Below, piece by piece: positions 1-54,991 of a stretch of DNA of 54,991 bases. The notes below the pieces were generated by a model. It was given only the letters and a program-made list of their open reading frames with translations, did no database searches and was not told the DNA's origin. The position numbers and the translations under genes are program-made. This DNA is from Candidatus Omnitrophota bacterium (lineage in GTDB: Bacteria > Omnitrophota > Gorgyraeia > Gygaellales > JAHJCI01), in the NCBI GenBank assembly GCA_043812035.1, contig JBDRMR010000034.1, positions 1 to 54,991 on the forward strand. The letters are read 5' to 3'. The number at the start of each line of letters is the position of its first letter. Position 1 is the stretch's first letter.

Positions 1-267
1 CCGCAAGATACCTGGGCGTGGGAAGAGGTTAACTGGTATTCAAGACACGTTTCTTTCGGGGATGTAAGCATAAAAGAGATACTCCGGATGAAACATAAGG
101 GTATGCATATCGTAAGAGGCTGGAAGTACTGGTTTAATTATTTGTCTCTTGCTACTCCGGAAATGATTTTGCGCCAGTTTTTAAGGTTATTCTGGATATT
201 AAAGGTGTATTTTTCGCCGAAATACCGTTCGGTTAAAAAAATAATCCCCAGAAGAATATTTTATTAA
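1..267 (+). CDS. Partial CDS (3' end), unknown; possibly the C-terminus of another radical SAM protein
   Basis: Frame 1 is open from base 1 to TAA at 265-267 (PQDTWAWEEVNWYSRH...RRIFY) and ends 13 nt before the next ATG. Function is guessed from context only. Confidence 0.55.
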   Translation, partial: PQDTWAWEEVNWYSRHVSFGDVSIKEILRMKHKGMHIVRGWKYWFNYLSLATPEMILRQFLRLFWILKVYFSPKYRSVKKIIPRRIFY

Positions 268-280
268 AAATCATAAAATT

Positions 281-1687
281 ATGAAGATTCTTCTCATTGT
301 GCCTCCCTGTCCACCCGGAATGACTTATCCCTCGGGCGTTCATCCGCGCTTCTTTCCTCCTTTAGGAATAGGCTATATTGCTTCGGTACTGGAAAAAAAC
401 GGCTACGAAGTGACGATATCGGATTTGTATCTTAAGAAGTGGTCAAGCGTTTATCCCGTGTTGCAAAGCAAGCGCTATGATATTGTCGGTATAAGCTGTT
501 TTTTCCCGAGCAGGACGGGCATATATTCCCTAATAAGTCTTGTCAACAGGCTATACCCCCAGACAAAGATTATTTTGGGCGGTCCTTACCCCACGGTGAT
601 GGCAGAGAGGTTAATAATGCTTCCCTCCGTAACAGCGGTGGTAGTAGGAGAAGGCGAGAGGACGGTCCCGGAATTGATTAATGCCCTGAGGCAAGGGCGA
701 AGTTTATCCGGGATAAGAGGTATTGTCTTTAGGGAAGATAATCAGATTATCAGAACACAGCCGAGGGAGTATATAGAGAATCTCGATGAGTTGCCTTTTC
801 CTGCCTTCCACCTCTATGATTTAAAAAGCTATCAATGCTTTTGGCCGGGTAATCTCAATATCGTGGCGCAGTTTATTAAAGACAGGATAAGGGGAGCGAG
901 GTGGGCGCCGATTTTGACTACACGCTCTTGCGAGTTTCAATGCCAGTTTTGCGCGGTTCACATAACAGGCGGGGATAGGCCCCGCAGCCGTTCCGGCAGG
1001 AACGTGGCGGACGAGTTTGAGTTTTTGAACCGGGAGTTTGGTTATCAAACCATTTTTTTGCAAGACGCGGCCTTCCCGATAGGTAGCAGGTTGGCAAGGG
1101 AGCTTTGCGAGAATCTCCTTAGGCGCAAAGTCAGGATTCACTGGGCGACAAATGCCAGAGCCGACAGGGCGACCAAAGAGAATCTGCGCCTTATGCGGGA
1201 GGCAGGTTGTTTTTATTTATTGTTTGGTGTCGAGTCCGGGGCTCCCGGCATATTAAATAAAATAAATAAAAAGGAAACACTGGAAGATATAGTCGAAACG
1301 ATAATTATGGCAAAAGAAATAGGCATTGACGTCGGCATACATATCATTGTGGGATACCCAGGAGAAAATGAACATACAATAAACGAAACTATCAAGGTTA
1401 TCAGAGGGCTTAAGAAATATATAAAGACGCTTTATGTGCGTATCCTGGCTATTTTCCCGGGAACGGAATTGTACTACAGGGTATTGTCTCAAGGAAAAAT
1501 GGACGAAGATTACTTTTTCAGGCCCTCTCAAAGTTTTTTCATACCTTATACAATTGAGCATGACGTAAAGACCCTCTATAAATGGAAGAGAAAAATCCAG
1601 TCAAGCATAAAGCCCTTCTTTTTTCTGGATAAGGTTGCCGAGCATTTTAAAGAAGGCACAAGCCCAGGCATTTTACTTAATTCTTAA
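281..1687 (+). CDS. Cobalamin-binding radical SAM protein
   Basis: N-terminal B12-binding domain pattern (PPLGIGYIASVL, GGPYPT, VVGEGE), CxxxCxxC motif CEFQCQFC, GVESG, and IVGYPGE / FPGTELY. Confidence 0.9.
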   Translation: MKILLIVPPCPPGMTYPSGVHPRFFPPLGIGYIASVLEKNGYEVTISDLYLKKWSSVYPVLQSKRYDIVGISCFFPSRTGIYSLISLVNRLYPQTKIILGGPYPTVMAERLIMLPSVTAVVVGEGERTVPELINALRQGRSLSGIRGIVFREDNQIIRTQPREYIENLDELPFPAFHLYDLKSYQCFWPGNLNIVAQFIKDRIRGARWAPILTTRSCEFQCQFCAVHITGGDRPRSRSGRNVADEFEFLNREFGYQTIFLQDAAFPIGSRLARELCENLLRRKVRIHWATNARADRATKENLRLMREAGCFYLLFGVESGAPGILNKINKKETLEDIVETIIMAKEIGIDVGIHIIVGYPGENEHTINETIKVIRGLKKYIKTLYVRILAIFPGTELYYRVLSQGKMDEDYFFRPSQSFFIPYTIEHDVKTLYKWKRKIQSSIKPFFFLDKVAEHFKEGTSPGILLNS

Positions 1688-1693
1688 TAAAAT

Positions 1694-3226
1694 ATGAAGA
1701 AGGCGCGTATTAAGTTTTTGTTATTCTTAATTTTTGTTTGCGGATTCGCCTTAAGAATCTACAAATTGGGGCAACACAATCTGTGGTATGATGAGTTTTT
1801 CACCCTGGTTACGTCCAATAATCTCAGCTTGGAAAGATTATGCCATCAGATTCAGAGCCCGCTTTATTTTGTGTTCTTGAGGCAATGGATGAATTGGTTC
1901 GGAAGCTCTGAACTGGCCTTAAGGTTACCTTCCACCCTGTTTAATCTCCTTTGCATACCTATTATTTATCGAATCGGGAAGTTACTTTTTGATAGAAAAG
2001 CGGGTTTAGTTAGCGCTTTTATGTTGGCGGTTTCGCCGTTTCATATCTGGTATTCCCAGGAGGCAAGGGGCTATACCTTGGCTACCCCCCTTGCGCTTGC
2101 TACGGTTTATCTGTTCACCTTAGCTTTAAAAAAGAACAGAATGTACCTTTGGATTGGCTTTGCAGTATTTTCGATACTGGCCGTATATGCCAGCTATTTT
2201 TCATTTTTTATAATATTCTTTACTGGGCTGTTTGTCCTTTTGAAAAACCGCCGGCAACTGCTTAAGCGCTGGATTGTGAGCCTATGCTTTATCTTATTGG
2301 CATTTTCACCCTGGCTGCCGGTTCTCTTCAGGCAGGCCGCTCAAATAAAAGATGGTTTCTGGACGCCTAAACCTTCACTCGGGTCATTACTCTTCACGTT
2401 TGAGAACTTTAACGTCGGATACAGCGCTACGCCAAGTATTTATCTGCTCAGCACTATAATTTTTTCGGCATTATTTATCTTGGGCATCTCGCGCTGGAAA
2501 AGAGAAAAGGACAGCTTGATATTATTAATGATGGCTTTCTTTATTCCTGTAATCTCTGTATTTTTTATCTCACAATGGATGCCTGTTTATCTTGATAGAC
2601 AGCTGATGATGTTTTCTCCTTTTTATTATATAATCATTGCCGCCGGGCTGGGGAAAATTAAATCTCGCCCTGTCAATTTAATTATTTATGGACTTATATC
2701 TGTCTCAATTTTTAGCTGCCTTTATAATTATCATTCTTACCGCATGCCGGTAGGCCTGTTTCATCACATAGGCGTGCATCCTAAGCGGCCTGTCAAGCCT
2801 GCTGCCGATTATATAAGCATCGGATTTAGAAGGGGTGATATAATTGCCTTCTCCGAAGAAAGCAGTATTAGTTTACTGTATTATCTGCCTAAGAAACAGA
2901 GGAATTATTTTTACTTTATTATCGAATCAAAGCTGGAGCATTATTGGTATTCAGTCAAATGGCGCTACGGCACGGGTATGCTGCAAAGCGGGTTAAGGCC
3001 GCGAGTGGTTGTACTGGATAAAGAAGAATCATCGATTCCCGGGGCCAGAAACATAGGACAATACAATTTTAAAAGGATTTGGCTGATTTCTTCCTCTTGG
3101 CCGAAAGACGGCGAACTGGAGGCGCACGCGGCGGCGGTAAGGGAATGGATGAAGGCAAATTACGAGCTTATAGAGGGTATAGAATTTGAGGGAATTTTTA
3201 TAGACTTGTATAAAAGGAAATTCTAG
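1694..3226 (+). CDS. GT-C fold membrane glycosyltransferase (family 39 / PMT-ArnT-like)
   Basis: LWYDE, PLYF, ALRLPS and YSQEARGY motifs with many hydrophobic transmembrane segments. Confidence 0.85.
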   Translation: MKKARIKFLLFLIFVCGFALRIYKLGQHNLWYDEFFTLVTSNNLSLERLCHQIQSPLYFVFLRQWMNWFGSSELALRLPSTLFNLLCIPIIYRIGKLLFDRKAGLVSAFMLAVSPFHIWYSQEARGYTLATPLALATVYLFTLALKKNRMYLWIGFAVFSILAVYASYFSFFIIFFTGLFVLLKNRRQLLKRWIVSLCFILLAFSPWLPVLFRQAAQIKDGFWTPKPSLGSLLFTFENFNVGYSATPSIYLLSTIIFSALFILGISRWKREKDSLILLMMAFFIPVISVFFISQWMPVYLDRQLMMFSPFYYIIIAAGLGKIKSRPVNLIIYGLISVSIFSCLYNYHSYRMPVGLFHHIGVHPKRPVKPAADYISIGFRRGDIIAFSEESSISLLYYLPKKQRNYFYFIIESKLEHYWYSVKWRYGTGMLQSGLRPRVVVLDKEESSIPGARNIGQYNFKRIWLISSSWPKDGELEAHAAAVREWMKANYELIEGIEFEGIFIDLYKRKF

Positions 3227-3233
3227 GTTTTTA

Positions 3234-3261
3234 TTGACCTTTTATATATTAATGTTATAAT
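3234..3261 (+). promoter_or_regulatory. Putative sigma70 promoter for guaB3-guaA-dnaE
   Basis: TTGACC (3234-3239), 16-nt spacer, TGn extended -10, then TATAAT (3256-3261). An AAGGAG RBS precedes the ATG at 3284. Confidence 0.75.
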
Positions 3262-3283
3262 ATAAAAAATTAAAAAGGAGTAA

Positions 3284-4447
3284 ATGATGGCAGAATGGAT
3301 AGGAATAGGCAAGCGCGCGCGCCGCTGTTATGGCTTTGACGAGGTTGCGCTTGTCCCCGGGGCTCAGACAGTAAATCCGAAAGAGGTGGATACAAGTTTT
3401 TATATCGCCGACCTTAAATTCGGCGTGCCTATATTGGCCGCGGCTATGGACGGCGTGGTAGATGTCCGCTTTGCCATACAGATGTCTAAGCTGGGAGGCA
3501 TTGCGGTATTGAACCTGGACGGAATCCAGACGCGCTACGAGAACCCCGACGCAGTGCTGAAAGAGATAGCCAAGGCATCCCCGCAAAAAGCCACCAAATT
3601 GGTTCAGTCCGTATATAACAAGCCGATTAAAGAGAAACTCATTGCCAAAAGAATCAGCCAGATTAAGTCCGCCAAAGCAATTGCAGTGGTTAGCTGCATT
3701 CCCGCGCACGCGAATAGATTCAATCAGATTGCCGCGGACAACAAGGCGGACGTTTTTATCGTCCAATCTACCGTTGCAACCGTAAGGCACGTTTCCAGGG
3801 AATACAAAAGCCTGGATTTGTTTAAATTCTGCAAACAAAGCAAAATTCCGGTAATCGTAGGGAATTGCGTGACTTACGAGACGACTTTGGAGCTCATGGA
3901 AACCGGATGCGCCGGCCTGCTTATCGGCGTCGGGCCAGGGGCTGCCTGCACGACCCGCGGGGTGCTGGGAATCGGCGTCCCGCAGGTAACCAGCACAATT
4001 GACGCAGCCGCAGCCCGCGACTTTCATTGTAAAAGGACGGAGAAGTACGTCGCCATAATAACCGACGGAGGTATGAGTAGGGGCGGGGATATTTGCAAGG
4101 CCTTTGCCAGCGGCGCGGACGCGGTTATGGTCGGCTCTGCCTTTGCGCGCGCAAAAGAGGCGCCGGGAAGAGGCTATCACTGGGGGATGGCGACTTCCCA
4201 CGAAAACCTGCCTCGCGGCACGCGGATTTACGTCGGCTCAACCGGAACTCTGGATGAGATACTTTTCGGCCCGGCCAGAGTAGATGACGGCTCTCAGAAC
4301 CTTATGGGGGCCTTGCGGACCTCTATGGGTTCCCTGGGCGCAAAGAATATTAAAGAAATGCACGACGTTGAGGTTATAATCGCTCCTTCCATTCAGACAG
4401 AGGGCAAGATTTTCCAGGTAGCCCAGCGTGTAGGCATGGGAAAATAA
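3284..4447 (+). CDS. guaB: IMP dehydrogenase family protein, GuaB3 type (no CBS domains)
   Basis: GVGPGAACTTRGVLGIGVPQ with the catalytic Cys, plus ITDGGM, DAVMVGS and HWGMAT. Adjacent to guaA. Confidence 0.9.
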   Translation: MMAEWIGIGKRARRCYGFDEVALVPGAQTVNPKEVDTSFYIADLKFGVPILAAAMDGVVDVRFAIQMSKLGGIAVLNLDGIQTRYENPDAVLKEIAKASPQKATKLVQSVYNKPIKEKLIAKRISQIKSAKAIAVVSCIPAHANRFNQIAADNKADVFIVQSTVATVRHVSREYKSLDLFKFCKQSKIPVIVGNCVTYETTLELMETGCAGLLIGVGPGAACTTRGVLGIGVPQVTSTIDAAAARDFHCKRTEKYVAIITDGGMSRGGDICKAFASGADAVMVGSAFARAKEAPGRGYHWGMATSHENLPRGTRIYVGSTGTLDEILFGPARVDDGSQNLMGALRTSMGSLGAKNIKEMHDVEVIIAPSIQTEGKIFQVAQRVGMGK

Positions 4448-4460
4448 CAGGTGAAGGGAT

Positions 4461-5975
4461 ATGACTAAAGAGGTAATTCTGATTCTTGATTTCGGCTCGC
4501 CGTATACGCAGTTAATCGCGCAGAGAATAAGAGAAAACCACGTATTCTCGCAAATCGTTCCTTACAACATTCCGGCCAAAGAGATTAAGCTGCTGAAGCC
4601 CAATGGCATTATTCTCTCCGGAGGCGGGGCTTGCGTTTATCAGAAGAAAGCCCTGCTGCCCGAAAAGGCTATTCTTAAGCTCGACTTACCCGTATTGGGC
4701 GTCTGTTACGGCGCCAGGGCAATTGTCCAGCTCGCCGGCGGAAAGGCAAAATCTTCCAAGTCGTCCGAATTGCAAAGGCAGGAGTTGTTTATCGACAATG
4801 CCCGCAATATGTTTTGGCAGATGCCGGGGAATATTACCTGCCTGATGAGCGCCGGCGACTATATAAAAAAGCTTCCCGGCGGGTTCGCAAAGACGGCGCA
4901 TACCCAGGAAATCCCCATAGCCGCTTTTGAGAGCCCGAAGAAAAAGATTTACGGCGTCGTGTTTCATCCCGAAGTTGTCGCCACGCAACGCGGCAGCCAG
5001 ATCCTGAGTAATTTTCTTTATAAGGTTTGCGGCTGCATCGGCACCTGGACAATGGACCATTTTATCAAAGATACCATCGCGGAAATTAAGAAAACGGCCG
5101 GCAGCGGCAAGGTGGTAATAAATTTGAACGGAGAATTAGATTCCTCGGTCGCCGCGCTTCTAATCAATAAAGCCGTAGGAAAAAGGTTAAAATGCATTCT
5201 TATTAATACGGGCCTTTTGCGTTCGGCCGAGGTAAAGCTGATAAAAAAAGTATTCCGGAGCAACTTCCGCCTTAATTTAAGTTACATTGACAGAAGCCAG
5301 CGGTTTCTTCAAAGCTTGAAAGGCGTCACGGATGCCGAAGAAAAGAAAAGAATCATCGGCGAATCATCGGTGAGGCTATTCGAGGAAGAAATTAAAAAAT
5401 CAAAGGGAGCCGATTACCTGGCGCTGGGAACGCTTTATACTGAAATTATCAAGCCGGGGGGTCAGCGCGCCCGCAACGAAGGTTCCCGCAGGCGCGCCGG
5501 GCGGCAGGGCAGGTCCTCCGCTTCGGGAGTATCGCAGAAGCTGAAGGTCCTCCAACCGCTGAAAGATTTATTTAATGAGGAAATCAAGGTCGTAGCTAAA
5601 GAGCTCGGCTTGCCCGATGCCATGGTTTTCAGGCAGCCGTTTCCCGACGAGGGTTTAGCTGTCCGCATCGCCGGAGAAGTTACCGCGCCGAGGCTAAAAA
5701 TCCTGCAAGATGCCGACAGCTGCCTGGTGGAAGCGATAAAAAACGCCGGGCTATACGAACAGGTATGGCAGTCATTTGCAGTGCTGATTCCTCCGAAAAA
5801 CATAATCGCGATACGCTGTGTCGCATCCACGAACGGGATAACCGCAGACTGGGTAAGGTTGCCCTACGATGTGCTGGAGAAAATCGCCCGGCATATTCTG
5901 GGCAAAGTAAAAGCCGTAAGCCGCGTAGTTTACGATATAAGCCCCAAACCTCCTGTTAAAATCGAGTGGGAATAA
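4461..5975 (+). CDS. guaA: GMP synthase (glutamine-hydrolysing) homologue with a degenerate ATP-pyrophosphatase domain
   Basis: LDFGSPYTQLI, GVCYG and FHPEV in the GATase domain; RVVYDISPKPPVKIEWE at the C-terminus. The PP-loop reads LNGELDSS instead of LSGGVDSS. Confidence 0.85.
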   Translation: MTKEVILILDFGSPYTQLIAQRIRENHVFSQIVPYNIPAKEIKLLKPNGIILSGGGACVYQKKALLPEKAILKLDLPVLGVCYGARAIVQLAGGKAKSSKSSELQRQELFIDNARNMFWQMPGNITCLMSAGDYIKKLPGGFAKTAHTQEIPIAAFESPKKKIYGVVFHPEVVATQRGSQILSNFLYKVCGCIGTWTMDHFIKDTIAEIKKTAGSGKVVINLNGELDSSVAALLINKAVGKRLKCILINTGLLRSAEVKLIKKVFRSNFRLNLSYIDRSQRFLQSLKGVTDAEEKKRIIGESSVRLFEEEIKKSKGADYLALGTLYTEIIKPGGQRARNEGSRRRAGRQGRSSASGVSQKLKVLQPLKDLFNEEIKVVAKELGLPDAMVFRQPFPDEGLAVRIAGEVTAPRLKILQDADSCLVEAIKNAGLYEQVWQSFAVLIPPKNIIAIRCVASTNGITADWVRLPYDVLEKIARHILGKVKAVSRVVYDISPKPPVKIEWE

Positions 5976-5981
5976 TTAAAG

Positions 5982-8900
5982 ATGCCTCACTCCGAATTCA
6001 TCCATCTTCACGTCCATACTCAATACAGCCTTCTTGACGGAGCCTGCAGAATACCTCACCTTTTATCCCTGGCAAAGCAATACAATATGGATTCCTTAGC
6101 CATCACCGACCACGGCAATATGTTCGGAGCCATGGATTTTTATTTGCAGGCTCAAAAGGCGGGCATTAAGCCGATAATCGGCTCGGAGGTTTATATCGCT
6201 CCCGGCAGCCGCCTGGAGAAATCTCTGAGCGGGATAGAAGAGGCTTCTTATCATCTGGTTCTCCTCGCAAAGGACGAAGAGGGGTATAAAAACCTGATGA
6301 AACTCGTATCCATAGGCTATCTGGAAGGATTTTATTACCGGCCCCGCATAGACAAGGAGATCCTTTCGCGCTATTCAAAAGGCCTCATCGGCTTGAGTGC
6401 GTGCCTTAAAGGAGAAATACCTTGTTTGCTTTCTCAAAACCGTTTTAACGATGCCCTGAAAGCCTCCGACGATTTCATTCAGATATTGGGCAAAGATAAT
6501 TTTTACCTGGAGTTGCAGGAAAACGCAATAAAAGAGCAAAAGGGGGTTAATCAGGGCTTGATTAAGCTCGCCAGGCAGCTGTCTATCGGCCTGGTGGCTA
6601 CCTGCGACGTGCATTACCTGCAGCAGGAAGACGCTCTTTCCCACGACGCCCTGCTTTGCGTTCAGACCCAGGCTACTCTGGAAGACCCGAAGAGGTTGAG
6701 ATTCGGGTCTTCGGAATTCTATTTTAAGTCTCCCCAGCAGATGAAGGAGCTGTTTAAGGAATTGCCGGAGGTTCTGGAGAATACCCGGGAGATATCCTGG
6801 CGGTGTAATCTGGAATTGGATTTCAGCCAGATTCATTTACCTATATATGAGCCTCCCGGCGGCGCCACCCAGGAGGAGTTTTTAGAACAGCTTTGCCGGG
6901 AGGGAATAAGCAAAAGGTTCGGCAACGAATTCGGCGCCGCTTATAAGGAGAGGCTGGAGCACGAATTCAGGATTATAAAGGAAATGGGATTCACCAGCTA
7001 TTTCCTTATCGTCTGGGATTTTATCCACTACGCCAAAGAAAATAATATTCCCACCGGGCCCGGCCGCGGCTCGGCGGCGGGCAGCCTGGTCAGCTATTTA
7101 TTGGAGATTACGGATATCGACCCCATAAAATACAAGCTCCTGTTCGAGAGATTCCTGAATACGGAGAGGAAAGAGCTGCCCGACATCGACATCGATTTTT
7201 GCTACGTGAGGCGGCCCGAAGTAATAAATTACGTCACCCAGAAATACGGCCGGGAGAACGTGGCTCAGATTATCACCTTCGGAACGATGCAGGCACGCGC
7301 CGTTATCAGGGACGTAGGCAGGGTAATGGGCATCAGCTACGCCGACGTGGATAAGCTCGCCAAAATGATTCCGCCGGACCCGCATATCAGCCTGATGGAT
7401 GCCCTGGAATCGGAGAATGAATTGAAAAATCTATACAGGACTGACGAGCAGATTAAGAAGCTGATTGAGATTGCTTTATCCTTGGAGGGTCTGCTGCGCC
7501 ACGCTTCCGTTCATGCCGCGGGAGTGGTTATCGCCGATGCCCCTTTGACCGACTACATGCCTTTGTTTAAGTCCGGCGATGACCAGATTACCACAGGCTT
7601 CAGCATGGACGCTCTGGGTAAAATAGGCCTGCTTAAGGTCGATTTCCTGGGCTTGCGGACGCTCACGGTGATTCAGGAAACGGCTAACTTAATCCGCCAG
7701 CGAACCGGCAAGGCCGTAGATATCGAGAAGATTGACTTAACCGACGCAAAGACCTTTAAGCTTTTATGTTCGGCTCAGACGATGGGGATTTTCCAATTAG
7801 AAAGCTCGGGGATGCGGGATTTGCTGAGAAAGCTGGAACCGGAGCGTTTTGAAGATTTAATCGCCCTGCTGGCGCTTTACCGCCCGGGTCCGATAGGCTC
7901 GGGAATGCTCGATGATTTTATCAAACGCCGCCACGGTAAGGTAGCGGTGCGCTACGACCACAAGAGCCTGGAGCCGATATTGAAGGATACCTACGGAATA
8001 ATCGTTTATCAGGAACAGGTTATGCAAATCGCGTCTCAATTAGGAGGGTTCACGCTGACGTCCGCCGACCGGCTGCGCCGCGCCATGAGCAAGAAGATTC
8101 CCGAGGTAATGGAAGAGCAAAGAAAAAACTTTATCCTGGGCTGCAAAAATAACGGAATAGCCGAATCTACCGCCAATAAGATATTTGACCTCATTTTATA
8201 TTTTTCTGGTTACGGGTTCAACCGCTGTGTTGCGGGCGATACGCAGATAGTGGACGCTGACAGCGGTAAGTTGCTCACAGTAAGAGAACTTTATGAGAAG
8301 AAAAATTTAATAAGTACATTTGGCTGTGACGATAATCTAAAGATTAAGAAGAAAAGAATCACTAACATTATGAATAACGGCATCAAGGATGTGTATAAAG
8401 TAACCACATCTTTAGGAAAGGAATTAATAGTCACTGCTAACCACCCCTTTCTTACTATAGAGGGTTGGAAGAAATTAGAAGATATTTCTAAATCAGAAAA
8501 AATCGCTGTTCCTCGCCAAATCCCTTTTGTGGGTAATGAACAAATGCAGCCTCATAAACTAATTGTGCTTGCGGGAATTTTATCAGAAGGCAATACCTGT
8601 CATCCCAGCGGAGTTTATTATTATAATAATGATATTTTACAGGTTGAGGACTTTGTAGAAAATCTTAAAAGATTCGAAAACACAGAACCGACGGTTAGCA
8701 TGAGAAGAGGCAGATATGAGGTTTATGCGGGAACGGGTAAAGTTACAAAATTTTTTGCTAATCAGATACCATGGAATAAAGGTATAACCAAAAAGGAATA
8801 CCTGAGTTTTAAAGGCACAACAGATTTTAAAAAATCTGGAGTAAGGCTTTGGATAGAAAAGTTAGGGCTCGAATATAAAAAAGCAACTGAGAAATTCATC

Positions 8901-10796
8901 CCTTCAGAAATATTTTCCCTTACCCCAGAAAATATTGCTTTATTCTTAGGCAGGCTGTGGACAGGGGATGGATTTATCTTTTCCGAGAATAACGCTATAC
9001 CATTTTATGCCACATCTTCAAAAACTTTTGCTTATCAGTTACAGACTCTCTTGCTTAGATTCGGCATTATAGGCAGGGTGGCGAAGAAAATGTTTAGATA
9101 TCGGTATAAAGAGAAGGAATCTTTAAAAGAGGGCTTTGTTGTTTATCTGCAGGGAGACAAAAGTATAAAGGTATTTTTAGAAAGAATATGCCCAAACATT
9201 ATAAATAGAGATAAAAAAATAGAGAAATTACGTTCGTATTATAATCGGGTTGCTCCGGAAAGCGAATCCAAAGATGTGGTGCCGGCAGCTATAAAATTCC
9301 TCGTTAGGGAGGAAAAGGCTAAGTTAAATTTATCGTGGAGAGATTTAGAGAAAGATTCGCTTATATCTATGAGAGAGTTTTATGGGAATTTAAAATCTTA
9401 TAAGAAAGGATTCAGAAGGTCGACCTTAAAAAGGTTAGCCGAGTATTTAGAATCGTCTTCTTTGCTTAAATATGCTACTTCTGAAGTTTATTGGGATAGC
9501 ATAGAATCCATAGACTATGTAGGCAAGGAGCAGACTTACGACCTTGAGGTGGAAGGCATTCATAATTTTATTGCTAACGGAATAATTGTACATAACTCTC
9601 ATTCAGCCGCCTACGCGATGATTTCCTACCGCACCGCTTATTTAAAAGCTAATTATCCCGTCGAGTTTATGACCGCCCTGCTTACCTCGGAAAGAGACAA
9701 CACCGACAAAGTCGTTGAATACGTAAACGAGGCGGCGAAAATGGGGATAAATATTTTACCTCCGGATATTAACACAAGCGAGGCGGAATTTAAAATCGCC
9801 GACGAGAAAAATATCCGCTTCGGGCTGCTGGCAATCAAGAACCTCGGCAGCGGCGCAATAGAATCGGTAGTAGAAGCCCGCAACAAGGGAGGAGAGTTTT
9901 CGAACCTGGAAGATTTTGCAAGCCGCGTGGATTTAAGACTGGTAAACAGAAAGGTTATCGAGAGCCTGATTAAAGCGGGGACAATGGACAGCCTGGGTAT
10001 GAACAGAGCCACGATGATGGGAGGGCTGGATAAGGTGCTGAATCTGGCCTACCGGGTCCACAAAGAGAAGGCAAGCGGCCAGCTGTCCTTTTTTGATTTA
10101 GGCGAAAGTAGCAGCAACGGGTTTAGTAGCGGCCTTGGCGGAATCCCGGAAATCAAGGAATGGCCCGAGCCGCAGCTTCTGGCTTTCGAGAAGGATATGC
10201 TGGGTTTTTATCTCAGCGGCCATCCCCTGGCCCGCTACGCCAAGCATTTGGCCAGGTTCCGGTTTTGTTCCACCGCCGAATTGAAACACAGGGTAGACGG
10301 CCAGGATATAAAAGTCGTGGGATTGATAGTCAAGGTCAAGCAGACAGTTACCCGCGCCAAAGGGGAAAAGATGGCGATATTGAAACTGGAGGATTTAGAA
10401 GGCATAGTCGAAGTTTTAATTTTCCCCCAGACATACAAGCAGGTAGCTAAAAACATACAGCCTAATTCGATAGTTTTGGTTAAGGGAAAATTGAACCTGA
10501 AGGAGGACGCTCCCAAGATAATAGCCGACGGTTTAATGATATTCGACGATATATACCGGTTGGTGTCCGGGATAAACATCGATATTTCCGGGATAAGGGA
10601 AAACCTTTTCGACAGCCTTAAGACAAAGTTGCTGGATTCCTCCGGCAGGGTGCCTATATATCTCAACCTGGATACTCCCAGCCGCTCCAGGGTTCAGTTG
10701 GTCGTGGGAGAAGAGTTCTTTGTCGAGCCTAACGAAGAATTGATAGACGAGATAGAATCTCTGCTCGGGGAAGGCAGGGTCTCCCTGGTGCTGTAG
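5982..10796 (+). CDS. dnaE: DNA polymerase III alpha subunit, intein-containing
   Basis: PHP domain (HLHVHTQYSLLDG, AITDHG), GPGRGSAAGS, PDIDIDF, KVDFLGL, and a C-terminal OB fold. Confidence 0.97.
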   Translation: MPHSEFIHLHVHTQYSLLDGACRIPHLLSLAKQYNMDSLAITDHGNMFGAMDFYLQAQKAGIKPIIGSEVYIAPGSRLEKSLSGIEEASYHLVLLAKDEEGYKNLMKLVSIGYLEGFYYRPRIDKEILSRYSKGLIGLSACLKGEIPCLLSQNRFNDALKASDDFIQILGKDNFYLELQENAIKEQKGVNQGLIKLARQLSIGLVATCDVHYLQQEDALSHDALLCVQTQATLEDPKRLRFGSSEFYFKSPQQMKELFKELPEVLENTREISWRCNLELDFSQIHLPIYEPPGGATQEEFLEQLCREGISKRFGNEFGAAYKERLEHEFRIIKEMGFTSYFLIVWDFIHYAKENNIPTGPGRGSAAGSLVSYLLEITDIDPIKYKLLFERFLNTERKELPDIDIDFCYVRRPEVINYVTQKYGRENVAQIITFGTMQARAVIRDVGRVMGISYADVDKLAKMIPPDPHISLMDALESENELKNLYRTDEQIKKLIEIALSLEGLLRHASVHAAGVVIADAPLTDYMPLFKSGDDQITTGFSMDALGKIGLLKVDFLGLRTLTVIQETANLIRQRTGKAVDIEKIDLTDAKTFKLLCSAQTMGIFQLESSGMRDLLRKLEPERFEDLIALLALYRPGPIGSGMLDDFIKRRHGKVAVRYDHKSLEPILKDTYGIIVYQEQVMQIASQLGGFTLTSADRLRRAMSKKIPEVMEEQRKNFILGCKNNGIAESTANKIFDLILYFSGYGFNRCVAGDTQIVDADSGKLLTVRELYEKKNLISTFGCDDNLKIKKKRITNIMNNGIKDVYKVTTSLGKELIVTANHPFLTIEGWKKLEDISKSEKIAVPRQIPFVGNEQMQPHKLIVLAGILSEGNTCHPSGVYYYNNDILQVEDFVENLKRFENTEPTVSMRRGRYEVYAGTGKVTKFFANQIPWNKGITKKEYLSFKGTTDFKKSGVRLWIEKLGLEYKKATEKFIPSEIFSLTPENIALFLGRLWTGDGFIFSENNAIPFYATSSKTFAYQLQTLLLRFGIIGRVAKKMFRYRYKEKESLKEGFVVYLQGDKSIKVFLERICPNIINRDKKIEKLRSYYNRVAPESESKDVVPAAIKFLVREEKAKLNLSWRDLEKDSLISMREFYGNLKSYKKGFRRSTLKRLAEYLESSSLLKYATSEVYWDSIESIDYVGKEQTYDLEVEGIHNFIANGIIVHNSHSAAYAMISYRTAYLKANYPVEFMTALLTSERDNTDKVVEYVNEAAKMGINILPPDINTSEAEFKIADEKNIRFGLLAIKNLGSGAIESVVEARNKGGEFSNLEDFASRVDLRLVNRKVIESLIKAGTMDSLGMNRATMMGGLDKVLNLAYRVHKEKASGQLSFFDLGESSSNGFSSGLGGIPEIKEWPEPQLLAFEKDMLGFYLSGHPLARYAKHLARFRFCSTAELKHRVDGQDIKVVGLIVKVKQTVTRAKGEKMAILKLEDLEGIVEVLIFPQTYKQVAKNIQPNSIVLVKGKLNLKEDAPKIIADGLMIFDDIYRLVSGINIDISGIRENLFDSLKTKLLDSSGRVPIYLNLDTPSRSRVQLVVGEEFFVEPNEELIDEIESLLGEGRVSLVL
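8226..9596 (+). mobile_element. Intein (457 aa) with LAGLIDADG homing endonuclease, inserted in dnaE
   Basis: Interrupts GYGFNR|SHSAAY. Begins CVAGDT, has block B TANHPF, LAGLIDADG-like LAGILSEGN and FLGRLWTGDG, and ends YDLEVEGIHNFIANGIIVHN before +1 Ser. Visibly more AT-rich than the flanking exteins. Confidence 0.95.
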
Positions 10797-10840
10797 AAAT
10801 TCGTTTTAAAAAAAAACTCACCAAGTTTTCTTAAAATATC

Positions 10841-10868
10841 TTGACAAAAAATTTTATTTTAGTAAAAT
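10841..10868 (+). promoter_or_regulatory. Putative sigma70 promoter for the tRNA-Thr/rpmG/secE/nusG superoperon
   Basis: TTGACA (10841-10846), 16-nt spacer, TAAAAT (10863-10868), in AT-rich intergenic DNA. Confidence 0.7.
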
Positions 10869-10942
10869 AAAGGTCTATGTAATTTTTAATGTAAACCCTG
10901 TTATTTTTATTTATAAGCTCTACTACAATCATTAAGAATCAT

Positions 10943-11015
10943 GCCCACGTAGCTCAGTCGGTAGAGCACAGGCATGGTAAGTCTGGGGTCACCGGTTCGA
11001 TTCCGGTCGTGGGCT
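10943..11015 (+). tRNA. tRNA-Thr(GGU), CCA not encoded
   Basis: Acceptor GCCCACG/CGTGGGC, D arm GCTC/GAGC, anticodon stem CAGGC/GTCTG with loop ATGGTAA, T arm ACCGG-TTCGATT-CCGGT. Confidence 0.95.
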
Positions 11016-11034
11016 CTGCCAGCTAGATATTTTA

Positions 11035-11184
11035 ATGCGCGAGATAATTACTTTAGAATGCACGGAGTGCAAGAATCGCAATTACACTACGACAAAGAAT
11101 AAGAAGAAGCAATCGGGAAAATTAGAAACAAAAAAATATTGTAAATTCTGTCGCAGAGCGACCCTACATAAAGAAATAAAATAA
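11035..11184 (+). CDS. rpmG: 50S ribosomal protein L33, Zn-binding type (missing from the ORF track)
   Basis: Translates as [49 protein letters not shown], in the canonical position before tRNA-Trp and secE. Confidence 0.95.
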
Positions 11185-11231
11185 TACTGGCAAAAACTTT
11201 GCGAATATAAGATAGGGAATTTTTTACCTTT

Positions 11232-11253
11232 TGGCCCGTAGCTCTATTTGGTA
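11232..11253 (+). pseudogene. Relic tRNA 5' fragment (acceptor 5' strand plus half of the D arm)
   Basis: TGGCCCG-TA-GCTC-TATTTGGTA has tRNA positions 1-21 geometry, then breaks off into CCTGCCAGCAGG. Confidence 0.5.
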
Positions 11254-11270
11254 CCTGCCAGCAGGTTTTT

Positions 11271-11341
11271 AGGAGCGTCGGTTAATGGTAAACCACCGGT
11301 CTCCAAAACCGGGACTGCAGGTTCGAGCCCTGCCGCTCCTG
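11271..11341 (+). tRNA. tRNA-Trp(CCA), CCA end not encoded
   Basis: Acceptor AGGAGCG/CGCTCCT, D arm GGTT/AACC, anticodon stem CCGGT/ACCGG with loop CTCCAAA, T arm GCAGG-TTCGAGC-CCTGC, discriminator G. Confidence 0.93.
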
Positions 11342-11411
11342 CGGTTTTATTAAGGAAAACGGCGGCGGCCGGGCAAAGCCGCAGCGGGTAAAGAACGGGA
11401 AACTTGAAAAG

Positions 11412-11603
11412 ATGAAGGTTTTAGCAAAGCCGGTTAACTTTCTTAAAGAAGTAAAAGTGCAGTTGACCAAGGTAGCCTGGCCGACTAAGGACGAATTAAT
11501 CGGAGCGACCGCCGTGGTTATCGTAATTACTGCCATTACCGCCGCATTTATCGGTTTAGTTGACTTCGCTTTCTCCCGCTTACTGAGCTGGGTTTTCCGA
11601 TGA
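11412..11603 (+). CDS. secE: Preprotein translocase subunit SecE
   Basis: FLKEVKVQLTKVAWPT motif plus one TM helix, directly before nusG. Confidence 0.95.
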   Translation: MKVLAKPVNFLKEVKVQLTKVAWPTKDELIGATAVVIVITAITAAFIGLVDFAFSRLLSWVFR

Positions 11604-11712
11604 ACCCCGCGCCTTCTTTACAATTCTATTTTTTCAATAAGGTGTGGGATAAAGTGTATAAGAAAGTGTTAAATCAGATGGACAGCTTTGAATAAAGTAG
11701 AAGGTGCGGGGT
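11604..11712. repeat. MITE-like element with 14-bp terminal inverted repeats
   Basis: ACCCCGCGCCTTCT (11604-11617) and AGAAGGTGCGGGGT (11699-11712), one mismatch, around an AT-rich core. Fills the whole secE-nusG spacer. Confidence 0.6.
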
Positions 11713-12238
11713 GAAAAAGTGGTACATAATTCATAGCCAGACCGGTTTCGAGGATAAAGTCAGGCGCGCCATAGAAAACAGAATTGCGTTCGCGGGCCTG
11801 CAAGAGCGCGTTTCCGAAATAGTAATACCGACCGAACAGATTTCTGAAATCCGCCGGGGAAGGAAGAGAGTATCGCAAAGGAAGTTTTTCCCGGGGTATA
11901 TTTTGATTAAAATGGACTTAGACGAAACCGTCTACGCGGTAATCAAGGGGACGCCGGGAGTAACGGGATTCATCGGCGCCGGTAAAAAGCCCGCTCCTCT
12001 CTCTCAGAGCGAAGCCGATAATATTTTGAAAAAGATAGAGGAGACGCATGTCAAGCCGAGTCTCAAGGTAGTATTCGAAAAAGAAGAGCAGGTCAGGATA
12101 ACCCAGGGCCCGTTTGTTAATTTTAACGGAACCGTCGACGAGATATATCCGGAAAAAGGGAAAATAAAGGTAAGCGTATCTATTTTCGGCAGGGCTACTC
12201 CCGTGGAATTGGAATACTGGCAAGTGGAAAAAATGTAA
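11711..12238 (+). CDS. nusG: Transcription termination/antitermination factor NusG
   Basis: KWYIIH, FFPGYIL, TPGVTGF, a KOW motif GPFVNFNG, and IFGRATPVEL. GTG start. Confidence 0.97.
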   Translation: MKKWYIIHSQTGFEDKVRRAIENRIAFAGLQERVSEIVIPTEQISEIRRGRKRVSQRKFFPGYILIKMDLDETVYAVIKGTPGVTGFIGAGKKPAPLSQSEADNILKKIEETHVKPSLKVVFEKEEQVRITQGPFVNFNGTVDEIYPEKGKIKVSVSIFGRATPVELEYWQVEKM

Positions 12239-12244
12239 CCGAAG

Positions 12245-12736
12245 ATGGCAAAGAAGGTAGTCGCACAAATTAAATTACACGTTCCGGCGGGGCAGGCGAA
12301 CCCCGCTCCTCCGGTCGGCCCTGCGCTGGGCCAGCACGGCGTAAATATTATGCAGTTCTGCAAACAGTTTAACGAGCAGACTAAGGACAGGGAGGGGCTG
12401 ATATTGCCCGCGGTGATAAGCGTGTATCAGGACAGGACCTTCTCTTTTATCATAAAGAGCCCGCCTTCGTCCATACTTATTAAACGGGCCTGCAATCTGG
12501 CTAAAGCCAGCGGCACCGCGGGAAAGGAAACAATCGCCAGCATAACCCATCAACAGATAGAAGAGATAGCCAAGCAAAAAACCAAAGACTTAAATACGCC
12601 GAATCTTCAAAGAGCGGTTAAGATAATCGAAGGCACTGCCCGCAGCATGGGGATAAAGGTTGTTTCGGAGGAAGAAAAGGCATTGGAGGAGAAGGCCAAG
12701 AGCGACGCCGAAAAAGAAGCTGCGCAAAACCTGTAA
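12245..12736 (+). CDS. rplK: 50S ribosomal protein L11 with a charged C-terminal extension
   Basis: [29 protein letters not shown] and GTARSMG. Confidence 0.97.
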
Positions 12737-12772
12737 GAAACAAATAAGGCAGCGCCGGCGGGATTAATTAAG

Positions 12773-13453
12773 ATGAAAAAGCGCAGCAAGCGATATAAAG
12801 AGGTTTCGAGTCTGTTCGGGGAAAAGGAATTTTATTCTTTGGGCGAGGCAATCTCGATAGTTAAAAAAGCCTCGAACACGAAGTTCGACAGTTCCGTAGA
12901 TTTGCATTTTCATCTAAGCGTAGACCCGAAAAAAGCCGACCAGATGGTCAGGGGCACGGTAGTCTTGCCTCACGGGACCGGCAAGAAAGTCAGGATAGCG
13001 GTTTTTGCTAAGGGCGAACAGGAAAAACAGGCCCAGGAAGCCGGCGCGGATTACGCGGGCGGCACGGATTTGATTGATAAGGTCAGCAAAGGGTTTATGG
13101 ATTTCGACCGCGCCGTTGCCACGCCGGAGATGATGAAGGAGCTGTCGCGGTTGGGTAAGGTTTTAGGCCCCAAGGGGCTGATGCCCAGCCCGAAGACCGG
13201 AACGGTAACTAACGACGTGGCTGCGGCGATTGAGCAGATACGCAAGGGCAAGGTGGAGTTTAAGGTGGATAAGCAGGGAGGCATCCATTTAAATATAGGC
13301 AAGGCTTCGTTTTCCGAGGATAAATTAAAGGAGAATGCCTCGACGCTTATCGAGGCGATAAGCGCTGCCCGGCCCGCCGCGTTGAAGGGAAAATATATTA
13401 AAAACATGTCTCTGAGCTCGACTATGAGCCCGGGGCTAAGAATCAGCATTTAA
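12773..13453 (+). CDS. rplA: 50S ribosomal protein L1
   Basis: VRGTVVLPHGTGK, LGPKGLMPSPKTGTVT and SSTMSPG. Confidence 0.97.
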   Translation: MKKRSKRYKEVSSLFGEKEFYSLGEAISIVKKASNTKFDSSVDLHFHLSVDPKKADQMVRGTVVLPHGTGKKVRIAVFAKGEQEKQAQEAGADYAGGTDLIDKVSKGFMDFDRAVATPEMMKELSRLGKVLGPKGLMPSPKTGTVTNDVAAAIEQIRKGKVEFKVDKQGGIHLNIGKASFSEDKLKENASTLIEAISAARPAALKGKYIKNMSLSSTMSPGLRISI

Positions 13454-13480
13454 CGCAAGCCCGGCAACCGGATTCAGGTT

Positions 13481-14002
13481 ATGAAGAAATTAGGATTACT
13501 CATTAAGGAAGAGACACAGAAGGTCCTGAAAGAAAGGTTGAAAGATTCGGACGGCTTTCTCCTTGTCGGCTATTCCGGACTCTCGGCCTCCGACCTGAAT
13601 GTTTTAAGAAACTCGCTGTCCGGGGTAGATTCGTCTCTTATGGTGATAAAAAACAGCGTCAGCAAGCGGGTCCTTGAGTCCCATCAGGAATTACAGTCGC
13701 GGATATCGGGGCCGTGCGGGCTGATTTTCGTCGGGAAGGATTTGATTTCCACGACCAGGGTAATTTATGAATTTCTTAAGCGGAACGCAAATTTAGAGGT
13801 AAAAGCCGGATTTTTAAAAGACAGAATCGTAACCGAAGAAGAAATCAAAGCTCTTTCCAGGATACCGTCTTTGTCCGCATTGCACAGCCGGTTGCTGGGG
13901 GGATTAAAGTTCCCTATTTCCGGTTTTGTGTTCAGCCTGAAACAAATTTTGAATAAATTGGTATGGGCGTTGAGCCAGGTTAAAGATAAGAAGAAGCAGT
14001 AA
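13481..14002 (+). CDS. rplJ: 50S ribosomal protein L10
   Basis: Between rplA and rplL; YSGLSASDLNVLR and VIKNS patterns; 173 aa. Confidence 0.9.
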   Translation: MKKLGLLIKEETQKVLKERLKDSDGFLLVGYSGLSASDLNVLRNSLSGVDSSLMVIKNSVSKRVLESHQELQSRISGPCGLIFVGKDLISTTRVIYEFLKRNANLEVKAGFLKDRIVTEEEIKALSRIPSLSALHSRLLGGLKFPISGFVFSLKQILNKLVWALSQVKDKKKQ

Positions 14003-14027
14003 GGATTAAGTGATAAGGATTAAGTAA
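14000..14027. repeat. Short heptamer-periodic tract
   Basis: TAAGGAT-TAAGTGA-TAAGGAT-TAAGTAA, starting at the rplJ stop codon. Confidence 0.5.
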
Positions 14028-14058
14028 AAAACAAGAGAGGGTAAACAGGGAGGGAAAA

Positions 14059-14448
14059 ATGGTTGCAAATAAAGTGGAAGAGCTGATTAAATCCATCGAG
14101 GGTATGACCGTTCTGGAGCTTTCAGATTTGGTTAAAGCCCTGGAGGAGAAATTCGGCGTTCAGGCGGCGATGCCGGCAATGGCGGCAATGCCTCAGGCGG
14201 GAGGCGCTCCCGGACAGGCTGCGGCCGGCGAAGAAAAGACCAGCTTCAACGTGGTCCTGACCGCCGTGGGAGGAACCAAGATTGCCGTAATAAAGGAAGT
14301 GCGGGCTATGACTAACCTGGGATTAAAAGAGGCAAAAGACCTGGTAGATTCCGCTCCCAAACCGCTGAAAGAGGGAGTGACCAAAGAAGAAGCGGAACAG
14401 ATGAAAAAGAAACTGGAGGCGGCAGGCGCGACGGTTGAGCTTAAATAA
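14059..14448 (+). CDS. rplL: 50S ribosomal protein L7/L12
   Basis: [29 protein letters not shown] and [11 protein letters not shown]. Confidence 0.97.
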
Positions 14449-14471
14449 GCCTGTTAACCCTTTCCCGGACA

Positions 14472-17400
14472 ATGACAGAACGTAAAAGTTTCGGAAAACT
14501 TAAAGAGATATACGAGATACCCGCTCTGCTGGAGCATCAGTTAAACTCCTACAGGGATTTTCTTCAAACAGATATCCCGCCTCACGAACGAAGGCCGATA
14601 GGCTTACAGGAGATACTGCTGGGGTTCTTTCCAATCGAAAGCCATGACCGCCGCCTTCGCATTGAGTTTATCAGTTACTCCCTCGGGAAGCCAAAATACG
14701 ATTTAGAGGAATGTAAGCGCAGGGCAATGACTTACGCCTCTCCCCTGAGAATAAAATTCAGGTTTATTACCGCCCGCGAGAGTATCGAGCAGGACGCGTA
14801 TTTCGGCGAAATCCCTCTTATGACGCCCATCGGTTCATTCGTTATAAACGGCGACGAGCGCGTCATCGTAAACCAGCTTCAGCGTTCCCCGGGCGTCTCC
14901 TTTGAAGAGGAGCTGCACCCCAGCGGTAAAAAAATATATTACGGCCGGATTATTCCTTATCGCGGAGCCTGGCTCGAATTCAAATACGACCTGTCCGAGA
15001 TTATCATTGCGGTTGTGGACAGGCGCAGAAACTTCCCGGCTACCCAAATCCTGCGAATCCTGGGCTTTTCTGCCGACGAAGAAATCATTAAACTTTTCTC
15101 AAAAGAATATCCGCAGGTAATCAATACCCTGAAGAAAGACTATACCAAGAATAAGGAAGAAGCGCTGTTGGACTTCTACCGCAAAGTGCGCCCCGGCGAG
15201 CCGGTAACTTTAGAGGCAGCCGAAAATTTATTTTACCGGCTATTCTTCGACCCCCGCCGCTATGACCTGGAAAGAGTGGGCAGGTTCATCCTAAACAGAA
15301 AACTCGGAATGGAAGTGTCTCTGGACAAGCGTATCCTCGATTCGGAGACGGTAGGCAGGGTAATAGAATACCTTATCCGCCTGAAAGACGGCTTCGGGAA
15401 GATAGACGACATCGACCATTTAGGTAACCGCCGGGTAAAAACTATCTGCGAATTGATTTGCAATCAAGTCAGGATAGGCCTGGCGCGCCTGGACCGCTCG
15501 ATTAGGGAAAGACTCTCCATTCTGGGAGGGTCCGAAGAGCTGAATATCCACCATCTTATCAATTTTAAGCTTTTTTCCAATCAAATCCACGATTTTTTTG
15601 CGCGCGGGCAATTATCGCAGTTTATGGACCAGGTAAACCCGCTGGCAGAACTGACCCACAAGCGCAGGTTAAGCGCTTTGGGGCCGGGCGGGCTTTCCCG
15701 GGAACGCGCCGGTTTCGAAGTCCGGGATATCCATTATTCCCATTACGGCCGCTTATGCCCAATCGAGACGCCCGAAGGGCCTAATATCGGATTAATCGCT
15801 TCGCTGGCGACTTACGCCAAGGTCAATGAATTAGGGCTGCTGGAAACCCCCTATAGAAAGGTCGAGGAAGGCAGGGTTACCCGTAAAATCGAATATTTAA
15901 CCGCCGACATCGAAGAAGAGAAAGTAATCGCTCAGGCGAATGCCCCGATGGACCCCGACGGAAGATTCATCGAGGGGGACGTTTTGTGCCGCTTTAAAGG
16001 AAACTTCCCCAAGGTTAAGGCCGAGAAGGTCGAATATATGGACGTTTCTCCCAAACAATTGGTTTCCATATCTACCTGCCTGATTCCTTTCCTGGAACAC
16101 GATGACGCCAACCGGGCCTTAATGGGCTCGAATATGCAAAGGCAGGCTGTGCCCCTGATGTTCCCCGAGGCGCCGCTGGTGGGCACGATGATTGAAGATA
16201 AGGTGGCCAGGGATTCGGGAGCAGTGGTAATTGCCGAAGAAGCGGGCAAGGTTACGGCCGTAGACGCCTCTTCCATCACCGTCGGAAAAATAACCTACAA
16301 ATTGAAAAAGTTTATCCGGACCAACGCGGATACCTGCATAAACGAACGCCCTATAGTCAAACCGGGAGATTATGTAGAGAAAGGCCGGGTTATTGCCGAC
16401 GGGACGGCAACGGATAAAACAGAGCTTGCTCTGGGCAGGAATCTGCTGGTGGCGTTTATGCCCTGGCGCGGATATAACTTCGAAGACGCCATTCTTGTAA
16501 GCGAGAAGGTGGTCAAGGAGGATGCCTTTACCTCTATACATGTCAGGAAGTTTGAAGTCGAAGCTACCGAGACCAGGCTGGGCAACGAAGAGATAACCCG
16601 CGATATACCGAACGTAGGCGAGGAGGCTCTGGGCAACCTCGACGAGAACGGCATTATCCGCCTCGGCGCCCAGGTCAGCCCCGGGGATATCCTGGTGGGT
16701 AAGGTAACGCCTAAAACCGAATCCGAGCTTTCTCCCGAAGAGAGATTGTTGCGGGCAATCTTCGGGGAAAAGGCCGAGGACGTCCGCGATACCTCGTTGG
16801 TTACTCCTCCGGGAATAGGGGGAGTAGTGGTGAGCGTGCACGTATTTGCGCGCCGGGAAAGAGGCAGGAAATCAAAGGAAGAGAAAAAGAAAGAACTGGC
16901 CAAAATCAGAGAATTAAAGGCATATTATAAGGAAGAGATAGGCTATATCCAGAAGGAGAGAGTTGCGCGCCTGGCGGAAGTCCTGAAGGTAAGCAAAGAC
17001 AGAATAGACAAGCTTGATTTCTCCGACAACGAAGAAGCCAAGCGCATCGACGAGTCCTATAATGAGCAGGTTAAGGCCCTGCTGCTTCAGCAGCAGAGGG
17101 AGATTGAGGGTCTGCGCCGGGGGGATGAATTGCCCAGCGGCGTTTTAAAGCGCGTAGTAGTTTACGTCGCCGCCAAACACAGATTGCAGGAAGGAGACAA
17201 GCTCGCCGGCCGGCACGGCAACAAAGGGGTAGTGGCGCGAATCTTGCCCGAAGAAGATTTGCCTTATCTTCCCGACGGGCAGCCGGTAGACATAGTTTTA
17301 AACCCCTTGGGCGTGCCTTCCCGTATGAACATCGGCCAGATTCTTGAGACCCATTTGGGCTGGGCGGCTCAGGTTTTAGGCATTAAGCTGAGTTCTCCCG

Positions 17401-17888
17401 TGTTCGACGGAGCCAAAGAGGAAGAGATTAAAGAGATTCTGCGCAAGGCGGGGCTGCCCGAAAACGGAAAAATAACATTATACGACGGGTACACGGGATT
17501 ACCCTTTGGCCAGAAGATATGCGTGGGTTTCATCTATATGATGAAGCTGGTCCACCTGGTTGAGGATAAGATACACGCCCGCTCTATCGGCCCTTATTCT
17601 CTGGTGACCCAGCAGCCGCTGGGAGGCAAGGCTCAATTCGGCGGCCAGCGCGTCGGAGAAATGGAGGTCTGGGCATTAGAGGCTTACGGCGCCGCGTTCA
17701 GCTTGCAGGAAATGCTGACGGTAAAAAGCGACGACGTATCGGGCCGGACCCGCATTTACGAGGCGATTGTTAAGGGAGAGCACCGTTTAAGTTCGGGCAC
17801 TCCCGAATCTTTTCACGTTTTAGTCAAGGAATTACAGGGCTTATGCCTGGACGTGCGAACCGAAAAAGTAAAAAGCAAGGCGCAGTAA
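14472..17888 (+). CDS. rpoB: RNA polymerase beta subunit
   Basis: [45 protein letters not shown] and GGQRVGEME. Confidence 0.99.
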
Positions 17889-17897
17889 TCGGAAAAT

Positions 17898-20800
17898 ATG
17901 GAAGAATTGACTCAATTTGACAACATAAGCATAAAAATAGCTTCACCCCAGGTTATAAGGAGCTGGTCTTTCGGAGAAGTAAAAAAGGCGGAGACCATTA
18001 ATTACCGCACCTTAAAGCCCGAGAAAGACGGCTTATTCTGCGAAAAAATATTCGGCCCGGTGCGGGACTGGGAATGCCACTGCGGCAAGTACAAGGGAAT
18101 GAAGTTTAAGGGGATTACCTGCGACCGCTGCGGAGTTACTATCGACCATTCCGTTGTCCGGCGCCAGCGTATGGGGCATATCGAGCTGGCGGCTCCCTCG
18201 ACCCACGTGTGGTTTTTCAAGGCTGTTCCCAGCCGCTTATCCGCTTTGCTGAATCTGGGACTGCGGGAGCTGGAAAGGGTTATATATTACGAACAGTATA
18301 TAGTCCTTGACCCCGGGGAAACGCCCCTCAAGAGACACGAGCTCCTGACCGAAGATAAATACAGCGAAGCCAGGGAAAAATACGGTTCTGCTTTTACGGC
18401 TAAAATAGGCGCGGAGGCAATCCGGGATATGTTGAAAGGCCTGGATTCGGACAGCCTAATCGCCAAGCTCAAAAAGAACCTGGCTAATTCCAAAGAGGCT
18501 CTCAATAACCGGAAGATGCTCAAGACCCTCAAGATAGTCCAGGACTTTAAAAAGTCCGGGAATCGCCCCGAGTGGATGATATTGGAGGTTTTGCCGGTCA
18601 TTCCTCCCGACTTAAGGCCGCTCGTGCCTTTAGACGGAGGCAGGTTTGCTACGTCGGATTTGAACGATTTATACAGGCGGGTAATCAACCGCAACAACCG
18701 TTTGAAAAAATTGATAGATTTAAAAGCCCCGGACATTATTATCCGCAACGAAAAAAGAATGCTGCAGGAGGCGGTAGATGCGCTTCTGGATAACGGCAGG
18801 CACGGCAGGCCGGTGTTAACCGCGAATAACCGGCCGCTAAAGTCGCTTTCGGATATGCTTAAAGGCAAACAAGGCCGGTTCCGCCAGAACCTGCTGGGCA
18901 AGCGCGTTGATTATTCCGGCCGCTCGGTAATCGTAATCGGACCGAACCTGAATATGCATGAGTGCGGCCTGCCCAAGCAGATGGCTATAGAGCTGTTCGA
19001 GCCTTTTATCATCAGGAAGCTGCGCGAAAAAGGCTTTGTCCATACTATTAAAGGCGCGCGCCGTATGGTGGAGCGCGGCAAGATAGAAGTCTGGGATATT
19101 CTGGAGGAAGTGATACGGGACCACCCGATACTGTTGAACCGGGCGCCTACCTTGCACCGGTTAAGCGTTCAGGCTTTTCAACCGAAACTGACAGAAAGCA
19201 AATCGATTAAAATCCACCCACTGGTCTGCACCGCTTTTAACGCGGATTTTGACGGCGACCAGATGGCCGTGCACGTTCCCTTATCCTTAGAAGCGCAGAT
19301 GGAGTGCCGCGTTCTAATGCTTTCCACCAACAATATATTTTCTCCCGCAAACGGGCTCCCCATAACCAGTCCCACGCAGGACATAATTTTGGGCTGCTCT
19401 TACCTGACCAAAGAAAAACCGGGCTGTCGGGGAGAAGGGAATTTCTTCGCAAACATAGATGAAGTAACGAGCGCATTAAACGACGACATGATAGACCTGC
19501 ACGCAAAGATAAAATTAAGGCAGGATAAGATTTTCGATCTGGAAGAGAGAAAAGTTGTAGAGGAAAAGCAAATCATCCCCACAACGCCCGGGAGGATTAT
19601 ATTCAACGGCTTGCTGCCTCCGGATTTCGGATTCGTTAACAAGGAGCTGAACAAGAAGAATGTCGCGGAAATCATCCAGGAGTGCTACGGCCGTTTCGGC
19701 CATACCCGGACAATCAAATTGCTGGACGCCATAAAAGACCTCGGGTTCGAATACGCTACCCTGGGAGGAATCTCCATTGCCGTAGATGACCTTCAGATAC
19801 CCAAAGAGAAAGCCGAGGTTCTCAGGAAAGCTCAGGAGGAAGTAAAGAAGGTTGAGGAGCAATACCAAAAAGGAATAATTACCCAGAGAGAAAGATATAA
19901 CCGGGTAGTGGACATCTGGACTCACGCAACTGACCGCGTTTCCGATTATCTGTTTTCGGGCATGGACCCGTTTAACCCGATATTTATGATGGCGGATTCC
20001 GGAGCCAGGGGTTCCCGTCTGCAAATCAGGCAGCTGGCCGGAATGCGCGGGCTTATGGCCAAGCCTTCCGGAGAAATCATCGAAAGCCCGATTATGGCTA
20101 ACTTCCGCGAAGGATTGACCGTTTTGGAATACTTTATATCTACTCACGGAGCCAGAAAGGGACTGGCTGACACGGCCTTAAAGACGGCGGATGCCGGATA
20201 CTTGACCCGCAGGCTTATCGACGTGGCTCAGGAAGTAATCGTCCTGGAAGACGACTGCGGCACCTTAAACGGCATTACCGTATCGGCTATCATCGAGGGA
20301 GACGAAATCGTCGTCCCGCTTAGTGAGCGAATAATAGGCCGCACGGCTCTGGATAACGTCGTGGACGTAATCACCGACCAGGTTATAGTAGAGGCGGGAA
20401 AAGAAATTACCGATGAAAAGGCCGCGGTAATCGAAAGGCTGGGAATCGAAAGGATTAGAATTCGCAGCGTTCTGACCTGCGAAACGGAACGCGGCGTATG
20501 CGCGAAGTGTTACGGAAAAGACCTGGCGCGCGGTAAGACGGTGGAAGGCGGAGAAGCAGTCGGAATAATTGCCGCCCAGAGTATCGGCGAACCCGGCACC
20601 CAGCTGACTATGCGCACCTTCCACATCGGAGGAACCGCATCCCGCATCGTTGAGCGTTCCTTCATTAAATCCAAAAATAAAGGCGTGCTTAAATACCATA
20701 ATCTCAGAACAGTTGAAAGAAATAAGGAATTTATCGTGCTTAACCGCAACGGCTCTATCAGCATTAACGATAAAGAGAGCAGAGAGCTAGAGCGCCATCC

Positions 20801-21899
20801 CGTGCCTCACGGAGCTATTATTTCAGTCAGCGACGGCGAGGAAATAAACAAGGGCGTGTCGTTCATAAATTGGGACCCCTACACATCGCTGGTGTTAACC
20901 GAGGTTAGCGGTAAGGTAAAGCACGAAGACTTGACCATAAACGTAACCCTGGAAGAGGAATTCAACCCCGTAACCAAGGTTACGGAGTATGTGCTGATTG
21001 AACACAAGCCAGAATTTCATCCTCAGATGTTGATTCTGGACGACAAAGGTGAGATGCTGGGGATTTACCCTATTCCTGTGGGCGCTCACATTTTGGCGAA
21101 AGACGGCCAAAGGGTAAAGGCCGGTGATTTACTGGCAAAAACCCCCCGGACTATCAGCAAAACCCGCGATATAACCGGCGGTCTGCCGCGCGTTGCCGAG
21201 TTGTTTGAGGCACGCAGGCCTAAGAATCCGGCAATAATCAGCGAAATAGACGGTTTTGTGGAGTTCGGAGAGACAAAGAAAGCGCAGCGCGTAATCATTG
21301 TGCGCTCTCCCACGGGAATGCAAAGGGAATACATAATTCCTCACGGCAAACATCCCAATGTTTACAAAGGCGACCGCGTGGCAGCGGGCCAGCAGCTCAC
21401 CGACGGACCCGTGGTTCTGCAGGATATATTAAGCGTCTGTGGAGATAAGGCGCTTCAGGAATACCTGGTTAATGAAGTTCAGGAGGTTTACCGGCTCCAG
21501 GGAGTCCAGATAAACGATAAACACATAGAGTTGATTATCCGCCAAATGCTGAAAAAGGTTAGAATCGAAGATGCCGGAGACACGGAATTTTTGCCCGGAG
21601 AATATGTGGATAAATGGAAATTCAAAAAGGAGAACGCCCGCGTAATGAAAAAAGGGGGAAATGCCGCTTCCGCTACTCCGCAGTTGCAGGGCATTACCAA
21701 GGCATCCTTAAGCACTGAAAGTTTCATTTCTGCCGCGAGCTTTCAGGAAACGACCCGCGTATTGTCGGATGCGGCGGCTTCCGGTAAGCAAGACGGATTA
21801 TACGGGCTGAAGGAAAGCGTAATCGTAGGGCAATTAATTCCTGCCGGGACGGGGTTCGGCCTGCATAAGGATGTGGAAATAGAAAAAGATAGCAAATAG
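17898..21899 (+). CDS. rpoC: RNA polymerase beta' subunit
   Basis: Catalytic NADFDGDQM, zinc-binding cysteines, [13 protein letters not shown], and a trigger-loop insertion. Confidence 0.99.
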
Positions 21900-21901
21900 A
21901 T

Positions 21902-22273
21902 ATGCCTACAATTACTCAGCTGATAAGAAAAGGGCGCGCAAATAAGACTAAAAAAACAAAATCTCCCGCTCTGAAGTCTTGCCCGCAGAGAAGAGGGGTA
22001 TGTATCCAGGTGCGGACTATGACGCCCAAGAAACCCAATTCCGCCCTGCGTAAGATTGCCAGAGTCAGGCTAACCACCGGTATCGAAGTCACCGCTTATA
22101 TACCGGGAGAAGGCCATAACCTGCAGGAGCATTCTATCGTCCTGGTTAGAGGCGGGCGCGTAAAGGATTTACCGGGAGTCCGTTATCACATAGTGCGGGG
22201 CACTTTAGACGCCGCAGGCGTAGCCCAGCGAAGAAGGTCCCGTTCTAAATACGGAGCGAAAAGACCTAAGTAG
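21902..22273 (+). CDS. rpsL: 30S ribosomal protein S12
   Basis: [11 protein letters not shown] and [10 protein letters not shown]. Confidence 0.99.
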
Positions 22274-22280
22274 GATTAAG

Positions 22281-22751
22281 ATGAGAAGACGAAAAGCGCA
22301 AGCCAGAGAAGTAATGCCGGACCCGAAATTCAACAGTAAAAGCGTCAGCAAATTCATAAATATGGTAATGCTGCGCGGGGAGATGACTGTTGCTCAAAAG
22401 ATTGTTTACGGGGCGTTCGATATAGTTAAGGAAAGAACCGGCGAGTCCGACGTTCTCATGGTGTTCCACAAGGCGCTGGAAAACGTCCGGCCGCGTCTGG
22501 AGGTAAAATCAAGAAGAATCGGAGGCGCCACCTATCAGGTCCCGATTGAGGTAAATAAGGCAAGGGGTTTATCTTTGGCTTTGCGGTGGGTTAGAGATTT
22601 TGCCAGGACTAAGAAAGGCAGGCCGATGGAAGTAAAGCTGGCCGATGAGTTAATCGCGGCTTATAAAGGCGAGGGCTCCGCTGTAAAGAAGCGGGACGAC
22701 CTCCATAAGATGGCTGAGGCAAACCGTGCGTTTGCGCATTTCAGGTGGTAA
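22281..22751 (+). CDS. rpsG: 30S ribosomal protein S7
   Basis: [12 protein letters not shown] and [13 protein letters not shown]. Confidence 0.99.
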
Positions 22752-22754
22752 TAA

Positions 22755-22815
22755 AAGCGTATAGCGTGTAGCGTTTAGTATTCTCTATCCGCTATACGCT
22801 CTACGCTATACGCTA
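22755..22815. repeat. Heptamer-based inverted repeat element, copy 1 (TAGCGTA family)
   Basis: AAGCGTA TAGCGTG TAGCGTT TAG, a short spacer, then CTATCCG CTATACG CTCTACG CTATACG CTA. Confidence 0.85.
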
Positions 22816-22821
22816 ATAAAT

Positions 22822-24918
22822 ATGGAAAACAATTCTTTAAACAATATTCGCAATATGGGTTTTATAGCGCACATCGACGCCGGAAAGACCACGACTACCG
22901 AGCGCATACTGTTTTTCACCGGCAGGTCTTATAAAATCGGCGAGGTTGACTTAGGCACGGCAGCTATGGATTGGATGATTCAAGAGCAGGAGCGCGGCAT
23001 TACTATAACCTCGGCGTCAACGACGTGCTTATGGCGCGAGCACCAGATAAATATCATTGATACGCCCGGCCACGTCGATTTTATAGTTGAAGTGGAAAGG
23101 TCGTTAAAGGTTTTAGACGGAGCCGTAGTTATATTTTGCGCCGTAGGAGGGGTTGAGCCGCAGTCGGAGACGGTCTGGCGCCAGGCCGACCGCTATAACG
23201 TAGGGCGGCTCGCGTTCGTTAATAAAATTGACAGGGTGGGCGCCGATTTTTTCGGGACATTGGAGCAGATGCGCAGCCGGTTAGCAGCCAATGCAGCCGC
23301 TATACAGCTGCCTTACGGTATCGAGGACGGCTTTAAGGCGATAATCGATTTGATTAACGAGAAACTGCTTATTTTTAGCGATGAACCGGTAAAAGAGTTC
23401 GATGTTGAGGACGTGCCCGAAGATTATGCGCAACTCGTAAAAAAATATCGCGAGCTCCTCATTGAAAGGCTGGCCGAAGGCGACGAGGCAATAATGGACA
23501 AGTTTGTTCACGCCAAGCCGATCGGGCCTGAGGATATCAAAGCGGCAATCCGCCGCGCTACTCTGGCAAACAGGTTTGTGCCGGTGCTGTGCGGAGCGTC
23601 TCTGAGGAATAAGGGGATACAGCCGCTAATGGATGCAATTTGCGACTTTTTGCCTTCTCCCTGCGACGTGCCGGCAATAAAGGGAATAGAGCCGAGCACC
23701 GGAGATTACGAAGAAAGAACCGTGGATTTCGAAGCGCCCTTCTGCGCTCTCTGCTTTAAGATAATGTCCGACCCGTATGTGGGGAGGTTGAATTTTATCC
23801 GCGTTTATTCGGGAACGCTTACGTCCGGAACATATGTTTACAATGCCTCCCGGAGAATAAAAGAGCGGGTTACCAAAATTGTGCGCATGCACGCTAATCG
23901 TCAGGAAATAGTGGAGTACGCCCGCGCGGGAGACATAGTTGCCGTTATCGGTTTAAAGGAAGTCAAGACAGGCGATACTCTCTGCGACGAAAACGCACCT
24001 ATTATTATCGAAAAAATCCGTTTTCCCGAGCCGGTTATTTCGATGAGCATCGAACCGAGAGGAAAAGAAGACCAGGAAAAGTTAGGCTTTGCCTTAAGAA
24101 AACTGGAGGACGAAGACCCCACCTTCTCGGTTAGTTATAATTCGGAAACCGGCCAGACCCTGATATCCGGAATGGGTCAGCTGCATCTGGAAATAGCCGT
24201 TGACAGGATGATGCGCGAATTCAATATTGAGGCCAAAGTAGGTCAACCTCAGGTGGCTTACCGCGAAACCGTTACCAGAAAGGTGAGCTCGACCGGGAAA
24301 TTCGTCCACCAGACCGGAGGGCACGGCCAGTACGGCCACGTTGTTCTTCGGCTGGAGCCGCAAGAGACCCCCGGGACCGGGATAACTTTTACGGATAAGA
24401 TAAAAAGCGGTTCAATACCGAACGAGTTTATTCCCGCGGTGGAAGAGGGCGTGAGAAACGCGGCGAAAAGCGGCTGTCTGGCAGGGTATCCGGTTACCGA
24501 TATTGCGGTTACTTTAATGGACGGCTCTTATCACGAAGTGGATTCTTCGGAATTGGCGTTTCAGGTGGCTGCGGGAATGGCTTTCAACGACGGAATCAAG
24601 AAAGGCAGCCCCGTTCTGATGGAGCCGATAATGGATTTGGAAATAGTGGTGCCCGAAGAATATATGGGGCAGATTTTAGGGGATTTAAACGGCCGCAGAG
24701 CCAAGGTCGGCGCGTTGAATCAGCGTAAGCAGCTGCGCATTATTCGCGCCTACGTTCCTTTGGCCGAGGTATTTAACTATGCTACAATCATGAGGTCCCT
24801 GACCCAGGGTCGGGGAACCTATACAATGGAGCCCTCGTATTATGCCAAGGTGCCTTCATATATAGCAGAGAAAATTATCGGTTTGTCGATAAGCACCCCG
24901 TCAGGCAGGCCGCGTTGA
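22822..24918 (+). CDS. fusA: Elongation factor G
   Basis: [34 protein letters not shown] and PQVAYRET. Confidence 0.98.
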
Positions 24919-24919
24919 T

Positions 24920-25006
24920 GCCTGCCTACCGGCAGGCAGGCAGGCCAGCAGTTCGGCAGGCTGGCTGACAAGAAAATCGCTTCGCGATAATTTCAATGCG
25001 ATTTTC
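24920..25006. repeat. Cluster of REP-like palindromes between fusA and tuf
   Basis: GCCTGCCT-ACCGGC-AGGCAGGC (24920-24941), GCCAGC..GCTGGC (24944-24965), and GAAAATCGC..GCGATTTTC (24972-25006). Confidence 0.65.
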
Positions 25007-25061
25007 AGTGGTTAGGAAAGTGTTCTATACTTTCCTATACTATAAAAAAAAGGAGGTAGAG

Positions 25062-26264
25062 ATGGCTAAGGAGAAATTTGTCAGGACTAAGCCGCATTTA
25101 AATATCGGAACCATTGGCCATGTAGACCATGGAAAAACAACTTTAACCTCGGCAATAACCATGGTGCTTAATAAAAAAGGATATGCCGAGGCAAGGAGTT
25201 TCGACTCGATTGATAACGCTCCGGAAGAGAAGGAAAGAGGCGTAACAATCAATATCGCCCACGTTGAATACCAGACCGATAATCGCCACTATGCGCACAT
25301 TGACTGCCCGGGCCACGCAGATTACATCAAGAATATGATCACCGGAGCGGCTCAAATGGACGGCGCGGTACTGGTTGTTTCCGCCGCCGACGGCCCGATG
25401 CCTCAGACCCGCGAGCACATCCTGTTAGCCCGCCAGGTAAACGTTCCCTCTATCGTGGTTTTCCTCAACAAAGTGGATATGGTATCGGATGCGGAATTGA
25501 TTGACCTGGTTGAAATGGAAGTGAGAGATTTGTTGACAAAGTATGAATTTCCCGGCGACAAGACACCGATTATAAAGGGGAGCGCTTTAAACGCGATGAA
25601 TTGCGGCTGCGGCAAGGATGACTGCCCGAGCTGCAAGCCGATTCTCGATTTAATGAAATCGGTGGACGAATTCATCCCCTTGCCCAAGCGGGAACTGGAT
25701 AAGCCGTTCCTTATGGCAATTGAGGATGTGTTCACAATCGAAGGCCGCGGAACAGTCGGCACGGGAAGGGTCGAGCGCGGCAAAGTCAGTCTTAATGCCG
25801 AGGTTGATGTCGTCGGGTTAAGGCCGGAACCGAGAAAGACGGTCGTGACCGGAATCGAGATGTTCAGAAAGATCCTTGACGAATCGCAAGCCGGAGATAA
25901 CGTAGGGTTGCTTTTAAGGGGTATGGACAAGAAAGAGCTTGAGCGCGGAATGGTTGTGGCTGCGCCGGGCTCGATTACGCCTCATACCAAGTTTAAGGCA
26001 CAAGTTTATGTTTTAACCAAAGAAGAAGGCGGAAGACATACGCCTTTCTTCAGCGGCTATAGACCTCAATTCTACTTCAGGACCACGGACGTTACCGGGT
26101 CGGTTAAGTTGCCTCAGGGCGCTGAAATGGTTATGCCCGGAGACAATGCCAATCTGGAAGTGGAGCTGATAGTGCCTATAGCGTTGGAAAAAGAATCCAG
26201 GTTCGCTATCCGCGAAGGCGGTCATACGGTAGGAGCCGGGGTCGTCTCGGAAATAATTCAGTAA
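25062..26264 (+). CDS. tuf: Elongation factor Tu (start revised to 25062)
   Basis: AGGAGG RBS at 25051 before [12 protein letters not shown]; [17 protein letters not shown] and NKVD. Confidence 0.99.
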
Positions 26265-26292
26265 CTCACAGAGAAGCAGTATCCAGTAAGCT

Positions 26293-26592
26293 ATGGAAAA
26301 AATTCGGATAAAACTTAAGGCTTACGACCACCGCCTGTTAGATCGAACGGTAGGCGATATAGTGGAAACGGTGCGCCGGACAGGAGCAGTCCTGCACGGC
26401 CCTATTCCTCTGCCTACCAAAAAAGAGCTGTATACTGTTTTGCGTTCGCCGGTTATAGATAAAAAGTCCCGCGAGCAATTTGCGCTATCGATACACAAGA
26501 GACTTTTGGAAATACTGGAGCCTACTTCAAAAACCGTCGACGCTCTAAGAAAGCTGAATTTACCGGCAGGTGTTGATGTGGAAATAAAATAA
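26293..26592 (+). CDS. rpsJ: 30S ribosomal protein S10
   Basis: [21 protein letters not shown] and KSREQF. Confidence 0.98.
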
Positions 26593-26600
26593 GTGAAGCG

Positions 26601-27065
26601 ATGATAAAATTATCGGGGAAAAAAATAGGGATGACCCATATCTTTACCGAGGAAGGCAAGAGGTGTCCGGTTACGGTTATCGAGATAGAGCCTTCCCCGG
26701 AACAAGGGCAGGAGCAAGAACAAGAAACCGCTCAGTTTAAGCCGGGAAATTTTGTTGACATTACGGGCGTCTCTAAAGGCAAAGGGTTTCAGGGCGGAAT
26801 GAAGCGGTGGAATTGGAGCGGCGGTCCCAAGACCCGTGGCTCAATGTCTCATCGCCGCGTAGGTTCTATCGGCGCAAGCGCCAGCCCGAGCAGGGTCTTT
26901 AAAGGCAAGCATATGCCCGGCCATATGGGCAATAAGAAGGTAACCGTGCAGAATTTACAAATAATCAAGCTGGATAAAGAGCACAATCTTTTGGCGGTAG
27001 AAGGAGCGGTGCCGGGTCACAGAAACAGCAAATTGCTCATAAAAAAAGCTAAGAAAAAATCCTGA
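26601..27065 (+). CDS. rplC: 50S ribosomal protein L3, unusually short (154 aa)
   Basis: GKKIGMT, PVTVIE, VDITGVSKGKGFQGGMKRW, RVFKGKHMPGHMG and GAVPG. Confidence 0.93.
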   Translation: MIKLSGKKIGMTHIFTEEGKRCPVTVIEIEPSPEQGQEQEQETAQFKPGNFVDITGVSKGKGFQGGMKRWNWSGGPKTRGSMSHRRVGSIGASASPSRVFKGKHMPGHMGNKKVTVQNLQIIKLDKEHNLLAVEGAVPGHRNSKLLIKKAKKKS

Positions 27066-27709
27066 TGTCAATGCAGTTACCGGTATATAACCAACAAGGC
27101 AAAGAGACGCAAAAAATAAAATTAGACCCCGCAATTTTCGATGGAAAGGTCAACGAAGACGTGCTCTATCAGGCGGTTTTGATGTATAGAGCCAACCGCC
27201 GGAAAGGGTTAGCCGATACTTTAACGCGCGGGGAGGTTTCCGGAAGCGGCAAAAAACCCTGGCGGCAGAAAGGCACGGGCCGGGCCCGGGTAGGCTCTAT
27301 AAGGTCTCCTCTGTGGAGAAAAGGCGGCGTCATTTTCGGGCCGCACCCCCGCGATTTCGGTTTTGAGTTACCCCAAAAAATCAGAATAGCGGCTCTGAAG
27401 TCCAGCTTAAATGCCAAACTGAACGAGAACAACCTGCTTATTTTGGACGAGGTGAACATCGGTTCTTCCAAGACGAAAGAAGCGGTTAAAATATTATCAA
27501 ACTTAAAACTGGAGAAAAAAAGCACTCTGCTTATGCTCGAGAAGATAGATATCAACGCAAAGCTGAGTTTCAGGAATATCGGGTTTTTTGGAATAATCAG
27601 AGCTTCCGACGCCAATGCTTACCGGATTCTATCGGCCAATAAATTAATCCTTACGTTAAATGCGCTCAAGATTCTGGCCGGAAGAATAAAGGACGCGTAC
27701 ACAAAGTGA
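27065..27709 (+). CDS. rplD: 50S ribosomal protein L4
   Basis: KPWRQKGTGRARVGSIRSPLWRKGGVIFGP. Confidence 0.97.
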   Translation: MSMQLPVYNQQGKETQKIKLDPAIFDGKVNEDVLYQAVLMYRANRRKGLADTLTRGEVSGSGKKPWRQKGTGRARVGSIRSPLWRKGGVIFGPHPRDFGFELPQKIRIAALKSSLNAKLNENNLLILDEVNIGSSKTKEAVKILSNLKLEKKSTLLMLEKIDINAKLSFRNIGFFGIIRASDANAYRILSANKLILTLNALKILAGRIKDAYTK

Positions 27710-27713
27710 CCCA

Positions 27714-27992
27714 ATGGAATCGCCGTATCAGATAGTCAAAGCTTTGCTAAGGACGGAAAAATCGACGGTGCAGGAGCCCGAGGGCAAATACCTGTTTTTG
27801 GTAAATATGCGGGCCAGCAAAGCAGCTATAAAAACGGCCGTCCAGGAAATCTATAAAGTAGACGTGAAAAAGGTCAATACGATGGTGCAGCCGGGAAAGC
27901 TGCGAAGGATGAGATTTCAATTCGGCAAAACCCCGGATTATAAAAAAGCAATAGTGACCCTTGCCGAAGGGCAAAAGATAGAGGTTAGCTAA
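27714..27992 (+). CDS. rplW: 50S ribosomal protein L23
   Basis: TEKS, VKKVNT and KKAIVTL, in the expected position. Confidence 0.95.
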
Positions 27993-28018
27993 CCCTTGAC
28001 ATCGGGGATGTCAAGGGT
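27992..28018. repeat. Perfect 12-bp-stem palindrome, copy 1
   Basis: ACCCTTGACATC-GGG-GATGTCAAGGGT. Confidence 0.85.
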
Positions 28019-28030
28019 GGGCTCATTGAA

Positions 28031-28864
28031 ATGGGAATAAAGAAATATAAGCCAACAACTCCGTCGATGAGATGGACCAAGCTATCCGATTTCTCAGAAA
28101 TTACCAAACGGGAGCCGGAGAAGTCGCTGGTGGTTCCGCTCAAAAGAACAGGCGGCAGGAACTGTTACGGCCGTATCACCGTCCGGCACAGGGGCGGGGG
28201 GCATAAAAGGTTATACAGAATCATAGACTTTAAGCGGAATAAATTCGATACCCCCGGCAAGGTCGCTGCCTTCGAATACGACCCTAATCGCTCTGCCCGC
28301 ATAGCGCTCGTCGAGTATCCCGACGGGGAAAAAAGGTACATTCTGACTCCTTTAGGAATGAACATAGGGGATGAAATCGTATCTTCCAGGGAGGGCGAGG
28401 CAGATATAAAAGTCGGTAATTCCATGCCGATAAAATATATTCCTCAGGGCATAATGGTGCATAATATAGAACTTAGCCCGGGCAGAGGAGGTCAAATTGC
28501 GCGCAGCGCGGGTTCGTACGCTCAGATAATAGCGCGCGAAGAAAAAAGCGTTCATGTCAGAATGCCGTCCGGAGAAGTGCGGTTCATAAAGCCGGAGTGC
28601 CGGGCGACAATCGGCCAAACGGGAAATATCGAACACGAAGAGCAGACTATCGGTAAAGCCGGCCGGATGCGCTGGCTGGGAATCAGGCCGACGACAAGAG
28701 GCGTAGCTATGAATCCGGTCGACCATCCTCACGGAGGGGGCGAGGGAAAGTCCGGTCAGGGCAACCCCCATCCGGTCTCAAAGTGGGGACAGCCGACAAA
28801 GGGTTTTAAAACCAGGAAAAAAAACAAGTATTCGGATAAATATATCTTCAAAAAGAGAAAGTAG
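28031..28864 (+). CDS. rplB: 50S ribosomal protein L2
   Basis: [20 protein letters not shown] and [17 protein letters not shown]. Confidence 0.99.
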
Positions 28865-28877
28865 GGGGTGCTGAAGT

Positions 28878-29165
28878 ATGCCAAGGTCAGTCAAGAAAGG
28901 TCCTTTTGTTGAGGAAAAACTTCAGAAAAAGGTCGAGCAAGCGCGCCGGGCCGGTTCGCGCCAGGCAATAAAGACCTGGTCAAGGCGTTCGACTGTTACC
29001 CCGGATTTTGTGGGATTGACTTTTGCCGTTTATGACGGACGCAAACATATTCCCGTTTTTATTACCGAGAATATGGTCGGGCACAAATTGGGAGAATTCG
29101 CGCCGACCAGAATATTCAAAAAACACGGCGGCGTAAAGGCAAAGAAATCGCCGGATAAAACGTAA
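28878..29165 (+). CDS. rpsS: 30S ribosomal protein S19
   Basis: [17 protein letters not shown] and [13 protein letters not shown]. Confidence 0.98.
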
Positions 29166-29167
29166 AA

Positions 29168-29503
29168 ATGCTCGTGAAAGCTCAGGCAAAATTTTTAAGA
29201 ATATCGCCGACTAAAACAAGGCGGGTTATTAATTTACTGCGTGGAAAGGATGTTTTATCCGCTATGGCTATCCTCTGTAACATAAAAGCCCGTCCGCGGG
29301 AATATTTAAAAAAAATTTTAGATTCTGCCGTAGCGAATGCGAAAATTAAGGGTTTCGGTCCGGAGCAGCTCTATATTTCCAGAATAATCTGCGATAACGG
29401 GCCGGCCTGGAAAAGATACAGGGCGGCGGCGTTCGGCCGCGCGGCCCCGATAAAAAAAAGGACATCGCATATTAAAGTGGAGCTGGATTTAAAAAACCTT
29501 TAA
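29168..29503 (+). CDS. rplV: 50S ribosomal protein L22
   Basis: RISPTK, SAVANA and GRAAPIKKRTSHI. Confidence 0.96.
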   Translation: MLVKAQAKFLRISPTKTRRVINLLRGKDVLSAMAILCNIKARPREYLKKILDSAVANAKIKGFGPEQLYISRIICDNGPAWKRYRAAAFGRAAPIKKRTSHIKVELDLKNL

Positions 29504-29517
29504 CTTAGGTAACGGGT

Positions 29518-30201
29518 ATGGGACAAAAAGTTCATCCTTTGATTCTAAGAATCGGCATTATTAAAGACTGGCAGAGCCAGTGGTTTGCGCATTCGAAGGA
29601 GTATCCCAAATATATCCTCGAGGACTATAATATCCGCAAGTTCATAAAGGGGAGATTAAAGTTCGCCGCGATAAGCAAAATAATTATCGAGCGTCTGTCC
29701 GATAAGGTTAGAATAAAAATTCAGACTGCCCGCCCGGGGATGATTATAGGCCGCCACGGACAGGAGATTGAGCGGCTAAGAGAGGATATTAACAGCCTGG
29801 TAAATAAAGAGGTTTCTATCGACATCGAAGAAATAAAAAATCCCCAGCGGGATGCGCAATTGATAGCGGAAAGCGTCGCTTTTCAACTGGAAAAAAGAGT
29901 GGCTTTTCGCCGGGCCATAAAAAGAGCGATAGAACAGTCGTTAAGCGCGGGAGTTATGGGTATAAAAATTTCCGTTGCCGGCCGGCTGGGCGGAGCTGAA
30001 ATGTCCCGCCGGGAGACTTATAAGGAAGGGAAAGTCCCCTTGCAGACCTTAAGGGCCGATATAGATTATGGATTCGGCGAGGCCCATACCGCATACGGGA
30101 CCATAGGAGTAAAGGTCTGGATTTATAAGGGCGATACCATAATCGACCGCAAGAGCGAGCAACCCGAGGCTCAGCAAAAGGCTAAACAAGGTGAAAAATA
30201 A
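29518..30201 (+). CDS. rpsC: 30S ribosomal protein S3
   Basis: MGQKVHP, ARPGMIIG, GRLGGAEM and PLQTLRADIDYG. Confidence 0.98.
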   Translation: MGQKVHPLILRIGIIKDWQSQWFAHSKEYPKYILEDYNIRKFIKGRLKFAAISKIIIERLSDKVRIKIQTARPGMIIGRHGQEIERLREDINSLVNKEVSIDIEEIKNPQRDAQLIAESVAFQLEKRVAFRRAIKRAIEQSLSAGVMGIKISVAGRLGGAEMSRRETYKEGKVPLQTLRADIDYGFGEAHTAYGTIGVKVWIYKGDTIIDRKSEQPEAQQKAKQGEK

Positions 30202-30617
30202 TGGTGTTAATGCCCAGGCGCGTAAAATACAGGAAATCGCAGAGAGGAAAAAGAAAGGGCGTAGCTACCCGGGGGTTACAGCTGAATTTCGGGGAGTTCG
30301 GGCTCAAGTCCCTGGAAAACGGCTGGGTAACCAACACTCAGCTTGAGGCCGTGCGCGTGATGTTAGCCCGCCAGCTGCGGGGTGGCGGAAAGCTCTGGAT
30401 AAGGATATTTCCCGACAAGTCCGTTACGAAAAAACCGGCGGAAGTCCGAATGGGCAAAGGCAAGGGCGAGCTGGACCATTGGGTCTGCGTGGTAAGAAGA
30501 GGGAAGGTCCTGCTTGAGTTAAGCGGCATCCCCGAGGAGTTTGCCAGGCACTGCTTCAGGCTGGCCGCTTATAAGTTGCCTCTAAAAACGAAGTTTATAA
30601 CCCGGCACAGGGTTTAG
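30201..30617 (+). CDS. rplP: 50S ribosomal protein L16
   Basis: MPRRVKYRK, WIRIFPDK and RMGKGKG. Confidence 0.98.
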   Translation: MVLMPRRVKYRKSQRGKRKGVATRGLQLNFGEFGLKSLENGWVTNTQLEAVRVMLARQLRGGGKLWIRIFPDKSVTKKPAEVRMGKGKGELDHWVCVVRRGKVLLELSGIPEEFARHCFRLAAYKLPLKTKFITRHRV

Positions 30618-30630
30618 GGTTACCGGAAAG

Positions 30631-30831
30631 ATGACCAAAGTCAAAGATTTGCGCAATTTAACCGACGAAGAATTAAAAGGTAAAGAGAATTCGCTTTTTC
30701 AGGAATTGTTCAAACTTAATCAGCAGCGCTATTCCGGACGAGTGGAAAAGCCGCATTTATTCAAGCGGGTAAGGAAGGATATCGCGCGGATTAAAACAAT
30801 CTTAAACCAGAGGGCGGGAAAGAACAAATGA
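30631..30831 (+). CDS. rpmC: 50S ribosomal protein L29
   Basis: DLRNLTDEEL and RKDIARIKT. Confidence 0.95.
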   Translation: MTKVKDLRNLTDEELKGKENSLFQELFKLNQQRYSGRVEKPHLFKRVRKDIARIKTILNQRAGKNK

Positions 30832-31079
30832 TTGAACAGGCGGCCAAAAGAAAAACCCGGACAGGCTGGGTAACGAGCGACAAAATGCAGAAAACGGTAA
30901 TCGTGAAGGTTATGCGCCTAACCAAACATCCCCGTTATAAAAAGATTATTAAAAAATACAATAAATTTAAGGTGCACGACGAGCACAACAAGGCTAAAGT
31001 AGGCAACTTTGTAAAAATAGAGGAAACGCGGCCGCTCTCCAAAGAGAAGCGCTGGCGCCTGCTGGAGATACTAAAATGA
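30828..31079 (+). CDS. rpsQ: 30S ribosomal protein S17
   Basis: SDKMQKT, HPRYKK and [11 protein letters not shown]. Confidence 0.97.
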
Positions 31080-31444
31080 TTCAGTTGCGTTCCATCCTTG
31101 ACGTAGCCGATAATACCGGAGCCAAACGCGCGTCCTTTATCGGCGTCTTAGGCAGGAAAGGGACTTTCTTCGGCGAGATAGGCGATATTATAAGAGTTAA
31201 CGTCAAAGAATCTTCCGGCGACGCAGTGGTAAAAAAAGGAGAGGTGGCAAAAGCGGTGGTAGTCAGGACCAAACAACCCATAATCAGAGAAGACGGCTCA
31301 ATATTAAGATTTGACCATAACGCCATCGTATTTATTGACGACCAGCTAAATCCGCGCGGGACCCGCGTGTTTGGGCCGGTGGCCCGCGAGCTGCGCGACA
31401 AACAATTTACCAAAATTATTTCGTTGGCGCCCGAGGTCTTATAA
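31076..31444 (+). CDS. rplN: 50S ribosomal protein L14
   Basis: [21 protein letters not shown] and [10 protein letters not shown]. Confidence 0.98.
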
Positions 31445-31453
31445 ATTTTAGAA

Positions 31454-31765
31454 ATGTATAAAATCAAGCGAAACGATACGGTAGAGGTGATTGCCGGTAA
31501 GGATAAAGGCAAGAGAGGCAAGGTCCTGCGGATGTTTCCTAAAACAGACCGCGCGATTGTCGAGGGTATAAATTTAGTAAAAAAGCACCAGCGCAGGAAA
31601 CAGCAGGAACAGCAGACGGGAATAGTGCAAATCCCTTTATCCGTGCATATTTCCAGCCTTATATTAATTTGTAAGAATTGCAACCGCAAAACCCGCGCCG
31701 GATTCTCCGTCCAGCCGGACGGAACGAGATTGCGTGTATGCAAGAAGTGTAAGGAGCCTATATAA
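31454..31765 (+). CDS. rplX: 50S ribosomal protein L24
   Basis: KOW motif VIAGKDKGKRG and VEGIN. Confidence 0.97.
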   Translation: MYKIKRNDTVEVIAGKDKGKRGKVLRMFPKTDRAIVEGINLVKKHQRRKQQEQQTGIVQIPLSVHISSLILICKNCNRKTRAGFSVQPDGTRLRVCKKCKEPI

Positions 31766-31774
31766 AAGATTACG

Positions 31775-32338
31775 ATGGTACCCCGTTTACGCGAAAGATA
31801 CAAAAACGAAATCGCGCCCCGGATACAGGAGCAATTCGGCATTAAAAATAAAAATGCCGTGCCGCGCCTGGAAAAGATAGTGATAAACATGGGCGTAGGG
31901 GAAGCGTTAAGCGATATTAAAATTTTGGACAGGTGTATGGAGGAGCTTGCCCTGCTCAGCGGCCAGAGGCCGATTATCCGGCGTTCTAAAAAGGCAATTT
32001 CCAATTTTAAGCTGAGGGTCGGACAGCCTGTAGGATGCAAAGTTACTTTGAGAAGAGACCGGATGTACGAATTTTTAGACCGGCTGATTAACGTTGCCCT
32101 GCCGCGCATCCGCGACTTCAGGGGATTGTCCACCGGCTCTTTCGATAAGAACTATAATTATTCTTTCGGTATTTCAGAACAGATAATTTTCCCCGAAATA
32201 GATTACGATAAGTTAGTGCAGACTCAGGGAATGGATATAAATTTTGTTATCGGGAACGCTAAATCAAAAGAAGAGGCTGTGCAGCTCTTGAAATTATTCG
32301 GCATGCCTTTTCAAGTGAGGCCAGAACTTAACCCTTGA
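31775..32338 (+). CDS. rplE: 50S ribosomal protein L5
   Basis: KIVINMGVG, FKLRVG, VTLR, LPRIRDFRG and FPEIDYD. Confidence 0.98.
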   Translation: MVPRLRERYKNEIAPRIQEQFGIKNKNAVPRLEKIVINMGVGEALSDIKILDRCMEELALLSGQRPIIRRSKKAISNFKLRVGQPVGCKVTLRRDRMYEFLDRLINVALPRIRDFRGLSTGSFDKNYNYSFGISEQIIFPEIDYDKLVQTQGMDINFVIGNAKSKEEAVQLLKLFGMPFQVRPELNP

Positions 32339-32357
32339 CATCTTCGATGTCAAGGGT
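32331..32357. repeat. Perfect 12-bp-stem palindrome, copy 2 (contains the rplE stop)
   Basis: ACCCTTGACATC-TTC-GATGTCAAGGGT: same stem as 27992-28018, different loop. Confidence 0.85.
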
Positions 32358-32363
32358 AAATTC

Positions 32364-32408
32364 GCGCTTATAACTTACGTCGCACTTCGCGCTCCGTAAG
32401 TTATGCGC
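32364..32408. repeat. Second hairpin in the rplE-rpsN spacer
   Basis: GCGC-TT-ATAACTTACG ... CGTAAGTTAT-GCGC inverted repeat. Confidence 0.6.
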
Positions 32409-32417
32409 TCATTTAAT

Positions 32418-32603
32418 ATGGCTAAAAAATCACAGATTGAAAGGTGGAAACGGACTCCCAAATTTTCTTCCAGGAAATATAACCGCTGCTCGATTTGCGG
32501 AAGGTCGGGGGGATATTTAAGAAGGTTTAAAGTCTGCCGTATATGTTTTAGAGAATTATCCTGGCAGGGTTTAATCCCGGGAATAAAAAAAGCAAGCTGG
32601 TGA
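32418..32603 (+). CDS. rpsN: 30S ribosomal protein S14, Zn-binding (type Z); start revised to 32418
   Basis: MAKKS...RCSICGR...CRICFRE...IPGIKKASW, 61 aa. Confidence 0.96.
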
Positions 32604-32678
32604 CCCTTGCAAGCCCCCTTAGATATTAAAAAATGAATTTAATAACGCTGCGGGATAAGAGAGAAGGAGCGGGATAAA

Positions 32679-33074
32679 ATGGGGAGAACAGATTTAGTAG
32701 CAGACGTATTCACTATAATCCGCAACGCCGCCCGTGTAAGAAAAGAGTTCGCCGAGGTGCCTGCTTCTTCCATGGTCCAATCTATCGCCCAGATTCTTAA
32801 AAGAGAAGGCTACATCGAGAACTACAAATTTATGGAGGACAAAAAACAGGGTATTTTGAGAATTTACCTGAAATATACCGGCAACAAATCCGCGATAAAA
32901 AACCTGAAGCGGGTATCAAGGCCGGGGTTGCGCATTTACGCGAAGAAACACGAAATCCCCTCGGTTTTGCGGGGCAGAGGAGTAGCGTTTATTTCCACCT
33001 CTCAGGGTATTCTTGCCGATAAAGAAGCTCGCGAAAAGAAAGTCGGCGGAGAGGTAATCGGATCCGTCTGGTAA
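32679..33074 (+). CDS. rpsH: 30S ribosomal protein S8
   Basis: IRNA, ILKREGYI, RVSRPGLRIY, STSQG and GGEV. Confidence 0.97.
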   Translation: MGRTDLVADVFTIIRNAARVRKEFAEVPASSMVQSIAQILKREGYIENYKFMEDKKQGILRIYLKYTGNKSAIKNLKRVSRPGLRIYAKKHEIPSVLRGRGVAFISTSQGILADKEAREKKVGGEVIGSVW

Positions 33075-33096
33075 GATTTCGGGAAACGAGGAAGTT

Positions 33097-33639
33097 ATGT
33101 CGAGATTGGAAAAAAAAGCCGTAACCGTACCCAAAGACGTGAACGTTCAGTTAAGCGGAAATAATCTGGACGTCCAAGGCCCCAAGGGTAAGCTGTCCCG
33201 CCTATTCTCCGGAGAATTCTTGGACATAGAACTAAAAGACGGCCGGATTAAGCTGCTGGGCGATTTTAATAAGAAGGTAGTCAAGGCTCAAGCCGGGCTT
33301 ACCTTCGCGCTGATTAACAATATGATTAAGGGCGTCAGCGAGGGCTATTCAAAACAATTAGAAATTGTCGGGGTAGGCTACCGCGCGCAAGTGCAAGACA
33401 AGAACCTCAACTTACAGCTGAGGTTTTCCCACCCCGTAGTTTTCTCTATCCCCGAAGGCATAAAAATAGAAACGCCCAAGCCGACGCAAATCGTAATACA
33501 GGGAATTGATAAAGAGAAGGTCGGGGCTGTAGCCGCGCGGATAAGGGCGATTCTTCCGCCCGAGCCGTATAAAGGTAAAGGTATTCGCTACGCCGGCGAG
33601 TATGTGCGCAGGAAGCTCGGCAAGACAATAACCAAGTAA
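33097..33639 (+). CDS. rplF: 50S ribosomal protein L6
   Basis: GPKGKL, GVGYRA and PPEPYKGKGIRY. Confidence 0.97.
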   Translation: MSRLEKKAVTVPKDVNVQLSGNNLDVQGPKGKLSRLFSGEFLDIELKDGRIKLLGDFNKKVVKAQAGLTFALINNMIKGVSEGYSKQLEIVGVGYRAQVQDKNLNLQLRFSHPVVFSIPEGIKIETPKPTQIVIQGIDKEKVGAVAARIRAILPPEPYKGKGIRYAGEYVRRKLGKTITK

Positions 33640-33648
33640 GGCAGGTAA

Positions 33649-34011
33649 ATGCAAACAATAAAAGAAAAACGAAGAGCAGCGCGCCATGAGAGAATACGCA
33701 AGCGATTGAGGTCTATGCCCGGCCGCCCGCGCCTGTGCGTCCACCGGAGCCTGAAGAATCTTTACGTCCAGGTTGTGGACGACGCTGAAGCAAAAACCCT
33801 GTTTTCGATATCTACGCAGAGCAAGGAACTTAAGGCTCAGGTCGGCTACGGCGGCAATAAATCCGCTGCGGACTCGCTGGGAAATGCCGCCGCCCAGAAG
33901 CTCAAGCAGAAAGGGATTACTCAGGTTATTTTCGACCGGGGCGGCTATCCTTACCACGGCCGGATAAAAGCATTGGCAGAAAGCTTAAGAAAAGGAGGTA
34001 TAGTTTTTTAA
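33649..34011 (+). CDS. rplR: 50S ribosomal protein L18
   Basis: RPRLCVHRS and FDRGGYPYHGRIKALAE. Confidence 0.97.
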   Translation: MQTIKEKRRAARHERIRKRLRSMPGRPRLCVHRSLKNLYVQVVDDAEAKTLFSISTQSKELKAQVGYGGNKSAADSLGNAAAQKLKQKGITQVIFDRGGYPYHGRIKALAESLRKGGIVF

Positions 34012-34014
34012 GAT

Positions 34015-34470
34015 ATGGCCGAAATCATAGGTACCAGACAACAAGCGGAATACATTGAGAAGATTGTTTGCATAAACCGGGTATCAAAAGTCACCAAGGG
34101 AATGAAAAGGCTTTCCTTCTCGGCCCTGGTGGTAGTGGGAGATACGCAGGGAAACGTGGGCATTGCCTTGGGAAAAGCCAGAGAGGTAGCCGAGGCTATT
34201 CGCAAGGGGCTGAGTAAAGCCAGGAGAGACCTGATTAGCGTTCCCGTGTACGGCACGACTATCTCCCATAAGATAATAGGAAAGTTCGGGGCCGCGCAGG
34301 TTCTGCTGAAACCCGCCTCTGAAGGAACGGGAATAATCGCGGCCGGGCCGGTCAGGGCAATTTGCGAAGCGGCGGGGATTAAGGACATATTGACCAAATG
34401 CCTTAAATCCAACAACCCGATCAACGTGGTCAAGGCCACGATGCAGGGGTTGACAAACTTGAAACCATAA
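34015..34470 (+). CDS. rpsE: 30S ribosomal protein S5
   Basis: [26 protein letters not shown] and NPINVVKAT. Confidence 0.97.
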
Positions 34471-34485
34471 AATTAAAAGAAGAAG

Positions 34486-34929
34486 ATGGTAATCGGTTTG
34501 CACAATTTAAAGGCGCCCAGAGGCGCTCATAAGAGTAGGAAAATTTTAGGCCGGGGATCGAGCTCCGGGCACGGCAAGACATCCACCCGGGGAAGCAAAG
34601 GACAAACCTCGCGCACCGGGCACCATTATTATCGGGGGTTCGAAGGCGGCCAGATGCCTTTGATTAGGAAAATTCCCAAGCGCGGATTTAGCAGCCGCGA
34701 AAGAGAAGAATACCAGATAATCAATCTTAAAGACTTAAATAAAATTAAAGAGGATTCCGTTAATCCGGAAATTCTTAAAAAATATAATTTAATAAAAGAC
34801 AAAGAAAGACCCGTTAAAATCCTTGCCGGCGGCTCTCTCGACAGGCCGTTAAAGGTCGAGGCGTCCGCTTTTTCAAAGAGCGCAAAGAGTAAAATCGAGC
34901 AGACCGGAGGAACATGCTCTCTGCTTTAG
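34486..34929 (+). CDS. rplO: 50S ribosomal protein L15
   Basis: [11 protein letters not shown] and [18 protein letters not shown]. Confidence 0.97.
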
Positions 34930-36245
34930 TAAATACATTCAAGATACCCGACTTAAAAAAGCGCGTTTTCATAACGGGGGCGCTGCTCATTGTTTACCGG
35001 CTCGGGTGCTTTGTGTCAACGCCGGGAATTAACGGCTCCGCCTTATCGCAGTTCTTCCAGCGGATAGGCCAGACCGCCGGCGGCAATTTGCTGGGAATCG
35101 TTAATATGTTTTCCGGCGGCGCGCTCGGCAGGTTAACCATATTCGCTTTAGGGATAATGCCCTATATATCCAGCTCGATTATAATGCAGCTGCTGACCGC
35201 GGTAATACCCGCGCTGGAAAAGTTATCCAAAGAGGGGCGCGCAGGTTACGAGAAGATAAACCAATATACCCGCTTCGGCACAGTTGCGCTGGCAATTGTC
35301 CAGTCTTTTTTTATCGCTCTGTGGCTGGAAAACCCGGCGAGGTTTGAGGGACTGATGATTGTCTCCAATCCCGGCTGGCCGTTCCGCATCCTCACCGTAA
35401 TAACCTTGACCGCCGGAACGATTTTTATAATGTGGCTGGGCGAGCAAATTCAGGAAAGAGGCATCGGCAACGGGATATCCTTGATTATTACCATAGGTAT
35501 TATTTCCCGCGCTCCCGCAGCCGGCTATCAGACGTTTTCGTCTCTCAGATTGAATCAGATTCAGCCGTTCACCGTGCTGATTATGGCGGTATTTTTTATC
35601 GGGGTGGTAGTTGCGGTTACTTTCATTACTCAGGGGCAGCGCAAGATTCCCATTCAATACGCCAGGCGGATTGTGGGCAGGAAAATCTACGGAGGCCAGA
35701 GCACCTATATCCCGCTCAAGGTCGATACGGCCGGGGTAATCGCAATTATCTTCGCTCAATCCGTAATTCTTTTTCCGGCAACCCTCGCTTCCTTTGTCCC
35801 GAATCCGAGTTTCCAGCGCTTTGCCCAGATGCTGGGAAGAGGGCACATATTATATACAATGCTCTACTCCGTTTTGATAATTTTCTTTTGTTATTTTTAT
35901 ACCGCAATAGTTTTTAACCCGGTGGACATAGCGCAGAATCTGAAGAAGTACGGCGGGTTTATACCCGGAGTAAGGCCCGGCGCCCCTACTACGGAGCATC
36001 TGGAATACGTTATGACGCGAATAACGCTGGCGGGAGCGCTGTTTATCGCATTTATCGCTATTTTTCCGGATTTTATTATGGCCTGGTTAAAAGTGCCTTA
36101 TCTGGTCGCTTAATTTTTAGGCGGCACGGCTAAATTAATCGTGGTCGGCGTAATGCTGGATACAATAAAACAGATAGAATAGCACCTTATGATGCACCAT
36201 TACGAAGGATTTATGAGGGCCGGCAGAATCCGGGGCAGGAGATAG
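34914..36245 (+). CDS. secY: Preprotein translocase SecY; full length runs to 36245 but has two in-frame stops as assembled
   Basis: [27 protein letters not shown] and FIPGVRPG. Past TAA 36111-36113 the same frame continues [32 protein letters not shown]...RGRR to TAG 36243-36245, one base before adk. Confidence 0.93.
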
Positions 36246-36246
36246 A

Positions 36247-36915
36247 ATGAGATTGATACTGCTGGGGGCGCCCGGCGCAGGCAAAGGCACGCAGGCAAAA
36301 GCGCTGGCAAAAGAACTTAATATACCTCATATATGCTCCGGAGACCTGCTAAGACAGGTAGTGAGGAACAGCACCGCATTAGGCAAACAGGCAAAGGGCT
36401 ATATGGAAAAAGGTGAGCTGGTTCCCGATACCCTGGTGGATAAATTAGTGTTTAACAGAATTAACCAGCCGGACGCGGAGACGGGGTTTGTGCTTGACGG
36501 TTATCCCCGCAACGTTCACCAGGCAGCCGGACTGGAAGAGAAGCTGGCCGGCGGCAAAGGCGAAATCGATACGGTCATAAACCTGGAGGCAAGCCAGGAA
36601 GTAATAATTCAACGCCTTTCGGGCAGGAGGATTTGTTCCGGTTGCCAGGCTAATTTTCACGTTAAAAACATGCCTCCGAAAAAAGAGGGGATTTGCGATT
36701 ACTGCGAAGGCTTGCTCTACCAGCGCCCCGACGATAAAGAGGAAACCATAAAAAACCGGCTCAGAGTATACAGGAAAGAGGCGGAGTCTTTAATCGATTT
36801 TTATAAAAAAAGAAGCAGGCTGCTTCAAATCCAGGCGGATGAAGAGGCGGACATAGTTCTCAAGAAAATACTGGACGAATTGAATGGTAACTTTAAAATC
36901 TCCGCAAGAGATTGA
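36247..36915 (+). CDS. adk: Adenylate kinase (Zn-binding LID)
   Basis: GAPGAGKGTQ, LDGYPR, CSGC..CDYC and QRPDD. Confidence 0.97.
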   Translation: MRLILLGAPGAGKGTQAKALAKELNIPHICSGDLLRQVVRNSTALGKQAKGYMEKGELVPDTLVDKLVFNRINQPDAETGFVLDGYPRNVHQAAGLEEKLAGGKGEIDTVINLEASQEVIIQRLSGRRICSGCQANFHVKNMPPKKEGICDYCEGLLYQRPDDKEETIKNRLRVYRKEAESLIDFYKKRSRLLQIQADEEADIVLKKILDELNGNFKISARD

Positions 36916-37627
36916 ATTGATGAGAGCGGCGGGCCGGATTTTAAAAAGAATTCTCGAGAATTTAAAAACCTGCGTGGCTCCTGGAGGAATCACCGGGGAG
37001 ATTGACGATTTAGCCGCCGAGCTCGTCGAAAAGGAAGGCGCGGCGCCCGCATTTAAGGGCTACAGGGGGTATCCTGCGAATATCTGTATTTCCGTAAACG
37101 AAGAGGTGGTCCACGGCATTCCGGTTCCCGGAAAAGAGTTAAAGCCCGGAGATATCGTCAGCCTTGATTTCGGGGTGTGCTATATGGGTTATTTCGCCGA
37201 CGCCGCAATTACTTTACCCGTAGGTAAAATCGATTCTTCCCGCAGGAAACTAATCCGGGTTACCAGAGAGGCGATGTGGCGGGCCATAAGGCAAGCCAGG
37301 CCCGGAAAATACCTGGGGGACGTTTCCTATGCTACGCAGAGGTATGTTGAGTCTCGCGGTTTTTCCGTCGTCAGGCAATTTGTAGGTCACGGCATCGGCC
37401 GCTGCCTTCAAGAGGAGCCGGAAATTCCCAATTTCGGAGAACCTCATCAGGGACTGCTTCTTGAGGAAGGAATGGTTTTAGCGATTGAGCCGATGGTGAA
37501 TATGGGTGGTTGGGAAGTTGAAATTCTGGATGATGGCTGGACGGTGGTTACCAAAGACAGGCTGCCTTCGGCTCACTTCGAGCATACCGTCGCAATCACC
37601 AGCAACGGACCGGAAGTGCTGACATGA
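36884..37627 (+). CDS. map: Methionine aminopeptidase type I
   Basis: [23 protein letters not shown] and SAHFEHT. Confidence 0.97.
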
Positions 37628-37839
37628 AAGAAGAATTGATAGAGACGGAGGGGACGGTAACCGAAGCCTTGCCCAATGCGATGTTCAAAGTTGAGCTTGA
37701 GAACGGACATAAAGTTTTGGCTCATGTTTCCGGCAAAATGAGGATGCATTTTATCCGCATACTTCCCGGCGACAAGGTAAAACTGCAACTGTCGCCTTAT
37801 GATTTAAGCCGGGGAAGGATTACGTATCGATTCAAATGA
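37624..37839 (+). CDS. infA: Translation initiation factor IF-1
   Basis: [19 protein letters not shown] and [10 protein letters not shown]. Confidence 0.98.
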
Positions 37840-37949
37840 AAGTAAAAGCATCGGTAAAAAAGGTTTGCGATCGCTGCAAGATAGTCAGAAGAAAGGGCGT
37901 AGTGAGGGTAATCTGTTCAAACCCTAAACACAAACAGCGACAAGGATAA
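37836..37949 (+). CDS. rpmJ: 50S ribosomal protein L36 (missing from the ORF track)
   Basis: [37 protein letters not shown]. Confidence 0.97.
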
Positions 37950-37966
37950 AACGGAGTGATGAAAAG

Positions 37967-38356
37967 ATGCCGAGAATTTTAGGTGTAGATATCCCGAAAG
38001 AAAAAAGAATAGAGATAGCGCTGACTTACTTATACGGTGTCGGCATAACTCAGTCTAATAAAATTCTGAAAGAAGTCCAAATCGACCCGAATATCAGGGC
38101 GAAAGATTTAAACGAAGAGCAAATTTCGCGAATAACAATGGTCATACAAAAATCTAACTTAAAATTCGAGGGCGATTTGCGCCGCGAAGTTTCGCAAAAT
38201 ATAAGGCGCCTTATCGACATCGGCTCCTGGAGAGGCCTGCGCCATAAAAGAGGATTGCCCGTAAGAGGGCAGCGCACACGGACCAATGCCCGCACTCGCA
38301 AGGGTAAGCGCAAAGGCGGCATAGCCGTCATTAAAAAAGAAGTAGAAAAGAAATAA
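37967..38356 (+). CDS. rpsM: 30S ribosomal protein S13
   Basis: RILGVDIP and [18 protein letters not shown]. Confidence 0.98.
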
Positions 38357-38357
38357 T

Positions 38358-38426
38358 TGAGCCATCGGGGAGTTTTTCTTTATATTTCCGATGGCTCATC
38401 CTGAAGCCCGAAGGGCTGAAGGATCT
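38358..38426. repeat. Two adjoining hairpins in the rpsM-rpsK spacer
   Basis: TGAGCCATCGG..CCGATGGCTCA (38358-38398), followed by ATCCT-GA-AGCCC-GAA-GGGCT-GA-AGGAT. Confidence 0.65.
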
Positions 38427-38448
38427 CTTTAGAAGAAGGGGCATTTAA

Positions 38449-38838
38449 ATGGCTACAAAGGAAAAGACCAAGAAAAAGAAGCTCGCAAAAGGAGTCACTT
38501 CCGGCATAGTGCATATTAAAGCGACATTTAACAACACAATCATCAGCATCACCGACAAACAGGGTGATGTCCTGGCGTATTCTTCGGCCGGAATGGTCGG
38601 TTTTAGCGGCTCCAAGAAATCTACTCCTTTTGCCGCACAGATTGCCGCTACCGACGCCGCCAAAAAGGCAAAGGATGTCGGTATTAAAGAAGTGGAGGTC
38701 AGGGTAAAAGGGCCGGGTTCGGGCCGCGAATCGGCTATCCGGGCAATACAAGCAGCAGGGCTCAATGTAACATCCATCAGAGACGTTACGCCTATACCTC
38801 ACAACGGCTGTCGGGCTAAAAAGCAGAGAAGAGTCTAA
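38449..38838 (+). CDS. rpsK: 30S ribosomal protein S11
   Basis: [22 protein letters not shown] and [11 protein letters not shown]. Confidence 0.98.
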
Positions 38839-38857
38839 TAAAAAGAAAGTAGGTAAA

Positions 38858-39487
38858 ATGGCAAGATATATAGGACCGGTTTGCCGGCTTTGCCGCAGAG
38901 AGAAAGAAAAGTTGTTTTTAAAAGGCACCAAGTGCGATAGCGAGAAGTGTCCGGTAGCGCGGCGGGCCTACCCTCCCGGAGAGCACGGCCAGTCGCGTCG
39001 TATCAAGCTCTCAAACTATGGATTGCAGTTGCGCGAGAAACAGAAAGTAAAAAGGATATACGGGGTTCTGGAAAGGCAGTTTAGAAGATATTTTCACATT
39101 GCCTCCAAGTCCAAAGGCGTAACCGGCAAAATCCTCTTACAGTCGTTAGAAAGAAGGCTTGATAACGTAATATTCAGGTCGGGTCTCGGGCTCTCTCATG
39201 CTCAAGCCAGACAAATGGTGCGGCACAATTTTGTCTATGTAAATTCAAGGAGAGTAAATATACCCTCTTATTCGGTGAAAACGGGAGACGTAATTGACAT
39301 AAAAGGGCAGGAAAAAGCAACCGAATTCATAAAGGATAACGTGGATTTGACTAAAGACAGGACTAAACCCGCCTGGCTTCAAGTCGAACACGAAAAGCTG
39401 AAAATTAAAATTGCGCGCTTGCCCGAGCGAGAAGATGTCCAGCAGCCGATTAAGGAGCAATTAATCGTAGAATTGTATTCTAAATAA
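38858..39487 (+). CDS. rpsD: 30S ribosomal protein S4 (Zn-binding type)
   Basis: MARYIGPVCRLCRRE, QLREKQK, LERRLDN and IVELYSK. Confidence 0.98.
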   Translation: MARYIGPVCRLCRREKEKLFLKGTKCDSEKCPVARRAYPPGEHGQSRRIKLSNYGLQLREKQKVKRIYGVLERQFRRYFHIASKSKGVTGKILLQSLERRLDNVIFRSGLGLSHAQARQMVRHNFVYVNSRRVNIPSYSVKTGDVIDIKGQEKATEFIKDNVDLTKDRTKPAWLQVEHEKLKIKIARLPEREDVQQPIKEQLIVELYSK

Positions 39488-39555
39488 TAGCGTAGAGCGT
39501 ATAGCGTAGAGCGTATAGAAGATCCTAAACGCTATACGCTATCCGCTAAACGCTA
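39488..39555. repeat. Heptamer-based inverted repeat element, copy 2
   Basis: TAGCGTA GAGCGTA TAGCGTA GAGCGTA TAG, AAGATC, then CTAAACG CTATACG CTATCCG CTAAACG CTA. Confidence 0.9.
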
Positions 39556-39622
39556 AAACGATTTGATCCTGGCATATTATTTTGAACTCAGATTTCAATA
39601 TTAATTTTTTTAAGGAGGGAAA

Positions 39623-40627
39623 ATGGGTATAAAGTGGAAAGACTTTCAGTTGCCCAAGAGGTTAGAATGTGAGGAATCTACATATACGAATAAATACGGT
39701 AAATTTTTCGCCGCTCCTTTTGAGAGAGGTTACGGAGTAACGCTGGGCAACTCCCTGAGGAGAACGCTGCTTTCTTCGATAGAAGGAAGCGCCGTTACCT
39801 GGATAAAGTTCGAAGGCGTTGACCATGAATTTTCGACCGTCTCCGGCGTATTAGAAGATGTTCCGCAGATTATCCTGAATATTAAGAACCTGGTTGTTAT
39901 ATCCCACTCCAAAATCCCCAGGAGCGTCTATATAAAGAAGGACGAGAAGGGAGAGATTAAAGCGTCGGATATTACCGCCGATGAGACCGTAGAAATAATT
40001 AATCCGGATTTGCGCTTAGCCACGTTAACGCAGGACAAAAAATTTAACCTGGAAATGGAAGTCGCTCGCGGGCGTGGATACGTCCCCGCGGAAGCTAACC
40101 GGAAAGAAGGCCAATCGATAGGTGTTATTCCCATAGACTCGGTGTTCAGCCCGGTGAAGCATGTGAATTTTACCGTCGAGAATACCCGGGTAGGCCAAAG
40201 AATGGATTACGAAAAATTAATCCTGGAAATCTGGACCAACGGCGGAATAACGCCTAAGGACGCGCTCCTGTATGCTTCCAATATTCTGCAGAGGCACCTG
40301 GACATATTTGTAAATTACGGGCAGCTGCCCGAAGAGGAAGAGGAAGAAGTAGAGCTGACCAAAGAAGAAACCGAACTATACGAGAAGTTGAAATTGCCCA
40401 TTTCCGAGCTTGAATTGTCGGTGAGGTCTTCAAATTGCCTGCGCGAGGCGGGCATTAAGGCAATCGGAGAATTGGTCACCAAAACCGAAGACCAGCTGTT
40501 AAGTTTCAAGAATTTCGGGAAAAAGTCGTTGACCGAGATTAAAGAGCTCTTAATCGGCATGGGACTGACCCTCGGGATGAAATTCGACCAGGAAAAGATT
40601 AAAAATTATGAGGCACCGCAAAAATAA
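39623..40627 (+). CDS. rpoA: RNA polymerase alpha subunit
   Basis: PFERGYGVTLGNSLRRTLLSS, GRGYVPA, ELSVRSSNCL and NFGKKSL. Confidence 0.98.
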   Translation: MGIKWKDFQLPKRLECEESTYTNKYGKFFAAPFERGYGVTLGNSLRRTLLSSIEGSAVTWIKFEGVDHEFSTVSGVLEDVPQIILNIKNLVVISHSKIPRSVYIKKDEKGEIKASDITADETVEIINPDLRLATLTQDKKFNLEMEVARGRGYVPAEANRKEGQSIGVIPIDSVFSPVKHVNFTVENTRVGQRMDYEKLILEIWTNGGITPKDALLYASNILQRHLDIFVNYGQLPEEEEEEVELTKEETELYEKLKLPISELELSVRSSNCLREAGIKAIGELVTKTEDQLLSFKNFGKKSLTEIKELLIGMGLTLGMKFDQEKIKNYEAPQK

Positions 40628-41135
40628 ACTTAATCTAAACCGCTTTACCAGCTGGCGCAAAGCCACCTTGAGGAGCCTTAGCAGAAGCCTGCTCATACAT
40701 CAGAGCGTGCGCACCACCAAGCGAAAGGCTAAGGCAGTGAGGCCGTTAGTGGATAAGCTTATAGGCCTGGGCAAGAAAAACGACCTTGCCTCCCGCCGAA
40801 GAGCCTTTTCTATTTTGCAGGACCACAAATTGGTTCAATCTTTATTCTCGGAAATTGCGCCGCGGTACCGCAATCGAAACGGCGGATACTGCCGCGTATT
40901 GCCTATGGGGTTCCGCAGGGGAGACGGCTCCCAGCTCGCCATCCTCGAACTCACTGAAAGGGCAAAGGAAGAGAAGAAACCCGTAAAAAGAAAAGAGGCC
41001 CCGCCAAAGCCAAAAGAGGAAGTTTCTAAACCCGCGGCAGAGCGCGAGAAAAAGCCGCCTAAGGTAATCAAGCCAAAGAGAAAGTTCTTAGATGGTTTGA
41101 GAAAAATATTTAAGAAAGAAAGAGACGCCCTTTAA
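40608..41135 (+). CDS. rplQ: 50S ribosomal protein L17 with a long C-terminal extension
   Basis: MRHR, RNGGYCR and RRGDG, then about 55 aa of K/E/P-rich tail. Confidence 0.96.
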   Translation: MRHRKNKLNLNRFTSWRKATLRSLSRSLLIHQSVRTTKRKAKAVRPLVDKLIGLGKKNDLASRRRAFSILQDHKLVQSLFSEIAPRYRNRNGGYCRVLPMGFRRGDGSQLAILELTERAKEEKKPVKRKEAPPKPKEEVSKPAAEREKKPPKVIKPKRKFLDGLRKIFKKERDAL

Positions 41136-41145
41136 CTCTTCGGCG

Positions 41146-42399
41146 ATGCCAAAGACAATTGCAGAAAAAATATTAAGCCGGCATTCTAAAAAGGACTTGC
41201 GCGCGGGAGATTTTGCCGTTTGCAAGGTTGACTTCGCCTTCGGCCAGGACGGGACTTCCTCGATAATAATCGACCGCTTAAGAGAGCTGAAAGTAAAAAA
41301 ACCCAAAACCGAATTCTGCATGGTCATTGACCACAATGCGCCTTCTCCCACGGAAGGGGCTTCTTCGGTGCACAAAAAGATGCGCGAATTCGCAGCCCAA
41401 GCAAACAGCCGGCTTTTTGATATCGGGTGCGGAGTTTGCCATCAGGTTATTCCGGAATCGGGCCTGGCCCTGCCCGGCGATTTAATATTAGGCGCGGATT
41501 CTCACACCTGCACCTACGGGGCGTTGGGCAGCTTTGCCACCGGGGTCGGCTCAACAGATTTAGCCTTAACATTAGCGACCGGTAAAAACTGGTTCCGCGT
41601 TCCGCACACAATTAAGATACTTATAAAAGGCAGGTTGCCAAAAGGAGTTTTTGCAAAAGACGTAATCCTTTTTATCATAGGCGACTTGAAAGCAGGCGGC
41701 GCCACTTATAAAGCTATTGAATTCTGCGGACCTGTCATAAACAGGCTCGGAATGGACGGCAGGTTCACCATTTGTAATATGGCGGTGGAGATGGGCGCGA
41801 AGTGCGCGTTTATGCCGCAGGATAAAAAAACTTTTTCCTGGCTGAAATCAAGAGGGATTGATACCGGAGAAATTAATTCCGTGAATGCGGATAAGGGGGC
41901 CGGGTATTGCCTGGTCAAGGAGTTCGACGTATCCGATTTGGAGCCCCAGGTTGCCTGCCCTCATTCCGTGGATAACGTAGCGCCGGTTTCCAAATTGAAG
42001 ACGACAAAGCTCGACGAAGCTTTCCTGGGGACTTGCACAAACGGCAGGACGGAGGACTTAAAAATCGCGGCGAGGATATTGAAATCCCGTAAGATAAAAT
42101 CCGGGCTAAGATTAATTATTGCTCCTGCTTCCGGTCCGGTATTTATGGACGCGATGAAATCGGGCATAATTTCCACTTTTCTCAAAGCCGGCGCGGCGAT
42201 AGTCGCTCCGGGTTGCGGCCCTTGCGTGGGCACGCATTGCGGCGTCCCCGCAAACGGAGAAGCGGTCGTCTCTACCGCAAACCGTAACTTCAAAGGCAGG
42301 ATGGGCAACCCGAATGCGTTTATTTATCTGGCTTCTCCGGCCACGGTTGCCGCTTCGGCAATAGAGGGAAAGATTACCGACCCACGCAATTACTTATAG
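41146..42399 (+). CDS. leuC: Aconitase-family dehydratase large subunit (LeuC/HacA type)
   Basis: DHNAP, GVCHQ, GADSHTCTYGA, GTCTNGR, PGCGPCVG, STANRNFKGRMG and YLASPA. Substrate is uncertain. Confidence 0.85.
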   Translation: MPKTIAEKILSRHSKKDLRAGDFAVCKVDFAFGQDGTSSIIIDRLRELKVKKPKTEFCMVIDHNAPSPTEGASSVHKKMREFAAQANSRLFDIGCGVCHQVIPESGLALPGDLILGADSHTCTYGALGSFATGVGSTDLALTLATGKNWFRVPHTIKILIKGRLPKGVFAKDVILFIIGDLKAGGATYKAIEFCGPVINRLGMDGRFTICNMAVEMGAKCAFMPQDKKTFSWLKSRGIDTGEINSVNADKGAGYCLVKEFDVSDLEPQVACPHSVDNVAPVSKLKTTKLDEAFLGTCTNGRTEDLKIAARILKSRKIKSGLRLIIAPASGPVFMDAMKSGIISTFLKAGAAIVAPGCGPCVGTHCGVPANGEAVVSTANRNFKGRMGNPNAFIYLASPATVAASAIEGKITDPRNYL

Positions 42400-42407
42400 G
42401 AGGAAAA

Positions 42408-43454
42408 ATGGAACTTAAAGAGCTTCTTACGCTGAGCGTTGAAAAAAAAGCTTCGGATTTACATATAACAGAGAAAGAGCCTCCGATATTGCGCATTCAC
42501 GGTAAATTAATACGCACTAAGTACCCCGCGCTATCCAGAGATGATACCAAACGCATAATTTATTCCATACTAACCGACACTCAAAAAGAGATCTTCGAGA
42601 AAGAGCTCGAATTGGACTTTTCCGTAGCTTTGCCGGGGTTAGACAGATTCCGCGTCAACGTCCATATGCAAAAAGGCTCCGTAGAAGCGGCGTTGAGGCG
42701 GGTCCCCACCGAAATACCTTCCCCTTCGGATTTAGGACTGCCGCCCATAACTATAGATTTAATCCGCAAGCCGAACGGCCTGGTATTAATCACCGGCCCG
42801 ACCGGCGTGGGTAAAACTACAACCTTAGCGGCCCTTATCGACCTGATTAATAGAGAAAGAGAGTGTCTTATAATCTCCATCGAAGACCCTATAGAGTTTA
42901 TACACACGAACAAAAAGAGCGTGATTAAACAGAGACAGGTCTATTCCGACACAAATTCTTTTGCCCAGGCGCTCAGGCACGTCTTAAGACAGGACCCGAA
43001 TGTCATTATGGTGGGCGAGATGCGCGATTTGGAAACCATATCGACGACTCTGACTGCCGCCGAGACCGGCCACCTGGTTCTGGCTACCCTGCATACGCCC
43101 GACGCCCCTCAGACAGTTGAAAGAATCATCGATGTTTTTCCGCCCCATCAACAGCAGCAGGTAAAACTGCAGCTGGCCAACTGTCTGCAAGGAGTGGTTT
43201 CGCAGTTGTTGCTCCCACGTCTCGACGGCAAGGGGTTAATTCTGGTGAACGAAATTATGATAGTCACGCCGGGCATCAGGAACCTTATCCGCGAACAACA
43301 GATTGAGCAAATTCCTACTCTGATGCAGACAGGCAGTCAATACGGAATGAAGACAATGGATAAGTCCTTAAAAGAGATGTTTAATCAGGGTCTGATTAGT
43401 CTGGACACGGCGATGTCCAAAGTTAAAAACATAGATGAATTCCGCCAACTATAG
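42408..43454 (+). CDS. pilT: Type IV pilus retraction ATPase PilT
   Basis: ASDLH, RFRVN, Walker A GPTGVGKTTT, IEDPIE, LRQDPNVIMVGEMRD, AETGHLVLATLH and IRNLIRE. Confidence 0.93.
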   Translation: MELKELLTLSVEKKASDLHITEKEPPILRIHGKLIRTKYPALSRDDTKRIIYSILTDTQKEIFEKELELDFSVALPGLDRFRVNVHMQKGSVEAALRRVPTEIPSPSDLGLPPITIDLIRKPNGLVLITGPTGVGKTTTLAALIDLINRERECLIISIEDPIEFIHTNKKSVIKQRQVYSDTNSFAQALRHVLRQDPNVIMVGEMRDLETISTTLTAAETGHLVLATLHTPDAPQTVERIIDVFPPHQQQQVKLQLANCLQGVVSQLLLPRLDGKGLILVNEIMIVTPGIRNLIREQQIEQIPTLMQTGSQYGMKTMDKSLKEMFNQGLISLDTAMSKVKNIDEFRQL

Positions 43455-43464
43455 TAAGTAAATT

Positions 43465-43983
43465 ATGGAATTAAATGGCAAAGCGATAAAGTTAGGAGAC
43501 GATATCAACACCGATTTTATCATCTCGGGAAGATATAAGTTCTCCATCACCGATATCAAAGAACTATCCAGGCACATTATGGAAGATATCGACCCCGGGT
43601 TTCATAAAAAGATTATTCCCGGCAAAACAATTCTGGTATGCGGGAAAAATTTCGGTATGGGCTCCTCCAGAGAACAGGCGCCCCTGGTTATAAAAGAGTC
43701 GGGCATAATTGCCGTTGCGGCAATTTCATTCGCGCGCATTTTTTACCGGAACAGCTTTAATATCGGCTTGCCTTTGGTTGAAGCCGACACAACCGCAATA
43801 AGAGAAGGCGACGATTTAGAAATAAATTTTACCGGCGGCGCAATTAAAGACCGAAGCCGGGGCATTCAACTGTCGATAGGCACAACGCCCGGGATAATGC
43901 AAGAATTGCTGAAAGCGGGCGGAGCGGTTAATTATTATAAAAAGTACGGCGGATTTCCCGAATTCCATAATTATGGCGCATAA
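43465..43983 (+). CDS. leuD: Aconitase-family dehydratase small subunit (LeuD/HacB type)
   Basis: GDDINTDFII, GKNFGMGSSREQA and SFARIFYRN. Confidence 0.85.
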   Translation: MELNGKAIKLGDDINTDFIISGRYKFSITDIKELSRHIMEDIDPGFHKKIIPGKTILVCGKNFGMGSSREQAPLVIKESGIIAVAAISFARIFYRNSFNIGLPLVEADTTAIREGDDLEINFTGGAIKDRSRGIQLSIGTTPGIMQELLKAGGAVNYYKKYGGFPEFHNYGA

Positions 43984-45061
43984 AGTCACTTTAATCCCCG
44001 GCGACGGAATCGGCCCGGAGGTTACCTCAGCGGCAAAAAGATGCGTTGAGGCAACCGGCGTGAAGATAGAATGGGAAGAAGCCATTGCCGGAGAAGAAGC
44101 CGGAAAGAAGTTCGGACAACTGCTGCCGGATTCTACCTTAGAATCTATCAAGCGCAACAAGGTAGCCATAAAAGGGCCTATCATCACGCCCATAGCCGAA
44201 GGGTTCCGCTCGGTAAACGTAGCCCTGAGGCAAAGCCTGGATTTATACGCTTGTCTTCGCCCCGCTAAATCCTATCCCGGAGTCAAGTGCTTGGCTGCGG
44301 ACATAGACCTCGTAGTAGTCCGGGAAAATACCGAAGATTTATACGCGGGCATTGAATTCCAGGAAGGCGATTCCAAGACAAAAGAAATTATCAAAACGGT
44401 TCAAAAATATACCGGAAAAAAAATCCTTCCCGATTCAGCCATTTCTTTAAAGCCCATCTCCAGGACCGCTTCCGAAAAAATAGTCAGATTCGCCTTCGAA
44501 TATGCTTTAAAAAATAAAAGAAGGAAGGTTACGGCGGTGCACAAAGCCAATATAATGAAATTTAGCGACGGACTGTTTTTGAGCGTCGCGCGTCAGATAA
44601 GCAATGAGTATGCCGGCAGAGTCGAATTCGAGGATAGAATCGTAGACAATATGGCAATGCAATTAGTGCAAAAGCCTCGTGACTACGATGTCTTGGTTTT
44701 GCCCAACCTCTACGGCGATATCATCTCGGATTTATGCGCGGGTTTAGTCGGAGGCCTGGGAGTTGCGCCGGGAGCGAATATCGGGGATGATATAGCTGTT
44801 TTCGAAGCGGTGCACGGCGCAGCCCCTAAGTATAAAGGAAAAAATAAGGTTAATCCGGCGGCGATGATACTGTCAGGCGTTATGATGCTTAGGTATCTGA
44901 AGGAAGAGCGGGCTGCGAAGAAATTGGAAGAGGCGTTGATTGGTGTCCTTGCAGAAGGCAAGGACGTCACTTACGATTTAAAACCTGAACGCGACGATCC
45001 TTCGGCAGTCGGGACGCGGGAAATGGCGGATGCCATTATCAAGAAGATAAACGAAGTTTAG
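43973..45061 (+). CDS. icd: Isocitrate dehydrogenase, probably NADP-dependent
   Basis: PGDGIGPE, KGPIITP..GFRSVNVALR (isocitrate-type), RENTEDLY, VHKANIMK, NLYGDIISD, HGAAPKY and VTYD. Confidence 0.8.
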   Translation: MAHKVTLIPGDGIGPEVTSAAKRCVEATGVKIEWEEAIAGEEAGKKFGQLLPDSTLESIKRNKVAIKGPIITPIAEGFRSVNVALRQSLDLYACLRPAKSYPGVKCLAADIDLVVVRENTEDLYAGIEFQEGDSKTKEIIKTVQKYTGKKILPDSAISLKPISRTASEKIVRFAFEYALKNKRRKVTAVHKANIMKFSDGLFLSVARQISNEYAGRVEFEDRIVDNMAMQLVQKPRDYDVLVLPNLYGDIISDLCAGLVGGLGVAPGANIGDDIAVFEAVHGAAPKYKGKNKVNPAAMILSGVMMLRYLKEERAAKKLEEALIGVLAEGKDVTYDLKPERDDPSAVGTREMADAIIKKINEV

Positions 45062-45127
45062 CGTATAGCGTAGAGCGTAGAGCGGATAGTAAGGCTCTAT
45101 ACGCTAAACGCTATCCGCTAAACGCTA
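45059..45127. repeat. Heptamer-based inverted repeat element, copy 3 (its first triplet is the icd stop)
   Basis: TAGCGTA TAGCGTA GAGCGTA GAGCGGA TAG, TAAGGCT, then CTATACG CTAAACG CTATCCG CTAAACG CTA. Confidence 0.9.
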
Positions 45128-45135
45128 AAATATTT

Positions 45136-46071
45136 ATGAAAGTATCCATAATCGGCGCCGGAAATGTCGGCGGCTTAACCGCAATGCAGCTGTGTTCTTC
45201 GGTCCCTGGGGAGATTGTATTAATCGACATTGCGCCTGGTCTGGCCTATGCCAAGACGCTGGACATCAGCGACGCGCGGTTTATATTCAAAGCAAATTCC
45301 CGCATCCGGGGGACAGGCGACATAAGCAGGATAGCCGGTTCAAACATCATTGCAATTACTGCAGGCCTGCCCAGGAAACCCGGAATGACCAGGGAGGAAT
45401 TGGGACAGAAGAACGGAAGGATTATCAAAGGCATATGCCGGGAAATTAAACGCTTGTGCCCGGAGGCCGTTGTGATAGTAGTCACGAATCCTTTAGATGT
45501 AATGACTTATTTAGCCTTAAAAGAAACGGGCTTGCCGCCATCCCGGATTTTAGGCATGGGTTTGTCGCTGGATGCCTCCCGCCTGGCTAATCTTATTGCC
45601 GAGGAATTAAATGTCAGTATTGAAGAAATAGAACCCTGCGTAATCGGAAGTCACGGCAAAGGGATGCTGCCTTTGAGCCGCTTTACCAAAGTTAACGGAG
45701 CGCCTCTCGACGGTCTACTTAATAAAGAAAAAATAAAAGAGCTTGTTCACAGAACCGTAGACAGGGGAGCCGAGATTGTTGCTCAATCAGGCAGCGCAAG
45801 TGCATATTTCGCGCCTTCAGCCGCAATTGCGGAATTAGTAAAAGTCATTGCTGGAGACGAAAAACGCATTTTACCGGTATCTGTCTACCTTAACGGCGAA
45901 TACGGATTAAGAGACCTTTGCATCGGTTTGCCTTGCCGCTTAGGTAAAAAAGGCGTCGAAGAGATTATCGAATTAGCTTTAAGCGAGGAGGAAAAGGCAG
46001 CCTTCTTGAATTCGGCTGAATCTATCAAAAAACAGATTTCCGCAATAAACGCTAATGAATTACGCTTATGA
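45136..46071 (+). CDS. mdh: Malate dehydrogenase (LDH-like)
   Basis: GAGNVG, AGLPRKPGMTREEL, VTNPLD, LDASR, GSHG and SAYFAP. Confidence 0.88.
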   Translation: MKVSIIGAGNVGGLTAMQLCSSVPGEIVLIDIAPGLAYAKTLDISDARFIFKANSRIRGTGDISRIAGSNIIAITAGLPRKPGMTREELGQKNGRIIKGICREIKRLCPEAVVIVVTNPLDVMTYLALKETGLPPSRILGMGLSLDASRLANLIAEELNVSIEEIEPCVIGSHGKGMLPLSRFTKVNGAPLDGLLNKEKIKELVHRTVDRGAEIVAQSGSASAYFAPSAAIAELVKVIAGDEKRILPVSVYLNGEYGLRDLCIGLPCRLGKKGVEEIIELALSEEEKAAFLNSAESIKKQISAINANELRL

Positions 46072-47371
46072 CCTCGCCGTAATCGGGGCAGGATGGGCCG
46101 GCTTCAATGCGGCGCTTAAGGCAAAGAAACACGGCCTCAATGTAGTTTTGATTGAAAAAGAGAAAATCGGCGGAACCTGTCTCAACCGCGGATGCATTCC
46201 CGCCAAAGCATTAATCCAATCGGCAAAAGTCTATTCCCTCTGCCAAAAATCGGCTAAATTCGGCATAGAGATAGCCGGTTCAAAAATAAACTTCCCGGAA
46301 GTGCAAAAGAGAAAAGAAGCAATCGTCGGCCAGCTCGGCAAAGGCATAGAGTTTATGCTCAGAGATATCCCCCTTCTTAAGGGCGAGGCTCGATTCATCT
46401 CTAACGAAGAGCTAAGCGTCGGCGGGGATAAAATTAAAGCAAAACATATTATTATCGCCTCCGGCTCAAAACCTCTTCAATTGCCGGATGTAAAATTCGA
46501 CGGTAAAAAGATTGTCTCAAGCAACGATGTTCTTAATTTAAGCAGGATTCCGGAATCGCTTTTGATTATCGGCGGCGGGGTAATCGGGTGCGAGTTTGCC
46601 TCTCTATTTTCCGCTCTGGGAGCCGACGTTACTATTGTCGAGCTGATGCAGCATATTCTACCTCAGGAAGACAACGAAATAGCGAAAAGGCTAGAGGGCA
46701 TTTTCAGAAAAAGAGGTATTAAAATATACGTCAATACAAACGTCAAATCAATGGATTTAGAAGAATTTTCTTTAGCGCTCCAATGCGTAGGCAGAGCTCC
46801 CGAATTGGAAAGCCTGGATTTAAAAAAGACCGGTATTCTGACACAGAAATTTAAGCTTTCCAGCGAGAAAATCGTCACAGACGAACATATGAATACCAAC
46901 ATCCCCAATATTTTCGCTGCGGGAGACTGCGCCGGAGGCAAACAGCTGGCGCACGCAGCCGCTCACCAGGGCAGAATCGCGGTAGAAAACATCATCCATC
47001 CGGGCCGGGCCAGGCAGATAGAGTCCCGGCTGATTCCTAACTGCATATTTACCGCGCCCGAGGTGGCCAGCGTCGGAATTACGGAGCAAGAAGCCGGAGA
47101 AAACGGCATTGAGCCGAAGATAAATAAATTCGATTTCCTCGGCTCAGGTATGGCCCGTATTATGGATGAGGCGGAAGGATTCATTAAAGTGGTTTCCGAT
47201 AAGAATACCGGCGGCATCCTCGGAGGGTCAATTATCGGCCCAAAAGCAACCGAACTAATCGCAATAATGACGGTTGCCGTCCAATCCCAGCTTAAATTAT
47301 CGCAATTGCGCGAGATAGTCTTTGCGCACCCCACCCTGTCGGAGTCCATCCACGAAGCAACAGAAGATTAA
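46055..47371 (+). CDS. lpdA: Dihydrolipoamide dehydrogenase (E3)
   Basis: GGTCLNRGCIP redox disulfide, GGGVIGCE, LAH and HPTLSE. Confidence 0.92.
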   Translation: MNYAYDLAVIGAGWAGFNAALKAKKHGLNVVLIEKEKIGGTCLNRGCIPAKALIQSAKVYSLCQKSAKFGIEIAGSKINFPEVQKRKEAIVGQLGKGIEFMLRDIPLLKGEARFISNEELSVGGDKIKAKHIIIASGSKPLQLPDVKFDGKKIVSSNDVLNLSRIPESLLIIGGGVIGCEFASLFSALGADVTIVELMQHILPQEDNEIAKRLEGIFRKRGIKIYVNTNVKSMDLEEFSLALQCVGRAPELESLDLKKTGILTQKFKLSSEKIVTDEHMNTNIPNIFAAGDCAGGKQLAHAAAHQGRIAVENIIHPGRARQIESRLIPNCIFTAPEVASVGITEQEAGENGIEPKINKFDFLGSGMARIMDEAEGFIKVVSDKNTGGILGGSIIGPKATELIAIMTVAVQSQLKLSQLREIVFAHPTLSESIHEATED

Positions 47372-47372
47372 A

Positions 47373-48026
47373 ATGAAATCCGGGATTTTTGACCTCGGAC
47401 TAACTGATTTCCGGCAAGCCTGGGAATTTCAGAAAAGCATATTCCTCAGGGTAAAACAAAACGAATTATCCTCGGCGCTCATTCTCTGCCGGCATCTCCC
47501 GGTGATTACGATAGGCAGGAGCGGCAAAAAAGAAAATATTTTATCCGGAGACAGCCAATTAGAAAAATTAAACATAAAAATCTATGAAATAGAGCGCGGG
47601 GGAGACGCAACATACCACGGCCCGGGCCAGCTGTGCATTTATCCCATAATTAACCTCGCTGATTTTAAGAAGGACATAAACTGGTATCTAAGGAGTCTCG
47701 AGGTATTACTCCTTGACGTGCTTTCTGATTTCGGAATTAAGGCGCAAACCCGGCCCGGGCTCACCGGCATCTGGACAGGCCGGAAGAAGCTCGCCTCAAT
47801 CGGAATATCCGTAAGAAACTGGATAACCTTTCACGGCGCCGCTTTGAACGTAAAAAACGATGATTTGGCCAATTTTTCCTTGATTAGACCCTGCGGCATG
47901 GATATAATAATGACATCGATGGAAGATGTTCTAAACGAAGAGGTAAGATTCGATAAAATTAAAAGAATTTTAACAAGGAGATGGTATGAGGCAGGTAGTT
48001 TTGCCGGAGCTGGGCGAGGGGATTGA
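47373..48026 (+). CDS. lipB: Octanoyltransferase LipB (start revised to 47373)
   Basis: RGGDATYHGPGQL, KLASIG, HGAALN and the catalytic IRPCG. Confidence 0.92.
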   Translation: MKSGIFDLGLTDFRQAWEFQKSIFLRVKQNELSSALILCRHLPVITIGRSGKKENILSGDSQLEKLNIKIYEIERGGDATYHGPGQLCIYPIINLADFKKDINWYLRSLEVLLLDVLSDFGIKAQTRPGLTGIWTGRKKLASIGISVRNWITFHGAALNVKNDDLANFSLIRPCGMDIIMTSMEDVLNEEVRFDKIKRILTRRWYEAGSFAGAGRGD

Positions 48027-48225
48027 AGGCGCTAACGTAACCTACTGGTATTTCAAAGAAGGCGCCGGCGTAAAGGAAGGAGAGGACCTGGTCGAATTAG
48101 CTACGGATAAGGCCACGTTTAACCTTCCCAGCCCCTGTTCGGGCACGTTAAAACAAATATTATTAAACGAAGGAGAGGCTGTAAAAGTCGGCGAAGTTTT
48201 GGCCATCATCGAAGAGTCCTCCTAA
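47986..48225 (+). CDS. Stand-alone lipoyl-domain protein
   Basis: LPELGEG, ELATDKA (lipoyl-Lys), SPCSG and GEAVKVG, i.e. an E2-type lipoyl domain with nothing else. AGGAG RBS. Confidence 0.9.
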   Translation: MRQVVLPELGEGIEGANVTYWYFKEGAGVKEGEDLVELATDKATFNLPSPCSGTLKQILLNEGEAVKVGEVLAIIEESS

Positions 48226-48228
48226 AAG

Positions 48229-48822
48229 ATGTGGTATTGGATATTCAGAACGGGAGCCGTCATAACATTGAAATTGTTTTTCCGACTTAATGTTCGTGGC
48301 TTGAAAAACTTACCCTCAAAAAACAATTTCATAGTAGTTTCCAACCACGCTAGTTTCCTGGACCCCTTCATTATCGCCGCCGCAATTCCCAAGAAAATCC
48401 ACTGCATATCCTCCAGATTTCTCTATGGAATTCCCTGGCTCAAATGGTCGTTAGAAAGATTGGAAGCGTTGCCGACCGGCGGCTCATCTCAAAAGGCAAT
48501 TGATTATTTATCCAAAAACGAAGTCGTCGGCTTATTCCCGGAAGGAGGCTGCTCCCGTGACGGAAAACTGAGAGAATTCAGAAACGGCGCGGCTCTGTTA
48601 GCCCTTAAGACCGGAAGGCCGATAGTCCCTTGCGCGATTTTGGGCTCTTTCGGCGTCCTCCCCTTGAGAGCCAGGTTCCCAAAGTTTCTTCACATAAAGG
48701 TAAAAATCGGCAGGCCGATATTTTTATTAAAATCATTTGACGACGACGTCGACGAACTGCGCTTGCAGGAGGGAATTTTTAAAATCAGGAATACCATTGA
48801 GGAGATGTTGAATGCAGGATAG
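48229..48822 (+). CDS. PlsC-family (lysophospholipid) acyltransferase
   Basis: NHASFLD (HX4D), FPEGGCSR and PIVP. Confidence 0.9.
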   Translation: MWYWIFRTGAVITLKLFFRLNVRGLKNLPSKNNFIVVSNHASFLDPFIIAAAIPKKIHCISSRFLYGIPWLKWSLERLEALPTGGSSQKAIDYLSKNEVVGLFPEGGCSRDGKLREFRNGAALLALKTGRPIVPCAILGSFGVLPLRARFPKFLHIKVKIGRPIFLLKSFDDDVDELRLQEGIFKIRNTIEEMLNAG

Positions 48823-50389
48823 CGGACTCGTTGAAATAAGCGTAAACAGGGTTATACCGGCTCAGAAGTGGAGAATAATCCGGCTCATAACCAGGATATG
48901 GGAATTCCCGGCTTATATGCCCAACGTTAAAGAGGCGGCGGTTATACATAAAAGTCATAATACGGTTAAAACCAAATGGAGAATTCAGGTAGATAAAGTT
49001 CCGGTAAGCTGGATTCAGGAAGAAAGGCTTGCCTTAAATCAAAACGCGATTTATTTTAAAGCCGTCGAAGGCGATTTAGGGGAATTTAACGGCGTATGGA
49101 AATTCAGCAACTGTCCTGAAGGCACCTGCGTAACCGTGACAGCTTCTTTAAGAGTGGATATTCCGGCAATCCGAACCTTCGCGGAAAATTACGTAAAGAA
49201 CCTGTTAATCAGGAATTTTGAAGCTATATTGGAATCTCTGGAGCGCCGGTTAATTTCGGCAAGGTATGAAAGTTACAAGCGAGGCGTATCCGAAAAGATA
49301 GCCGGCTTCGGAATCGTAGGGCACTTATACAACTTCTACCACTTAGAAAAATGCCTTAAAATGTTAAATCCGGATTTCAAGATGCCTTCCCGGGAATTTA
49401 TCAGCCAGATTTTTCACATTACCCCGTCTTTTAAGCTCTACGATATTTTAGATTTTAAGTCTAAAACCGGCGCAACGGCCAACGGATGTTTTATTGTGGC
49501 CACATTTATACCCGATATGATTGATAAAGACGTGTGGACCGTTTTCTCCAAGGTTGTCAGGGCCTGCAAGATTGCCGAAAAACACGGCGTGGGTATCGTG
49601 ACGCTGGGGGGCTTTGCTTCTATGGTGGCCGAGAGAATAGGACACCAGATTGTTGATGAGATAGATGTGCCGGTTACTACCGGCAATACCTTTACCGCGG
49701 CAATGGCGATAGACGGGATTCTCAAGGCTGCGCAAGACCTGAATCTGGAACTCGCCTCTGCCAAAGCGGCTATTGTAGGCGGTACCGGAGATATCGGCAG
49801 CGCCTGCGCGAGAGTATTGGCCGGGACGGTGCGGCAATTGACGATTACCGGACGAACAAAAGAACACCTGCGCAGTTTGAGAGCCGAGTTGAGAAAAAAG
49901 CGCAAAGCCAGGATTATCGCCACTACCGACAACGAATCGGCGGTGAAGGATGCGGATATCGTCATTTCTGCGGCAAGCGCAACTTCCGCAATCCTTAAAA
50001 TCGAGTGGTTTAAGCCCGGCTCGATAATCTGCGACGTAGGATACCCCAAGAATATTTCATACACCCCGACTGCGCGGCAGGATATTCTAATCTTCTCGGG
50101 CGGATTAGCCAAAACCCCTATGCCTATTTCGTTTCCCATCGATATAGGCTTACCGTCACCCGGCGTAACCTACGGATGCTTTGCGGAGGGTATCATTTTA
50201 TCCCTGGAGAAACGGTTCGAGAATTACAGTTTCGGCAGAGGAAACATTACCCCCCAGAAAATAGAAGAAATAAGAAATTTAGGCAAAAAACACGGCTTTG
50301 AAGTCTCCGGCTTCTATTGGGGAGACAAATTTATAGATGAGACAGCTATAGAAAAGATAAAAGAGGCAATCAATACTAAAATATCATAA
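48812..50389 (+). CDS. Fusion of an SRPBCC/START-like domain with a long-chain acyl-ACP reductase (aldehyde-forming)-like domain
   Basis: First about 150 aa: WEFPAYMPNVKE, EGDLGEFNGVW (cyclase/START pattern). From 49307: FGIVGHL, LGGF, TTGNTFTA, VGGTGDIGSA, DVGYPKN, YGCFAE, NYSFGRGNIT and KHGF, colinear with cyanobacterial AAR motifs. Confidence 0.82.
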   Translation: MQDSGLVEISVNRVIPAQKWRIIRLITRIWEFPAYMPNVKEAAVIHKSHNTVKTKWRIQVDKVPVSWIQEERLALNQNAIYFKAVEGDLGEFNGVWKFSNCPEGTCVTVTASLRVDIPAIRTFAENYVKNLLIRNFEAILESLERRLISARYESYKRGVSEKIAGFGIVGHLYNFYHLEKCLKMLNPDFKMPSREFISQIFHITPSFKLYDILDFKSKTGATANGCFIVATFIPDMIDKDVWTVFSKVVRACKIAEKHGVGIVTLGGFASMVAERIGHQIVDEIDVPVTTGNTFTAAMAIDGILKAAQDLNLELASAKAAIVGGTGDIGSACARVLAGTVRQLTITGRTKEHLRSLRAELRKKRKARIIATTDNESAVKDADIVISAASATSAILKIEWFKPGSIICDVGYPKNISYTPTARQDILIFSGGLAKTPMPISFPIDIGLPSPGVTYGCFAEGIILSLEKRFENYSFGRGNITPQKIEEIRNLGKKHGFEVSGFYWGDKFIDETAIEKIKEAINTKIS

Positions 50390-50416
50390 TTACAATAATA
50401 ACAATTTGAAGATAAA

Positions 50417-51718
50417 ATGGAAAAATTAGAAGCGGATATTGTAATTGTGGGTTCGGGCACAAGCGGGACTACTGTGGCTAAAGAATTAGCAACCAGGGGC
50501 AGAAAAGTTTTAATTGTGGAAAAAGGGCATTTTTTTTCTCAAGATAGGATTGGCTCCGAACTTCATGCTTACAAATTTTATGATAAACATGGGATATGGA
50601 GCAAGAGTAAAGAAGGAGTATTCTACTATCGGACAATAATGGTTGGGGGGACGTCAGTTGTTAGCTGCGCAAATGGTGTAAGAGCTCTTGAAAATGAATT
50701 TAAAAATTTAGGAATAGATTTAACAGAAGAATTTTTCGAAGTCGAGAGGGAACTCGGTATTAAACCCATTCCAAACAGATTTATCGGTAACGGCTCTAGA
50801 AAAATTATGGAGGCAGCAGGTAAACTTGGTTTTAATATGAAGCCAATGCCAAAATTTATAAATTTTGAAAAATGTATTTCTTGTGGAAATTGCGTTTTAG
50901 GATGTTGCTCAGGTGCAAAATGGACTGCTTTACAATATCTAAAAGAAGCTCAAGATAACGACGCCTCATTAGTTACAGGCATAAACATTACTAAAATATT
51001 AATTTCTAATGGCAAAGCTATTGGCATAGAGGGGTATAATCAGGCAGGAAGAAAAATAGAGATAATTGCTAACAATATAGTTTTAGCAGCAGGCGGGATC
51101 GGAACGCCTATAATTCTACAAAATTCTGGAATTGAAGCCGGACAAAAATTATTTTTAGACCTTTTTAATGTTACGATTGGACTAACTAAGGGTGTGGGGT
51201 TAATAAAAGAACCGGTGATGGCGGCAGTAAGTCATAGCGAAGGCTTTATTTTATCCCCCTTTATAGATAGTCCTCTTGTTTTAGCCTCGGTTATACCCGC
51301 ATCTCAAAGGCGTAATTTAAAAATTACTACACAGAGGAAGCATATGCTCGGTATTATGGTAAAAATAAAGGATGATTGTCTTGGTAGAGTTCACAAAGAT
51401 GGGTTAATAGAAAAAACAATAACTTCAAATGACATATTCGGATTAAATAAAGGAGCGGATATTGCGAAAGAAATCTTAATTAATGCTGGAGTCGATCCTA
51501 AAACAGTAATGACGACAAAAATTCGAGGCGCTCATCCTGGTGGTACGGCGGCTATGGGCGAGGTAGTTAATGAAAATTTTGAAACAAAGATAAAGGGACT
51601 TTTTGTTTGTGATGCCAGCATCCTGCCAACCTCACCGGGTTTACCACCAATTGTAACAATAATTGCGCTTTCGAAGAAATTCGTCAAGAATATCGTGGGC
51701 GTAAAAGAAAAGATATGA
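50417..51718 (+). CDS. GMC-family FAD oxidoreductase with a Cys-rich motif
   Basis: IVGSGTSG, VGGTSV, CISCGNCVLGC, LAAGGIGTP, HPGGTAAMG, VCDASILP and PPIVTI. Confidence 0.88.
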   Translation: MEKLEADIVIVGSGTSGTTVAKELATRGRKVLIVEKGHFFSQDRIGSELHAYKFYDKHGIWSKSKEGVFYYRTIMVGGTSVVSCANGVRALENEFKNLGIDLTEEFFEVERELGIKPIPNRFIGNGSRKIMEAAGKLGFNMKPMPKFINFEKCISCGNCVLGCCSGAKWTALQYLKEAQDNDASLVTGINITKILISNGKAIGIEGYNQAGRKIEIIANNIVLAAGGIGTPIILQNSGIEAGQKLFLDLFNVTIGLTKGVGLIKEPVMAAVSHSEGFILSPFIDSPLVLASVIPASQRRNLKITTQRKHMLGIMVKIKDDCLGRVHKDGLIEKTITSNDIFGLNKGADIAKEILINAGVDPKTVMTTKIRGAHPGGTAAMGEVVNENFETKIKGLFVCDASILPTSPGLPPIVTIIALSKKFVKNIVGVKEKI

Positions 51719-53898
51719 ATCTAAATATATATGTATGGGGTGGTTTAGTAACTGCTTTTACTAATCTAATGATTTCTTCGTTTGTTTATTTTAAAAATAG
51801 AAGGAGCCCCATTAATAAAATCTTTCCTTTATATTCTCTCAGTATAGGGTTATGGAGTTTTTGTTGGTCTAAGACGATTACAGCAACCGATGCGGCTATA
51901 GCGTTACATTGGTCTAAGGCTTTAAGTATAGGCTCTATACTTATTCCTGCATTTTTCCTACATTTTATTTTCACAATATTGAATATCGTAAAAAATAAAA
52001 AAAATATACTTATAGGAAGTTATATACTTGCTTTTGTATTTTTATTTTTTTGCTATTTCACTAATTTATTCATTAGGGGTGTGGCGCCTATATTCTCATT
52101 TAATTATCATATTCAACCCGGTCCAATTTATATATTTCATTTTTTATCTTTTATAGCAATGACTATTTACGGTGCTTTTGAATTATTTAAAGCATCTAAA
52201 ATTTCTGTTGGTTTAAAACGCAATCAAATAAGGTATTTATTTTGGGCTCTTATGATTGGTTATGTAGGAGGAGTAACAGCCTTTTTTCCAATTTATAAAA
52301 TACCAATGCCCCCTCTGGCAGTCTACACAATCCCCGTATGCATTATAGTTATTGCCTACGCCATAGTTAAATATAGCCTGATGGAAATCACAGTCACGAT
52401 AACGCGCACAGGGATATTTGTGGCGCTATATACCCTAGTTTTGGGGCTGCCGTTTCTTTTGGGAGCCTGGAATGAAGATTGGTTAATTGAATTTTTAGGA
52501 CCGAATTGGTGGTTAGGCCCGTTAGCTTTAATGGCCATCTTAGCTACCGCTGGTCCGTTTATTTATATCTTTCTTGAAAAAAGGGCTGAAGCGATACTTT
52601 TACGTGAGCAGCGTAAGTATCAGGAGACTCTAAAACAAGCGGCGAGAGAGATAGCCCGAATTCGTAATTTAAAAAGATTATTAAATCTAATTGTGCACAT
52701 CGTTACCAAAGCTGTCCGCATTTCCCATTCGGCAATATATTTATACGACGATATATCAAGGGAATTTATTTTAAGAGCAAGCCGCAATTTAGAAAAGAGA
52801 CAAATAGCATCATTGAGTAATAAAAATCCTTTGATTCTTTGGATCGAGAGACAAAAAGAACCTTTAGTTTACGAAGAGATAAACCGCAAGACCCAAAATG
52901 GCTACAGCTATATTTTTAAGGAAATAGAACAACAGATGCTTTCCCTGAATGCTAGTTTAATAGTGCCGGGTTTTCTTAAGGATAAGCTGTTGGGCTTTCT
53001 TATTTTAGGAAACAAGCGCTCCGGAGGATTTTATACTTCGGAGGATTTAAATACCTTCTCAGTATTAGCAAACCAGACTGCCCTGGCTGTGGAGAATGCC
53101 TTGCTTTACGAAAACATAGAGGATCAGGTCAGGCAGAGAACAAGAGAGCTGGTAGAGATGCAAAAACAACTCATTCAGGCAGAAAAAATGGCCACCGTCG
53201 GCACTCTGGCAGGCGGAGTAGCCCACGAAATAAATAATCCGCTCACCGCGATACTCACAAATGTTCAAATGCTTTTAACAATCAACGGTTCTCTTGATGT
53301 CGATTCGAAGGAATCTCTTGATCTGATAGAGGAAGCAACCAAGCGCTGCCGGACGATAGTCCAGAAATTAATGACTTACGCAAAAAAACCCCTGGAAACC
53401 GCGGAAATAAACGAGGTAAATTTATCTAAAGTCATTAAAAATATGATTTCTTTCCTCGAATACCAATTAGGACAAGATAATATCAAGGTAATCGTGGCTG
53501 CAGAAAAAGGCGACTATTTAGTAATGGGTAATCAAAATGAATTGGAGCAGGTCATAACGAATATGCTTTTAAACGCAAGAGACGCGGTGAGGCAGATAAA
53601 AAAAGGCGGCACGGTAAATATATCGCTTTCGAAAAGCGGCGATTGGATAAAAATTGAAATTAAAGACGAAGGCATAGGCATTCCACCGGAGACTATTCCA
53701 AAGATATTCGACCCGTTTTTCACCACGAAAGAGGTCGGGAAAGGAACCGGCCTGGGCCTTTCCATCTGCCAGTCTATCGTCGAGAAACACAATGGCATAA
53801 TTTCAGTCCGGTCCGAGCCCGATAAGGGCTCTGTGTTTACAGTCCAGCTTCCAAGAATAAAAGAGAAGAGTACGCTTAAAAGCAAGGTAAAGGTATAA
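51715..53898 (+). CDS. Membrane sensor histidine kinase (7TM-type N-terminus, GAF, HisKA, HATPase)
   Basis: Multi-TM N-terminus, GAF (LGNKRSGGFYTSED), AHEINNPL H-box, QVITNMLLNA, DEGIG, FDPFFTTK and GTGLGL. Confidence 0.93.
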   Translation: MNLNIYVWGGLVTAFTNLMISSFVYFKNRRSPINKIFPLYSLSIGLWSFCWSKTITATDAAIALHWSKALSIGSILIPAFFLHFIFTILNIVKNKKNILIGSYILAFVFLFFCYFTNLFIRGVAPIFSFNYHIQPGPIYIFHFLSFIAMTIYGAFELFKASKISVGLKRNQIRYLFWALMIGYVGGVTAFFPIYKIPMPPLAVYTIPVCIIVIAYAIVKYSLMEITVTITRTGIFVALYTLVLGLPFLLGAWNEDWLIEFLGPNWWLGPLALMAILATAGPFIYIFLEKRAEAILLREQRKYQETLKQAAREIARIRNLKRLLNLIVHIVTKAVRISHSAIYLYDDISREFILRASRNLEKRQIASLSNKNPLILWIERQKEPLVYEEINRKTQNGYSYIFKEIEQQMLSLNASLIVPGFLKDKLLGFLILGNKRSGGFYTSEDLNTFSVLANQTALAVENALLYENIEDQVRQRTRELVEMQKQLIQAEKMATVGTLAGGVAHEINNPLTAILTNVQMLLTINGSLDVDSKESLDLIEEATKRCRTIVQKLMTYAKKPLETAEINEVNLSKVIKNMISFLEYQLGQDNIKVIVAAEKGDYLVMGNQNELEQVITNMLLNARDAVRQIKKGGTVNISLSKSGDWIKIEIKDEGIGIPPETIPKIFDPFFTTKEVGKGTGLGLSICQSIVEKHNGIISVRSEPDKGSVFTVQLPRIKEKSTLKSKVKV

Positions 53899-53899
53899 A

Positions 53900-54436
53900 G
53901 TGAAATATCCAACTATTTTCCATCTTATTTCATCTGTATGTAGCTCAAGAAATATATCCTTATGTTTAATCGGAGGTTTTGCAGTTAATTATTATAAGGT
54001 AACGCGCCAAACTGCAGACGTAGATTTTTTGATTACGAAGAATGACTACGATAAAATACTAAGTTTATTGGAAGAAGAAGGTTTTAAACAAGACTACTCC
54101 CAAGAGGTATTTGCTAGACTTACCACCGAGAAATCATATTTGATGGACCTTGACTTTATGTTTGTAGATAAAGAAACGCTGGATAAAATTATCAGAGAAG
54201 GAAACCAGATTAGTATTGCTGGAAGGAAATTTATAGTTCCTTGCCTACTTCATTTAATCGCCCTTAAGTTACACGCAATAAAGTACAATCCTAAGGTTCG
54301 TGAATATAAAGATCTTGCGGATATTATCGAATTGATTAAAGTCAATAAAATAGACACAAGAAGCGATGAGTTTAAGAACCTGTGCCTAAAATATGGCACA
54401 GAAGAACTTTATCGTAAAATATTAGAAAAAATTTGA
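53900..54436 (+). CDS. Pol-beta-superfamily nucleotidyltransferase (toxin-like)
   Basis: IGGFAV..Y..TRQTADVDF, LIALKLHA and KDLADI. Confidence 0.8.
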   Translation: MKYPTIFHLISSVCSSRNISLCLIGGFAVNYYKVTRQTADVDFLITKNDYDKILSLLEEEGFKQDYSQEVFARLTTEKSYLMDLDFMFVDKETLDKIIREGNQISIAGRKFIVPCLLHLIALKLHAIKYNPKVREYKDLADIIELIKVNKIDTRSDEFKNLCLKYGTEELYRKILEKI

Positions 54437-54437
54437 G

Positions 54438-54620
54438 GTGTTTAAAATGGAAGAACTTAAATTACCCATTATTAAGGAATCGCTCCCTGTTGCCAAATGC
54501 TTATCTATGGAAGATTACGTAAAATTTGTCACCTTAAATTTAAAATATACTATAAATAAAAAAACTGTTAGAAAACAGAAGAAGTTGACCGCAGTGAATG
54601 TGCCGTTTTCGCTAAGGTGA
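54438..54620 (+). CDS. Small hypothetical protein, possible partner of the nucleotidyltransferase
   Basis: 60-aa ORF coupled to the upstream gene. The ATG at 54447, after GAGGTG, is an alternative start. Confidence 0.55.
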   Translation: MFKMEELKLPIIKESLPVAKCLSMEDYVKFVTLNLKYTINKKTVRKQKKLTAVNVPFSLR

Positions 54621-54691
54621 TTATTTTGCGTATTAATTTCTAAAGGAAGCGATCCCGGAGGGAGCAGTATAACTATACCAGGAGAATAAAA

Positions 54692-54991
54692 ATGGCTAAA
54701 AAAATCTTGGTTATCGATGACGAAGAGCTGATCATAAAATCGCTCAGAAAATTATTAGAAAAGAACGGATTTGCGGTCTTTGTCGCCAAAAACGGTCAGG
54801 ACGCGATAGTGATGGCCGAAGAGGAAGACTTTGACCTGATAATCGCTGATATAAGAATGCCCGGCATAAACGGAGTGGATACGACACAGTTCATTTTCGA
54901 GAACCTGCAAAAAAGAAACTCTGAGAAAATCCCCGTTATATTCATTACCGGATACGCAGACAAGGCAATTGAAAAAAAGGCGGCAGCGCTT
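54692..54991 (+). CDS. Response regulator receiver domain (partial, runs off the window)
   Basis: AGGAG RBS, then MAKKILVIDDEE...DLIIADIRMPGING...PVIFITGYA. Confidence 0.93.
   Translation, partial: MAKKILVIDDEELIIKSLRKLLEKNGFAVFVAKNGQDAIVMAEEEDFDLIIADIRMPGINGVDTTQFIFENLQKRNSEKIPVIFITGYADKAIEKKAAAL

What the first reader, a model, noticed from the sequence alone, without database searches (positions are those of the whole stretch)
48229..51718. Candidate new lipid pathway: PlsC + START-fused cyanobacterial-type acyl-ACP reductase + GMC oxidoreductase, with no ADO nearby
Seen: residues from about 166 onward of ORF 48812-50389 follow, in order, the motifs I recall for cyanobacterial aldehyde-forming acyl-ACP reductase (FGLIGHL, LGGF, TTGNTHTA, GATGDIGSA, DGGYPKN, FACFAE, NFSWGRNQIT, RHGF). 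Here they read FGIVGHL, LGGF, TTGNTFTA, GGTGDIGSA, DVGYPKN, YGCFAE, NYSFGRGNIT and KHGF, so the catalytic Cys is kept. Known: in cyanobacteria AAR is a single-domain enzyme paired with aldehyde-deformylating oxygenase (ADO) to make alkanes. Seen: here it carries an N-terminal START/SRPBCC domain, overlaps an HX4D acyltransferase and is followed by a GMC flavoenzyme, with no ferritin-like ADO in the window. Inference: the START pocket may take over ADO's role as aldehyde acceptor, and the three genes may make fatty aldehyde/alcohol-derived products (wax ester, ether or vinyl-ether lipid, or a diffusible signal) in a non-cyanobacterium.
Basis: partly seen in the sequence, partly recalled or inferred. 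Interest (0 to 1): 0.85.

Follow-up and report, generated by a model that had tools for sequence, protein, structure and literature searches.

The report
Lipid-aldehyde enzyme fused to lipid pocket
A groundwater Omnitrophota bacterium carries an uncharacterised enzyme that probably turns fatty acyl chains into fatty aldehydes and hands them to a built-in lipid-binding pocket, next to a membrane-lipid acyltransferase and a membrane sensor kinase, which points to an unstudied way of modifying membrane lipids.

Summary
ORF 48812-50389 is an SRPBCC/START domain fused to an AAR-family thioester reductase. All eight quoted motifs are present, and Cys456 and the NAD(P)H loop are invariant in 44 relatives. 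It overlaps an HX4D acyltransferase by 11 nt and is followed by a GMC flavoprotein. No ADO was found in this genome or in any of 151 genomes of the phylum.

- The fusion is not a one-off. It is a monophyletic, uncharacterised family in Candidatus Omnitrophota, and more than 150 cluster representatives are closer to it than cyanobacterial AAR is.
- The PlsC-fusion pair is conserved in this clade (45 of 54 loci).
- GMC is an optional accessory (8 of 80 loci). It always sits in front of the kinase, and here it is compositionally foreign.
- A complex model (0.79 against 0.01 for the best control) docks the SRPBCC pocket loops on the AAR region that forms the acyl-tunnel exit and touches ADO in cyanobacteria. 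This supports the aldehyde-acceptor idea.

The end product is not established. An ether-type glycerolipid is the leading guess and a lipid signal is the main rival. Verdict: a new variant of a known kind, of moderate interest.

The parts
48229..48822 (+). PlsC/AGPAT-type acyltransferase, 197 aa, with HX4D at aa 40-45 and FPEGG at aa 103. Its stop overlaps the start of the fusion gene by 11 nt.
   Evidence: PF01553, E 5.8e-24. The best NCBIfam hit is the acyltransferase part of acyl-[ACP]--phospholipid O-acyltransferase, E 5.6e-27. Motifs confirmed. It lies directly upstream of the fusion in 45 of 54 loci of the near clade and in 0 of 19 loci of the distant clade. A paralogue at G000:C12 lies between phosphoglucomutase and ribosomal protein S1.
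48812..50389 (+). SRPBCC-AAR fusion protein, 525 aa.
   Evidence: AlphaFold2 gives mean pLDDT 89.2 and pTM 0.86.
48812..49276 (+). SRPBCC/START-like lipid-binding domain (aa 1-155), including the long C-terminal helix aa 118-156.
   Evidence: PF03364, 44.1 bits against a cut-off of 23.4. PDB 2d4r: E 2.4e-12 by sequence and TM 0.92, rmsd 1.6 by fold. W56, W67, F82, G87, D88, G94, W96 and P118 are invariant in 44 sequences. The predicted interface uses aa 62-66, 87-90, 115-120, 123-124 and 127-128.
49307..50389 (+). AAR-family NAD(P)H-dependent thioester reductase domain (aa 166-525).
   Evidence: TIGR04058, E 3.1e-50, 171.4 bits, below its cut-off of 449.7. PigE model, E 1.8e-48. 6jzq, E 3.1e-36. 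6jzy_A, TM 0.86, rmsd 2.7, 28% identity.
49778..49798 (+). Dinucleotide-binding loop GGTGDIG (aa 323-329).
   Evidence: Translation. G323, G326, I328 and G329 are invariant. It corresponds to the loop 162-GATGDIG-168 of SeAAR (PMC7089970, passages read).
50177..50179 (+). Codon of the catalytic Cys456.
   Evidence: Translation. Invariant in 44 sequences. Aligned with C294 of SeAAR, the residue that carries the acyl thioester (PMC7089970).
50417..51718 (+). Short GMC-family flavoprotein, 433 aa. An optional accessory gene of the cluster.
   Evidence: PF00732, E 5.5e-23, and PF05199, E 1.2e-10. It lies after the fusion in 8 of 80 loci. Orthologues in G115 and G089 lie without an AAR but directly before a 7TM kinase. 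GC3 is 0.283, against 0.476-0.643 for 37 other ORFs of the window.
50873..50905 (+). CxxCxxCxxxC motif (CISCGNCVLGC, aa 153-163) inside the GMC protein. A putative iron-sulfur site.
   Evidence: Translation. C153, C156, C159 and C163 are invariant in 9 of 9 orthologues, as is H373. The Fer4 matches are weak and below cut-off, so cluster binding is inferred.
51715..53898 (+). 7TM-GAF-HisKA-HATPase sensor histidine kinase, 727 aa. The most conserved neighbour of the reductase.
   Evidence: HisKA_7TM, GAF, HisKA and HATPase_c domains. It matches the PrsK model end to end at 111.6 bits, below the cut-off of 300. A 7TM kinase lies downstream on the same strand within 3.5 kb in 49 of 58 loci that have enough sequence, and within 300 nt in 26 of them. 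The same holds next to stand-alone and split AAR genes.
54692..54991 (+). Start of a receiver-domain (response regulator) gene, cut off by the end of the contig.
   Evidence: ORF listed. Homologues follow the kinase in 38 of 80 loci. The equivalent 125-aa gene in L077 is PF00072, E 6.7e-26. The window copy itself was not scanned against Pfam.

Best explanation
ORF 48812-50389 encodes a two-domain enzyme of a family found, in these searches, almost only in Candidatus Omnitrophota.

Mechanism, with the basis of each step:
1. The C-terminal domain is an AAR-family thioester reductase. It most likely takes an acyl chain from acyl-ACP (or acyl-CoA) onto Cys456 and reduces the thioester with NAD(P)H to a fatty aldehyde. 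This is inferred from family chemistry; what is shown here is conservation of the fold, the Cys and the nucleotide loop.
2. The aldehyde leaves through the acyl tunnel into the hydrophobic pocket of the N-terminal SRPBCC domain. In the models this domain docks with its pocket-mouth loops on the tunnel-exit segment, the place where ADO docks in cyanobacteria. This step is model-supported and inferred.
3. The translationally coupled PlsC-type acyltransferase is the conserved enzymatic partner in this clade. The aldehyde, or the alcohol made from it, is therefore probably used to build or remodel a glycerolipid. The leading guess is an alkyl or alkenyl ether-type lipid, by the logic of the myxobacterial ElbD reductase + acyltransferase system.
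4. The gene slot between the reductase and the kinase holds different redox enzymes in different relatives: a GMC protein with a 4-Cys motif here, an HpnA/OleD-like SDR or a B12 radical-SAM enzyme elsewhere, and often nothing. GMC is therefore an optional tailoring step (alcohol/aldehyde interconversion), not a core member.
5. The 7TM-GAF histidine kinase and its receiver are the most conserved neighbours. They presumably control the module or sense its lipid product.
For: Identity and catalytic features. E 3.1e-50 to TIGR04058; 6jzy_A TM 0.86; Cys456, G323, G326, G329, T289, G291, D408, P412 and N414 invariant in 44 sequences that go down to 28% identity.

Substrate supply in the same genome:
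- PlsX, PlsY and FabF.
- An ACP gene next to FabF.

Family logic. Passages of PMC8341465 state that AAR and GluTR channel their aldehyde to the next enzyme through an exit tunnel. PigE and KecF carry the acceptor as a fused domain.

Docking:
- ipSAE 0.79 against a best control of 0.01. That mark was reached by 58 of 80 solved complexes and 2 of 110 mismatched pairs.
- The three runs agree in at least 96% of contacts, and the partner's pLDDT is at least 87.
- The interface on the AAR side is aa 182-209, 229 and 231.
- By the alignment this includes L185 = SeAAR M21 and F189 = Y26. M21, Y23 and Y26 form the tunnel end and bond to ADO helix 8 (PMC7089970 passages).
- The SRPBCC side of the interface includes the invariant G87, D88 and P118.

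The SRPBCC partnership recurs:
- One fusion clade of 90 tips, support 0.994.
- A second clade of 22 tips, support 0.989, which holds other fused forms, PilZ-fused forms and four of the five adjacent split SRPBCC + AAR genes. The fifth (L058) lies next to that clade in tip order.

Neighbours:
- PlsC coupling in 45 of 54 near-clade loci.
- An ACP directly upstream of PlsC in 3 loci, and an AMP-binding-ACP-PlsC protein after the fusion in L090.
- Slot genes of lipid type: HpnA model at 326.7 bits, OleD model E 6.7e-33, a radical-SAM protein matching HpnJ and the 'lipid biosynthesis B12-binding/radical SAM' model, and a diglucosyl-diacylglycerol-synthase-like gene nearby.
- Kinase in 49 of 58 loci.
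Against: - No activity, lipid or expression data exist. No RNA run holds the locus.
- The protein fails the TIGR04058 equivalog cut-off (171 bits against 449.7). It scores as well against the PigE thioester-reductase model, so the substrate need not be a plain fatty acyl-ACP.
- In sister lineages the stand-alone homologue sits in KAS-KR-ACP-KAS clusters. That points to a dedicated, possibly polyketide-like chain.
- Docking near the AAR N-terminus is partly expected from chain connectivity. I had no coordinates, so tunnel-pocket continuity was not checked.
- The mapping to SeAAR numbering rests on one low-identity alignment with gaps.
- PlsC is absent upstream in 0 of 19 loci of the distant fusion clade, where FadL or RND genes sit instead. 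The acyltransferase link is therefore clade-specific.
- Full-length ElbD-like proteins occur in 17 of 151 genomes, and only 8 of those have an AAR match, against 66 of 151 overall. There is no co-occurrence signal.
- In this genome all genes of the window run on one strand and are tightly packed, which weakens adjacency as evidence.
Confidence: 0.5

Rival explanations
1. Signal synthase and sensor pair. The reductase makes a lipid aldehyde or alcohol that acts as a signal. The adjacent 7TM-GAF kinase is its receptor. The SRPBCC domain is the carrier that hands the signal to the membrane or the kinase.
For: - The kinase is a more widely conserved neighbour than PlsC. It is present in 49 of 58 loci across both fusion clades, and in 10 of 13 stand-alone or split AAR loci by the script.
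- Relatives carry signalling domains on the same polypeptide: PilZ-SRPBCC-AAR, HTH_17-PilZ-SRPBCC-AAR and AAR-GAF.
- Small HTH_17 genes, receiver genes, PilZ-methyltransferases and a second 7TM-GAF protein surround the cluster.
- The parallel with CqsA/CqsS-type synthase-sensor pairs is recalled, not tested here.
Against: - The 7TM kinases are a large paralogous family: 122 of 151 genomes have one, and some have up to 9 matches.
- Paralogues sit behind other enzymes with no AAR present: GMC with ALDH or FadL in G089 and G115, and HGD-D/BcrAD genes on C3 of this genome. That fits a general regulator of lipid or hydrophobic-compound genes better than a specific receptor.
- The tight coupling to an acyltransferase suggests a bulk lipid rather than a signal.
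Confidence: 0.2
2. Reductive release in a specialised polyketide or fatty-acid-like pathway, as with PigE, KecF or the carmabin terminal domain. The AAR domain releases a dedicated ACP-bound chain as an aldehyde. The SRPBCC domain acts as a cyclase/dehydratase or chaperone of that chain. The product is a secondary metabolite rather than a membrane lipid.
For: - The score to the PigE model is nearly equal to the score to AAR.
- Foldseek matches the carmabin TAD (E 2.4e-20) and places the SRPBCC domain near the TcmN, ZhuI and WhiE aromatase/cyclases, TM 0.71-0.78.
- In L052, L053, L054 and L061 the stand-alone homologue lies in KAS-AAR-SDR(-ACP)-KAS-...-amine-oxidase clusters. An ACP ORF was called in L052 and L053, and the nitroreductase was annotated in L052 only.
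- Those clusters resemble the koreenceine type II cluster described in PMC6498172 (passages).
- KAS genes lie downstream in 6 of 80 fusion loci and an ACP lies upstream in 3.
Against: - In the window's clade the constant partners are PlsC and the kinase, not KAS or ACP.
- This genome has one FabF and one ACP, in the housekeeping fab cluster.
- The best structural match of the SRPBCC domain is the non-cyclase TTHA0849, TM 0.92.
- No aminotransferase or other typical tailoring gene is in the window.
Confidence: 0.15
3. PlsC, START-AAR and GMC together form an obligate unit, with GMC as the committed enzyme acting on the aldehyde.
For: - The exact order PlsC-fusion-GMC-kinase recurs in relatives such as L080, L095 and L103.
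- The GMC copies are 58-74% identical to the window's, similar to the 63-71% of the fusion in the same loci. The arrangement is therefore old.
- Orthologous GMC genes sit next to an aldehyde dehydrogenase (G089) or a FadL channel (G115), which fits a lipid alcohol/aldehyde substrate.
Against: - GMC follows the fusion in only 8 of 80 loci and in 0 of 29 loci of the phylum sample.
- The window's closest relative, L075 (84% identical fusion), has PlsC-fusion-kinase with no GMC.
- GMC loci are scattered over the fusion tree.
- GMC is followed by a kinase wherever the downstream sequence could be read, with a small reverse-strand ORF between them in L124. In L112 the next gene is cut off by the contig end and was not identified.
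- In the window and in L095, GMC shares the kinase's low GC3 rather than that of PlsC and the fusion.
Confidence: 0.1
4. No pathway at all. The genes are neighbours only because this small genome packs genes on one strand. The fusion has a housekeeping role unrelated to PlsC, GMC or the kinase.
For: All large ORFs of the window are on the + strand with short gaps. The TCA and lipoate genes icd, mdh, lpd, lipB and a lipoyl-domain ORF run straight into plsC.
Against: The PlsC overlap and the kinase adjacency persist across dozens of species-level genomes whose wider surroundings differ.
Confidence: 0.05

Closest known systems
Cyanobacterial acyl-ACP reductase (AAR; Synechococcus elongatus, PDB 6JZQ/6JZU/6JZY)
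   Same: - Three-domain fold: TM 0.86, rmsd 2.7 over 355 columns.
- Catalytic Cys (C294 = Cys456) and the GxTGDIG NADPH loop.
- The TTGNT, GYPKN and CFAE motifs.
- Presumably the same acyl-Cys then hydride chemistry, with an exit tunnel for the aldehyde.
   Different: - Only 28-29% identity, and 171 bits against the equivalog cut-off of 449.7.
- No ADO in this genome or in the phylum sample.
- The ADO-binding residues R73 and R79 align with D240 and S246 (residue roles from PMC7089970 passages).
- It carries an N-terminal SRPBCC domain, and lies next to PlsC and a kinase instead of ADO.
PigE / KecF / TamH-type thioester reductase domains fused to aminotransferases (prodigiosin, koreenceine, tambjamine pathways)
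   Same: AAR-like Cys reductase domain: NF053554, E 1.8e-48, and 4ppm, E 7.8e-31. The aldehyde acceptor is fused to the reductase, so the product is channelled (PMC8341465 and PMC6498172, passages read).
   Different: The fused acceptor here is a non-catalytic-looking SRPBCC lipid pocket at the N-terminus, not a PLP aminotransferase. There is no pyrrole or alkaloid cluster around it.
Myxococcus xanthus ElbD and the elb operon (alkyl ether lipid synthesis)
   Same: [quoted passage not shown]

In relatives of the window an HpnA-like SDR follows the fusion in 12 of 80 loci, and an AMP-binding-ACP-PlsC protein follows it in L090. This genome has such a protein, split over contigs C70 and C35.
   Different: - The reductase belongs to another family (AAR-like, not the FAR1/NAD_binding_4 type).
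- The functions are on separate polypeptides.
- There is no co-occurrence signal with ElbD-like genes.
- No ether lipid has been measured in any Omnitrophota that I could find.
SRPBCC/START lipid-binding proteins (TTHA0849, COQ10/RatA group; TcmN-type aromatase/cyclases)
   Same: Helix-grip fold, TM 0.92 to 2d4r and 0.71-0.78 to the TcmN, ZhuI and WhiE cyclases. PF03364 match.
   Different: Here it is fused to, or encoded next to, a reductase. The models predict that it presents its pocket-mouth loops to that enzyme. No cyclase residues were tested.

Membership tests
Cyanobacterial long-chain acyl-ACP reductase (TIGR04058 equivalog) | Score at or above the curated equivalog cut-off (449.7 bits) | tested here: not met
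   171.4 bits, E 3.1e-50, aa 166-497
Cyanobacterial long-chain acyl-ACP reductase (TIGR04058 equivalog) | Catalytic cysteine equivalent to C294 and the GxTGDIG dinucleotide loop | tested here: met
   Cys456 aligns with C294. Cys456, G323, G326, I328 and G329 are invariant in 44 sequences.
Cyanobacterial long-chain acyl-ACP reductase (TIGR04058 equivalog) | Three-domain AAR fold | tested here: met
   AlphaFold2 model, pLDDT 89.2. Foldseek 6jzy_A: E 4.2e-28, TM 0.86 normalised to the target.
Cyanobacterial long-chain acyl-ACP reductase (TIGR04058 equivalog) | Works with aldehyde-deformylating oxygenase (ADO gene present; ADO-binding R73/R79/K80 patch) | tested here: not met
   PF11266 gave 0 matches in this genome and 0 of 151 in the phylum sample. 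R73 and R79 align with D240 and S246; only K80 = K247 is kept.
Cyanobacterial long-chain acyl-ACP reductase (TIGR04058 equivalog) | NADPH-dependent reduction of long-chain acyl-ACP to fatty aldehyde | not testable with these tools
   Needs an enzyme assay.
AAR-like (COG5322-type) thioester reductase superfamily, including PigE-N, KecF-C and the carmabin TAD | Homology over the whole reductase domain with the Cys nucleophile | tested here: met
   AAR, PigE and 4ppm hits. Carmabin TAD by fold, E 2.4e-20. 2669 cluster representatives at E <= 0.001 and 363 at E <= 1e-30.
SRPBCC / START-like superfamily (PF03364) | Pfam score above the gathering cut-off, and helix-grip fold | tested here: met
   44.1 bits against 23.4. 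2d4r TM 0.92, rmsd 1.6.
SRPBCC / START-like superfamily (PF03364) | Binds a hydrophobic ligand in the central pocket | not testable with these tools
   No model coordinates were available to measure the pocket. Ligand binding needs an experiment.
PlsC / AGPAT acyltransferases (PF01553; TIGR00530) | HX4D and (F)PEGG motifs and a Pfam match | tested here: met
   HASFLD at aa 40 and FPEGG at aa 103. PF01553, 84.8 bits against 23.
PlsC / AGPAT acyltransferases (PF01553; TIGR00530) | Score above the TIGR00530 1-acylglycerol-3-phosphate acyltransferase cut-off (102.95 bits) | tested here: not met
   73 bits. The C12 paralogue also falls short, at 84.7 bits. Neither can be named the housekeeping PlsC from these scores.
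GMC oxidoreductases | N- and C-terminal GMC domains, FAD-binding GxGxxG, and the conserved active-site His | tested here: met
   PF00732, 82.4 bits, and PF05199, 42.6 bits, both above cut-off. G12, G14, G17 and H373 are invariant in 9 of 9 orthologues. Assigning H373 as the catalytic His is recalled from family knowledge.
ElbD-type bacterial ether-lipid system | FAR1-type (NAD_binding_4) reductase fused with ACS, ACP and AGPAT domains | tested here: not met
   The reductase here is AAR-like and stands on its own polypeptide with SRPBCC. An AMP-binding-ACP-PlsC protein exists elsewhere in the genome.
ElbD-type bacterial ether-lipid system | Produces alkyl or alkenyl glycerol ether lipids | not testable with these tools
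   Needs lipid analysis.
HisKA_7TM (PrsK-like) sensor histidine kinases | 7TM N-terminal region + GAF + HisKA + HATPase_c | tested here: met
   All four domains are above Pfam cut-offs. The PrsK equivalog scores 111.6 bits against a cut-off of 300, so it is not a PrsK orthologue.

The most novel reading that the evidence does not exclude
The SRPBCC-AAR fusion, together with its coupled PlsC-type acyltransferase, is the missing reductive arm of an oxygen-independent route to alkyl or alkenyl glycerol ether lipids in Omnitrophota. This would be a non-orthologous replacement of the FAR domain that ElbD-like proteins of anaerobes lack. The aldehyde would be passed protein-to-protein through the SRPBCC pocket, and the output would be tuned by a membrane-embedded 7TM-GAF kinase. 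That would make these abundant groundwater and sediment nanobacteria a source of non-isoprenoid ether lipids.
Probability: 0.15. Interest if true: 0.85.

Novelty: new variant of a known kind. Interest (0 to 1): 0.55.

Why it matters
AAR is known as half of the cyanobacterial alkane pathway and as a biofuel enzyme whose aldehyde must be handed directly to ADO. Here the same catalytic core has a different, built-in acceptor (a START-like lipid pocket) and sits in a membrane-lipid and signalling context, in a phylum with almost no cultured members and no measured lipids.

If the channelling model is right, it shows a general rule for this enzyme family: every branch brings its own aldehyde acceptor. 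It also offers a self-contained aldehyde-producing module for engineering.

If the product is an ether-type lipid, it would bear on the open question of which anaerobic bacteria make non-isoprenoid ether lipids and how.

The finding is directly testable by expression in E. coli. All of this rests on sequence, models and synteny; nothing was measured.

Tried and rejected
- Literature. No paper in the held library combines 'acyl-ACP reductase' with 'SRPBCC', with 'START domain' or with 'Omnitrophota'. 'COG5322' gave 3 papers, none on this fusion. 'Omnitroph' + 'fatty aldehyde' gave 2 papers. I read passages of one and it was irrelevant; the other I saw only in the search listing. Supplements were closed, so tables of ElbD or Mss hits in Omnitrophota MAGs (PMC11868695) could not be checked against these genes.
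- Expression. No RNA holder was listed for the locus, and read laying was not used.
- Sigma-70 promoter and terminator scan of 47300-54991. 24 promoter-like sites against 18.0 +/- 4.8 in shuffles, and 6 terminator-like sites against 7.8 +/- 2.6. This is uninformative.
- The supposed 203-nt gap before plsC is in fact filled by a 79-aa lipoyl-domain-like ORF, so no sigma-54 promoter search was pursued.
- Co-occurrence of the reductase with ElbD-like proteins showed no enrichment: 8 of 17 against 66 of 151.
- Wax-ester synthase (PF03007) was not found in this genome, but the control rang nowhere, so the result says nothing. An AGPS-type FAD-oxidase_C domain was not found. Only a weak Aldedh match was found.
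- I could not place cyanobacterial AAR or PigE in the tree, because no tool returned their sequences as usable ids and I did not type sequence from memory. The tree is midpoint-rooted and contains only Omnitrophota loci and unnamed cluster representatives.
- ESM Atlas hits below 0.9 to stand-alone clusters from other phyla are leads only.
- The idea that the GMC protein could replace ADO as an alkane-forming enzyme (by analogy with algal fatty acid photodecarboxylase, which I recall) was considered and dropped. GMC is optional, and nothing supports that chemistry.

Full report
**1. What is in the sequence**

All are on the + strand. The first two overlap by 11 nt and the third follows after 27 nt.

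Every quoted motif is present at the stated place. Domain matches are:
- PF01553 acyltransferase (E 5.8e-24), with HASFLD at aa 40 and FPEGG at aa 103.
- SRPBCC PF03364 at aa 24-133 (E 3e-11).
- An AAR-like domain at aa 166-497 (TIGR04058, E 3.1e-50).
- GMC N- and C-terminal domains.

The PDB sequence search aligns aa 166-497 with residues 2-335 of Synechococcus AAR (E 3.1e-36) and puts Cys456 opposite C294.

An AlphaFold2 model built on a 44-sequence alignment is confident: mean pLDDT 89.2, pTM 0.86. Foldseek matches its C-terminal part to AAR (6jzy_A, TM 0.86 normalised to the target, rmsd 2.7, 28% identity). It matches the N-terminal part to the START-like protein TTHA0849 (TM 0.92).

ADO (PF11266) was not found in the window's genome, which is 1.34 Mb in 83 contigs and 92.75% complete. 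It was not found in any of 151 genomes sampled from the phylum either, although the control rang in Synechococcus.

**2. Whose gene it is**

The protein search returned 636 relatives among the 8000 candidates scored. The best 120 are all 515-544 aa long and 67-100% identical. Where named, they come from Candidatus Omnitrophota/Omnitrophica and are called 'SRPBCC family protein', or by JGI 'fatty aldehyde-generating acyl-ACP reductase'.

A scan of species-representative genomes gave 80 loci. Most are titled Candidatus Omnitrophota or Omnitrophica. The rest carry automatic 'uncultured Planctomycetales/Planctomycetia', 'uncultured bacterium' or 'PVC group' labels, or in one case a Uhrbacteria label. 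The ESM Atlas cluster has 393 members, most commonly Omnitrophota. DNA nearly identical to the locus is held by groundwater metagenome runs.

In a sample of 151 genomes of the phylum, 66 have an AAR-like match at E <= 1e-10. The matches are full-length fusions, stand-alone genes of about 370 aa, or adjacent split SRPBCC + AAR genes.

The fusion is therefore a conserved but uncharacterised family, not a peculiarity of this genome. I found no paper on it.

**3. How 'cyanobacterial' it is**

The TIGR04058 score is 171.4 bits, far below the equivalog cut-off of 449.7. It is about equal to the score against the PigE thioester-reductase model (165.5 bits).

A full HMMER pass over 1.84 billion cluster representatives with the AAR domain found 2669 relatives at E <= 0.001 and 363 at E <= 1e-30. 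All 150 listed score at least 157 bits, above the roughly 129 bits of the cyanobacterial enzyme.

The protein therefore belongs to a broad AAR-like family of Cys-dependent thioester reductases. Cyanobacterial AAR, the PigE and KecF reductase domains and the carmabin terminal domain are other branches of that family. In all the characterised branches the chemistry is thioester to aldehyde.

The catalytic parts are under selection. Cys456, G323, G326, I328, G329, T289, G291, D408, P412 and N414 are invariant in 44 sequences that go down to 28% identity.

**4. The SRPBCC domain as acceptor**

Passages of PMC7089970 describe the acyl tunnel of AAR. It ends at Y23 and Y26 of the N-terminal domain and is sealed by ADO. 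M21, Y23 and Y26 bond to ADO helix 8. R73A, R79A, K80A and Y247A mutants lose ADO binding. Passages of PMC8341465 note that AAR and GluTR both channel the aldehyde to the next enzyme.

I folded aa 1-155 against aa 160-525 as separate chains, with controls:
- The score was 0.79 against a best control of 0.01.
- That mark was reached by 58 of 80 solved complexes and 2 of 110 mismatched pairs. These counts hold only roughly, because my own alignment was used.
- The three runs agree in at least 96% of contacts, and the partner's pLDDT is at least 87.

The interface on the reductase is aa 182, 185-186, 189-190, 192-193, 195-197, 199-201, 203-205, 207, 209, 229 and 231. By the alignment, L185 is SeAAR M21, F189 is Y26 and F196 is F33. 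This is the tunnel-exit segment.

On the SRPBCC side the contacts are the turns at 62-66 and 87-90 and the start of the long helix (115-128). They include the invariant G87, D88 and P118. In helix-grip proteins these elements surround the pocket mouth; I recall this from the fold's literature and did not measure it.

R73 and R79 of SeAAR align with D240 and S246, so the ADO patch itself is not kept.

The partnership recurs. The main fusion clade has 90 tips (support 0.994). A second clade of 22 tips (support 0.989) holds other fused forms, PilZ-SRPBCC-AAR forms and four of the five split SRPBCC + AAR pairs, and the fifth (L058) lies just beside it in tip order. The tree has 240 AAR domains and 365 columns, was built with FastTree and is midpoint-rooted. 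Sequences covering fewer than 280 model positions were left out, and exact duplicates then reduced 256 sequences to 240.

Caveats:
- A domain fused at the N-terminus must lie near residues 20-40 of the next domain.
- The alignment is gapped in that region.
- I had no coordinates with which to test whether tunnel and pocket join.

**5. Which neighbours are real partners**

The first sample (29 other loci with 1.5-kb flanks) showed GMC in 0 of 29, PlsC in 5 and the kinase in 16. The larger set of 80 loci refined this.

- **PlsC.** It lies directly upstream of the fusion, overlapping it, in 45 of 54 loci of the window's clade (AAR-domain identity of 55% or more, with enough upstream sequence). 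It does so in 0 of 19 loci of the more distant fusion clade, where FadL-type channels, RND pumps and small unknown proteins sit instead.
- **GMC.** It follows the fusion in 8 of 80 loci, all in the near clade and scattered over the tree. The closest relative, L075 (84% identical fusion), has PlsC-fusion-kinase without GMC.
- **The kinase.** A 7TM kinase lies downstream on the same strand within 3.5 kb in 49 of 58 loci that have at least 2.5 kb of downstream sequence. It lies within 300 nt in 26 of them. It also follows stand-alone and split AAR genes, in 10 of 13 loci by the script. Two further loci are shown to have it at a contig end or in a broken frame.

The slot between reductase and kinase holds one of several things:
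- nothing;
- GMC;
- an SDR that nearly reaches the HpnA model (326.7 bits against 367.65) and also matches OleD (12 of 80 loci);
- a B12-binding radical-SAM protein matching HpnJ and the 'lipid biosynthesis B12-binding/radical SAM' model (5 loci).

Other recurring neighbours:
- a second stand-alone AAR paralogue before PlsC (10 loci);
- an ACP before PlsC (3 loci);
- KAS pairs downstream (6 loci);
- an AMP-binding-ACP-PlsC protein (L090);
- small HTH_17 genes;
- a receiver gene after the kinase (38 loci);
- methyltransferases with or without a PilZ domain;
- a diglucosyl-diacylglycerol-synthase-like gene.

**6. The GMC gene**

In the phylum sample only two other genomes have a close orthologue, and neither has an AAR match. 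G115 has FadL-unknown-GMC-kinase. G089 has ABC ATPase-aldehyde dehydrogenase-GMC-kinase-kinase.

GMC is followed by a 7TM kinase in the loci where the downstream gene could be identified, with a small reverse-strand ORF between them in L124. In L112 the next ORF is cut off by the contig end and was not identified.

In the window, GC3 is 0.283 for GMC, 0.378 for the kinase and 0.296 for the following nucleotidyltransferase-like gene. The other 37 ORFs range from 0.476 to 0.643. L095 shows the same break. GMC therefore appears to travel with the kinase, probably by exchange between relatives.

All nine orthologues keep C153, C156, C159, C163 (CxxCxxCxxxC) and H373. This suggests a flavoprotein dehydrogenase that passes electrons to an iron-sulfur cluster rather than to oxygen. 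That is inferred; the Pfam Fer4 matches are below cut-off.

Its neighbours elsewhere (aldehyde dehydrogenase, FadL) fit a hydrophobic alcohol/aldehyde substrate.

**7. Genome background**

The genome has PlsX, PlsY, FabF and an ACP, so acyl-ACP is available. It has one AAR-like gene and one GMC gene.

It has further PF01553 proteins:
- a 202-aa paralogue between phosphoglucomutase and ribosomal protein S1;
- an AMP-binding-ACP-PlsC protein split over the ends of contigs C70 and C35.

Neither small acyltransferase reaches the TIGR00530 cut-off, so I cannot say which is the housekeeping PlsC.

No AGPS-type domain was found, and only a weak aldehyde-dehydrogenase match. The wax-synthase search was uninformative.

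**8. Reading**

The best-supported account is as follows. The gene encodes an aldehyde-forming thioester reductase with a built-in SRPBCC acceptor. In this clade it is coupled to a PlsC-type acyltransferase. It is tailored by optional redox enzymes and wired to a 7TM-GAF two-component system.

The set of functions parallels the myxobacterial elb system: a reductase giving an aldehyde, an AGPAT domain, ACS/ACP, and an NAD-dependent epimerase-family partner (PMC9131029 passages). The reductase, however, is of a different family. That review also notes that ElbD-like proteins outside the myxobacteria mostly lack the reductase domain. PMC11868695 (passages) reports ElbD homologues in 93 of 267 Omnitrophota MAGs from the Black Sea.

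An ether-type glycerolipid is therefore my leading guess for the product. It is only a guess, and I found no co-occurrence between ElbD-like proteins and the reductase (8 of 17 against 66 of 151).

The main rival is a lipid signal sensed by the kinase. It is favoured by the wider conservation of the kinase and by PilZ-, HTH_17- and GAF-fused relatives. It is weakened because paralogous kinases follow unrelated enzymes, including an HGD-D/BcrAD cluster on C3 of this genome. A polyketide-style reductive release is a third possibility, suggested by the KAS-ACP clusters around stand-alone homologues.

**9. Verdict**

The reductase identity, the absence of ADO, the aldehyde-acceptor idea and the PlsC link all hold up at the level that sequence, models and synteny can reach. 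The fixed three-gene pathway does not hold up, and the label 'cyanobacterial-type' is too narrow.

This is a new variant of a known enzyme kind: widespread in public metagenome-assembled genomes but unstudied. Interest is moderate (0.55). It would rise sharply if ether lipids or channelling were shown.

Noticed in passing
window 47986-48225 (+): A 79-aa ORF with a lipoyl/biotinyl-domain-like sequence (it contains the DKA motif; the assignment is by eye and by recall, with no HMM run). It fills the apparent gap between lipB and plsC and ends 3 nt before the plsC start. The block mdh-lpd-lipB-small ORF lies upstream of plsC-fusion in 11-14 of 80 related loci.
   Followed up: partly
G000 contig C3, about 9149-15134 (locus L072 5150-10918): A paralogue of the 7TM-GAF kinase follows three genes: a receiver-fused HGD-D protein, a second HGD-D protein and a BcrAD/BadFG-type ATPase. 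An HTH_17-like match lies just upstream. I recall this enzyme family as the one that includes the anaerobic plasmalogen and ether-lipid enzymes PlsA and Ger. If that is right, a second lipid-type module sits in front of the same kind of kinase.
   Followed up: partly
window 50873-50905; also L073, L074, L080, L088, L092, L095, L103, L112: The short GMC flavoprotein carries an invariant CxxCxxCxxxC motif (9 of 9 orthologues). ESM Atlas look-alike clusters are mostly from anaerobes (Thermodesulfobacteriota, Methanobacteriota, Chloroflexota, Spirochaetota). This may be an iron-sulfur-linked, oxygen-independent branch of the GMC family.
   Followed up: partly
window 50417-54436: There is a sharp compositional break. 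GC3 is 0.283, 0.378 and 0.296 for GMC, the kinase and the nucleotidyltransferase-like gene. It is 0.476-0.643 for the other 37 ORFs of the window. The same break between fusion and GMC-kinase is seen in L095. This suggests cassette exchange.
   Followed up: partly
L052 6190-12794; similar in L053, L054, L061: In sister Omnitrophota lineages a stand-alone AAR homologue sits in a cluster KAS-AAR-SDR(FabG-like)-ACP-KAS-nitroreductase-amine-oxidase-like flavoprotein, followed by a 7TM kinase where the contig continues. The layout resembles the koreenceine-type type II PKS. Each gene was annotated in L052 only.
   Followed up: partly
proteins P0143, P0148, P0194, P0255: Relatives carry extra signalling domains: PilZ-SRPBCC-AAR, HTH_17-PilZ-SRPBCC-AAR, and AAR-GAF (the last from a Myxococcales MAG). 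This hints that the reductase is controlled by c-di-GMP.
   Followed up: no
L057 4404-9284: One genome of the window's order has two tandem AAR-like genes. They are followed by a class I/II aminotransferase-family protein, an unknown protein and an ICMT/PEMT-type methyltransferase, and then the 7TM kinase.
   Followed up: no
G000 contigs C70 (4-2271, -) and C35 (39506-39880, -): An AMP-binding-ACP-acyltransferase gene (ElbD-like without a reductase domain, or Aas-like) is split across two contig ends of the assembly. Its orthologue lies directly after the fusion gene in L090.
   Followed up: partly
window 53900-54436 (+): A nucleotidyltransferase-like gene (NTP_transf_5, E 1.1e-9) lies between the kinase and the receiver gene. 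In most relatives the receiver follows the kinase directly. Only one of the 80 loci has a homologue at that place.
   Followed up: no
L096 6596-8508; L086 6807-7922: In some relatives the HpnA-like SDR after the fusion is followed by a formyltransferase-like gene (an ArnA-like pair). In L086 a diglucosyl-diacylglycerol-synthase-like glycosyltransferase follows the receiver gene.
   Followed up: no
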